From Eledone cirrhosa (lineage: Eukaryota): a stretch of DNA of 64,000 bases. Where the stretch lies: contig OZ024743.1 in the NCBI GenBank assembly GCA_964016885.1, positions 71,920,001 to 71,984,000 of the forward strand, in the 5' to 3' direction. Below are positions 1-64,000 of this stretch, piece after piece (position 1 is the first letter of the stretch; each line of letters starts with the position of its first letter). A model generated the notes under the pieces. That model searched no databases. It was not told where the DNA came from and saw nothing but the letters and a program-made list of their open reading frames with translations. A program made the translations under genes and the position numbers.

Positions 1-1726
1 AAATAAATTGTTCACATCCTATGCCCAGTCATGATATACAGAAATAGGGAAAGAACAAATAATTATTGAAATCCCCCTACCACGGAAGAAGTTGAGAGAG
101 ATTTGGAGTGACGAGAAGTCGTATAATGCTAAAGTAGGTTGGATAAGTCGCTTGGAAAAATCCTACAAACATTTACAAGTATGAGAAGACATCTCAATAG
201 CAGACTTAAGGATGGCACTCAATAAAGCCTATAATTGGAAATTTCTGGCTTTCCTCACTCCCGTACACACACAAAATATTATTCAAGCTGTTCAACGAAA
301 TTATGAAAGATCCTACCAGAAATAGTAAGTGGCATTACTTACCTTCTCCCAAAGAACAATGAAACTAAGGATAAAAAAACTATCGACTCATAACATACAT
401 TTCCCCTACTTATAAAATCTTATCTATTCTCAAAATCATAAGTGTTTATGGAGGAGAACGATCTTTTCCCCATTGAACTAAAAGGGTGCCAACGAGGTTC
501 ATATGGTTGTAAAGATCAACTCTTGATTAATCATATGATTCTTGAGAACTGTCATAATAAACAGAGAAATCTCAGTTCCACATGGATCAATTACAAAAAA
601 AATTGACAGCATACCAAACTCATTGAGTCTGCAATCACTGGACGTCTTCAAAATCTCACCTGTAATTTCATACTTCCTGAAACACAATATGTCATTGTAG
701 AACAAATCTCCAAATATTTCATTCCAATGGAGTACTAAGTTCTCACAATATAAGCATCAACTGTGACATTTTCAACGGTGACTCGCTTTCACCTGTACAT
801 TTTTGCATAGCTTTATAGCAGAACTTAACAGAACACGGTATGGTTACACAATTGTCAACAAGAAAATAAGCCACCTATTTTATATGGATCATTGAAAGCT
901 ATATTGCAAAAACGATGGTGAGCTTGACGGCTTTTTGCGGACTGTAAAAAACATTTAGTGGTGACTTCAGGATGGATGTTGGTCTTGATAAGTGTACCAA
1001 GGCGGCTTTCAAGAAAGGGGAGATTATCAACTTAATGGTAACCAGGTTGGACAGACTAATGAAACTGGCAACTGTTGCTACTAAGAATATAAAATCAATA
1101 TAAAAAAAAGAACGTGCAGAAACAATTAGCATCAACGTGGATGCAAAGACCACTGCATGGCAAATATGTGGCCCGTAGTAAACAATCTGATGTTGACCAG
1201 AACCACACCAATCAGTGGCTAAGTAGCTGAAGGCTACAAAGCCGAGAACGAAGGCTTCATCTGTCCAGGGTCCACGCTTACTGACACGGAAATACCAAGC
1301 TAATGTGATGAAGAATGGAGAAAATCCGAAATACCGATTCTGCAATGTTGAGATTGAAACAGTGGACCACTTAATATAGAATGTAAAGTTTTAGCACCAG
1401 TAGAGTATAAATCAAGACATGGCAGAGGTGGTCGATATCTACACGGGTTAATATGTCGGCATAAAACCAAAGCTGCTGACAAGTTGTACAATCATCACCC
1501 CGAGTCTGTAACTGAAAGAGAAAAAAGTAACGATTCTATGGGACTTTCCTGTACACACTGACAGCACCATAAAAGATCATAGACCATATATTATTATAAT
1601 AGGCCAAAATAACAAAGTACGTTTACTAATTGATTTGAACATCCCATGCGATCACAATATCACGGCAAAAGAATGTGACAAGCTAAGAGAATATAAAGAT
1701 TTGCTCATTGAAATTAGAAAAAATGT
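1..1726 (+). mobile_element. Decayed R4/Dong-like non-LTR retrotransposon (RT + RLE), running off the left edge
   Basis: Broken frames give LKGCQRGSYGCKDQLLINHMILE (~478-548), HLFYMD (~871-890) and LWDFPVHTDSTIKDHRPYIII (~1535-1600), collinear with the LINE at 14.3-18.0 kb. Confidence 0.85.
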
Positions 1727-1909
1727 GTGTATGTATGCGTATATATAGGTATGGATGTGTGTGTGTGTCTGTATGTGTATTTGTGTATACATATGTGTGT
1801 ATGTTTATATATATATGTGTGTGTTTTAAGCAGTAAACAGAATCAATATGGTGGTTTTAGGAAAAGACTCGGTAAAAACGAAAGCAACTCAGAAGGAAGA
1901 GGAAAAACA

Positions 1910-1950
<41 letters not shown>

Positions 1951-1953
<3 letters not shown>

Positions 1954-2430
1954 GGGAAGAAGACGTACGAGGTGGCGGAGGTCATGAAATCGCTCCCGTA
2001 AGTTTTGAATTTTTAACATATTTAAATCATTTGTGAAATAACAACTCTTAGTACAAATGCTACGTAAAGCACCCGGCTTGAGCCCCAAAAAATTCGGACC
2101 CCAAATATATTGTTATAAGGCTCAAATATTCAAATATTCAACTTTGTATTGTACACTGTATATCCAAAAAAGAAAATGGCTATAAATGGAAGAAGACCCC
2201 CCCCCTCCTCTCATCTGTCTACACTATATAGAACAGCCAAACTCACCAACACCAGAAACTAGATACACCACCCACCTCATCACCTGTGTACACTAAACAC
2301 AACAGCCAGGTAACGGCAATTTCACCACCACCGCTCACTACTGCCATCATTACCACCACTATCCCATCACCACCGCCACCACTCCTTCACCCCTTCACTG
2401 CTACCACCGCTACAACACCATCACCACAGT
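1951..2430. repeat. Dispersed repeat X, copy 1, after (AAT)n at 1910-1951
   Basis: AAGGGAAGAAGACG...GGTCATGAAATCGCTCCCGTAAGTTTT...TTAACATATTTAAATC recurs from ~13247. Confidence 0.8.
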
Positions 2431-2899
2431 AATACGATCACATCGCCACCACCACTGCCTCGGTATCGACATCACCACCACCACTGTCTCAGTATCGCTA
2501 CCGCCGCCAGTCTCCCACTTCTTCCAGCTGGTTGCTGCCACCACATTATAGAATTCCTACTACTAAAAAAGAGGAAGGCATCAAAATATATAGATAGACT
2601 CAAAAGAAAAAAGTAAAAACAAACAACAAAACCAAAGCAGCACAGCAACAACAGCAAAAAACGGGAAAAACAAACAGAGAAAAACAAAAACAAAACAAAA
2701 AAAAAAAAAAAAACGTAAAGAAAATAAGAATGAAGAGAGAAGCAGGCGGACGGACAGAGAAGAGGGGGGGGGGGAAACTAAAACTAAAAAAACAAAAACT
2801 AAGTCAGACATTCGAACACTACATTACAATGAAACTTATGCTTATTCATTTTTGGGGCCTTTCTGCCTGTGTGTTTGTTTGTTTATGTGTGTTCGTATA

Positions 2900-5853
2900 C
2901 AGCGTGGTGATAATGCCACACAAGGGCCAAGTGGAACGGCGAATCCACAGATGGCTATGTAACCATACATTCGCCAATCCTCGATAAGAGTGTTTAAATA
3001 TCGAACATAAACAGTTTGAATAACGGTGAAATGGAGACTAGAACGTCATGTGACAGACTCTCACCCAACAGGTGCCCCCTGACTCAGCAGCAGGAACCTG
3101 ACTGTCAACCAAATACTGCTGATGTTGGAGGAAGAAGAAGAAGGAAAGGGACCAGAACCAACTGGACTAAAGAATTGAATAGAACTGTTATGCAATGTTA
3201 CCTGAAAAGTAACCCCAAGGAGAGGGGCTATAGGAGACGGATGCATAACATCTGGAACGAGATTGGTCTATTTAAATTAGATGAACAAAAATTGGCAAAG
3301 AGTGCAAAAATCAGGCGATACGAGAACAGAGTCAGTCAGTATAAACAGAACCGCATGTTCGACAACAACCAGAAGATGCTGTTTGGACAGCTTGAGGGGA
3401 AAGAAAGAGGCAACGACTTGATCCCTGGAGCGGAGCAAACTAAAACATTCTGGAGAGGAATATGGGAGCAGGATGTTAGACATAATGTCCAGGCAGGGTG
3501 GATTGAGACAGTACAGAGGGAGATCAGTGAGCAGGCACACCAACAAACTGATTTGAGTATCACAGTTGAAACTCTTAAGGGGCAGGCCAAAAAACTAACC
3601 AACTGGAAATCACCAGGCCCAGATGGTGTGCAGAGGTATTGGATTAAAAATGTAACATCCCTCCACCCGAAGATGACGGCCATGTTCAATGACTGCTTGG
3701 TGTCGGGTGAGGTGCCAGAGTGGTTGACAAAAGGTACCACAGTTCTGATAATGAAAGACCGAATCAAGGGTAATGATGTTACCAACTATAGACCTATCAC
3801 ATGTCTGTCCGTAATGTGGAAACTGTTGACGAGCATTGTGTCTGAGGAAATCTACCATCACCTCCACACAAACAACTTGTTACCGGACGAACAGAAAGGA
3901 TGCCGAAAGAAGTCACGTGGTACAAAGGACCAGTTACTTATTGATAAGATGGTAATGGGGAATTGCAGGAGGAGACACACTGATCTTGCCATGGGATGGA
4001 TAGACTACAGAAAGGCATTTGACATGGTGCCTCATTCTTGGATCACCAAAAGCCTGGAGATCTTCAGGGTGGCAGATAACATCAGACAGTTGTTGGGCAA
4101 ATGTATGAAGTCCTGGAAAACAGAGTTGACATCAACTGGAGTATCCTTCGGAAGCGTGAAGATCAAGAGAGGTATCTTCCAGGGAGATAGCCTGTACCCT
4201 CTGTTGTTTGTCCTTGCCCTGATGCCCTTGACCATTATGCTGCGAAAAGTGAGAGCAGGATACAAGTTGGGAAGGGGAGAGCTTACCATCAATCACCTCC
4301 TCTTCATGGACGATCTTAACTCTTCGGGAAAAGTGAGAAGGAGTTGGATGTGCTTGTTGACACTGTCCGTATTTTCAGCAGTGATATATGTATGCAGTTT
4401 GGTATTAGTAAATGTGGAGTCATTGTGATGAGGAGGGGTAGGTTGAGCAGAAGTAACGGGATCCAGATACCAACAGGTGAGATGATAAAGGAAATTGACT
4501 CTGAGGAAGGATACAAGTATTTGGGCTTTCTGGAGGCTGATGGCATAAAGAACAAAAAAATGAAGGAATTGTTAAGAACTGAATATATTCGGAGAGTAAG
4601 GAGCGTATTGAAGTCACATCTGAACAGCAGAAATGCCATAAGCGCAGTCAATTCCCGAGCTGTGTCTATTATTAGGTACAGTGCGGGAATTCTGAGATGG
4701 AATGTTGCTGAACAAAAAGAAATGGATAGGAAGACTAGGAAGCTATTGACTATCTACAACATGTTCCACAAGAGGAGTGATGTCGATAGACTCTACCTAA
4801 GGAGATCTGAGGGTGGAAGAGGTCTTATCAGCATAGAGGACTGTGTTCAGACGGAGAAAAACAACCTATACAAATACGTGACCTATAGTAAGGAGCCAAT
4901 GCTCAGAACTGTACTGAAGGAGGGGACAGTAGGCCAGGGGATGTCCAAGGAGGAAATAACATCAAGGAGGAAGAGCAGCCTTAAGGGAAAATCCCTTCAT
5001 AGTACCTTCTTTGAGAAAACTGAATTTAGAGATCCAGAGACATGGAACTGGTTGAGAAGAGGAGACCTCAAAAAGGCTACAGAAGGAATGCTAATGGCTG
5101 CGCAGGAGCAGGCCCTCAAAACGAATTGGTTGAAGCACCATATTTACAAGGAGGAGGCTAGCCCACTGTGCAGGATCTGTGGAGAGAGAGAGGAGACTGT
5201 GGCTCACATTGTGTCCGAGTGTAAACACCTAGCCCAGAACCACTATAAGGGCTGGAGACACGATGTGATGGGCAGGGTGATCCACTGGCACCTGTGCAAA
5301 GTAAACAATTTACCACACTCTGAGAAATGGTATGAGCATAGCCCAGAGGCGGTGATGGAGAACAATCAGGTGAAGGTGCTGTGGGATGATTTTAGGATAC
5401 AGACGGACAAAAAACTGGAACACAATAGACCTGACCTGGTGGTTGTGGACAAAGAAAAAAGATCGTGCCTGATTGTGGATGTGGCCTGCCCTTTCGACAC
5501 GAGAGTGCAAGAGAAGGGGAGGGAGAAAATTAACCGATACCAGGACCTAAAGTGGGAGGTGAAAAGGATTTGGAACTGCCATGAAGTCAAAGTGATCCCG
5601 ATTGTCATAGGCGCACTGGGGGCTATCTCCAAAAGTTTCCAGGGATGGTTAAAGAAAATCGGCTCCTTCACGCTTTTTGGAACGCTTCAAAAGGCATGCT
5701 TGCTTGGAACAGCAAGAACCCTCCGATACGTCCTGAATATCTGAGGCTGCAGGTATTGGCTTGATATTCATTCCAACGGACTTTCCAGTTAACCAACATC
5801 AATGACTGAGATTCAAGGAATAACAACAATAATAATAATAATAATAATAATAA
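2900..5853 (+). mobile_element. R4/Dong-like RLE LINE, subfamily A, with 3' (AAT)n tail
   Basis: RT motifs (KSPGPDG, NYRPITCL, DYRKAFD, GIFQGDSL, HLLFMDD), CCHC knuckle CRICGEREETVAHIVSEC, RHD and PD..D..P RLE motifs; short 3' UTR then (AAT)n at 5821-5853. The 5' boundary is approximate. Confidence 0.93.
3031..5744 (+). pseudogene. RT-RLE polyprotein, frameshifted just after FMDD (~4319), with a probable in-frame N-terminal deletion (~3295)
   Basis: ORFs 3016-4428 and 4344-5744 join. GATCTTAACTCTTC here versus GATCTTAAACTCTTT in the paralogue at ~18616 shows a 1-nt deletion. Confidence 0.9.
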
Positions 5854-7463
5854 TTTCATTTATTAGCCACAAGGGCCGACATGTAGGGGACAATACAAAC
5901 TCAGGGACAGTGGGAGTTACAATAAGGTCGAGTAAAAGTGCACAATGGCAATACTAATTTAACAAGGAATATATACAAATATAAAATAAACTATGCACAA
6001 ATATAACAAAATAAATTCCCCGATAGTGGTGGACGACGCTGGGGTGACTCAGGTACCCCACCAATCCTGAACCAACCTACGCTTCTAGGGCACCCAGGGA
6101 GAGACCCCTCTCCTCAAGTTAGCTAGCCTATAGGCGCATGGTCAGAGTCACCCATTCACACGAGCCATTCTCGCCACATTCATTCACCCTTTAGCAAATG
6201 TACTGGGGGGCAGCACTTCTCTCTCCACCCTCGCCTTCCTTTCCAGGTGAAACTTGAGAAGTTGATGAGAGATTAGCCGAAGAGAAAAGTGTCCGTCTTC
6301 ACTCCTTTTAATCTGGTCTACCATAAAACCTCTTTCGCAACTGCCACCAGACAGAGGAAAATTCCTGCTCTTCCTGACCTAAGGAAGGTGGTAGATCGAT
6401 CTTCACTATGGACTCGGCCAATAGCCGGTTTCGTTCCACACGCGACAGTAGTTGTTCGACATAACTCCACAAGTCAGTAATGCACGGACATTGGACAAGT
6501 GCGTGCAGACGGTTTCGTCGTTCTGTGCACATCTTGGGCAGGTTCGTCTGACAGCACTTCCGTGCCTGTAGAGTTTATCCCGAAACGACAGTGCCCCCCC
6601 CCCCCGGTAGCACTGCCAACGAGGGATTTCTGGAAATTGTCCATCGTCCCTGGCTCGAAAGTCCTCCGGTACAGACTGGTCAGTACTCGAGAGTGGAAGT
6701 TCTACTGATCCCATTGCCCGCTTGGTAGAGGGCAGTGAGTGCCTGGCAACATTCCAGGTGCCAGTCACCCAGTCTCGGTCTCTTCTTGACCCAGGACTGC
6801 AGCTCAGTCAAAGAGACGAGCTGCGGAAAGGTCCGTGTGATAAACGGCGACCACATCTGTTCACCGTTTAGGCAGAATATCTGCAGATGTCGCATCATTA
6901 GCCACGGCATGCCCAGCACTCCGCGTAGACGGTGCTGGGAGTAGATGGACCGCCTCACCAACGAAACCTGTCACCTCCACAAGAATTTGAAGAGGTGCCG
7001 TTCCAACTTGACGAGGCGCGGAAGGGGGCAAGGCACGACGGTCAGGCGGTAGTAGATGACGGACGCGATGTATGCATTCGCCACCTCCACGTGACCTTTC
7101 AGTGATAGCTTCCTCCCAGCCCATTTTGGGGTGAGACTGGCTACTCTGCTCGTTACCTCGTCCCAATTCATTTCCACCTGGAGTTCTGGTCCGAACCAAA
7201 CCCCGAAGCTCCAGCTTCCACAGTAAAGGCTCGAGAGTCAATACGTACAGAAGGGAAGAGAGAGGGCACCCTTGACGGACCGATCGGGAGAGCCGAAATG
7301 GTTCCGAGAGGTGGCCATTAACCTTGACCACCGATCGTGTGCCGCTGTGAATTGCAGCGATCCAGCTTCGGAAGACAGGGCCGAAGACAGCCGCTTTGAG
7401 GACAAACTCCTGATACCGATGGTCGATCCTATCGAATGCTTTCGATTGATCTAAATTGATCAG
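5854..7463 (-). mobile_element. 5'-truncated, internally deleted Tx1-like L1 LINE
   Basis: LINLDQSKAFDRIDH, SVRQGCPLSSLLYVL and C-terminal CPRCAQNDET..HALVQCP; 3' end CCTTGTGGCTAATAAATGAA-(ATT)n. Confidence 0.88.
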
Positions 7464-7739
7464 TAGTAATAATAATAATAATAATAATGCTTTCTTTATT
7501 AACCACAAGGGTTTACATAAAGTAGACATTAAGGACAGTACAGGACAATACAGGACGGTACAAATGGGCATTTCTGCGTGTAAAAAAAAACAAAAACAGG
7601 ATGTAACAAAAAATAGCAATGAAAAATTCCCCAATAGAGGGGAGACTTCCGAGGGACATTTGTGGAGAAAGCCCATTAAAAGGCCACAGTGACCCTGACC
7701 ACCAGGGCAAGTGCCCTCTTCCAGTTTTCCACCTTTAAT

Positions 7740-10700
7740 TTACAGACACATACTCAGAGTAGGCCCATTCACTCGGGCCATTCTTGCCTCTCTCACCCAT
7801 CTTTCAACAAAATGCTGGGAAGAGAGCACTTCCCTCTCTATCCTGATTTGCCTTTTCAAATGAAATTTGAAAAGGTTAATCAGGGCATCACTGAAGAGGT
7901 AAATGCTCGTCTTCAGCCCTTTCAAACATGTCCACCATTCTATCTCTTTCGCCATGGCCACCAGACAGATTAAAAACTGCCTGCCCTTCCCGGCTAATGG
8001 AAGAAGGCGGGGAAATCCTCACGGTGGACTCAGCTGATAGCTGGATCCGTCCTACACGCGACAGCAGGTGTTCGACATAAACCCACAAGTCAGCAATGCT
8101 TGGACACTGGACGAGTGCGTGCAGGACGGTTTCGTCGTCCTGCGCGCATCTCGGACATGCCCGGCTGACGGCAGCTCCATGCCTGTAGATTTTATCCCGA
8201 ACTGGCAAAGATCCTCGGTAGCACTGCCAGGCAAGGGATTTCTGGAAGTTCTCCATAGGCCGCGGCCCGAAAGTTCTTCCAAAGAGATTGGCTAGTTGAT
8301 TTTCGTCGACGCCTAGAATTTCCCCAAGTACGTCGTCGCTCTTCCCCTCCACTAATCCTCTATAGAATGCCAAGGTGGATTTTCTACCGATCACATTGCC
8401 CGAATGGTCGAAGGCTGAGACCGCCTTAAGACATTCCAGTCTCCAAGCGCTGCCTCTCGGTCTTCGCTTGACCCAGGACTGCAACTCCGTCAAGGAGACG
8501 AGCTGAGGAAAGACGCATGTAGCAAACGGCGTCCACACCTGCGCACCGTCAAGGAAGAGGTGAAGATGTCGTAGCCTGAGTGCGTGTCCGCGCATCATCA
8601 GCCACGGCATGCCCAGCCCTCCACGTAGCGGGTGTTGACAACAAATGGACAGCCTGACCATCAGAGCGCGTCACTTCCACAATAGGCGAAAGAGCAAATG
8701 CTCCAGCGCAGTCAGGCGGGACTTAGGACAAGGTACGACGATCAGGAGAGAAGCCACCCTGCTCGTCACCTCGTCCCAGTTTTTGTCCGTCTGGAGGGTC
8801 CGGACCGAAACAGACCCCTAGCAATTTAACCGGTCCGTTCTTCCAGCGCCCGACGACGCTGTTGGACGGCATGGACCTGCCTCTCCATGTGTCGAGCTGC
8901 AGGCCCACTGACTTTTCCTGGTTGATCATTGCTCCTGTCACCGCTTCGTATTCGCATATTGTAGTGCCGATCGCCTCGATGTGTTTGGCGTTCGACACCA
9001 CTACGGTGACATCGTCCGCATATGCTGACACGGATCTTCCGCATCCTAGTTCGCGCGCGACGCCCCTCAACGTCTCCAGTTTGTGCAGTAATGGCTCGAG
9101 AGTCAATACATACAAGAGGGACGAGAGGGGACATCTTTGGCGGACCGAGCGCATGATGTTGAACGGTTCCGAAAGGTGATCGTCCACTCTCACCACAGAG
9201 CAGATGTCGCTGTGCATGGCAGCGATCCACCCTCTGAAGACGGGCCCAAAGCCACCCGCCTTCAGGACGGTAGCTAGTTTACGATGGTCGACCCTATCGA
9301 AAGCTTTCGACAGATCTAAATTGATCAAGAACCCACCCGTGCCAGGTTTCCTAGCTACCCTCTCTACGATGTATCGCATGAGGTGGAGGTTGTAGTGGAT
9401 GGATCTGTCGGGAATGGCGCATGCATGCGCCTCTCCCACCAGACCACCAACGACAAGCGCCGACCTGTTTGCTAGCACCTTGCCCAAAATCTTGAACTCT
9501 GTGTTTAGCAGAGTTATGAGCCTGAAATTATCTATGTTACCCCCCTTGTTCGGATCTTTTCTCAGCAGCGCCACCGCTCCTCGGCTCACAGAGCTGGGAA
9601 TTCTCCCGTTCTGTTGCCAGTTGCAGTAGACGTCCGCCAAGAGGCCTCCGAACAAGTCTGGCATGTGTACGTAAAGTTCATAGGGCAGACCATCCAAACC
9701 AGGGGATTTACCCCTTGTGCAGCCAGTCATTGCCTCCCGTACTTCAGCCGCTGTTATCGGCTTTTCGCAACACTCCGCCTCAGTGGCCGAAAGCCGCGGC
9801 AATCCCTCGAGGTAGACACTGAAGTCCATCCCTCGACCCGGCCCACCGCTCGCCCCGAACAGCTGAGCCAAGTGTCGTTGAAAAGATTCACACATTTGCT
9901 CGGGATCGAGTAGCATGCGCCCGTGGGGGTCCACCAAAGACCGGTTGCTTTGTTGCCACGACGCCCCCCCCCCACTCGGGCCCATTGAACGGCTTTCGTC
10001 CCCTCGTGTCTGAGAACATGCACCCTAGCTCTGACAACGCAGTCTTCGTGTTTTGCATTGAAGAATTGGTCAAGGGCAAATTTCGCCGCAAGTACGTCGG
10101 TCGTGATGCCTTTGCTAAGCATCTCGCCTAATTTTCTAACTATTTCTCTCTCTGCTCTATTTTTCTCTTTTGCTAAAGCCTTACTAAACCTAATGGACTT
10201 TATTCGAATCGCTCTTTTCAGAGCAAACCACCACTTGCTGTTGACGATGACCCCCCGTCAACGCCCGCTTAACTAGTTCGCTAATCCAGTCTCTGTAGGC
10301 CTTGCGCGTTGGTAAGGAAGCGTTTAGCTTCCAGTAGCCGGGTCCTCGTTTATGAAGCCTATCTAAGTCAAGCACACAGATCACGAATTTGTGGTCCTTG
10401 TAGCTGACTATCTTGAATTGTGGACAGCCTATGCTAGACCTATCTATTTCCCTACAAAATACTCTATCTAGATATGATCGGGATGACCCGAAGCGTTTTG
10501 TCCAAGTCCACATTGGCACATTCGGGATATCCAATCGGTACCTGTCAGACAGTTCAAAACCCCTGAGCAGGTTGGTGAGGCTCTTGCAACCTCCTCCCCT
10601 ATCCGCTAATCCCACACACTCCCAGCGTGCATCTAAGATCCAGTTCCAGTCGCCCACTAACACTAAAGAGCGGGACGTTCCAAGAAAGGTCTAGACGGGC

Positions 10701-11036
10701 ATAGACGGCCACTAGCCTGAAAGCTTGCACGTCTCCGCTGGTCACGTCCAGCACCACCAACTTACCTTCTGCGTCCAGGAAGATGGCCCATATGGCGAGA
10801 TTCAAACCTCTCCGAAAAAGCACAGCAACTCATCCCCCCGATCCAGGACGGCTGGGAGATGCGTACACATCGTAGCCGCCGAAGATCGGTGCGAAAGCCC
10901 GTGCTTCGGAAATTGTGGTCTCACTAATGGCCACTACATCTATGTTTAGTGACCTGAGGTCGTTGAGCAGCTGGCCCTCCTACCATGACATCCCCAAGCC
11001 ACGCGCATTTATGCTACCTATTCTGAGTGAGGTAAT
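7740..11036 (-). pseudogene. Tx1-like ORF2 (AP endonuclease + RT + C-terminal Zn finger), frameshifted
   Basis: ORF pieces 10599-10823, 10190-10663, 8723-9985, 7888-8661 and 7740-7961 are collinear with L1/Tx1 ORF2. Confidence 0.9.
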
Positions 11037-11039
11037 GTC

Positions 11040-12977
11040 GAAATGGAGTGGAAAAGATGGGAAAGACCACTTACCTTACTTCTCGTAGAGGAAGGATGGT
11101 TTCTCCATGCTTTTCACTGCTTGTGGCCTCCTCCGGAAGGATGTCCTTATAAAACCTCCTGGAGAGTGCTTGTCGGAGGTCTTGGATGTATTTGGGGAAT
11201 TTTTGTTTTAGTGACGTGTACGTTTTCTGTGTGATGCGAGTGATTTGTATGTGTGGAGGCGGTGTGAACTATTGGGTTGTTGTGTAGTCTTTTTCTGTGA
11301 TGCTGGTGTTGTGTTGGATGTAGTGTAATAATTGGTTGTTGTTCACACTTAATGCTGTGTAGTGTGTATCGTTTTCGTTGTTTTGTTTTGTTTGCGTTTG
11401 TTGTGGGTTTGTTTCTGTTTCGCTTTTTGTTGACTTTTGTGGTGTTGGTGATGGTGGTGTTGGGGTTAATGATGGTGATGGTGTTGGTGTTTGTGGTGAT
11501 GGGGTTGGTGATGCTGGTGTGGATGGTGGCATAGCTGTCCTAACTTTTTTGTTTGATAGTTTATTTGTTTCGCTCTGTATTTTGTTTTTGGAGGGGGAAG
11601 GAAGGGCATTTTTTCTTTTTTGGTTTCTTTTTGCTTTTTTTTTTTCCGCTACCGTTTCCCACTCCTCGTCGTCACAATCTGTCTCCAGTTGCAATAGGTC
11701 GAGGTGTGGAAAATCCTCCACAGGCGTTGGTTTTGGTTGTGGCGTGGTGGATGGTGTAGGTGCTGGTGCTAGTTCTGGCACGTTGGGTGGTGGTGTTGTT
11801 GGTTTTGCTACCGTTGCTGTTACAGTTGCTTCTGTTGTTGCTGCTACAGTTGTTGCATTTCTGCTGCTGGTGGTGTTGACGGTTGAGTCACTAGGGTGGG
11901 TAAGAGATGTGGCCTTAACCTTTTAGCCTGAGGGCAGAAATCCCTTAGGTGGGTTCCTCACCACAAACGACAACACAAGGCCTTCTGCCCTCGACGATTA
12001 TGGCGAGGTGGCTGCCGTCAGTGAGGTCTATTACCTCTGGGATCTCCTCAATGCTTTTTGGTCCGCTTGGATCAGGAGCTCCATCCCAGATCCGGACCAG
12101 TTCTCCTACTTTTCTTTCGCTATTTCGATTATCTTGGTGTTAGCCTCGATGCCGGCGAGGACGGCAGCCATTAGCCAGGGAATTTCGATGGCCGGTGGAA
12201 CGTGGGTCAACCTGATCTTCACGAGTCTCTGGTCACAATAGCTTGGCACCGGTGTGAAATCGTCACTTCTTAATGGGGCCATGGAGTGTTCTCTGGCCTC
12301 CTGTGGTGTTTCAAAGAACACATCCACGGTTCTATATTTCTGCCCACGTCTGATGTGGGGCTTTTTGCCCACACATGTCCCAAAGCTTTTTGCATTTGGG
12401 ACTCGGCTGCCCGTTCCACTCGGCGCGATTTCATGTTAATCGTCCGATAAGACACGGTACATAGGCGCCGATGCTCCATTTTATTTGGGGGAGGGGGGAG
12501 GCTGCCCCTGTACCCATCTTTCTTTACCATTCTCTTGGCTTCATCTAATTCCTCCTGAGTTACCTGGATTGCTTCGCACTTTTTTGCTACTATGGCAAAA
12601 GACAGGGTGGTTTTCTTATTCTCATTGTTGTTGTTGCTGTTGTTATCGTTGTTATTGTTATTTTTAGTTTCAGTTGTGGTGGTGGTGGCGTTAGTTGTGT
12701 TCGATGTGGAAGAGTCCATTTTGGGTTAATCCATTTCGATGTCACGAGATAATTTATTTTTTTCTTTTGTTTCTGTTGTCGCTGTGGTGGTGGTGGGGGT
12801 GGCGGCTTCAACACCTGCAGTCATTGGTAATGGCGTGAAATGAATGTCTGCATGAGACAAATTTAAATTATTGCTACTGCTTATATTTTTAGCGTTGGCA
12901 AACGTAGTAATATTTACAATGGTGCTGTCGGTGTGAGGTGTTAGTTTGTGAGGAAGGTGTGACAGTGAGTCGTCCAT
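11040..12977 (-). pseudogene. Tx1-like ORF1 with Asn/Thr-rich N-terminus, CCHC knuckle and Pro/Thr-rich C-terminus, frameshifted
   Basis: ORFs 12726-12977, 12270-12719, 12106-12372 and 11269-11781; IVEGRRPCVVCGEE/THLRDFC at ~11935-12000. Confidence 0.8.
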
Positions 12978-13192
12978 GATTTTCTTTCAAATAAATTTTT
13001 GTTTGATAATTATAAAAGTTTAAATTTTGGGCTCAAGGCCCCAATCTTTTTGAGTGTCCTTTTCAGAAAACAATGTATGTGCACTTATATACAGTTAACA
13101 ATAAACATTTTCCATAAATGGCAATTTTAAACAACTGAAAACAACAAACTTTTGCGGAGCTCACGGTAATACGATTTCCTACCTAGGTCGCC

Positions 13193-13245
<53 letters not shown>

Positions 13246-13246
13246 G

Positions 13247-13860
13247 ATAAGGGAAGAAGACGCACGTGGTGGTAGAAGGTCATGAAATCGCTCCCGTAAG
13301 TTTTTGATTTTTAACATATTTAAATCAATTGTGAAATAACAATTCTTAGTACAAATGTTGCATAAACCACCGAATCAAGTGCCATAAAATTTCGGATCCA
13401 TATCATATTGTTATATCGCTCAAATATTCAATTTTGTATTATATATTTTGTATTCAAAAAAGAAAATGGTTATACATGGAAGAAAACACCCCTGTCTACA
13501 CTATATAGAACAACCAAATAACAGAAATTTCACCAACACCAGAAACTTGATACACCACCTACCCCATCACACTAAATATAACAGCCAGATAACAGCAATT
13601 TCACCACCACCACCACCAATCCCAGCATCATAATAATAATTACTATTATTATTGTCTCAAGTTTTAACAAAATGTTTAATTCCAATTTTACGGGAATATG
13701 TCAACACAATATATATTAAACATACGCGACACAAACTCATAGATACTACATATCACAAAACTCAGTAACGACGACGCCACCGCCGCCACCACTCCATCCA
13801 TCATTGCTACCACTATCCCATCACCGCCGCCACCACTCCTTCATTGCTACCACCACTATT
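13247..13860. repeat. Dispersed repeat X, copy 2, after (AAT)n at 13193-13245
   Basis: Collinear with 1951-2430, with an interruption. Confidence 0.75.
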
Positions 13861-14224
13861 CCCCTGTTAACTTGAGAAAGGGGAAGGTGGCGGTATCACT
13901 AGACAAGGGAGAGGCTAGCAAAAGATATAAATAGATTGACTTAGTGACCTGGCCACCGGCCAAACGTCAACAACTATGGCACTGCTGGCTCACCCCTTCC
14001 TCACCAACAATATAAAAAGCCCCAGCCCCACCACCGACACAGCCAACAACAATAACAGGCAACTTCAGCAAAAAGTATATTATATTATTGTAATGCACTG
14101 GGTGATTGCTGGCCTTGTCCCTGGAGTGGAGACAATTATTAATAATTTCATTCTTAAGCCACGCAATGCTCACATTAAGGAACCACTCATGATAATAACA
14201 ATTTAAAAAAAAAACAACAAAAAG

Positions 14225-17200
14225 AAAACCCCGTGACCAAGAAATACCGGGATGGCGGCCGGCGGGGGAATAGCCGTGTCTCTAGGGGAGAACGACCCCT
14301 CTAGTCTTGGTTGACACTCGTTCTAGAAGTGGTAACACGAAATGATTACCCCTTGGCGGATAAGGATAAAACGCGACAAAATAAAGTTAATGTCTAATGA
14401 TAAAATCTCATTCCGGATCGGCCGTCACCCGGGTAAAAAAGGGCCGCGTCCCTCAGAGAGGAACCAGACTGGGGTCGAAAAATCAGCTAATGGTTCAAAC
14501 CTTCCCATCACTTCGGAGCTGGAGACCTCCCATAACCGGAATACTCCTACTGTTGGCCCTCCATGTTCACCACCAAGAAATCCAAAGAAAAAGAGAGAAA
14601 AATGCTCAAAGGAAGATAATAAAGAAGTCCTTGAGGCTTTCTACACTGCCATGTACTACCCATCAAATACATCGAATACAGAACAGACATATATCAACTG
14701 GAAAAAGAAACATCCCGAAAACAGAGGCTATATTGACAGTAACAAACTAGCCAATATAAGAAGAAATATTGTAAGAAAAAAGTTACTAACTGATATAGAA
14801 ATTGATCAGATCAAGCTATTAGCACAAAGCCAGCGAAGGGAAAATGAAACATCTGTCAGTGAAAACGAGGTAAATTGTAACACTTCGAATCCCAGGGTTG
14901 GGGCGGAATCACCGGCAACAGAACAAATTAAAGAAAGGATCGAAAAAGTGGAGGGAGTGCATGCTCAAGATGAAAATCCAAATGAAAATAATGAGATCGT
15001 AAATAATAAAGAAATGAATGAGAATGAACTTGCCAACTTGAAGGATGAAATTATGATCGAATGGATGAAAATGAAAGAATCTGACATGGGGCAACGAGAC
15101 ACCCTCCCTAAGATCCAGAACTCCAAACAGAACCAAAAGATAATACACAAGACTAACATAATTCTCAAAAACATTATTATCACAAACAAACTAAACATTA
15201 CTGATTTAAATCATCTCTATTATGCATCGGCTTAAGTCACCACTCACTTATGTGGAGTGAAGATGAAAAAATAAAGGAATTCCCACAAGAAATCTACTTG
15301 GCAAGAGAACATCAATCGCCAAATAAATCTTCTCCGATCTGACATAGAAATTTTAACAAACTATAAAGTAGGTGAACATGTTAAACAAACTAAACTTAGA
15401 AAATTGAAAAAAAGTACAGTATAAAATCAACAAGTGACATAGACATGCTGATAGAAATAATCAAGCAAAAAGTGTCGGCCAAAGCTGCTCGTATAAGGCG
15501 CTTTGAAAAACGATCTAGATCCTATAAGGACAATAATATGTTCAAAAACAACCAAAGAAACTTCTACAGAAAAATTGGTAAGTCAACAATAACTGCTAAA
15601 TCAATAACACCCAAGGAGGAAGTGCAAGAATTCTGGGAAAAGATCTGGGCCGAAGAAAAAGTTCATAACATACATGCCCCATGGATAGACAGACAAAAGA
15701 AAGATACAGCTCACCTTGAGGAACAAATATGGGAGAATATAACAGTTGAACATTTGCGCTTGGCTCTAAGAAAAACCAGCAAATGGAAATCCCCATGAAA
15801 AGACAAAATACAAAACTTTTGGATAAATGCCTTCACAGAGTCTCATGAGCTGTTAGCAACTTTACAATGAAATAGTTAAGGAGCCAGAAAAGATACCATC
15901 ATGGCTAGTTAACGGCATTACATTCCTGCTTCCGAAGAATGATGAGACAAACAATCCCAAAAATTACAGACCGATAACTTGCTTGACCACAATGTATAAA
16001 ATTTTAACATCAGTCCTAACTGAATACATATATGACCTATTTCCCATTGAGCAGAAAGGGTGTAAACAAGGCTCATATGGCTGTAAGGATCAGCTTTTGG
16101 TTAACAAAATGATACTGGAAGATTATCATAATAGACACAAAAATCTATCAATTGCTTGGATAGATTATAAAAAAGAATTCGATAGTTTGCCACACAGTTG
16201 GATTGAAAAATGTTTAGAGATTTTCAAAATATCCCCCGTTGTCAGGAGGTTTTGGCATTCAGTATGAAGACATGGAAAACGACACTCATTCTGAATAGTG
16301 AAACAAAATCACTGGAAGCTGGAGAAGTTAATATTAATTGTGGAATTTTTCAGGGTGACTCTTTATCACCGCTTTTATTCTGCATCGCACTTATACCATT
16401 AAGTAAAATGCTCAATGAAACAAAACATGGATATAAAGTCTATGAAAAACCATTAATCACTTGTTCTACATGGATGACCTGAAACTATTTGCAAAAAATG
16501 ATGAACAATTGCAAGGGCTATTATCCACTGTGGAGCAGTTCAGCGATGACATTAAAATGGAGTTTGGACTAGATAAATGCGCCAAAGCAACGTTCACCAG
16601 AGGAAAGCGGCTGAAGAGTTCAGACATTAATCTTGATCGGAGGAACGTGATAAGAGAACTTGATCAAGAAAAAATTTACAAATATCTAGGTGTTTGTGAA
16701 GGAGACGGAATCAAGCACTCGACAATGAGGGAAAGGATAAGGAAGGAATGTTACCGCAGAGTAAGAGCAATCTTAAGAACGGAATTGAATGCAAGGAATA
16801 GGATCGATGCCATAAACACGCTTGCCATACCAGTAGTAACCTACAGTTACAATGTCATCAACTGGTCAAGCACAGAGATCCGTAGGCTCGATACAAACAT
16901 TCGAAAATTCTTAACCATGCACAGAATGCATCACCCTAAGGCAGATATAGATAGAATATATCTCCCTAGGAAAGAAGGAGGACGTGGGTTAATCCAGTTA
17001 GACATTGCGTTGAAAACTGCAACAATTGGATTATCTACATATCTAAGGGAATTACATGATTGGATGATCAAACTCGTTTTGGAACACGAAAGCATCAAAA
17101 GATCATATTCCATTACAAAAGATGCACAAAGATACAGTAATAGACTACAAATTTCAGAAGTCCCATTTACTGCTGAAATGGAAAACACAGAAAAAGCAAA

Positions 17201-18172
17201 GCAGGTAACTGCAAAGAAAGAACTGCTAGAGAAACTGGCTAAGAAATGGCAAGAAAAGCCTCTGTATGGAAAATACCCAGAGCGAGCTAACAATCCTGAT
17301 GTTGACAAAACTTTAACCCATCAGTGGTTGGCATCCTCTGGACTGAAATCGGAGACTGAAGGACTGATTATATCAGCACAAGATCAGTGTCTGCCGACAA
17401 AAAAATTACCAAGCCAACATAATAAAAAATGGATGCAGCCCATTATGACGTGTATGCAAAAAACAACCAGAGACCATTGACCATATAATTTCAATGTGCA
17501 GTCCTATAGCTCCAACCGAATACTTAAACAGGCATGACAGATCTGCACAATACATATATTGGATAATGTGTAAGCATTTTGACCTGCCCCATCAAAAGAA
17601 TTGGTGGGAGCATCAACCACCTCCCATACTTGAAAAAGATCACATCTCAATCTTGTGGAACTTTAGCATCCAAACAGACCGAAAAATAGATGCAAATAGA
17701 CCTGATATAATATTGAAGGACTTTAAAAAGAGGGTATGCCTGCTAATTGATATGTCTGTTCCAATAGACAAGAATGTATCTATAAAAACATTTGAAAAAT
17801 TGAGCAAGTATAAGGATCTGGAGATAGAAATTGGAAAAATGTGGAAATTGAGAACTAAAACAATACCAGTGGTTGTAGGCGCTCTGGGAATGATACCTAA
17901 GGGGTCTAATGATTACTTATCGCAAATCCCAGGAAACCCGCGTATAGGAGAAATACAAAAGATAGTACTAATGGGAACTGCCCATATACTAAGGAAGATT
18001 CTGTCAATATAAGTACATCACAAGTCTAAACACTAAAGATGCATGTGTGAGTATGTATGTTCTTTCTTGAACATGGCGGACCTTGTTGTCTCTTGAGGTC
18101 ACTGGTTGTGACTTGGTGATAACTCGTATGAACATAAAGCAAGATAAATGCAACTGTAATAATAATAATAAT
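14225..18172 (+). mobile_element. Near full-length R4/Dong-like RLE LINE, subfamily B, with (AAT)n tail
   Basis: ORF pieces 14342-18012 contain NYRPITCL, DYKKEFD, GIFQGDSLSP, FYMDD, RHD, NRPDIIL..LIDMSVP and EKLSKYKDL; tail TAATAATAAT at ~18157. Confidence 0.92.
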
Positions 18173-18189
18173 AAGAAGAAGAACAAGAA

Positions 18190-20143
18190 TAACGAACAGA
18201 AAGGATGCCGAAAGAAGTCCCGTGGTACAAAAGGCCAGTTACTTATTGATCAGATGGTAGTGAGGAATTGCAAGAGGAGACACACTGGTCTTGCATGGGA
18301 TGTATAGATTACAAAAAGGCATTCGACAGGGTACCTTATTCTTGGATAACCAAAAGCCTAGAGATCTTCAAGGTGGCAGAGAGCATCAGACAGTTGTTGA
18401 GCAAACGTATGAAATCCTGGGAAACAGAGTTAACATCGCGTGGACAATCCTTGAGAAGCGTGAAGATCAAGAGAGGTATCTTCCAGGGAGATAGTTTGTT
18501 CCCTCTGCTGTTTGTCCTTGCCCTGATACCACTGACCGTTATATTGCGAAAAGTGAGAGCAGGATACAAGTGGGGAAAATGAGGGCTTACCATCAACCAC
18601 CTCCTCTTCATGGATGATCTTAAACTCTTTGGGAAGAGTGAGAAGGAGTTGGACGTACTTGTGGACACTGTCCGTATTTTCAGCAATGATATATGTATGG
18701 AATTTGGTATTAGTAAGTGTGGAGTCCTAGTGATGAAAAGGAGTAAATTGCGCAGAAGCAGCGGAATCCAGGTACCAACAGGTGAGATGATAAAGGAAAT
18801 TGACACTGAAGAGGGATATAAATATTTAGATGTTCTGGAGGCAGATGACATCAAGAACAAAAAAATGAAGGAATTGATAAGATCTGAGTACATAAGGAAA
18901 GTAAGGAGCGTACTAAAATCCCATCTAAATAGTAGGAATGGTATAAGTGCAAGAATTCCCGAGCTGTGTCTATTATTAGGTACAGTGCGGGAATTCTGAA
19001 ATGGAATGTTGCTGAACAAAAAGAAATGCATAGGAAGAGTAGGAAGCTATTGACTATCTAAAACATGTTGCACAAGAGGCGTGATGTCGATAGACTCTAC
19101 TTAATGAGATCTGAAGGTGGAAGAGGTCTTATCAGCATAGAGGACTGTGTTCAGATGGAGAAAAACAACCTGCACAAATACGTGACTGACAGTAGGGAGC
19201 CAATGCTCAAAATTGTACTGAATAAGACAATAGACCAGGGGATATCCAAGGAGGAAATAACAACAAGGAGGAAGAGCAACCTTCATGAAAATTCCCTTCA
19301 TAGTTCCTTCTTTAAGAAAGCTGAATTTAGTGATCCACAGACATGGAACTGATTAAAAAGAGGAGACCTTAAAAAGGCTACAGAAGAAATGCTAATGGCT
19401 GCGCAAGTGCAGGCCCTCAGAACGAAGTAGGTGAAACACCATATTTACAAGGAGGAGGCTAGCCCACTGTGTAGGATCTGTGGAGAGAGAGAGGAGACTG
19501 TGGCTCACATTATATCCGATTGTAAACACTAAGCCCAGACTCACTATAAAGGCTGGAGACATGATGTGATGGCCAGGATGATCCACTGGCACCTATGCAA
19601 AGTAAACAATTGACCACATTATGAGAAGTGGTATGAGCATAAGCCAGAATCGGTGATGGAAAATGATCAGGTTAAGGTGCTATGTGATTTTAGGATACAG
19701 ACGGACAAGAAATTAGAACACAATAGGCATTACCTGGTGGTTTTGGACAAGGAAAAAAGATCGTGCCTGATTGTAGATGTAGCCTGCCCATTTGACACGA
19801 GAGTGCAAGAACAGGAGAGGGATAAATTTAACCGATACCAGGACTTAAAGTGAGAGCCTAAAACGGATTTGGATCTGCCATGATGTGAAGGTTGTCCCGA
19901 TTGTCATAGGCGCACTAGGTACTATCTCAAAGAGTTTCCAAGGATGGTTAAAGAAGGTTAGTCCAGCCGCGCTGTTTGGAACACTTCAAAAGGCATGCTT
20001 GCTGGGAACAGCAAGAACCCTCCTATACGCCCTGAATATCTGAGGCTGCAGGTAGCGGCTTGATATTCATTTCACCAAACTTTCCAGTTAAATAACATCA
20101 ATGACTGAGACTCAAAGAATAATAAGAATAATAGTAATAATAA
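18190..20143 (+). mobile_element. 5'-truncated R4/Dong-like LINE, subfamily A, directly behind the tail of the previous LINE
   Basis: Collinear with 3888-5850 including the 3' UTR (GAGGCTGCAGGTA...ATGACTGAGA); several stop codons. Confidence 0.92.
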
Positions 20144-20269
20144 TGATGTTGATGATGATGATGGTGGCGGTGGTTTAAACCAACGGCCTTCATTGCCCTA
20201 ACAAAAAAACAAAACAAAAAAAAATTAGAAAACTAACGAAACTATCATTATATAAGATTCACAATGCAG

Positions 20270-21010
20270 AGTAAACTGGATTTAACAAAGATCAATCAAT
20301 TGATCCATGCTATAATATCAGTAATAGAAACAATGAGTGGACCAGCTAGACGAACGTCTCAATGGACAGAAAACAACCAAAATAGAATATGATCGTGAAA
20401 GGGAAAAGGAGACAAATGAAATACTGAAAAAAGAACGAACTAAAGAGCACTCTGGACACCAGAAAGTGGAATGATATATCATCTGAAAATGAAACACTAA
20501 TAGAAAACATACACGAGAAAGCATAAAAAAAAAAACCTTACGAGATATGAGAAATATATTGTCTTTTGACATAAGACGTTCGGAGACGATGTGATGAAAT
20601 TGAATAGAAATATGGGAGAAAGAAACTAGAAATCAACCAACCTAAAATTGAAAATAAAGATTTCTAATGTAAAATCTAGTAAAGAGAAAACTAAAATGGA
20701 AGAATCCACGAAAAAGCAACAGGTACAAAACAAAAATATTGATAGTTGAAAATTGTCAGGTATCAACATTGTTGAGAGCACAAAAATACCATAAAAAAAG
20801 AGCTGATAGAAACCACCTGGACTTAATCGGATCGCAATTTTTTGGATAAATAATCTACTCATAATATGCAGAGTATACACAAATAGATAAGCAATGTCGT
20901 AAAACCTTAGATGAAACAATCCAGATGATTATTCCAACAGGCTAATACAAGGTAAAACTTATTTCCTTCCTAAAACCGAGGACACATGAAAGTCCCAAAA
21001 TTAAGAAACC
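20270..21010 (+). mobile_element. Very decayed R4/Dong-like LINE relic
   Basis: PPG.N.I..FWI-like stretch at ~20812-20850 and GKTYFLPK-like stretch at ~20951-20975. Confidence 0.5.
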
Positions 21011-21019
21011 CGATATCGG

Positions 21020-21720
21020 CTTACTTCGGGGAGTGGGATACTGGCTCTTAACGAGATATCAGCAAGGCGTTGAGTCGTAAAGCATATGGGTGTTTTCACA
21101 TAGGTTTGTGTGATTTGAGTCAGTTTGCGGAAGAATGTTGGGTATAGTGTGGTGGAGATCGGAGTTGGGTATGACAAGCGTCATCCGAGAACGAGTGGAG
21201 AAGCGATTGAAATTTCAAGTTTTGTATTGAGGAGAAAATATATATAAAAATAGTTGAGGGGTAGAATGAATGCGAAGAATAGGTAAACGGAGAAATGCAA
21301 AGATGGAGAGATGAAGGTGAAACTAGAAGAAGTTGGTGATTAAGGGGAAGGATTTCCAGAAAGAGTAGACTGGATGATGATGTGCCTGAGAGATGGTGAA
21401 GTGTTAGGGACGATAAGTGCTGCTATGATGGAGGTGGTCGAGAGAAGTACCAGGTGATGTGGAAGCTTAAGCGGAAACTACTCGGGGTAAGGTGATGGTG
21501 AACAAGGGATTTTTATTCAGATAAAATATAGTGAAGGTTGGAGGCAGCAGGGGAAAAGGTGATGATATGGCGAGGAAGAGTGTTGCGGAGATATTAGAGA
21601 TTTGATATGGTGGTGGCTTAGAGCTGAACAAAGACGGAGAGAATTCTGGAGACAGGTAAGTGAAGATATGATAGTGGAGGGTGAAATATAAATTGTCATG
21701 ACTACAATGAGAAAAGTTAA
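21020..21720 (+). mobile_element. Decayed RTE-like LINE relic (APE-RT linker)
   Basis: Purine-rich composition and a TGGTGGTGG (WWW) linker motif at ~21608; weak support. Confidence 0.35.
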
Positions 21721-21875
21721 TTGTGAAATACATAGACACACGTACGTGTATAAAAACTCTGCTTCCTACACCACAACTACATACCTACTTAGTGTATATA
21801 AAGTATTTTTATTTTCAACACAAAATAGAAACAGACCTTCAACTCTTAATTTTTAATTCTAAATTTGTAATACTT

Positions 21876-22062
21876 GTGAATGCGCATGGCTTGCATGGCT
21901 TGCAATCGAAGAGTTGTGAGTTCAATTCTCGGACCGGGTGATGTGTTGTTTCCTTGAGCAAGGAACTTTATTTCACGTTGCTACAGTTTACTCAGCTGTA
22001 GAAATGAGATGACACAAGATACCTCGAATGAGATATACCTCGGAGGAGGCCATCTAAACCTG
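21876..22062 (+). mobile_element. tRNA-derived SINE family 2 (CORE-like body)
   Basis: B box GAGTTCAATTCT and CCTTGAGCAAG..ACTT; paralogues at 54405 and 57745. Confidence 0.8.
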
Positions 22063-22232
22063 TTACACTCAAGATGAATAACATTGAAACCGGTAATACT
22101 TTTAATATATTTTATAAACCCACTTTTAAAAGAAAAAAAAATGTTCCCCTCTTTAATAATAATCACTTTGTCGGATAAAAAAGAATAAAGATTCTTTAGA
22201 TATACTTCCGTGCTGCTTCCATCCTTACTTTA
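22063..22232 (+). repeat. PLE-like pLTR fragment (family E) with partial HHR end GAAACCGGTA
   Basis: A related copy on the - strand at ~29546-29735 shares GAAACCGGTAAT and AGATATA..TTCCGTGCT; ends in (TA)n. Confidence 0.5.
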
Positions 22233-22268
22233 TATATATATAAATATATATAACACATATGTGTATAA

Positions 22269-22315
<47 letters not shown>

Positions 22316-22320
<5 letters not shown>

Positions 22321-22584
22321 CAGGAAAGAAGAGTGACACGATTTGCTATACAATGAGATTTAAAAAAAAAAAAAACTTTTTTGTATAGCAAACCGTGTCA
22401 CTCTTCTTTCCTGATTTATCATTACTCCAAGTGTTTACAACATAGGAATTACAGCGTACTCGCAACATCACTATGGAAACGCCTTGTTGAGTCAAACTTA
22501 GCCAAGCGTTGATATCATCCACTACCCGGAGTACCATAACTGGACTACACCTAAGTGGACTACATATAACAATAATCTGTTACC

Positions 22585-22586
<2 letters not shown>
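22316..22586. repeat. Short fold-back element in (TA)n: ~37-bp inverted repeat plus one-sided extension
   Basis: 22316-22352 is the near-perfect reverse complement of 22381-22418. Confidence 0.8.
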
Positions 22587-22638
<52 letters not shown>

Positions 22639-22839
22639 AAAAAAGAGAAAAACCACAAAACCTCCTTCTCAATTCTACTTTCAAAAGCAGAAGAACTGCG
22701 AAAACGATAAAGGAACCAAATAAATATATATTTTTTATAAAAAAAGACTCCAGTTGCATTTTGGATTTCATCTTTTTTCCTTATACTTTCACTCGTGTAG
22801 GACAACTCGTTTTTTTTTCGTTTTGTAAAATAACCTCAC

Positions 22840-22845
<6 letters not shown>

Positions 22846-22918
<73 letters not shown>

Positions 22919-22928
22919 TATATATATA

Positions 22929-23020
<92 letters not shown>

Positions 23021-23052
23021 TAAATATATATATTTATATATATATATATATA
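22846..23052. repeat. (TA)n microsatellite, ~200 bp (one of many)
   Basis: Read directly from the sequence. Confidence 0.98.
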
Positions 23053-25523
23053 GTTAAAAGAATAGAGGTGTAACACACAAGTTATTATATATTGGTAAAC
23101 GGAATAGAAAATGCTGACAAATTGTTCACAGTTGAAAAATAGTTTAATTAGGAATAAAAGAGTATTAGTAATTGTATGGGTTAGTATTCAGTTGTGGTTT
23201 TAAGTTTTTAAGTTTTTACCGGTTGCGCATTTCTAAATGCTTTTCAAAAAATAATTTTGAGATAGAGTGTCCGTGTTGTTTGCTCTGATCTGATTAGTTT
23301 TGGGAATTCTACCTGTTTTTATGTTAAAAAAGTGGCTCCAGCGCTACTTTGGTGTTGCAAAAATTCTTGTGGTCAAAACAATTTTGATTGGTCGGTAGAG
23401 GTCATGTGAATGTAAAAAATTTATTTTGCGCCAAGACTGTTTTTATGTTAAAAAAGTGGCTCCAGCGCTACTTGGTGTTGCAAAAATTCTTGTGGTCAAA
23501 ACAATGTGAATGTAAAAAATTGATTTTGCGCCAAGACTGAGAAATGACTCTTTCACAACAAATATATGTATGTGTGTGTGTGTGTGTGTGTAGTAGTAGT
23601 AAAGTGTTCGATGTTGTGATATTGGTTAGCAGGGATGTGTGTAAGAACCGCAGCCTGTTGACAGTTTAAATGGCTATTAAGATAAGCGCGTGTGTATGTG
23701 TGTGTGTGTGTATAGCAGAGTAATTCGTTTTAGCGTGACGGTCAGTAGGAATGTGTCTGTAAGCAGTCGGGGGCGGGGGATTTTAGCATGTCAAAAGATA
23801 TTTTTCAGCTTTTGTCTTATACGGAGAAGTGTCTGTGTGTGTGTGTGTGTGTATAAGTCTCTTTGTATGTTAATGTACGCGTGTGGATGTGTGTGTGTGT
23901 GTGTGTGTATATATATGTGTGTGTGTGTGTGTGTGTGAGAATGTGTGTGTGTGTGTGTGGGTGGACCAGTATTTTTTCCCCCTGGTAAAATGGTGTACAT
24001 TATTCGATATTTTCAGTAAAATCGGTTCTCTTAATAGAACATCAAACATCTTAACAATAAAAGGTGTGAAATGATATTCACTATATATATATATATATAT
24101 ATACATATATTCACTATATATATATATACACATATATTTGTTTGTGTTGCACCATAGAGCATGTGTGTTTACGTATGTCATTGTGTTTATATGTGGGTAG
24201 AGATGTGTGCTGATGTAGGTATGTATGTTGACGTGAGTATGTTGTGGGTTCGTCTTAGGGAGAAGTGTTTAGACGGGGTCAGTATTTGTTAATAAAGTAA
24301 GATTCCCGTCTAAACACTTCTCCCTAAGACGAACCCACAACATACACACGTCAACATACATACCTACATCAGCACACATCTCTACCCACATATAAACACA
24401 ATGACATTCGTAAACACACATGCTCTATGGTGCAACACAAACAAATATATGTGTATATATATATATATTGTTGATTTAAAACTGCACTATCAACAAGTGT
24501 TTTTTTAGCCTTCATATCATGTTCTCCTGTTTTATCTGATGAAAACACAAATATTATTGCTTGATGATGTTTGTTTTTGAAATGCGCATAATAAAATATA
24601 TGGAACTCCTTTAACCATCTTTTGATCTTATATTATATATATATATATATATATACAGTGAATATATGTATATATATATATATAGTGAATATCATTTCAC
24701 ACCTTTTATTGTTAAGATGTTTGATGTTCTATTAAGAGAACCGATTTTACTGAAAATATCGAATAATGTACACCATTTTACCAGGGGAAAAAATACTGGT
24801 CCACCCACACACACACACACATTCTCTCTCACACACACACACATATATACACACACACATACACACGCGTACATTAACATACAAAGAAATTTATACACAA
24901 AAACACACACACACACACTTCTCCGTATAAGACAAAAGCTGAAAAATATCTTTTGACATGCTAAAATACCCCCCCCACTGCTTACAGACACATTCCTACT
25001 GACCATCCCGCTACCATGAAATACTCTGCTATACCCCCCCCCCCACACACACGCTTATCTTAATAGCCATTTGAACTGTCAACAGGCTGCGGTTCGCACA
25101 CACATCCCTGCTAACCATTATCACAACATCGAACACTTTACTACTACTACACACACACACACATATTTGTTGTGAAAGAGTCATTTCTCAGTCTTGGCAC
25201 AAAATCAATTTTTTACATTCACATGACCTCTACCGACCAATCAAAATTGTTTTGACCACAAGAATTTTTGCAACACCAAAGTAGCGCTGGAGCCACTTTT
25301 TTAACATAAAAACAGGTAGAATTCCCAAAACTAATCAGATCAGAGCAAACAACACGGACACTCTATCTCAAAATTATTTTTGAAAAGCATTTAGAAATGC
25401 GCAACCGGTAAAAACTTAAAACCACAACTGAATACTAACCCATACAATTACTAATACTCTTTTATTCCTAATTAAACTATTTTTCAACTGTGAACAATTT
25501 GTCAGCATTTTCTATTCCGTTTA

Positions 25524-25530
<7 letters not shown>
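23053..25530. mobile_element. ~2.45-kb palindrome (PLE-like inverted pLTRs) in (TA)n; arms ~23087-24277 and ~24305-25530
   Basis: The arms are reverse complements around a ~27-nt loop. A ~34-nt extension is present only on the left. HHR-like motifs lie at 23213-23251 (-) and 25377-25414 (+). Confidence 0.88.
24530..24596 (+). ncRNA. Type I hammerhead ribozyme with intact core, in a ~170-bp insert nested in the palindrome's right arm
   Basis: TTTTAT-CTGATGA-[AAACACAAATATTAT/ATGATGTTTGTTTTT stem II]-GAAA-TGCGCA-TA-ATAAAA; 6-bp stem I and palindromic stem III. Confidence 0.85.
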
Positions 25531-25561
<31 letters not shown>

Positions 25562-26418
25562 TGCAAAGAATTTCCATTTAGAATGTATTGCCCTGCCTGA
25601 GAATATGTTAGTTTACATTTTCCCAACAATGGACCGAATCTGGTACGATATAATAGAAATGTGACGCTAACTACATAGCTATTCCCGAACACGCTTTCGC
25701 ATCCTTGCACATATATCATGTTCCTGTGTTCTGCTTCATTCCCTTACCTATAATTCATACTTTGTTACAAATAATATTCTTTCAAATAGTTTATCTCTGG
25801 CTTATCGTCTTTTATTTATTTCATATTTATTTCATGTTCTCCAAACACCAGGGAAATATACTCAAAATCTGACACAAGACGATTTCTTTTACACGTTCAA
25901 AAAACAAAGTAATATTTGATAAACGATATATATTCAAAACGGCGAATGTGTTAAATTTTTTTTCTCTTTAGGTTCTTGTTGAAATATCAACATTTCCCTA
26001 TTTCTCTTCCATAATGTTCCTACATTTCAGATAAAGTCTTAATCCGCAGAAATCAATTCAAACTTTCGATCGATTAATAAATTTATTAATGGCAAAAAAT
26101 AGGATATTTTTATATAAAATTTAGTAATATATAATGCTCCGTATTTCCAAGATGTTCTACTTAGTTTCCCATTTAGATTGATATATAGGTTTTACATTTC
26201 GAAGAATGTTATTTTTTTTTGTCGATTTATTTTTCCATCATTCCACGAATCAAAATACTATGAAGTTATGGTATAGTAAAAAACAATGTATGTGGAGAAT
26301 CAAAAAATGATCTAATGTCTCAAAGAATGTGAATGATGTTATAAAAACATGTGAATAAAACACACTTATAAAGTAATTATTGAATTTGTAAATGGAAATG
26401 CAAAAAAAATGTTTACAT

Positions 26419-26475
<57 letters not shown>

Positions 26476-26633
26476 TTATATATATATATATACATGCAAA
26501 AGGCAAACAGAAATAGCAAAGCATGTATGTATATATATATAACGAAGGGGTTGTGGTAAGGAACCAGATGGACCTCAACGCACCAGAGAACACAATACTT
26601 AAGGTCGTAGAGTGGGTAATAGGAAAATGTTTA

Positions 26634-26728
26634 ACCCCGACGGCAGAGCTCAAGCCGTTTCGACGGCTATTTCTGGACTAAATTAGAATTTTTAGCGCGG
26701 TCATAAATAGCCGAACTTTTCAAGGGGT
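26634..26728 (-). ncRNA. Three-stem type I HHR in the inverted pLTR, with core TTGAAAA (U3/A8)
   Basis: ACCCC-TTGAAAA-GTT-CGGCTATTT...AAATAGCCG-TC-GAAACGGC-loop-GCCGTC-GGGGT; GUC cleavage triplet. Confidence 0.75.
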
Positions 26729-26832
26729 AATTCCTTATATGGAAAGATTCTAGCAATCGAAAGGATTGGTCAAAATTTCTTGTAAACACAATTAAAACTT
26801 TCGTGGCAGTGGGTGGGAGGTGGTGGTGGCTG

Positions 26833-27428
26833 CACACCGCTACCACAACATAATCAACAAAAAAACTATCAAACTCTCCCACAGCACCATACCCAGCTTC
26901 GCACAAAACATCGCCTCATCAAACAACAAGAAACTCAACCCCTATGGAAGAAACAACCTAGACATTAGTGGAGTGCCGACCAGGAGGCGTAACTGCCCTG
27001 ATAGATCTACGTGACCCCTCAACAACAGATGCAGAGAACGTAACATGATCTACCAATGCAACGTGAGGACGGAAACCTCCAACAAAACCCATATAGGATT
27101 AACCGCTTGTGACTTTAAGACCGGGCTCTACCAACACCGACATACGTTCCGAAACCCGGCCCGGCGACAGCCAGTACACTTTTAGGCCACATCTGGGACC
27201 TCGAAGATAATAACATAACATACAATCTTACTTGGAGCTTACTGCCCAGGGCTAACTCCTACACGGGAGGAAGCCGTCCGTGTAACTTATGCTCGGAGGA
27301 AACTTACAAATGCTGTTTACGAAGGAACAACTCCTAAACAAAATAAAGACGAACTTGTAACTGCATGTAAACACCGATTGCGTAGGACTTACCTCGCTAT
27401 CAAACCCCCTCATGACCCGGGTGGGTAG
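26833..27428 (+). pseudogene. PLE linker + GIY-YIG endonuclease remnant
   Basis: HRYHNIINKKTIKLSHSTIPS...RNCPDRST*PLNNRC..MIYQC..THIGLT..FK...H..TF...HIWDL...W...CNLC..E...LLNK..EL...CKH; frameshifts present. Confidence 0.85.
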
Positions 27429-28085
27429 ACAATGGCTGCAACATCCTTATTTCCCCATTTGCCGAACAAGATAGGGGAAACCCCAGCTAACATAGGTAGA
27501 TGTCCTTCTTTTCTTTTCCTTTTTCTGTTCTTCTTCGCTTTATCTCTTCCTATCAGTTCCTTCCACTCTCTCTCCTCTTCCTTTTCCTTTTTCCTCTTTC
27601 GACTACCCCGAATCAGCGCATCGGGCTTTTGTAGCCTCAGTACCCCCACCCCAGTAAATTATATATAGTATTGGTCGAAAACACAATACCACCTAAATAT
27701 AGCAGCTGCTTTAGACTCTAGAGATTTTTTAAATTACTTTTTTAGAAAACTTTTTACTATTTAATTTTATTATTTTTATATTTTTTTATTTATTTATTAT
27801 CTTTTAATCGCAATTTATTAACCTATTCTATAACGTCCCACTCTCTAATTCGTCCAGAATCCATTTTCGCCTGCTTCCTACTAGCCTAATTTCATACACA
27901 CTCCTTAGAGTTTTCTGTATAGAATCCCCTTTCAACGCTTGACCGGCTCCTCCCACTGCCTCATTGTTCTACAGGCAAGTTCAGCCACCACCACTTCCCA
28001 CCCATTGCCATGAAAGTTTTAATTGTGTTTACAAGAAATGTTGACCAATCCTTTTGACAACTACAATCTTCCGATATGAGGAATT

Positions 28086-28180
28086 ACCCCTGGAAAAGTT
28101 CGGCTATTTATTACCACGCTAAAAATTGTAATTTAGTCCAGAAATAGCCGTCGAACGGGCTTCAGCTCTGCCGTCGGGGT
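28086..28180 (+). ncRNA. Mutated second copy of the same HHR in the 3' pLTR
   Basis: ACCCC-TGGAAAA...CGGCTATTT/AAATAGCCG...GAACGGGC...GCCGTC-GGGGT. Confidence 0.65.
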
Positions 28181-28190
28181 TAAACATTTT

Positions 28191-28253
<63 letters not shown>

Positions 28254-28257
<4 letters not shown>

Positions 28258-28845
28258 GGAAAAAAATGAAACGAAATTTCATTTCTCACTCTTAGTACGG
28301 CTGTTACTTAAATATAAGTATGTATACGTACATACATATATGTATACAGACGTACAGTAATATGTATATATATATATATATACATACATGCACACATATA
28401 TATATATGTACGTATGGATTCACCGAACATTTATTATAATGCTCGGTGTGTTTGTAAACAAACATCCCAAATTAAGCCGTACAGTGTCTAGCAACCATCG
28501 TTGCTAATTTATTCAACACTGACAAAGGAACGCTGTGCTAGTTTCAAGCTTATTAGCTATCCTCAGCAACGTATACCTTCCTGCCAGATGGTTGAACGTC
28601 TGAAAGTATATACTTTCCTTATGAATATTAACGGCTGAGCAGCCTAATTTGCATATCGAGTGAGTTAATCGGCCGGGGTACCGAAAACGATAAACGGAAA
28701 AAATGAAACTAAATTTCATTTCTCACTCTTAGTACGGCTGTTACTTAAGTATAAGTATGTATACGTACATACATATATGTATACAGACGTACAGTAGTAT
28801 GTATATATATACATACATGCACACATATATATATCTACGTACTTA
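28254..28845 (-). mobile_element. HHR repeat family A: ~438-bp unit in partial tandem (retrozyme/pLTR-like)
   Basis: The unit start recurs at 28254 and 28692; HHR at 28531-28571 (U16.1 mutated); octamer at 28647-28654. Confidence 0.85.
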
Positions 28846-28967
28846 TATATATAAGGGCGGTGCCCCAGCATGGCCTCAGCCGGATGGCTGAAACAGGTAA
28901 AAGAGTATATATATATAAACAATAAATATGGTATTATAAAAGATATTTTCCATTTATTAATAGTGTT

Positions 28968-29030
<63 letters not shown>

Positions 29031-29241
29031 TTATATACAATTTATATAATATATATGTGGGCGGTGGGGTGTAGCTAAACTGAAATCGAAGCGTATTATT
29101 GAATCATTTGGGCTTTGCATTAAACATGTTTAGAATGCAAATTATTTGGGGGTATAACAGAATACTTAGAAAACAATAACAACAGCAACTAAATATATAT
29201 ATATATATATATATTTGGAAACTCTGCTTCGTAGAATCGAG

Positions 29242-29334
29242 ACATATCTGACGACCTTGCGATTTCAGACTCAGGTTCGATCATTACATTGATCGTGTCT
29301 CGAACTGGTCACCAGAGACACGATTGTAATATGT
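29242..29334 (+). ncRNA. Degenerate HHR-like fold with a long stem III
   Basis: ACATAT-CTGACGA-CCT..AGG...ATCGTGTCTC/GAGACACGAT-TGTA-ATATGT; the GAAA core strand is not intact. Confidence 0.45.
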
Positions 29335-29458
29335 TTAATGAATTTTATTCGACGCAACTCTGATTCTCCGTTTCTTATGTGATATCATACTCTGCTCTGT
29401 AAGAGCATCGTGTGCTCAAACGGCCTACCTCTTACGGACGCTTTAAGCATCCCACACC

Positions 29459-29548
<90 letters not shown>

Positions 29549-29884
29549 TGTGAAGTTAGAAATAGCACGGAAAATATATCTAAGGGTCTGTTTTTCTTTT
29601 TTGAATCGTCAAAGTGACATTATTTAAAAGATAACATTATTGAAAAAACGAGAGGGACAATTCTTTAAAAAAAAGTTCTATAAATTATATGAAGAATTAC
29701 CGGTTTCGATGTATTATTAAAACCCATCTTATCCAATGTTGAGTATTGAAATAAAAATAAAAAATAAGTAATAGGAGTTAAAAAGTATGGATTTAGATTC
29801 AAAGTAAGGATTTAGAATCAAATGTTAGGAGTAAAACTTTTCTTCCATTCTCTTGCTCATAATTTGGTGGTAAGATCTTACCAC

Positions 29885-30368
29885 CAAATAGACCAAAAAA
29901 AAATAGATGCAAATAGACCTGATATAATACTGAAGGACTTTGAAAAGAGGGAATGCCTGCTAATTGAGATGTCCGTTCCTAATGACAAGAATGTATCTAT
30001 CAAAACATTTGAAAAATTGAGCAAGTATAAACACCTGGAGATAGAAATTGGAAAAATATGGAAGTTGAGAACTAAAATAATATCAGTGATTTTAGACGCT
30101 CTAGGAACGATACCATAGGGGTCTAAATACCAGGAAACCAACGTATAGAAGAAACACAAAAGATAGCACTAATGGGAACTGCACATATACTAAGGAAGAT
30201 TCTGTCAATATAAATACATCACAGGTCTAAACACCTAAATATACATGTATGTGGGTATGTGTCCTTTCTTGAACATGGCGGATCTTGTTGTCTGTTGAGG
30301 TCACTGGTTGTGACCTGGTGATAACTCGTATGAACATAAAGCAAGATAAATGAAAAAATAATAATAGT
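29885..30368 (+). mobile_element. 3' fragment of R4/Dong-like LINE subfamily B (RLE + 3' UTR)
   Basis: DANRPDIILKDF...EKLSKYK; the 3' UTR matches 18010-18160. Confidence 0.9.
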
Positions 30369-30574
30369 AAAATCCATAATGTAGATTGGAGATTAAACGA
30401 ACTACACATTTTTTCTTATGTTAACATTGTTTTCGAAGATTTAAAATTGGCTCTAGATGTATTATTCTTATGTATAGAGGTTCATGTATTTCAAAGTCTG
30501 TATGCAAGCATAATATAGCGGCAAAAGTATATAAACTCATACATCATTCAGTTTACACACAGACATACAGTCAT

Positions 30575-31800
<1,226 letters not shown>

Positions 31801-33198
31801 AACCAAATGCACATGTACCAGTATATATAATATAATAGATACGCCAATAACATATACAAGCAATTATACGTACGAGAAAGTATACGTCCTTCACAAAACA
31901 TAGAGGTAAAATATACTTACCTATACGAATAAGTAATGGTATAAACATAAAATATACTTAGCTATCACACCAAGGCGTAAAATATCGGTGTATAGTTCGT
32001 ACTATCCGTTAAGGTATAATGTGGCGCTGTAATACATGAACGTTTTGTGCAATTTATGTTTACAAGCCGAAATTGCCTCAGACTTTTTGTTTAAGATGTG
32101 GTTTTTGGCGTAGAGTATTTCCAGGGCCTCAGTGGCGCAGAGGTCACATGGTCACTTATTTCCATTATACGATCTAGCCCTAGCTAGGATCTCCCAGAGT
32201 AACTTTAATTGGGTGTGGTTGTCTTTTAGACTCCAGATATAAGCTGAAAGTGACGTCATATTCCTTCTTAAAGGGTTAAGAAAAGAATGGGTATGCATGT
32301 AAAGACGCTGCTTGAATCTATTGGCGGTTAACTTTATGTAGGCCCTACGGGACGTGCGTGTTTCAACCTTACATTTGTAGACAATGTTACTAGTAAGACA
32401 TTTCCCGGATAGAGGGCTGTCAACCCGATTCCTACAATTACAGTTAGTACTAGCTACAGGGTTGCACGTGTTCCCTTAGCTAGGTAATTTAGCTAAATTT
32501 GAAGCTGTGATGTTATGTGCAAGGTTAGGAGTCATGTTCTGACATATATACGTAGCTTGTGAATAACATATTCATGGGGTTTCATTGGTCGTGGTGATCC
32601 ATCCCAAACATGCGTTGTAATGTATCGTCTTATTGGCTAATTTCATCGTCTTATTGGCAAATCAACCAATGAGATTAATTGTTGCTCAAAAGCATCCACC
32701 ACTTTGTTTGAACGTTTATTCATCGTTTCGCTTTCGAATCTTCCTCCTGTATTTCGTCGTTTATCATCAACATATTTTTCTCGTTTTGGTAAGTTATATT
32801 GTTAATTTATATATGATATATAAAATTTATATTTACTATTTTTTTTCCAGTTCGTTATGACATGCTTATAATATTGGTTGTATCATATTTACTTGTTTAT
32901 TTGTCCATATTATTGTTCACTTTATGTTAGATTATTTTATTATTAGACTATTTGTATGTAATATTTAATTTTTATTAATTCAACTATAACAATTAATATA
33001 TTTATTTAATATTGATTGTTTTTTGTAGTTGTTTATATTAAAAGTCTGAAAATGTTTTTATACATCTTACATAACTATTTATAAGATCATTTATAAAATA
33101 ACAATTATATAATATAATTACATTACAACGATAATTTATTACTAATATATATCATGTTTAACTAGATTTATTACAAGCGTTGCCTTAAAAAATATTAA

Positions 33199-33637
33199 AC
33201 TAGACCTGAAAAATGCGCAAGCTCAAAAGAGCTACAGAATGTTATAATAAATCTTCAAAAGTGTGGGACTAGAGTTGTTGCTCAAAAATATTGTAATTAT
33301 TATCTATCGTACACTCTGTGGCACCCTTTTATATAAAAGAGACTCATAACGAACTCAAGACAACACGATAATTATTTAAGTGAATTTATAATATAGAATT
33401 CGGTTTAAGTGCATTTCGTATTAATCATTACTAAACATCTAATATGAGATATTGAACATTAGCTTAAATAATTATCGTGTCATCTTGAGTTCGTTATGAG
33501 TCTCTTTTTTATAAAAGGATGCCACAGAGTGTACGATAGATAATGAATATTTTTGAGCAACAACTCTAGTCCCACACTTTTGAAGGTTAATTATAACATT
33601 CTGTGGCTCTTTTGAGCTTGCGCATTTTTCAGGTCTA

Positions 33638-33639
<2 letters not shown>
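33199..33639. repeat. Fold-back element with ~180-bp arms (33199-33380 / 33463-33639), ending at (TA)n
   Basis: The arms are near reverse complements. Confidence 0.88.
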
Positions 33640-33711
<72 letters not shown>

Positions 33712-33715
<4 letters not shown>

Positions 33716-34064
33716 GGAATAGAATGAAACGAAATTTCATTTCCCACTCTTAGTACGGCAGTTACAGCCGTTAATATGCATAAGGAAAGTATATACTTTC
33801 AGACGTTCAACCACCTGGTAGGAAGGTATACGATGCTGACGATAGCTAATAAGCTTGAAACTAGTACACCGTTCCTGTGTCAGTGTTGAACAAAAAGGTG
33901 ACGTGGTTGCCTAAACAATGTACGGCGTAATTTGTTTACAAACAAACCGAGCATTATAATAAATGTTCGGTAAACCGATACGTGCATATATAAATGTGTG
34001 CATGTATGTATATATATACATACTACTGTACGTCTGTATACATATATGCATGTACGTATACATA

Positions 34065-34068
<4 letters not shown>
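33712..34068 (+). mobile_element. HHR repeat family A copy with a 5' inverted tail
   Basis: 33712-33764 is inverted, then a forward unit with HHR at 33831-33871 (CTGACGA-TAGCTAATAAGCTT-GAAA-CTAG-TA). Confidence 0.85.
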
Positions 34069-34130
<62 letters not shown>

Positions 34131-34135
<5 letters not shown>

Positions 34136-34287
34136 CGGCGATGAATTAGTTTTGCGAGGTTTTTTATATGAAATCGTGTGTCGAAACAAATATTGTTATA
34201 CTTGGGGAGGGTCATATTTGTGTAATATTCTGTTATTAATTCTGGCAATATTACATAAATATGATCCTCCCCAAGTATAACAATATA
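34131..34287. repeat. Mini fold-back element (40-bp arms) with left extension, in (TA)n
   Basis: 34190-34229 is the near reverse complement of 34247-34287. Confidence 0.85.
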
Positions 34288-34530
34288 TATACACAAATAT
34301 ATATATATACACAAATATATAGATATATCTTTAATGTTTATATGGTAAGGATTAGCATTAATGTAGAATTAAAAATAACAAAAAAGTGTAATATTAAGGA
34401 ATATAAATCAGTGATAGAGATAAGAAGGTAAGCATGTAAGAAATGGAGAAAGTACATCCATTAGTATACTTGGAACGGAATGAATTCTCAACCTTTGATT
34501 TTAAAGAAAAGGTCACCAAAGAATAAGATT

Positions 34531-34569
<39 letters not shown>

Positions 34570-35441
34570 GAAAGGTATAGAAAATATTGTAGCAAAAAGC
34601 CAACAGTAATCCATAATATATAAGTGACTATAGCGTCAAAATGGGAAAAATAGTTAATGTAAGATGTGGGAAAAATACTTCAACTCCAACTCAAAAAGAA
34701 TCAGGATATAGATTCATCCAACAGAATTTAGTGAAATCCAGGGAAAAATCAATAGAGACTTGACTAATGATAAAATAAAGTTTAAAATAGTCATCCTTCA
34801 ATTTGGAAAAACTACAAATGCTCTGTATAGTCTTGAAGACTATTTCACGAACACTTTCAGTGGAGATGGTCACGGTTGGAATTCGACCCTCAGCAGAGCT
34901 CAACTCGATAGCAAAAATTTCTCACTGATTAATATGCCGAAAAGGGAATTAAAAGCAGGCTAGTTCACCATCATGCGTGAGTATGAAAATAAAACGCACA
35001 TGTGGAAAGACAGGGCTGGTGACATCAGAATGAGACGAATGTTTGTTTACAATAAACAACAGTCAAAAACATTCCGAAAAAAACTCTACAATAAGGAGTT
35101 CAGCAAATAGCAATATTATCGCGGTTTTTTTAATGAAAAAATACCGGGATTAGTCACAAATAATTTAAGCACTCTAGGAAAGAAATCCGAGTATAAATAT
35201 ATAAATGAAAGGTATAGAAAATATTATAATATATATATATATATAATATATAATATATATGTATATATATATATATCTTAGAAAGTGAGGTTTTTTTACA
35301 AATGAAAAATAACCGGTGTCCTACACCGGTTATTTGTCACGTGAATGAACAAGTTCATTAAATTTCGCGCCCCTATTTCGGAATATTTGTTTTATAGCCT
35401 TTTAGAGAATGTTATGACAATAAAAAAGTGGCTCACGAAGG

Positions 35442-35487
<46 letters not shown>

Positions 35488-35529
35488 AACGAACACAAGA
35501 GCGTCTACAACATCAACAGATTTTTATTG

Positions 35530-35574
35530 GCTTACAATGTTTCTTCCTTACGTAACCGTAGGATTCGTCAGAGC
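35530..35574 (-). ncRNA. Minimal type I HHR
   Basis: GCT-CTGACGA-ATCCTACGGTTACGTAAGGAA-GAAAC-ATT-GTA-AGC, followed by AATAAA. Confidence 0.82.
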
Positions 35575-36314
35575 TATAAAAGGGGTTTGATTAGTTGAGA
35601 GAATATAAGATGATAATAGTTATGTCAAGTTTATACATCTTAATAATAATAATAATTTATTATTATTAAGATGTATAAACTTGACATAACTATTATCATC
35701 TTATATTCTCTCAACTAATCACTTTTGATTATATTTCTCTATCCCGTTTTCTCCCCCCATATTTATAATATTTTTATTTGAAAAAATCAGTTTTTTTACA
35801 TTGTGTTTTTCCCCATCTAATACTTGCTTAGATTTCTTTATATATTCTCTATATATTTTATATATATATATTTTTTTATCTTTATTCTTATTTTAACTTT
35901 TATCCTCCTTTATATTTTACCTTATTCTTACTTTTATACCTTCTTATAGTATCATCTTCCCCATGCCTTATTATACATTATTAATTATAGATTATTATTA
36001 TTACTCTTTTTCCATTTCTAATTACCTCATGTACTTTCCCCTCCGTTATATATATATATTGTATGCCCTTTGTGTGTGTGTAGCCTCTGCACACCCTCTG
36101 CACCCTACTATCGACACCACCCCATCTATGGCTCAACTAACCACTCGACTCCCGGGAATGAATATGACCACAGCTAGTAAACAAGGACCCACCCCCCACC
36201 CCCCGCACCAAAATTAAACTTATCGTCCCCTGCTTTTGCCCTTTACTCTATTTACTCTTTGTTCTTGAATATTTGGTTGGTAGAGTCCATAACACCAATC
36301 AAACCCCTTTTATA

Positions 36315-36359
36315 GCTCTGACGAATCCTAAGGTTACGTAAGGAAGAAACATTGTAAGC
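36315..36359 (+). ncRNA. Minimal type I HHR
   Basis: GCT-CTGACGA-ATCCTAAGGTTACGTAAGGAA-GAAAC-ATT-GTA-AGC-CAATAAA. Confidence 0.82.
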
Positions 36360-36501
36360 CAATAAAAATATTTTGTTGTTGTAGACGCTCTTGTGTTCTT
36401 TATCATATATACGGCTCTGCTCCAAAGCATAGAGCTAATTATCATGCTGCCAATACCTTAATGGGACACGGGTATACAATACTTAACTCCTATTAACATG
36501 A

Positions 36502-36583
<82 letters not shown>

Positions 36584-36588
<5 letters not shown>

Positions 36589-37030
36589 GGTATCCACAGT
36601 AAGTTGTGGGGTTCATTCTGCATGAAGAACTCGATGTAATCCATATTTTGAAAATGTTGTAGGTTAAGATAAATCTCGGAAAACAATAAAACATTAAAAG
36701 GAAAACAGAGTCATGATATAAGTTAAAACAATGAAATAAAAAATCAAGTCATTAGAGATATACTTCACTGATTTACGATCGTTTCTAAATGATGATAATA
36801 CATTGTAATTATACTCCGTTATTGATCTATGTAAGGTTAGTTACATTTCAAAACAGCTGGTGATATGCATGTAAGTAAATATTCTCTTTATCTGATATTT
36901 TGTAACTAACCTTACATAGATCAATAACGGAGTATAGCTACAATGTATTATCATCATCTCGAAACGATCGTAAAGCAGTGAAGTATATCTCTAATGACTT
37001 GATTTTTTATTTCATTGTTTTAACTTATAT
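36584..37030. mobile_element. Fold-back PLE-like element (arms 36716-36845 / 36901-37030) with left extension
   Basis: Each arm carries GAAACGATCGTA (HHR 3' half); the extension is related to 60459-60592. Confidence 0.8.
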
Positions 37031-37949
37031 ATACATATACCTTTATTGCTCAGGTTTACATGATATTTAACCTAATATACGCGTTATTTTAGAATTATAT
37101 ATTTTACAAACGCTGCGTATCACAAGCATATAGATAGACCAAATGTTTTAGTTCTTGCTTAGGGCACAAATCCTCTTTTTTATTGTCTTTACTGCATGGA
37201 GATTGTATAAGATTGACTTGAATATGTTACCTTCTCAGAAGTCATTTGCAACATTATACAAATCTAGTATAATGTTGCAAATTTCGTGGGTCATCAGGAC
37301 GTACAGCAAGGGGCAACCAAAGTACCCTAATAAACATATTATAAGGGTGAAATTTGAAGAACATATTTTCAAGGTTTTAGTTTAAACTTGTAGAGAAAGC
37401 AAGAGAGGGATATCTAAGGAAAATTCTGAGTAACCTTTTGTATTTTACGGGAACACCAAATTGTAAATGATATCTCTTTGTAAATGTTCATGGCATGATA
37501 CAGGATTCCCGAAAAAAAATAGATATATATTGTCGAGAAATTCACTCCGAAACTAAACCCTGGTAGATCTATCTAAAAGAAAGCGAAAGCCAACACGGAA
37601 TCTCTAGTTTAGCTGTTACTTTAAAACTATATATTTTGAAAAAGCCTTTTGAAAGCTAAAAAGTGCTAGATTCAAATAATAAACAATGTTTCATTATTAT
37701 AGTTTTTTATTCGAAAGATAATCAGTGTTTTAATAATTATAACAATGACACTTAACGTTACCCACCTGCAAACTGGGTTACATGGAATCAGAACACACTG
37801 CATGTCTGCAGCAATCTTATTTATCCATGTGTATCCACATGACTTTTCTTCCAATTCATTCATTTATTGAAGCAACACTGTGTTCGTAGGTCTGACGAGC
37901 ATACAATTCATAGCATCACTGTATACTACAACTTCTACTACTAATAATA

Positions 37950-40900
37950 ATGCTTTCTTTATTAACCACAAGGGTTTACACAAAGTAAGACATTAAGGAC
38001 AATAGAGGACAATACAGGACGGTTCAAATGGGCATTTCTGCGTGTAAAAAAAAGCAAGAACAGAGGATGTAACAAAAAAGAAACAATGACAAATTCCCCA
38101 ATAGGGGGGACATCCGAGGTACATTCGTGGAGAAAGCCCATTAAAAAAGCCACGGTGACCCTGACCACCAGGGCATGTACCCTGTCCCAGTTTTCCACCT
38201 TCAATTCACAGGCACATACACAAAGTAGGCCCATTCACACGGGCCATTCTTGCCTCTCTCACCCATCTTTCAACAAAATGCTGGGAAGAGAGCACTTTCC
38301 TCTCTACCCTGATTTTTTTTTCAAATGAAATTTGAAAAAGTTAATCAGGGCATCACCAAAGAGGTAAGTGTTAGTCTTCATCCCTTTCAGACACGTCCAC
38401 CATACTATCTTTTTCGCCATGGCCACCAGCCTGATAAAAACTGCCTTGCCCTTCCCGGCTAAAGGAAGAGGGCGGGGAAATCCTCACGATGGACTCAGCT
38501 GATAGCCGGATCCGTACTACAGGCGGCAGCAGGTGTTCGACATAAACCCATAAGTTAGCAATGATCGGACACTGGACGAGTGCGTGCAGGACGGTTTGGT
38601 CGCCCTGTGCGCATCTCGGACATGCCCGGCTGACGGCACCTGCATGCCTGTGGAGTTTATCCCGAACTGGCAAAGCTCCTCGGTAGCACAGCCAGGTCAG
38701 GGATTTCTGGAACTTGTTCATAGGCCCCGGTCCGAAAGTTCTTCACAAGAGATTGGCTAGTTGATTTTCGTCGGCGTCTAGATTTTCCCCAAGTACGTCA
38801 TCGCTCCTCCCCTCCACTAATCCACTATGCAACGCCAAGCTGGAGTTTCCACCGATCACATTTCCCGACTGGTCGAGGGTTGTGAGCGCCTGAAGACATT
38901 CCAGTCTCCAAACGCTCACTCTCGGTCTTCGCTTGACACAGGACTGCAGCTCCTTCAAGGAGACGAGCTGGGGAAAGACGCGTCTAGCAAACGGCGACCA
39001 CACATGATCAACGTCGAGGAAGAGGTGGAGTTGTCGTAGCTTGAGCACGTGTCTGCGCATCATCAGCCACGGCATGCCGAGCCCTCCACGTAGCGGGTGT
39101 TGCCAACAGATGGACCGCCTGACCATTGTAGCGCGTCCCTTCCATAAAAAGCGAGAGAGCAAACGCTCCAGCGCAGTCAGGCGAGGCTTAGGACAAGCCA
39201 CGACGGTCAGGAGTTAGTAGATCACTTACTCGATGTACGAATTCGCCACCTCCGCTCGACCTTTGAGGGATAGTTTCCTGTCTGCCCATTTATGGGTAAG
39301 AGAAGCCACCCTCTCGTCACCTCGTCCCAGATTTTGTCCGTCTGGAGGTCCGGACCGAACCAAACCTCTAGCAATTTAACCGGTTCGTCCGTCTAGCGTC
39401 CGACGACGCTGTTTGATGGCATGGACCTACCTCTCCACGTGCCGAGCTGCAGGCCCACCGACTTTTCCTGTTGTTCATTGCTCCTGTCACCGCTTCGTAT
39501 TCTCTTAGTGTAGTGCCGATCGCCTCGATGTGTTTGGCTTTCGGCACCACTACGGTGACAACGTCCGCATATGCTGACACGGATCTCTCGCATCCCAGTT
39601 CGTGCGAGACCCTCCTCGAGCTAGGCACTAGTCCATTCTTCGATCCGGCCCACCGCTGCCCCCGAACAGCTGTGCGAAGTGTCGCTGAAAAGATTCACAC
39701 AGTTGCCCGGGATCGAGTAGCATGCGCTGTCGTGGTCCACCAAAGACCGTATCGTGGATTTGTTGCCATAGTGCGCCTCTTCCACTCGGGCCCATTGAAC
39801 GGCTTTCGTCCCCTAGTGTCTGAGCACACACCCTAGCTTCGACAACGCAGCCTACGTGCTTTGCATTGAAGAATTGGTCAAGGGCCAATTTCGCCGCAAG
39901 TACATCGGTAGCGATGCCTTTACTAAGCGCCTCGCCTAATTTTCTAACTATTTCTCCCTCTTCTCTATTTTTCTCTATTGCTAAAGCCTTATTAAACCTA
40001 ATGGACTCTATTCTAATTGCTCTTTTCAGAGTAAACCACCATTTGTTTTTGACGATGGCCCCCGTCAACGCCCGCCTACCTAATTCACTAATCCGGTCTC
40101 TGTAGGCCTTGCGCGCTATTAATGAGCGTTTAGCTTCCAGTAGCCGGGTCCCTGTCTACGAGGCCTATCTAAGTTAACCTCATAGATCACGAATTAGTGG
40201 TCCGTGTAGTCGACTATTTTTAAATGTGGACAGCCTATGCTAGAGCTATCTATTTCCCTACAAAATACCCTATCTAGATATGATCTGGATGACCCGATAC
40301 GGTTTGTCCATGTCCACATTGGCACATTCGGGAAATACAGACGGTAGCTGTCAGACGGTTGATACTATCTGAGCAGGTTTGTGAAGCTTTTATACCTTCC
40401 TCCTCTATCCGCTAATCCCACTCAGTTCCAGCGTGCATCTAAGATCGCGTTCCAGTCGCCCACTATCACTAAAGAGCAGGACGTTCGAAGTAAGGTCTCC
40501 AGACGCCGGAAGAAATCAAGCCACCCTGCTCCTGTCGGGGCATAGACGGTCACAAGCCTGAAAGCTTGCCCTTCTCCGCTGGTCACGTCCAGTACCACCA
40601 ACTTACCTTGTGGGTCCAGGAAGATGGCCCGTATGGCGAGATCCAAACCTCTCCGAAAAAGCACAGCAACTCATCGCCCCGATCCAGGACGGCTGGTAGA
40701 TGTGCACACATCGTAGCCGCCGAAGATCGGTGCGAAGGTTCGTGCTTCGGAGATTCTGGTCTCGCTTATGGCCACCACATCTATGTTTAGTGACCTGAAG
40801 TCGTTGAGCAGCTGGCCCTGCTTCCATGACGACCCCATGCCACGCGTATTTATGCTGCCTATTCTGAGTGAGGTAATGTTGAAAAGGAGTGGAAAAAGAT

Positions 40901-43236
40901 GGGAAAGACCACTTATCTCACTTCTCGTAGAGAAAGGTTGGTTTATCCATCCTTCTCACTGCTTGTGGCATCCTCCTCAAGGATGTCCTTATGAATCCTC
41001 CTGGAGGGTGTTTGTCGGAAGTCTCCGATGTCCTTGGGGAATATTTGTTTTAGTGTCATGTACGTTTTCTGTGTGATGCGAGTGATTTGTATGTGGGAAG
41101 GTGGGGTGAATTTTGGGGGTGTTGTGTAGTCTTTTTCTGTGATGCTGGTGTTTTGTTGGATGTAGTGTAATAATAGGTTGTTCAAATTTAATTGTTTCTA
41201 CTTTAGGCACAAGGCTAGCAAATACCCAGTGCATTACTGGTAGTTTATTTCATCGACCCCGTAAGGATGATAGGCAAAGTCAACCTCGGCGGGATTTGAA
41301 CTCAGATCGTTCAAATTTAATGCTGTGAAGTGTGTATAGTTTTGGTTGTTTTATTTGGTTTGCGTTTGTTGTGGGTTTGTTCCTGTTTGTTTCGCTTTTT
41401 GGTGATTTTTGTGGTGTTGGTGATGTTGGTTTTGGGGTTAATGATGGTGATGATGATGGTGTTGGTGTCTGTGGTGATGGCGCTGGTGATACTGGTGTGG
41501 GTGGTGGCATAGCTATCGTAACTTTTTTGTTTGTATGCTTATTTGTTTACCCTGATTTTGTTTTTGGTGGGCGAAGGAAGAGATTTTTTTCTTTTTTGGG
41601 TTCTTTTTTTTTCTTTTTTCCTGATACCATTTCCCACTCCTCTTCATCGTCACAATCTGTCTCCAGTTGGGATAGGTCGGGAGTGGAAAATCCTCCACTG
41701 GCGTTGGTTTTGGTTGTGGCGTGGTGGATGGTGGAGGCGCTGGTGCTAATTCTGGCGTGATGGGTGGTGGTGGTGGTGGTTTTGCTACTGTTGCTGCTAC
41801 AATTGCTCGGGTTGGAGCCACTACTGTTGCTTCTGTTGTTGCTGCCATTTCTGCTGCTGGTTTTCATGGTTCAGTCACTGGGGTGGGTAGAAGTGGGGCC
41901 TCAACTTTTTAGCTCGAGCGCAGAAAACATTTAGGTGGGTTCCTTCGCCAGAAATGACACACCTAGGCCTTCTACCTTCAACAATTACGGTTAGGTGGCT
42001 GCCATCATTGAGGTCTATTACCTCTGGAATTTCCTCTATGTTTTTTTGGTCTGTTTGGATCAGGAGCTCCATCCCAGATCCGGACCTGTTCGCCAGCTTA
42101 CTTTTGTTACCTCAATTACTTTAGTGTTGTCCTCGATGTCGGCGAGGACACAGCCATCAGCCAGGGAATTTCAGTGGCCGGTGGAACGTGGGTCACCCTG
42201 ATCTTCACGAGACTCTGACCACAATAGCTTGGGACAGTTTGAACTCGTCACTTCTTAATGGGGCCATGGAGTGCTCCCTGGCTCCCGGTGGGCTTCCAAA
42301 GAACACGTCCACGGTTGCATATTTCTGCTCACGTCTGATGTGGGTCTTTTGCGCCCACACATGTCCTAAAGCTTTTTGAATCTGGGACTCGGATGCCCGT
42401 TCCACTCGGCGTAATTTTATGTTTATCGTCCGATATGTCACGGTGCATAGGCGCCGATGTCCCATTTTTCGAGGGGGGGGGGGGTGACCCTGTACTCATC
42501 TTTTTTTACCATTCGCTCGGCTTCATTCAATTCATCCTGGCTTACCGCGATTATTACGCTTTTCTTGGCTGCTTTGGCAAACGTCACATTTTCTTTTGCG
42601 CTGGTGTTCATGTTGTCATTGTTATTCTTGTTGTTGTTGCTGTTGTTATTGTTTTTGTTATTGTTATTTTTACTTTCAGTTGTGATGGTGGTGGTTTCAG
42701 TGGTGTTAGGCGTGGAAGAGTCGATTCTGGGTGAATCCATTTCGATGTCACCAGATAATAATTTATTTTTGTTTCTGTTGTCACGGTGGTGGTGGTGGTG
42801 ATGGTGGTATCAGTGGTATTGGTTGTTCTTTTTGACATTGTGGTGGTGGGGATGGCGGCTTTAACACCTGCAGTTATTGGTAATGGCGAGAAATCCATGT
42901 CTGTATGTGACAAATTTAAATAATTGCCATTGCTATTACTTATATTTTCAGTGTTGGCAGCCGTAGCAAGGTTTACAATGGTTGTGGTAGATGTTAGGTT
43001 GCCAGCTTTGTGTTGCTGAATGACGTCTTTTTTTTTTACAAAGAAATTTTAGTTAGATAAATATAAAAGTTAAAATGTTTGGCCTCATGGCCCCAATATG
43101 TCCTTTTCAGAAAGCAATATATATGAACTTATAAACACTTAACAACAAAAGATTTCCATAATTGGCAATTTGAAGCAACTGAAAGAAACAAACCTTTGTG
43201 GAGCTCACGATAATACAATTTCCTACGTAGGTCGCC
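37950..43236 (-). mobile_element. Tx1-like L1 LINE (same subfamily as 7489-13192) with intact ends and an RT-internal deletion near 39620
   Basis: Same 3' end (AATAAAGAAAGC-ATT) and 5' end (GGCGACCTA) beside (AAT)n; GGPDRRMD is joined almost directly to ELGCERSVSAYAD. Confidence 0.92.
41193..41308 (-). mobile_element. 5'-truncated SINE family 1 (Meta-domain-like) inserted in Tx1 ORF1 with a 13-bp TSD
   Basis: TSD GTTCAAATTTAAT at 41180-41192 and 41309-41321; B box GAGTTCAAATCC. Confidence 0.88.
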
Positions 43237-43261
43237 AATAATGATAATAATAATAATAATA

Positions 43262-46200
43262 ATGGGTTCTTTATTGGCCACAAGGACTAATACTAAGAAA
43301 AACTTTAGAGACGGCATAGAACAGTACAGGACGATACAAAATCGGTTTTGGTCGTGTAAACAGGTTATAACAAAATCGGGCTAGAAATAAAAAGAATTCA
43401 AACAACAAAAATTCCCCAAGAAGGGGGAAACCTCCGAGGGTCACTCGGGGTGAAAACCACACAAAAGACCACGGCCACCCTGACCACCAGTCTACAGGCG
43501 CATACTCAGAGCGGGCCCGTTCACTCGGACCAGACTCACCACTTTCATCCACCTTTCAACAAACTTACTAGAAGACAACACTTGCCTCTCCACCCTGATT
43601 TTCCTCTTCAACTGAAACTTGAAAGAGTTAATCAGGGATTGGCCGGAGAGGAAAGTGTCCGTCTTCAACCCTTTCAACCTTGTCCACCACACAATCTCTT
43701 TCGCCGTGGCAACCAGGCAGATGCAAACAGCCTGCCCTTCCTCCTCTTTAAAGGAGGGTGGCGGGGCTATCTGCACAATGGACTCAGTCGATAACCGGAT
43801 CTGTCCTACACGCAACAGCAGCTGTTCGACATAGCTCAACAACTCAGCAATCCTCGGGAACTGAACGAGTGCGTGCAGGACGGTTTTGTCGCCCTACGCG
43901 CATCTCGGACAGGTTGGATGATAGCACCTCCGTGCCCGTAGAGCTTATTCCGAATCGGCAACGCTTCCAAGTAGCACTGCCAGGCCAGGGATTTCTGGGA
44001 GTTTTCCATAGGCCCCGGTCTGCAAGTTCTCTTGAAGAGAGCGAACAGCTGATCGTCTCCGACGCCCAGGTTCTCTCCGAGAACGTCGTCGATCTTTCCT
44101 TCCATTAGCCCTCTATAGAACGCCGAGGTGGATGTTCCACCGATACCAGTGCCCAGCTGGTAGAGGGCAGTGAGCGCTTGGAGACATTCCAGCTGCCAAG
44201 CGCTATCCCTCGGTCTTTTTCCAGGACTGCAGCTCCGCCAAGGAGACGAGCTGAGGAAAAGTGCATCTGACAAACGGTGACCCCACCTGTTCACCGTCAA
44301 GGAAGCACCATAGATATCGCAGCTCCAGCGCATGTTTGCGCATCATCAGCAACGGCATGCCTACTCCTCCACGCAACGGGTGTTGACAGCAAATGGATTG
44401 TCTGACCATGGGAGCAATTCCCTTCCACAAAAAGCGGAAGAGAAGGCGCTCCATTTTCGTCAGAGTTGGGCAGGGCAAGGTACTATCGTCAGTCGGTAGC
44501 AGATGACGGACGCTATGTACGCATTTGCCACCTCCGCCCGACCTTTCCGAGACAGCCTCCCATCGGCCCAGTTCTGGGTGAGAGAGGCCACCCTGCTCGT
44601 CAGCTTGCTCCAGATGTTCTCCATCTGGAGGTCCAGACCGAACCAGACCCCGAGCAATTTAACCGGTCCTTCTGTCCAGCGACCCACGACGTTGGACGGA
44701 AGGACCAGGTGCCGAGTTCCTGGTTTATCTTTGCTCCTGTCACCGCTTCGTAGTCCTTGAGACCAGTGCCGAGCATCTGGACGTTTTTGGTGCTCGACAC
44801 CACCGCGGTGACGTCGTCGGTGTAAGCTGACACGGATCTCCAGCATTCAAGTTCGCGTGGGACCCCCCCCTCATCGTCTCCAATTTGTGCAATAACGGCT
44901 CTAGGTCCATTACGTACAAGAGGGATGAGAAAGGGCAACCCTGGCGGACCGAGCGCATGATGTTGAAAGGCTGCGACAGGTAACCATTCACCCTCACGAT
45001 CGAGCAGATGTCGCTGTGCATCGCAGCGATGCAGCCCCTAAAAACGGGCCCAAAGCCGGCCGCCTCGGGGACCGCAGCCAGGTACAGATGGTCGACCCTA
45101 TCAAATGCTTTAGATTGACCAAGTTGATCAAGGCTCCACCCGTGCCAGGTTCCTTAACCACCCTCTCTATGATGTATCGCATGAGATGGAGGTTGTCGTG
45201 GATGAATCTATCCAGAATGGCACATGTCTGCGCCTCTCCCACCAGATCACCGACGACAAGCGCCAATATATTTACTAACACCTTGGCCAAAATCTTAAAC
45301 TCTGCGTTTAGCAGAGTTATGGGAAACTCTGCGTTTAGCAGAGTTATGGGCCTGAAGTTGTCTATAACGTCCCCCTTGTTCGGGTCTTTTCTCAGCAGCA
45401 CCACCGCTTCCCAGCTCACAAAACTGGGAAAGATCCCGTTCTGCTGCCAGTTCCAGTAGACACCTGCTAAGAGGTCGCAGAACAAGTCTGGTATATACGC
45501 ATAAAGCTCGTTGGGCAGACCATCCAAGCCTGGCGATTTACCCATCGTGCAGTCAGACATCGATTCCCGTATTTCACCTGCTGTTATCGGCTTTTCGCAG
45601 CACTGCGCTGCGGTCATCGAGAGCCGTGGCAGTCCGTCGAGGCATGTATCGAAGTCCACACTTCGATCCGGCCCGCTGCTGCTCCCGAATAAGTAAGCAA
45701 AGTGCTGTTGAAAAGCCGCACACATCTGCTCGGGTTCAAGCAACATGCGCCCGTTTTGATCAGGAAAAGACCGAATAGAGGACTTGTTGCAACGTCGGTT
45801 GCGATGCCTGTCCTAAACACCTCTTCTAGCTTTCTAACTAACTCCCCCCCTCTACTCTATTTTCTTCTATCACTACTCCTTTGATTAACCTTATCGACTC
45901 TATTTCAATAGCACTTTTCGCACCCGTCAACGCACGCTTAACTAATTCGCTAATCCGGTCTCTGTAAGCTTTGCGCGCCGGGAACGACGCGTTCAGCTTC
46001 CAGTAGCCGGGCCCTTGGCTATGGAGTCTATATAATTCAACTTCACAAATCACAAATTTGTGGTCCGTGTAGTTGAGTACTTTAAACTGTGGACAACCTA
46101 CACTAGCCTTATCTGTTTCCATACAGAATACCCTATCTAAATACGATCTGGATGACCCGATGCGGTTTGCCCATTTCCACATTGGCACATTCAGATAATC

Positions 46201-47631
46201 CAGTCTATACCTGTCAGACAGTTCAAAATGTCTGAGCAGGTTGTTGAGGCTTTTACACCCTCTGTCCTGTCTACTATCCCCACATAATCCCAGCGTGTAT
46301 CTAAGATACCGTTCCAGTCGCCCACTAACACTAAAGAGCAGGACGTTCCAAGAAAGGTCTCTAGATGTCTGAAGAAAACTGGCCGTCCAGCCCCTGTTGG
46401 GGCGTAGACGGCTACTAGCCTAAGAACATTGACTTCGCTGCCGGTCACGTCCAGCATTACCGACTTACCTTCTGGGTGCAGGAAGTTGGCCCGTATGGCG
46501 AAATCCAAGCATCTCCTAAAAAGCACGGCAATCCCTCCCCCCGATCCTGGACGGCTGGGAGATGCGTATACATCGTAGCCCGCGAAGATCGAAGTGAAGG
46601 CTCATGCTTCGGAGATTCTAGTCTCGCTGATGGCCACCACATCTATGTTTAGTGACCTGAGGTCGTTGATCAGGTGACTCTGCTTCCAAGATGGCCCCAG
46701 GCCACGTAAGTCTACTGTAGCGTACTTTTTGCCTCGGGTGATGTGGGTTTTGCGCGCCCAGATGTACCCCAAGGCCTTTTGGATTGTGAGCCTACGTGGC
46801 TCTCTCCACCCAATGTGACATCTTGCTTACGGTTCGGTAAGTCACCGTGCGCAGCCGCTGGTCTTTGAAGAAATCGGTTGGAGTTTCAGGGAAACTCTAT
46901 TTTCATTCCTTATCACCATGGCTCTTGTGACTGCCATCTCCTCCTCCGTGACTAGCACTGTCTCTTTATTTCGGGCCACACCTGCGAAAGAAGTGGCCCC
47001 TTTTTCAGCGGCACCATTATTGCTGCCTCTACTGCTCTTGTTGTTGGTGATGTTGTTGTTGCTACTGCTACAAACGATGTTGTTGGTGTTGTTGCTCTTA
47101 TCACTGTTGTAGTTGGTTGTGTTTTTGGTGCCACTGTTGTTGTTTTCGGTGCAATTTGTATTGTTGCTGTTGGTGTTGCCGTTGTTTATTTTCTTGTTAG
47201 TGGTGTTAATATCGTTGTTGCATTTGTTGTCATTTTTTTTGTTGTCTGTATTTTTGTTGACGCTGTTATTGTTATAGTTGGACATTTTTTTTATATTAGT
47301 GTTCTCAGTGTTGTTGTCTTTGTTCACGTTGTTGTTTGAATTTCACTAACCTTCGTCTCAACTTTTACGTCACTGTCACACGACAGCAGACATATTGCTG
47401 GGGGGCGTGGCTCAGCCATGTTTTTTTTTTTTTAATTTTCAAAAGTAAAATGTTCAAATATTGTTCAAATATTTGGGCCAAAAGGTCCAAATATTATAAT
47501 TTCCCCTTCACAGGGCAAAGTCCAGGGGCTTATATCCTTTACACAAAAAGAAAAATTTAACGAACAAATAATTATAATAGGTAAATAAAGCGACTTACTG
47601 GGAGCGATCAAAAAAGACGTCCGAACAGACC
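43262..47631 (-). mobile_element. Tx1-like L1 LINE, another subfamily, with a deletion fusing early ORF1 to the ORF2 start (~46708)
   Basis: APE/RT pieces 43492-46700; Asn-rich ORF1 N-terminus 46842-47327; (AAT)n on both sides. Confidence 0.9.
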
Positions 47632-47640
47632 AATAATAAT

Positions 47641-47810
47641 AATTGTTTCTACTTTTGGCACAAAGCCTGCAATTACCCAGTGCCTTACTGGTACTTTATT
47701 TTTATCGACCCCGTAAGGATGAAAGGCAAAGTTAACCTCGGCGGGATTTGAACTCAGACCATATAGGGGCGTAAATCTTTGTCAGACCCTCTACCGATGC
47801 TGCCAATCCA
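47641..47810 (-). mobile_element. SINE family 1 copy with its tail in (AAT)n
   Basis: Reverse complement of 52103-52282. Confidence 0.85.
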
Positions 47811-47939
47811 AATAATAATGTATTTTGGAGTGACATCCAACTATCAAACTTTAGAATAATATAGACATATAATAAATATATAATAATTGTAAAGAAAGTA
47901 GCTATGTTCTAAACGTTATTTATATCCTAACAGACAAAT

Positions 47940-48720
47940 TAATTTAAGATATATATACATTCTTTAAACTATAAATATATTTCATCTCCCATAAGAATAG
48001 AACACTTAAAAGAAATTTTACATAACGGAAATACATATAAGGAACAGAGAAAATAAAAAGACAAGTACATAACAGGAATATATTAAAACTGAGAATGTAA
48101 AGCAGATAGAAGTTGTACGTATAAAACGAAGAAAAAGACAACAACACGAACGTAGAATACTAACTAACAAAAGACGGCCAAGTACAACACAATGGAAATT
48201 ATGAATAAATGGAGAAAATGAGCAAGATATAAGAATAGAAAATTCTAAAGATGAAAATTGTGAATAATCTAAAAGTAGAACTAGTTAAATAATTAAATCG
48301 ATATATCTTATGAAACAAATAAAACTTCGCAACGACAAAATTTGCAACAAAAATATTTTACAAAAAGCTTAAAGTTGGCCATTGTAGACATAATGAAAAA
48401 CAGGTGTGAACATCAATGCTATTAGGTTAAACCAAATAAAATATGCAGCAGCCTCAGTAATTAGAAAGGAAGTCGATTATTTCCTCAGATCTTCTTATAC
48501 AATGATATCAAAAAACAAACGTAGAAAGTTGAAAATAAACATACTGAAAAGATAGGAAATAACATTTAAAAAGACACTCTCCTAATCTTTAATGAAAACA
48601 AAAGGAAAATATACGATAAAAGATAATAAAACGAGGAGTATTTATCACTACTGCAGAAATATACAACAAACAAGATGTACGCAACATCAAAGAGTACCTG
48701 AAACAAAAGAAGCTTGCAAT
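47940..48720 (+). mobile_element. Old relic of an R4/Dong-like LINE N-terminal region
   Basis: YAAASV (~48443) and EYLKQKKLA (~48692) resemble YYASA.V and EIIKQKVSA of the 14.3-kb LINE. Confidence 0.4.
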
Positions 48721-48740
48721 TTATCTAACTATCTATATGT

Positions 48741-48930
48741 ATATTCATTTTATTAAGGTTAAATCGTGAGTGTTGCAACTCTGGAGATTATCACGTTTAT
48801 CACAGCATCATCAGAGAAGATGACCTTGTGATAAACTGGTGAAATTCCCGAGTAACAAGACTCATGATTTAGCCTCAATAAAATGAATATTAAAATATAG
48901 GAATATTAAAACATGGTATTGAGTGCTCCT
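48741..48930. repeat. Diverged hairpin (~75-bp arms) with decayed HHR-like motifs
   Basis: 48741-48816 pairs with 48817-48890; the - strand reads CT-CTGATGA at 48808-48816. Confidence 0.65.
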
Positions 48931-49739
48931 CTCTCTCTCAGCCGTCGACCACATACAGTTCTCTTTCTCTCTCTCTCTCTACATATATATATTTTACATA
49001 TTTTGAAATAAAAGTCTCTTTTCAAAAGATTTTTTTCTGTCTACGCTAGGGAAGTATAACATTTATTTCATATTTGTTCTTACCTTATTATTTTTACTAC
49101 ACCTCCTTCTTTTCGTCTCTGCTGATCGCAGATGTGACTGTAACTTCGGGACGATTAAAAACTTGTCATATTGACTGATAAACTACCAATGACAAAATAT
49201 TTGACTCTTGAGATTTGTTATTTGTGACGATAAAAATATTTTTTCTTAGAAATAACTTTGCGTCAAAAGCATATTAATTGCGTATTAAGCAATTTTAATA
49301 TTGATTTTCTTTAGAGAATCATAGGTTATTCAAATATAGCTATAAATTAAACATTGAAATTGGTTTTTTTAATGCAGACAATTAGATTGTTATTTATTCA
49401 TTTTTTTCTTCATAATATTTTGAAAAGGACAGTCATTTTCGCAAGTTTTCGTTTCTTTAGAACGTCAAATAATTATGAAGTTACTCATTGGCTAAGTCAA
49501 GTAAATTCATCAGATATACATGACAACAACAAATGACAATATTGTTTTCAAATATAAATTAGATTTATTTGTGTTGCTTTCATTTTGAAGAGAGTATCAA
49601 ATTACTGCTAGACACGTGCTATGCTTTTACGACTTTAACGACAATTGGCCACTTTGTGTGATCATTGCTCCATGTACCTCTGCTTTAACGACTCTGCCAA
49701 TATGTCACCCTGTATAACTCTTACGCAGCCATTAAAATT

Positions 49740-50640
49740 ATTTTTCTTTTTTAGAAATTAGTATATATTTTGTTGAACAATGACATGAGGCTAAATGAAA
49801 ACAAAAGCAATATATACAAACACACACACACCGACCACAACTAAATATGGAATGATAGGCGATGGGGCGCCGCCACAGCCCCGGCCGTCAGATTGGAGAC
49901 GGCGTTTCCCCGGAGGACAGCAAGGGAGACGCGCTGGAAAAGCCACTCCAACTCGCGGGGGTCACACCTGCGGCTGGCCTGCTCAGCGCCTATGGTGGTG
50001 AGTAGGGAGGTAGCCCAGGACACCAGAAGTCTCCTCTGCCAGGTGTACAACTGCAAACTTGTCGGAGAGCGACCGGTATCTGAGGAGTTTAGCCTCCTCA
50101 GCCCGAGGTGCAGCAGAACCCGGGTTAATCGCAGACGGCACCAGGTTGCGGCTGCAGAAAGTGTCGGTGCAGGTGGCATCCCAGACGAGGGGTTTACCAC
50201 CGCGGAACGGGGAGATGGTCATGCCATCTGGCCTTTTGCCGTCCCCTCGATCCAGCCCCACCGGCTCGAGCTAGGAAGGGAAGCCTGCAGCATCCAAGCC
50301 ATGCTTTATGACCTAGTCGAGGGCAGAATGGCGTGGCTCTGTGGTGACAGGAAAGCGTGACATGGCGTGGCACTGTGGTGACATGGCGGCCGGCACTGTG
50401 GTGACAGGAAAGCGGGTGGAGGCCGAAAGAGTTCACGGTGGATCCGCAGCGACATTGGTGTGGCTCGCAGATCCGGAGGTCGAGCCTCAAGGAAACGCCA
50501 ATGCGCAGGCTATTCTTGTCTAGCTGCTTGCCAGTGGAGAAGGAGGGCAGGGCATGGAGCCAGGCACCACTGTGGTGTTTGTCCGCATTTTTTCTTCTCC
50601 TTTCGTTGAAATGCTGGCAATGCGACATCATCACGGGACA
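49740..50640 (-). mobile_element. 3' fragment of a CRE-like non-LTR retrotransposon (Zn knuckle + RLE)
   Basis: GAWLHALP...LRL...CRCG...HPLSC...RH; GLDRGDGKRPDG...VWDATC; AEEAK..Y; QRVSLAVLRGNA; A-rich tail at ~49740-49753. Confidence 0.85.
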
Positions 50641-50865
50641 AATATGACGTCACGATTTCTGCTTTGTGAGATGTGGTTTGTGATATGTTTCTAGTAGATC
50701 TCAATAACCAATGACTCTAAAAAATTGTATATCTCTATTCGAATTATTTTCATATTTTATTTTTTATAAATTTCAAACTGTGTTATTTCTTATTAATATC
50801 TGCATAATAATACCACTAAAACAAAACATTTATTGTAATTGATTTAATATATATATATATATATA

Positions 50866-52100
<1,235 letters not shown>

Positions 52101-52102
52101 AA

Positions 52103-52282
52103 TTGGCAGTATCGGTAGAGGTTGGACGCCATGCTTTCCAGCATAGATACGTCTCTTTACGGTCTGAGTTCAAATCCCGCCGAGGTTAACTTTGCCTTTC
52201 ATCCTTACGGGGTCGATAAAATAAAGTACCGTAATGTACTGGGTAATTGCTGGCCTTGTGCCAAAAAGTAGAAACAATTATT
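52103..52282 (+). mobile_element. SINE family 1 (tRNA-like head, Meta-domain-like body)
   Basis: A-box-like TGGCAGTATCGG, B box GAGTTCAAATCCC, body GCCTTTCATCCTTACGGGGTCGATAAAAT. Confidence 0.85.
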
Positions 52283-52913
52283 TCCTTATACATGTTTCAA
52301 GAGATTACTACATCAAATTATTCGTGTAAAGTTAGATGAAAATTCGTATAATCAATACTTATAAATACAAGGTGATATATAAATATTTGCACTTCACCAT
52401 CTTCAGAAGATTAAAAGAAAACGCATTAAATTGAAGCAGAATATGTCTGGAATTCAATTTCCACATTACACAGGATGAGGGACATCTGAAATCTACCCAA
52501 TGGTGTAGCGAATGACTAAAAATTAATGAATGTTTATAGATCTTGATTATACGAATTTCCCCTTAAAAGTATCCGAATAAGGTGATGGACGACACACTCA
52601 AAACATGTGTAAGGAGTTTAAATTGATTTAAAAGTTTATTTTTCTATCTATATATTTGGTTAAATTTGCTGTGATCATGTCTGCCTTTCCAACACTTCTT
52701 TCCTTAAAGATCTACCTTTTCTCCAGACCAATAATATATATACACTTTGACGTAATTCTAAAAGTTCTTGCTAATTACATACCATCATATATAATTCCCT
52801 ACATACATTGTATATATATTTTTGCCTTTGTTATATATATATAATATGGTAAGTTACTACACCGGTACCATACCTAAGACGTACGTTGCATTAGCTTGGA
52901 GGGACAATTTATT

Positions 52914-52950
<37 letters not shown>

Positions 52951-53052
52951 TAAAAGGAATTCCAACGTTGTCTGATTAACTCGTTTTATTTACAATCCTT
53001 TAAAATTGTGATATTATAATGAAATAGTATGGTAGAATATTAAATGTTAATT

Positions 53053-53089
53053 GAACAAGAACTTTCATGCATTCGCAATCTTCAGATTC
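53053..53089 (-). ncRNA. Minimal HHR (left-arm copy)
   Basis: GAAT-CTGAAGA-TTGCGAATGCAT-GAAA-GTTC-TT-GTTC. Confidence 0.75.
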
Positions 53090-53395
53090 ATATTCTGTTG
53101 TGACAGTCAAGTTTGCAATTTTCGACTATGAGATGGTTAAAATACAGTAAAAATGGGCTACAGAATACTAAGTTTTGGAAACCATATTTCGACCAATCGT
53201 CGTTAGACATACTCAACCAACCGTGACGCCTAAACCAATCAGCTTTAGTAATCTAGTGAAACCACACACCGATTGGTGGAAATACAGTTTCCAAAACTTA
53301 GCATTCTGTAGCCCATTTTTACTGTATATAAGGCACCAATTTTAGCCATCTCATTACAGTCGAACATTGCAAACTTGACTGTCACCATTGAATAT

Positions 53396-53432
53396 GAACC
53401 TGAAGATTGCGAAAGCATGAAAGTACTTGTTC
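53396..53432 (+). ncRNA. Minimal HHR with a GAAA-tetraloop stem II
   Basis: GAAC-CTGAAGA-T-TGC-GAAA-GCA-T-GAAA-GTAC-TT-GTTC; palindromic AAGTACTT. Confidence 0.87.
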
Positions 53433-53585
53433 AATTAACATTTAATATTCTACCATACTATTTCATTATAATATCATTATAATTTTAAAGGATTGTAAAT
53501 AAAACGAGTTAATCAGACAAAGTTGGAATTCCTTTTATTAATATAATCTTCTATACACGATCATACACACCCGTGTATATTTATT

Positions 53586-53652
<67 letters not shown>

Positions 53653-53772
53653 ATATACATATTGTGTTTCAACTTTCATTATATACTCCTATGAAACCGG
53701 CTTTGTGCTGGGATGAAACGATCGTAACTGATTAAATGCTCTAAATACTCTTTGATTGTTATTTATAAGGTA

Positions 53773-53844
<72 letters not shown>

Positions 53845-53845
<1 letters not shown>

Positions 53846-54400
53846 TATAGTATCTTTGTAACTGGTCCTCACTTCCTTATCCACAAACGCCTCCCACTTT
53901 ATCCTGGAGGTCGACTTGGACTTGTCAGTTTTGTGGGCTTCTTTGACTTTAGTTTGTCTTAAGTTGCAGATAACTATACGGTGATAAGTTGACAGCTCAG
54001 CCTCTCTCAACATGAGCATCCAGCACATAATCGAAGAGAACAGAGACTATAATAATATCAGTTGTTGATTTCTTTCCTTGATTCACTATGTATATATATA
54101 TATGGATGTTTCTGTACTGGGAGAATGTATTCATAATAGAGAGTCAATTGCCAGAACACGTCTAATAAGATGTCGCCATTCCTATTTAGATAACTCCTTC
54201 TATGCCAAGTGGTTAGTGCCATCATGTGCATTGACATCTCCCATTAGGATACATGACTGAGTTTATCTACACCTAATACTGCAATGACATCATCAAGGAC
54301 GGATCTATATTTGGACACCTTTTGTTAAATAAACTTGCACCTTCCAGCCTAATATTCAAGAGGTAAATCATCCCTTCTATTGTATCCAGTCCATAATACA
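53845..54400 (-). mobile_element. Decayed RTE-like LINE AP-endonuclease fragment
   Basis: ILMGDVNAHDG at ~54218-54250 and AELSTYHRIVICNL...RIKWEAF. Confidence 0.65.
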
Positions 54401-54404
54401 TTCA

Positions 54405-54662
54405 GTAAAGACGCATGTCTTAGTGGTTAGAGCGTTGGTCTTGCAATCGAAAGGTTCTGAGTTCAATTCTCGGACCAGGTGATGTGTTGTTTCTTTGAGC
54501 AAGACACTTTATTTCACGTTGCTCCAGTTTACTCAGCTGTAGAAATGAGATGATAGGACTGGGGTCTCTATCATTAAATCACCCAAGATACCTCCAACGC
54601 GATATACCATGGAGGAGGCCCGCTAAACCTGCAGAGGTGTGAGCTGTAACAACAACAACAAT
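54405..54662 (+). mobile_element. SINE family 2, full length, with (CAA)n tail
   Basis: A box TCTTAGTGGTTAGAGC, B box GAGTTCAATTCT, CORE-like body. Confidence 0.85.
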
Positions 54663-56410
54663 AATACATTCTAATAACCGGCGATATGAGTATCTCCATT
54701 TATACATAGACAGTCATTTCTGGTGTCACACCTCAATAGTAGAGTTTCCAGCCTCCATCCAAATTTACAGTATCAAAGCCATTAAGTTTTGTAGAGGAAA
54801 CACCGAGTATATCTAGCCGATAGCATCTAATCACCTCCGTTAGTTCCTGCTTCTACCTGTAAGAACTATGATATTCCAGGTTCGATTTCTCAAGGTTTGC
54901 TCCCTTCCAAACCTCCTTTGTGCGGTGAGGTATGCAATATATGTGCGTCCATGCCAAGCGTTCCAGCACAAATCGCAAGCCCATAACCAGTTTGCACAGC
55001 ATGAAATAGAGACTTCACTATATTCTTTTGAACAGGCATGTCTACTTAAGGCCTGATCGTGTCTCTTTAAAGAAAGCTCAAAGGATGAAGCGGTATGATT
55101 TTTCTTGTTATCTCTCACCATATTGCAATTTTAGTGGTTTTATTCGTGTCACTCACACATCTGGTACTTTATCAAACCTGCGAAGACTAGACTTTTTATG
55201 AGTTGACCATTACTTTCCTCGTTATAGCTACATCTCTGGGTGTTGAGGGTTTTCCCGGTTGCTAAATGGGCCACCCATTGCTCCATCCCCCCACTAGTAG
55301 TTACTTGTTCGTCCGGCAATTACTCGTTTTTATCGCAGCAAAGCAGCATATCTGGTGGCGGTATCGCTATGCGCCACCTGCGGCCCGTTCTAGCTCTGCG
55401 GAAAATAGTTTGTTGATCTCCTAAACAGCAATATTTGATATTCACGATGTAGTTCTGAGAAAGATGACTAATCCCTCTCACAAGAGCAATTAAAAGCTCA
55501 AATTTGGCAAACGCTGCAGAGAAAGTTTCCCTGGAGGACTCAAATGTCCCAAGCGGATTAAATCTCTGGAAAGGCACCTAAGACATCGAGAGTGATTATT
55601 CCAGTTAGTCAAGAGAGATTGCTCCAATCATAGAGACATCTCCTTATTAACCCTCCCCGATACACTGTCACTATTTCCAGAATTCTCAGCAACTTGATTT
55701 GCAAGTAACTATCGGTACAATGACTTATTGAAACCTGATATCCTATCAATAAATCCGATACGTCTGGACTAATAAAATAATATACCAATTAATTTCAGCT
55801 AATATTAGCGTAAAAGGCATGATATCGTCAGATGTTTCTGTTTAACAAAACATTATACTGGTTATTTATTTTCGTATTTAATTATTGCTTTTTAATAAGA
55901 CGCCTAATGAATTACTTTTTTTATTATCCGATTCACGAAATCGATAATGTGTAATCTTTTGTGTTTGTCCATTATTAAATTTTCATAGAAATAATATTCA
56001 TAGAAAGGGGAGGGGGGGCCATATTTTACGATATTTTTTCAGTTTTGTTATATTTATAACTTGTATCAATTAACTGGTTACATCGTTTCCTGAGACCTCC
56101 TGCAACTATTGTCCAATACGAAGAAGACATTAGCAATTATTAGATCAATTATAATTTCATTTCTCATTCTGCAGGTTATTAGAAGAAGAAAAAAAACAGT
56201 AATTATTGAATCAAAATAATACCAGAATAGTGATTTTATATAGATTAAGAGGAACATTTCACTAGCCTTTATTTGTTTTCTGTTTTTATAAACTGTTTGA
56301 GGAGGATAAATTCCAATACATATTACCAACAATTTCCCGTAATTGTCATAATTAACTTCATTTATCAGATAATAATAAAAAAGTTTTTCGATTATTTGGA
56401 GGCTGGTGTA

Positions 56411-56457
<47 letters not shown>

Positions 56458-56518
56458 CTATATATATACATACATGTGTGGGTGTGTGTAGATACATGTA
56501 GATTGTACACGAGTATAT

Positions 56519-56562
<44 letters not shown>

Positions 56563-56656
56563 ATTAATCTCCAGAGTCTAGCTTTTGACCAGTTAATTTT
56601 CTTGATTCTTTTAGTTGATTCTATTGACTGATAAATAGCTTATGTTAACTTTAACC

Positions 56657-57153
56657 CATCTGTTGAGAACTGTATTCGATTTGTGATGTTTTGCATTCTT
56701 GCAATATTATACACAGCTGAATTCATTCGCCTAAAATAAGTGTTGCCTCTCTTGCTGAACTCCACGTGGGGTCAGTAATAGTCACACTTTGAATTAGCAA
56801 TTGAACTAAAACCTGTTGATAAAGTGGATTCCTTGTTCAATCATCTTACCAGAAGCCTAACCTTTTTTATGTAAGCGGACAGTACTTGATTTAGGAGTCG
56901 CATAAACCCAAATACTGGATTTTACCAGCCTTCCAGGGGTCCGGGTAAATTTTCAATCACATATATTTTTATTGTTTGACCCGAATTACTTGGTCGTTTC
57001 TTTGGCTGTGCGGATGTTTGTTTAACCATCGTCTCAGTGTGTTTGGCCTTTAACGTATGTTGTAGCTCTGATTCATCTGAATCATCGAGCGCTTGCCACA
57101 CATCTCGGAAGTTGTTTTTCGTCAATTCCTAAGCCGAAATACGATTCTCGCTA

Positions 57154-57158
<5 letters not shown>
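56657..57158. repeat. Dispersed repeat family C, copy 1, flanked by (TA)n
   Basis: Collinear with 60965-61470 and has the same right end GATTCTCGCTAATTTATA. Confidence 0.88.
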
Positions 57159-57229
<71 letters not shown>

Positions 57230-57409
57230 CATATAAATTGTATATACATTATACATATAAATTGTATATATATTATACATATAAATTGTATATATATATA
57301 TATTGTATATCTTTGAGGACTTAAATTCTCCACGCTATGACTCTACTAAAAATAAATGGAGTAGAAGTTTAAAACCAGAAATAAGAGAATATATAAGAAT
57401 GAGCTGATA

Positions 57410-57451
57410 GTCATTAAAAACCCACAGAATTTGTGGCGAAAGATTTTTGAC
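57410..57451 (+). ncRNA. Degenerate minimal HHR
   Basis: GTCA-TTAAAAA-C-CCACA-GAATT-TGTGG-C-GAAA-GATT-TT-TGAC; stems are intact but the core is mutated. Confidence 0.5.
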
Positions 57452-57744
57452 AAACGAATGAATAACAGGCAATAAATATAAAGTGAATATCGTATGGTAC
57501 TTGTTTCATTTTATTGGTAATACATGTTGACAGACCTCTTTAGTGGCACATATCAAAGTTGTTAATGTCATATCAAGTTAGTCACATATGGAACTGCATG
57601 GTGAGTGCCTTAGAATAAGACATTAAAGTATACATAAATGATAGAAATAGTGTACCTATTGGATACACATTTACTTTAGATCTCACGAAAGGCCATACAA
57701 CCATGCTGCAAGTATTACCCTATGTGTGTGTGTGTGTGTGTGTG

Positions 57745-57990
57745 TGACAGCTCACACCTATGCAGGTTTAGCTGGCCTCCTCCAAGGTATATCTCGTTGG
57801 AAGTTTCTTGGGTGATTTAATGATAGCGACCCCAGTCCTATCACCTCATTTCTTTAGCTGAGTAAACTGGAGCAACGTGAAATAAAGTGTCTTGCTCAAG
57901 GAAACAACACATCACCCGGTCCGAGAATTGTACTCACAACCTTTCGATTGCAAGCCCAATGCTCTAACCCATAAGCCATGCGCCTTCACA
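57745..57990 (-). mobile_element. SINE family 2 with its tail in a (CA)n tract
   Basis: Reverse complement of 54405-54650. Confidence 0.85.
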
Positions 57991-58644
57991 TGAACGGGCT
58001 TTAATTTACATTTATTTCTTTTACTTTAACTTCACTGTTTTTTTGGAATTGCAAACTGTTCAGCACAAACTAAGTGATGTAACTGCTTGGCTACCCTTCA
58101 TCTCTGTCTGGTCACATCTCCTTTCATCCGTACTACAATGAACATGTCAGTGAATTCTATTTTCACAAAAGTCTATATTCTGAAACATTTCCTCTGTATA
58201 CTCTTTCTTCCAAACTTATCAAATACAGAAATCTAAGTTGAAAATTACTCAGTTGTGTTCGCCGGTCTTAGAAATTTCATGAAAGCTAAGATAATAATTA
58301 CAGTAGGTATTTCTAGTATTATGGTTGTTTGATATTGTTTCCTATTGGTTCCAGTGATTGAACTCAATCATTTGTCTACTGCATATTTAATAGTTCCGTA
58401 ACTTGCAATAACACTGTCGTTATTGGCAGTAAAGATCAGTGAATCGGATAACACAGATATAATAAGAAAGGCAGACTAATCCTGTTCGAATCTAACATGC
58501 TCTCCCCAACGGTCACTCAAACACACACACACACAGCTACACATACACACGTGCACACATACATGCTTACAAACACACACACACACACACGCAAACAAGC
58601 ACACATACACTCAAACACACATACTCACAAGCACACCCATGCTG

Positions 58645-58744
<100 letters not shown>

Positions 58745-58858
58745 TACGAATACGTGGTAAAATGAATGCGTGGTAAATTGAACACCATATTCACATATGA
58801 AATATATCACACGCTATGCATAAATATGCAGATATACCCGCATTTGCACATTCGCATT

Positions 58859-58889
<31 letters not shown>

Positions 58890-59832
58890 GCATATGTGTG
58901 TGTGTATATATATGTGTGTATGTGTGTGCATGAAGAAGCACACAATGATAAATGGATACATGTATTCTACAGCAACTCGTGTCTTCTCCAAAAGCAGTAA
59001 ATTATATATACTTCAATGGGGTATAATTCCCTATTGTCAAGACAAAAGGTAAATTTTTAATAATATAGAATAAAATGGTAGCTTTCTTGAAGATATTGCT
59101 ATCAATAAATGTATATAAGAATTTCAATCAGAAGAAATAGCTGGACAACAGACAATATTTATCGTGTAAACTGACCATTATGCAATAACGCTAACTTTTA
59201 GTGAATATATCTCTCTTACATTTACCCTTTCCATATAATTAACGTAAGAAATGGAAAATAATTGCTGAAGAAAATATCACCTATTCCAGGCGAATTTTAG
59301 AATACCAATAATATGTATATTATGTAAGACAGCTGTCATTGTATATTATATATCAAACATAGTTGGATGCAATAGCTCATAATCTACGTATCAAAAGATT
59401 TGTTTAGTAACAGACAGTCGTATATGTCTCGGTTCTACAACTTTCAGAAGGAGATTCAGAATAAAAGCATTACAGATAAATATATTTTAACAGCCTGAAG
59501 AAATATTATCCAAACATTCTACTGTTGCACAGACTCTTTAAATGGTTATTTATTTTCACATATGTTCAAGTCACCGAGGGTGACGCATCTTAATAGCACT
59601 CTGTTTCCATTTTTACACACATGCAACACTCTTAATATATATATATATATACGGAAAAAATAAAACGAAATTTCATTTCTCACTCTTAGTACGGCTGTTA
59701 CTTAAATAACAAATGAGCAACGATCGTTGCTAGACACTGTACGGCTTAATACGGGATGCTTGTTTACAAACACACCGAGCATTATAAAAAATGTTCGGTG
59801 AATCCATACGTACATATATATATGTGTGCATG

Positions 59833-59925
<93 letters not shown>

Positions 59926-60067
59926 TACTGTACATCTGTATACATATATGTATGTACGTATACATACTTATATTTAAGTAACAGCCGTACTAAGAGGGAG
60001 AAATGAAATTTCGTTTCATTTTTTCCGTTTATCGTTTTCGGTACCCCGGCCGATTAACTCACTCGAT

Positions 60068-60075
60068 ATGCAAAT
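60068..60075 (+). promoter_or_regulatory. Octamer ATGCAAAT 80 nt upstream of the HHR core
   Basis: Exact octamer, also present in the 28.6-kb copy; function is inferred. Confidence 0.4.
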
Positions 60076-60150
60076 TAGGCTGCTCAGCCGTTAATATGCA
60101 TAAGGAAAGTATATACTTTCAGACGTTCAACCATCTGGCAGGAAGGTATA

Positions 60151-60191
60151 CGTTGCTGACGATAGCTAATAAGCTTGAAACTAGTACAGCG
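60151..60191 (+). ncRNA. Minimal HHR with intact core (family A)
   Basis: CGTTG-CTGACGA-T-AGCT-AATA-AGCT-T-GAAA-CTAG-TA-CAGCG. Confidence 0.87.
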
Positions 60192-60397
60192 TTCCTTTGT
60201 CAGTGTTGAACAAATGAGCAACGATGGTTGCTAGACACTGTACCGCTTAATTCGGGATGTTTGTTTACAAACACACCGAGCATTATAATAAATGTTCGGT
60301 GAATCCATACGTACATATATATATGTGTGCATGTATGTATATATATATATACATACTACTGTACGTCTGTATACATATATGTTTGTACGTATACATA

Positions 60398-60458
<61 letters not shown>

Positions 60459-60461
<3 letters not shown>

Positions 60462-60900
60462 GATAAATCTACCAAGAGTTTACGGTAGTGTCCAATCCGT
60501 ATGAAGAACTCAATGTAATCCGGATATCATGGAAAGAAGAGATGCATTCAAAAATCACTTTCGGTGAAAGATAAACGGAATACAGAGTCAAGATAAAATA
60601 TTAAAAAAATAATGAATAAAACAATGAAACAGTTCCTTATATTAAACAAAAAAAGTTCATTATTTAACGATCGTTTCTAGGACATATATGTGTTAGATTA
60701 TTTCTGAAGACGGCATATATATGTGTTGGTATGTATATTAAATTTGATAGTTTGTATAATTTTGTATAATTTTGTACATAGATCTGTTGAATATGCATGC
60801 CAATTCTAACACATATATGTCCTAGAAACGATCGTTAAATAATCAACTTTTTTTGTTTAATATAAGGAACTGTTTCATTGTTTTATTCATTATTTTTTTA

Positions 60901-60910
<10 letters not shown>
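60459..60910. mobile_element. Fold-back PLE-like element (arms 60593-60697 / 60805-60910) with left extension
   Basis: Reverse-complement arms with (TA)n on both sides. Confidence 0.87.
60698..60842 (+). ncRNA. HHR with a 114-nt stem II domain
   Basis: TTATTT-CTGAAGA-[long hairpin]-GAAAC-GATC-GTT-AAATAA. Confidence 0.75.
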
Positions 60911-60956
<46 letters not shown>

Positions 60957-60964
60957 TATATATA

Positions 60965-61470
60965 TCTGTTGAGAGCTTAATTCGTTTTGTGATGTTTTGA
61001 ATTCTTGCAATAATATACACATACTGAATTCATCCGCGTAAAATAAGGGTTGTCTCCCTTACCGAGCCCCACGTGGGGTCGGTAACGGTCATTCCTTAAA
61101 TTTTATCACTCGAACTAAAACCTGTTGAAAAAGTGGCTTCCTTGTTCAATCATCTTACCAGAAGCCTAACATTATTTGTGTAAGCAGACAGTACTTGATT
61201 TAGGAGTCGCAGAAACCCAAATGCAGGATGTTACCAACCATCCAGGGGTCCGGGTAAATTTTTTCAATCACATATATTTGTATTTGTTTGACTCGAATTA
61301 CCTGGTCGTTTTTATGGCTGTGCGGATGATTGTTTAACCATCGTCTCAGTGTGTTTGGCCTTTAAAGTATGTTGTAGCTCTGGTTCATCTGAATCATTGA
61401 GCGCTTGCCAGACATCTCGGAAGTTGTTTTTCGTTAATTCCTAAGCCGAAATACGATTCTCGCTAATTTA
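60965..61470. repeat. Dispersed repeat family C, copy 2
   Basis: Collinear with 56657-57158. Confidence 0.88.
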
Positions 61471-61486
61471 TATCTATCTATCTATC

Positions 61487-61558
<72 letters not shown>

Positions 61559-62456
61559 GATAGATATATATATATATACACATGTGTGTGTGTGTGTGTG
61601 TGTGCGTTACGGGGTTTAACACACGAAGAAATATAGTTTAGATTATTAGCCACCATGTGAGAAATTAGATAAATGTAAATGAAGTATTGCTTCCTTCGTT
61701 CACAGCTTATTTACTGTTCTTCAGAAGAAACACCTCGTTTTATGTCCACGTCGAGAAGTAATGCTAATAGTTATTTCTATTAAACGGAAACCAGGACGCT
61801 GCTGAAATGGTGCCACAGGATGTTTTGCAGAAATGCCTATCATTAAATTAATCACACCCAGTCAGAATGTTTGATATGCAACATTAGAATTGCTCTTTGA
61901 GAAAGAGCAATTCATGTAATAATCTATGGGCTAAACAGACTGACCAACCCGCAATTGGTAAGCATGCTGAGTAAGGCTACATTACTGACATGAGTAAAAC
62001 TAAAATGAAAGCGATTGAGGTTTTTGTATTTGTTTAGCACGATTTTTTAAAAATCTGAAAACGTGTTTTGATACAGATATTGTTGTACTTTGGGAGAGTC
62101 ATGCTGCCAATAAAATAAATACACACGCACCTGTTGGATTTCACTTTAATTTACTCTTATAATTTTCCGCATGGTTAGTATAAAACCGGATGGTTGTTTA
62201 TTTGTTTATTGTCAAAGTAGTTTCGTCGCACATTCTGTGAGCTCTACAGTGATTACGTTTGTTGTTAGATTGTCTCTCCTTTGATCTGTTCTACTTCATC
62301 TTGTTTTGTTAGCAGTATGACCCTCCCAATGAATATCAATGTCGATACACAAAACGCCACCACCAACAGTTTTGCAAGAGATTTTATTTTTATCTAAAGA
62401 CATTTCTTCCAATTCCATCCCGCTCATCCCCTCAATCTATCTTATTTCTCATCTTT

Positions 62457-62492
62457 TCTTCTGATGAAGGAGTAGCGTCCGAAACGTTAAGA
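62457..62492 (+). ncRNA. Minimal HHR in a PLE-type pLTR remnant
   Basis: TCTT-CTGATGA-A-GGA-GTAGCG-TCC-GAAA-CG-TT-AAGA; palindromic AACGTT. Confidence 0.85.
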
Positions 62493-62616
62493 CCCTCTTC
62501 CTGCTATATCAAGCGTTAACCTAATATATCCCTTCCATATACTGTACCGATTGTGTTGTTATTTCTGTTTACCCTTTACATATACTGTATATATATATAT
62601 AGAGAGAGAGATATAT

Positions 62617-63463
62617 AAATGTAATCTGAGTTTTTCGAATATTAATAATAACATTCGATTCGTTTGCAATGTTGCAAACAAGCCTCAATTTTATAGCCAT
62701 TTCAGTAGAATTAACCCTTCATTCTTGCTCTTGTGTTGGCATGTAAACAGAACTACAGACACTAATGTTTCTGGGTATCATCAGTACAGCTCACTGTTTA
62801 CCTGCCAAACTGTCAGAGCTAGTGAAAATATCTGCTATTTTCAAAAATACACAGTGACTGATCGGCCTGATTTGCATATTAGCAGACTGGCTGATCAGTC
62901 AGATCTGCATATCAGCAGACTCGCCAGTCAGTTTCCTGTATACGAGCGATAACTGGCCGACTTTGCCAAATTCAAATAAAAAAAAAAAGAAAATGTTCGC
63001 TCTACATGGCTGAATACAATAAATGTAATCTCAGTTTTCCGAATATTAATAATTGTTTCTACTTTTCGCACAAGGCCAGCAATAACATTCGATTCGTTTG
63101 CAATTTTGCAAACAAGCCTGAATTTTATAGCCATGTCAGTAGAATGAACCCTTCATTCTTGCTCTTGTGTTGGCATGCGAACAGAACTGTATTTTTGAAA
63201 ATAACATATATTTTCACTAGCTCTGACAGTTTGGCAGGTGAACAGTGAGCTGTATTGATGAAGGGTGATACCCAGAAACATTAGTGCCTGCAGTTCTGTT
63301 CACATGCCGAAACAAGAGGAAGAATGAAGGGTTCATTCTACTAACATGGCTCTAAAATTGAGGCTTGTTTGCAAAATTGCAAGCGAATCGAATGTTATTA
63401 TTAATATTCGAAAAACTCAGATTACATTTATTGTACTCAGCCATGTAGAGCGAACATTTTCTT
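62617..63463. mobile_element. HHR repeat family B: ~404-bp unit, partial tandem on the - strand plus an inverted + strand copy
   Basis: AAATGTAATCT recurs at 62617 and 63021; inversion at ~63190; HHRs at 62750-62792 (-) and 63247-63296 (+); octamer at 62870-62877; ~30-bp SINE tail inserted at ~63051-63080. Confidence 0.87.
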
Positions 63464-63500
<37 letters not shown>

Positions 63501-63887
63501 AGTGTGTGAGAGTGTGTGTGTGTGTGCGCAAATGTGTATGTAGTAGTATGTATTTTTTTCACACATCCTTAAAAACTTATTTGCTTTTTCTATGACGTCT
63601 CCTTGTTAGTTTCTCAATTTATCGCCTGCTGTCAATGTACCTTTATCGTATTCCACGATAAAGAACACATAATTGTATTTGCGAAATCTCTGATTACAAT
63701 TCCATTTCTTTTTAGATCTGGTGAAAATGTCAAAGTTCTCGTGACGGTCTGGAACTTGCAAAATTCAGACAATCTGGTTAGTCTAGTAAATATCTTCAAG
63801 GCGATATATTTGGTAAACAATTGGGCAAGTAAATTGTCATTTCGGCAAATTAAGTATTCTTGTACTACACACACCTATATATATGTA

Positions 63888-64000
<113 letters not shown>

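Follow-up and report, generated by a model that had tools for sequence, protein, structure and literature searches.

Retrozyme-like hammerhead repeats of Eledone cirrhosa that share an upstream word with host U6-class genes and probably carry their own promoter

Organization of the locus

The window analysed here, a stretch of 64,000 nt of contig OZ024743.1 from Eledone cirrhosa, contains insertions of two families of short repeats, A and B, that bear hammerhead ribozymes (Table 1). A sequence-only reading of this DNA had placed the octamer ATGCAAAT at 60068-60075 (+), 62870-62877 (-), and 28647-28654 (-), with CUGANGA cores at 60156 (+) and 62784 (-), 80 and 85 nt 3' of the octamers; all of these are present. 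The units are also non-coding, as had been proposed, with a GC content of 0.35-0.39 and a longest ATG frame of 50-116 codons. Their retrozyme-like nature is likewise borne out by one type I hammerhead per unit, short low-GC non-coding units, and arrays.

Table 1. Coordinates of family A and B features in the window
Feature	Position	Strand	Remarks
Second A insertion	28240..28853	-	octamer 28647-28654; cleavage triplet altered
Third A insertion	33698..34128	+	inverted 3' end plus direct arm beginning right after octamer
A left arm, inverted copy of element 3' end	59647..59708	-	adjoins (TA)n on left; self-BLAST
A partial upstream unit	59708..60032	+	begins 22 nt 3' of hammerhead cut position
A 12-bp upstream word TATGCAAATTAG	60067..60078	+	the word at -77 to -79 of host U6/U6atac/MRP genes
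A TCAGC	60084..60088	+	26 nt before TATA, the position of TCA(G/A)T in host U1/U2 genes
A TATA box	60110..60115	+	
A minimal type I hammerhead, intact	60150..60192	+	stem III palindromic; predicted cut after 60186
A body 3' of cut site	60187..60403	+	terminates at internal CTTAT/(AT)n junction
B long arm	62615..63188	-	aligned to natural copy; begins 2-3 nt past previous unit's cut site
B hammerhead	62750..62792	-	this copy inactive through a 7-nt stem II deletion; cut position of the family, 62758/62757
B 12-bp upstream word TATGCAAATCAG	62867..62878	-	then TCAGT at 62861-62857
B second promoter-word copy	62900..62911	-	within 33-bp tandem repeat
B T4-C-Tn run separating units	62978..62993	-	resembles a Pol III terminator; B insertions usually have their 3' end here
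tRNA-type SINE remnant, ~30 nt	63053..63081	-	within upstream B unit
B short arm, inverted relative to long arm	63188..63464	+	from just 5' of TATA to T-run and (AT)n

In the main A insertion, the internal (TA)n of the partial upstream unit is expanded, and the U-rich 3' junction motif of that unit occupies 60017-60032. Stem I of the hammerhead is prolonged out to ~60132/60205, and the predicted cleavage agrees with the cut site named earlier. From host gene spacing, transcription is predicted to start at ~60140-60145. The unit length, given before as 438 bp, measures ~431 bp (425-440), and this locus, which had been read as a tandem, holds one hammerhead and a partial upstream unit only; true A arrays lie elsewhere. 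In the copy with the octamer at 28647, the cleavage triplet is altered. Of contigs from three runs compared with family A, those of two, from other organisms, cover 60066-60320 at low depth and leave the spacer uncovered, which indicates neither expression nor its absence.

The B unit, estimated at ~404 bp, is indeed 404-405 bp long. The supposed B tandem is a single insertion with two opposite arms, of which the long one passes through a T-run, promoter, hammerhead, and body to a TTTAT/(AT)n end. In this copy, the TATA at 62832 is mutated to GATA. Neither B ribozyme is a working unit: the core at 62784 belongs to the hammerhead with the stem II deletion, and the junction predicted after 63288 is not a live site, the short-arm hammerhead (63255-63288) carrying two core changes, at C3 and U16.1. 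Of the second octamer-like words noted in both families, that of A is not conserved (A2 has TTTTCATAA there), and that of B is a 33-bp tandem repeat of the promoter word.

An Rfam scan of the window at the gathering score returned zero matches, Tandem Repeats Finder did not report the A and B units, and a search of the window for matches to Penelope-like elements (PLEs) found none. Single-strand folding is significant for the B short arm only (z -5.3; A, z -1.1).

The upstream word and host small-RNA genes

The octamer alone occurs in the window at chance level (7 found versus 5.52 expected; 29 of 100 shuffles reach 7). However, across the genome the 12-bp word TATGCAAATNAG followed by CTGANGA 55-85 nt downstream is found at 21,914 sites, versus 3 for the reversed control pattern. 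The word precedes 42 of 53 A/E and 30 of 34 B hammerheads, which were fetched in part by promoter queries, and none of the 51 in 13 other hammerhead clusters. Apart from the catalytic core, no long run other than the word is invariant across A1, A2, E, B, and a further (solo) locus; 11 of its 12 positions are invariant across subfamilies though the flanks have diverged to near-shuffle level, and in B it is duplicated or triplicated. Inside each family, conservation of the octamer does not exceed that of adjacent positions (variation of 0.068 versus 0.088 in A and 0.132 versus 0.131 in B). A structure scan shows a complete hammerhead core, with all 11 positions intact, in 59 of 77 copies of A and 41 of 60 of B, and the stems of A versus E show compensatory changes. 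An enrichment of core mutations in copies that cross the hammerhead was not seen (0.061 versus 0.057 in B, 0.024 versus 0.052 in A).

In the host, the word together with TATA forms the upstream signature of U6, U6atac, and RNase MRP genes in all five members of the reference set from which its grammar is drawn: in two solo U6 genes, a U6 array, the best U6atac match, and the only MRP match, the word lies at -77, -78, -79, -78, and -78, respectively, and TATA at -30. At the other U6 loci read (14/14) and at 7 of 8 U6atac loci, the word is missing at that place, and these look like retrocopies. It is present in none of the eight distinct U1/U2 promoters tabulated. Thus, the octamer does belong to a snRNA-class promoter, as had been supposed, but the newt-type reading, with the octamer as a distal Oct enhancer acting on U1/U2-like promoters, is not supported; here, it is a proximal mark of U6, U6atac, and MRP genes that is missing from U1/U2. 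Among the matches listed for the literature searched, mostly outside subscription journals, no paper describes this host word or reports a hammerhead repeat with a U6-type promoter.

The geometry of the elements is not entirely that of the host U6-class genes. The distance from word to TATA is 43 bp in A, 44 in E, 46 in B, and 41 at the solo locus, which is 1-6 bp shorter than, and so outside, the 47-49 bp of the five host genes that define the type 3 Pol III spacing; in insects, such promoter spacing is usually tight, according to the available text of PMC1761439. Host U1/U2 genes have TCA(G/A)T at -56 to -58 and RATTA near -90, and A1 matches this geometry exactly (RATTA at -88, TCAG at -56, TATA at -30). 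B shares only the TCAGT, at -59, and E and the solo locus have neither TCAG nor RATTA, yet keep word and TATA. By eye, an A-rich snRNA 3' box follows all 11 host U1/U2 loci printed and is absent from the 3' junctions of A, B, and E. On the sense strand, a B box is missing from A1, A2, E, and B, and the B spacer has one A-box-like word. Transcription of A and B by Pol III is mildly favoured but unproven, given that the word lies 1-6 bp too near TATA and that the U1/U2 geometry suits A as well.

Insertion ends, arrays, and the link to Penelope-like elements

The 5' ends of B insertions accumulate at the predicted cut site: 14 of 116 lie in the 12 nt at this site, when 3.4 are expected (p=1.5e-5), with 3 just before and 7 just after this bin. 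None of the 82 A ends lies within the 33 nt that precede the cut site. The 5' ends are too few and too scattered to map start sites (4 of 82 A at 64-76 past the word, 2 of 116 B at 79-81). B copies are mostly 1-1.4 units long. Only four B dimers, that is, matches with two start regions, were found in the genome, and in two of these the upstream hammerhead is deleted. A forms arrays elsewhere of ~35 and ~19 ORF-free units, and in an A2 insertion 55 kb away, two haplotypes alternate without exception across 17 units, and the inverted arm is part of the pattern. The B pile-up and the A2 alternation are as expected from ribozyme-cut and circular templates. B may have been copied from linear cut templates and A2 by rolling-circle copying of a dimeric circle, a tentative part of the joint reading given below.

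B insertions end inside the T-run: 12 of 20 terminal junctions have at most four T, compared with one of the 13 internal runs that are uninterrupted (p=0.004). The A T-run is not conserved; A junctions lie 5-8 nt beyond the run and share TAT microhomology with (AT)n. Alternative internal TTTAT sites are used as well. A role of the T-run as universal terminator is weakened by A variants that have no T4 before the junction. Within bodies, T4 is rare (8 of 84, 2 of 22, and 2 of 25 copies), and the E body holds an internal T5. The 3' motifs number 76 internal, 43 terminal, and 6 other in A (arrays counted in) and 18 internal, 20 terminal, and 7 other in B. To judge from the sequences, read-through must be common in both families, despite the three T-runs of the B spacer.

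The insertion marks are of the Penelope type: (TA)n targets, inverted arms, fixed 3' ends, and partial tandems in microsatellites. The genome has autonomous elements with RT and GIY-YIG domains ending at (AT)n, and A and B likely move as non-autonomous passengers of PLEs. The concern that the units are mere pLTRs attached to ORF-bearing PLEs is not supported, since a same-strand PLE ORF lies within 1.3 kb upstream of only 1 of 53 A/E and 0 of 34 B hammerheads, versus 4 of 4 in a true pLTR cluster. The single case is a fusion inside the endonuclease domain, at microhomology. The family of the fused PLE shares its last 7 bases with A1; A was rejected as its pLTR, as 24 other copies of that PLE are without A. 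Comparison with the pLTRs of two autonomous families revealed no homology to A or B beyond microsatellite, and those pLTRs lack the word.

The two families had been described as unrelated, and indeed no BLAST match joins their units. However, A1, A2, E, and B are colinear, with word, TCAG, TATA, TGGCAG, hammerhead, and downstream block in a common order at common distances, and for three B copies the score of the B body against the A1 body is reached by only 4, 0, and 1 of 300 shuffles. Shuffles are not beaten by B versus E or by the promoter stretch beyond the word. It is therefore doubtful that A and B are unrelated, and they are probably distant relatives rather than products of convergence.

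A proposed cycle and its alternatives

A and B are quite probably retrozymes that carry their own promoter, which is likely of the U6 type and external to the RNA that it starts. A fuller reading, advanced here tentatively, is that they form a lineage with a gene-external U6-type promoter, perhaps a Pol III/Pol II hybrid, which is regained in each cycle via cut read-through RNA, and that this lineage has two replication modes. Because such a promoter is external to the RNA, its loss would be expected at every round in an element copied from RNA. In the proposed cycle, the external, U6-type promoter of unit n would initiate an RNA 45-55 nt ahead of the cut site. Part of this RNA would stop at the T-run and part would read through, carrying the promoter of unit n+1; a hybrid promoter may yield both the short terminated RNAs and the read-through RNAs used for copying. 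The hammerheads, probably as dimers, would then cut the RNA, and a Penelope-type RT/GIY-YIG protein would use a nick in (TA)n to prime copying at the U-rich tract. The template would be either linear cut RNA (B, up to ~575 nt, from the cut site to the next T-run) or a circle (A, giving long arrays). Promoter-bearing RNA could be regenerated by tandem copies only, and single copies would mostly be dead ends.

Alternatively, Pol II could transcribe the same retrozymes, with TCAG and TATA serving as a U1/U2-type core and the word as an activator close by; the T-runs would then be ignored, the multimeric RNA required by the cycle would result, and 3' ends would be set by RT priming at UAU/U tracts. 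The U1/U2 positions of RATTA, TCAG, and TATA in A1, the TCAGT of B, the frequent read-through, the TAT microhomology of A junctions, and the use of alternative internal TTTAT sites all fit this version, as does the precedent of newt satellite 2 as cited in the available text of PMC2220036 and PMC6765202. It is nevertheless rather unlikely, given that E and the solo locus retain word and TATA without TCAG, that no host U1/U2 promoter examined has the word nearby, that the A-rich 3' box is missing at the A, B, and E junctions, and that B ends inside the T-run. Also improbable, and more so, is that the promoter is a relic captured by an ancestor, with the word kept by descent and present copies transcribed via read-through from host genes. 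Spacing unlike that of host genes and the lack of extra conservation within families would agree with a relic, and retrozymes seem promoterless and reliant on read-through in the consulted part of a review (PMC7761336); invariance of 11 of 12 word positions amid near-shuffle flanks and multiplication of the word in B argue otherwise.

Two further explanations concern what A and B are. That they are fragments of pLTRs from autonomous Penelope elements other than those seen is very unlikely, though a remote descent from a pLTR may apply: a PLE ORF precedes 1 of 87 A/E/B hammerheads, itself a fusion, long arrays are free of ORFs, and the pLTRs of two autonomous families differ and lack the word. 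This holds although pLTRs, too, are marked by a minimal hammerhead, a palindromic stem III, inverted arms, and (TA)n targets (PMC8557442, PMC6765202, in the portions available) and a preprint derives animal retrozymes from pLTRs in its accessible text (bioRxiv 10.64898/2026.07.22.740005). The earlier proposal of two unrelated families that converged on an Oct/POU enhancer has in its favour the missing BLAST match and the comparisons that fail against shuffles (B versus E, and the promoter beyond the word). It is extremely improbable in light of the colinear order and spacing from word to downstream block and of a B body that beats shuffles against A1.

Relation to known systems and implications

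As retrozymes with a candidate U6-type promoter, A and B combine traits of several systems. With type 3 Pol III promoters (U6, U6atac, RNase MRP), they share the 12-bp word, TATA, and, in B, a 3' T-run; they differ in having the word 1-6 bp nearer TATA and in the addition of the host U1/U2 TCAG. The schistosome SM-alpha repeats (Ferbeyre et al. 1998) are SINE-like. Their promoter is of the internal tRNA type, whereas A, B, and E have no sense-strand B box and have a gene-external U6-type word. The promoter of newt satellite 2 has octamer/PSE elements. A and B resemble satellite 2 (Coats et al. 1994) in joining a tandem hammerhead repeat to a snRNA-class promoter, but satellite 2 is cited as Pol II in the available text of PMC2220036 and PMC6765202, and the word of A and B is specific to host Pol III type 3 genes, ~45 bp from TATA. 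As summarised in the available part of PMC6765202, SM-alpha has a Pol III promoter 5' of its hammerhead, which in A and B is a candidate; once the RNA is cut, this promoter comes to lie in its 3' portion, which means that only tandem copies propagate, a logic that may apply to A and B too.

Metazoan non-LTR retrozymes, in the accessible portions of PMC7229834 and bioRxiv 10.64898/2026.07.22.740005, have the same non-coding, low-GC units of 150-450 bp with one type I hammerhead each, occur as monomers to multimers, and co-occur with PLEs. A and B differ in having a defined candidate promoter per unit and minimal, PLE-like hammerheads. In the available text, Cervera and de la Pena 2020 (PMC7229834) use "promoter" twice, both times for T7, and Li, Clavereau and Pollet 2026 (the bioRxiv preprint) never mention the term. 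With the pLTRs of endonuclease-bearing PLEs, as described in the available part of Craig et al. 2021 (PMC8557442), they share 5' truncation, partial tandems, inverted arms, microsatellite targets, a hammerhead near the end, and an upstream copy promoting the downstream copy; they differ in the lack of an ORF, in promoter type, and in having no homology to the two autonomous pLTRs compared.

According to the consulted part of a 2020 review (PMC7761336), retrozymes seem to lack a promoter; the candidate here is defined to the base by host small-RNA genes. If the reading is correct, this would be a mobile element running on a U6-type external promoter, with evidence at the DNA level that insertion actually copies ribozyme-cut and circular RNAs. 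The comparison also supplies a grammar for the host U6 promoter, useful for guide-RNA expression. Finally, the ~22,000 promoter-ribozyme units in this genome could draw on factors needed by the snRNA genes.

Pairing of octamer and hammerhead

Because Rfam yields no matches in the window, hammerheads in this (TA)n-rich, 3.0 Gb genome were located by a structure scan. The pairing of an octamer with a hammerhead, proposed in a sequence-only reading, is real, but was partly misdescribed at the window coordinates. Three octamers and both hammerhead cores lie where that reading placed them, at octamer-core distances of 80 and 85 nt. Its description as tandem hammerhead units does not fit there, since the A locus has a single intact hammerhead, an incomplete unit upstream of it and a 3' end in inverted orientation, and B is a single insertion of two opposed arms, with both hammerheads damaged; for family A, a tandem arrangement is found elsewhere in the genome. 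By itself the octamer is at chance level in the window (7 seen vs 5.52 expected). The pattern TATGCAAATNAG then CTGANGA, in contrast, occurs 21,914 times in the genome vs 3 times for the reversed pattern, and the first 100 matches listed comprise 86 A-type, 13 B-type and 1 other.

Features of the window and of related loci (L-numbers are handles for loci, G000:C-numbers for contigs of the genome)
Feature	Location	Strand	Remarks
Family A minimal type I hammerhead	window 60150-60192		intact; palindromic stem III; predicted cut after 60186
Third, unrelated minimal hammerhead	window 62457-62492	+	palindromic stem III; lacks octamer; 120 bp to the left of B insertion; two further copies in neighbouring 200 kb
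More hammerhead families	window 24536; 53085; 53400	+; -; +	no promoter word
Inverted repeat, 317 bp	window 60593-60909		between A and B loci; (TA)n flanks
B stretch resembling host snRNA 3' box	window 62627-62640; 63410-63425	-; +	~45 nt before T-run; not coincident with insertion ends; may be chance resemblance
Broken LINE-type RT elements, several	window 2998-5744; 6861-10690; 14336-18012; 38743-46419		from translations, by eye
B subfamily with tRNA-type SINE in body	L197:1280-2060; window 63053-63081		spread together with SINE; junction common to about 9 loci
Insertion between U6 promoter and gene, ~180 bp	L070, L071, L073-L075		half of inspected U6 array loci; resembles SINE of B subfamily
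U6/U6atac retrocopies	L088-L101, L135-L141		several in (TA)n or joined at 3' end to other repeats
Longer-stem hammerhead behind same word and TATA	L125:1501-1700 (G000:C1:10118961)		then T-run; 1 among 100 matches listed; non-tandem
A2 insertion, 19 hammerheads	G000:C4:72039650-72048700 (L222-L223)		55 kb right of window; RT-type ends on both sides
Near-complete Penelope-like element (PLE)	L256:4702-8640		RT, C-terminal GIY-YIG, Asn-rich N-terminal part, hammerhead terminal repeat (pLTR); 3' (TA)n holds an inserted E array
Second PLE family	L267:1821-2480		pLTR with variant hammerhead-like core CCGAAGA; last 7 bases same as A1

Families and their relation to Penelope-like elements

Thirty loci were retrieved for each of families A and B. 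Family A, with a unit of ~431 bp, forms an array of ~35 units and many dispersed copies of one to two units; B copies (unit 404-405 bp) nearly always span 1-1.4 units. The additional subfamilies A2 (470-490 bp) and E (466 bp) are clearly homologous to A1. A and B, earlier taken to be unrelated, share the same order of features, and the score of the B body against the A1 body is reached by only 4, 0 and 1 of 300 shuffles for three B copies. However, against A2 the similarity is weaker (28, 2 and 22 of 300), and with E it does not reach significance (180, 20 and 264 of 300). B is probably a distant relative of A.

Both A and B have a constant U-rich 3' end that abuts (AT)n, and frequently an inverted arm, traits reported for PLEs (PMC8557442). 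The 138 hammerheads of a 1.25 Mb sample form 15 clusters. Upstream PLE ORFs on the same strand accompany 4/4 hammerheads in one true pLTR cluster, 1/53 in A/E, 0/34 in B and 0/47 of the rest, so that the units in this sample are not merely pLTRs always attached to ORF-bearing PLEs, a refuting case that the sequence-only reading had named. Most of the 13 clusters that lack the promoter word also have no PLE ORF within 1.3 kb. The two autonomous RT plus GIY-YIG families inspected both terminate at (AT)n; their pLTRs neither resemble A or B nor contain the word. One A copy is fused to one of these families within the endonuclease domain, across a short microhomology; this single case is suggestive of template switching and of a candidate partner element.

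A probable U6-type promoter word

Upstream regions were inspected for 26 of 48 U6 matches, 8 of 15 U6atac, the single RNase MRP match, 14 of 42 U1 and 14 of 48 U2. The word TATG(C/G)(A/T)AAT(T/G)AG at -77 to -79, with TATA at -30, is present at the two best U6 loci, a U6 array, the best U6atac and MRP. Within the array, 5 of 10 inspected loci retain both; in the other 5 an insertion has displaced the promoter. The remaining inspected U6 and U6atac loci, retrocopy-like in appearance, lack the word, as do the inspected U1 and U2 loci, two U1 loci having a reversed octamer near -400. In its place, U1/U2 promoters, of which 8 distinct ones were compared, show RATTA (near -90), TCA(G/A)T (-56 to -58) and a box resembling TATA (-30).

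In the elements, the U6-type word is complete with its flanking T and AG and is followed by TATA. Comparison of A1, A2, E, B and a further locus shows 11 of its 12 positions to be invariant; besides the catalytic core, there is no other long run of this kind. None of the 51 hammerheads that other clusters contribute in the 1.25 Mb has the word upstream. The octamer conservation asked for in the sequence-only reading holds between families but not inside a family, where the word varies as much as neighbouring sequence; this is expected if inserted copies decay neutrally. The L125 hammerhead may represent an old member of the family or, alternatively, a ribozyme gene of the host transcribed by Pol III.

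Which polymerase

Pol III is the favoured polymerase, but transcription by Pol II, or by both, is a serious alternative. The host has the word at Pol III genes only, and E and a solo locus retain word and TATA without TCAG. B insertions break off partway through a conserved T-run, keeping fewer T residues than the template, and the bodies are mostly T4-free, a weak point given only three non-independent families. Against Pol III, the word-to-TATA distance is 41-46 in the elements vs 47-49 in host genes, and A1 fits the U1/U2 geometry exactly; the A T-run is variable, E has an internal T5, and read-through is frequent. The snRNA 3' box is absent at element junctions.

Templates and proposed retention of an external promoter

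RNA that starts downstream of a promoter cannot copy it; thus, the template must carry the promoter of the next unit. Insertions in the DNA bear this out. The long B arm in the window starts 2-3 nt past the previous unit's cut site, includes T-run and promoter, and stops close to the T-run that follows. Among all copies examined, 116 B 5' ends were placed, 14 of them within the 12 nt at the cut site, compared with 3 before and 7 after (p=1.5e-5); for A, the 33 nt before the cut site contain 0 of 82 5' ends. Two start regions are rarely present in one B copy (4 exact genome-wide matches), and in half of these (2/4) the upstream hammerhead is gone, so that cutting appears to limit how long the B template can be. 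A shows a different pattern: in the 19-hammerhead A2 insertion, two haplotypes alternate over all 17 units compared, inverted arm included, with a single unit deviating at 1 of 5 sites. Rolling-circle copying of a dimeric circle would explain this pattern; duplication of a dimer at the DNA level is a possible alternative, and the long array on contig C1 does contain a 7-unit higher-order repeat of diverged units.

The elements fit the sequence-level definition of non-LTR retrozymes (PMC7229834), and A, B and E are consistent with the dependence of retrozymes on PLEs that a 2026 preprint proposes. Retrozymes seem promoterless, according to a review (PMC7761336), and our literature search found no U6-type external promoter in a hammerhead repeat of this kind. 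The tandem-promoter logic is already known from newt satellite 2, with an snRNA-type promoter and Pol II, and from schistosome repeats, which use Pol III and propagate as tandems only (both as cited in PMC6765202 and PMC2220036). In the Eledone elements, read-through RNA would cover the promoter of the next unit, which may in this way be regained in the copy.
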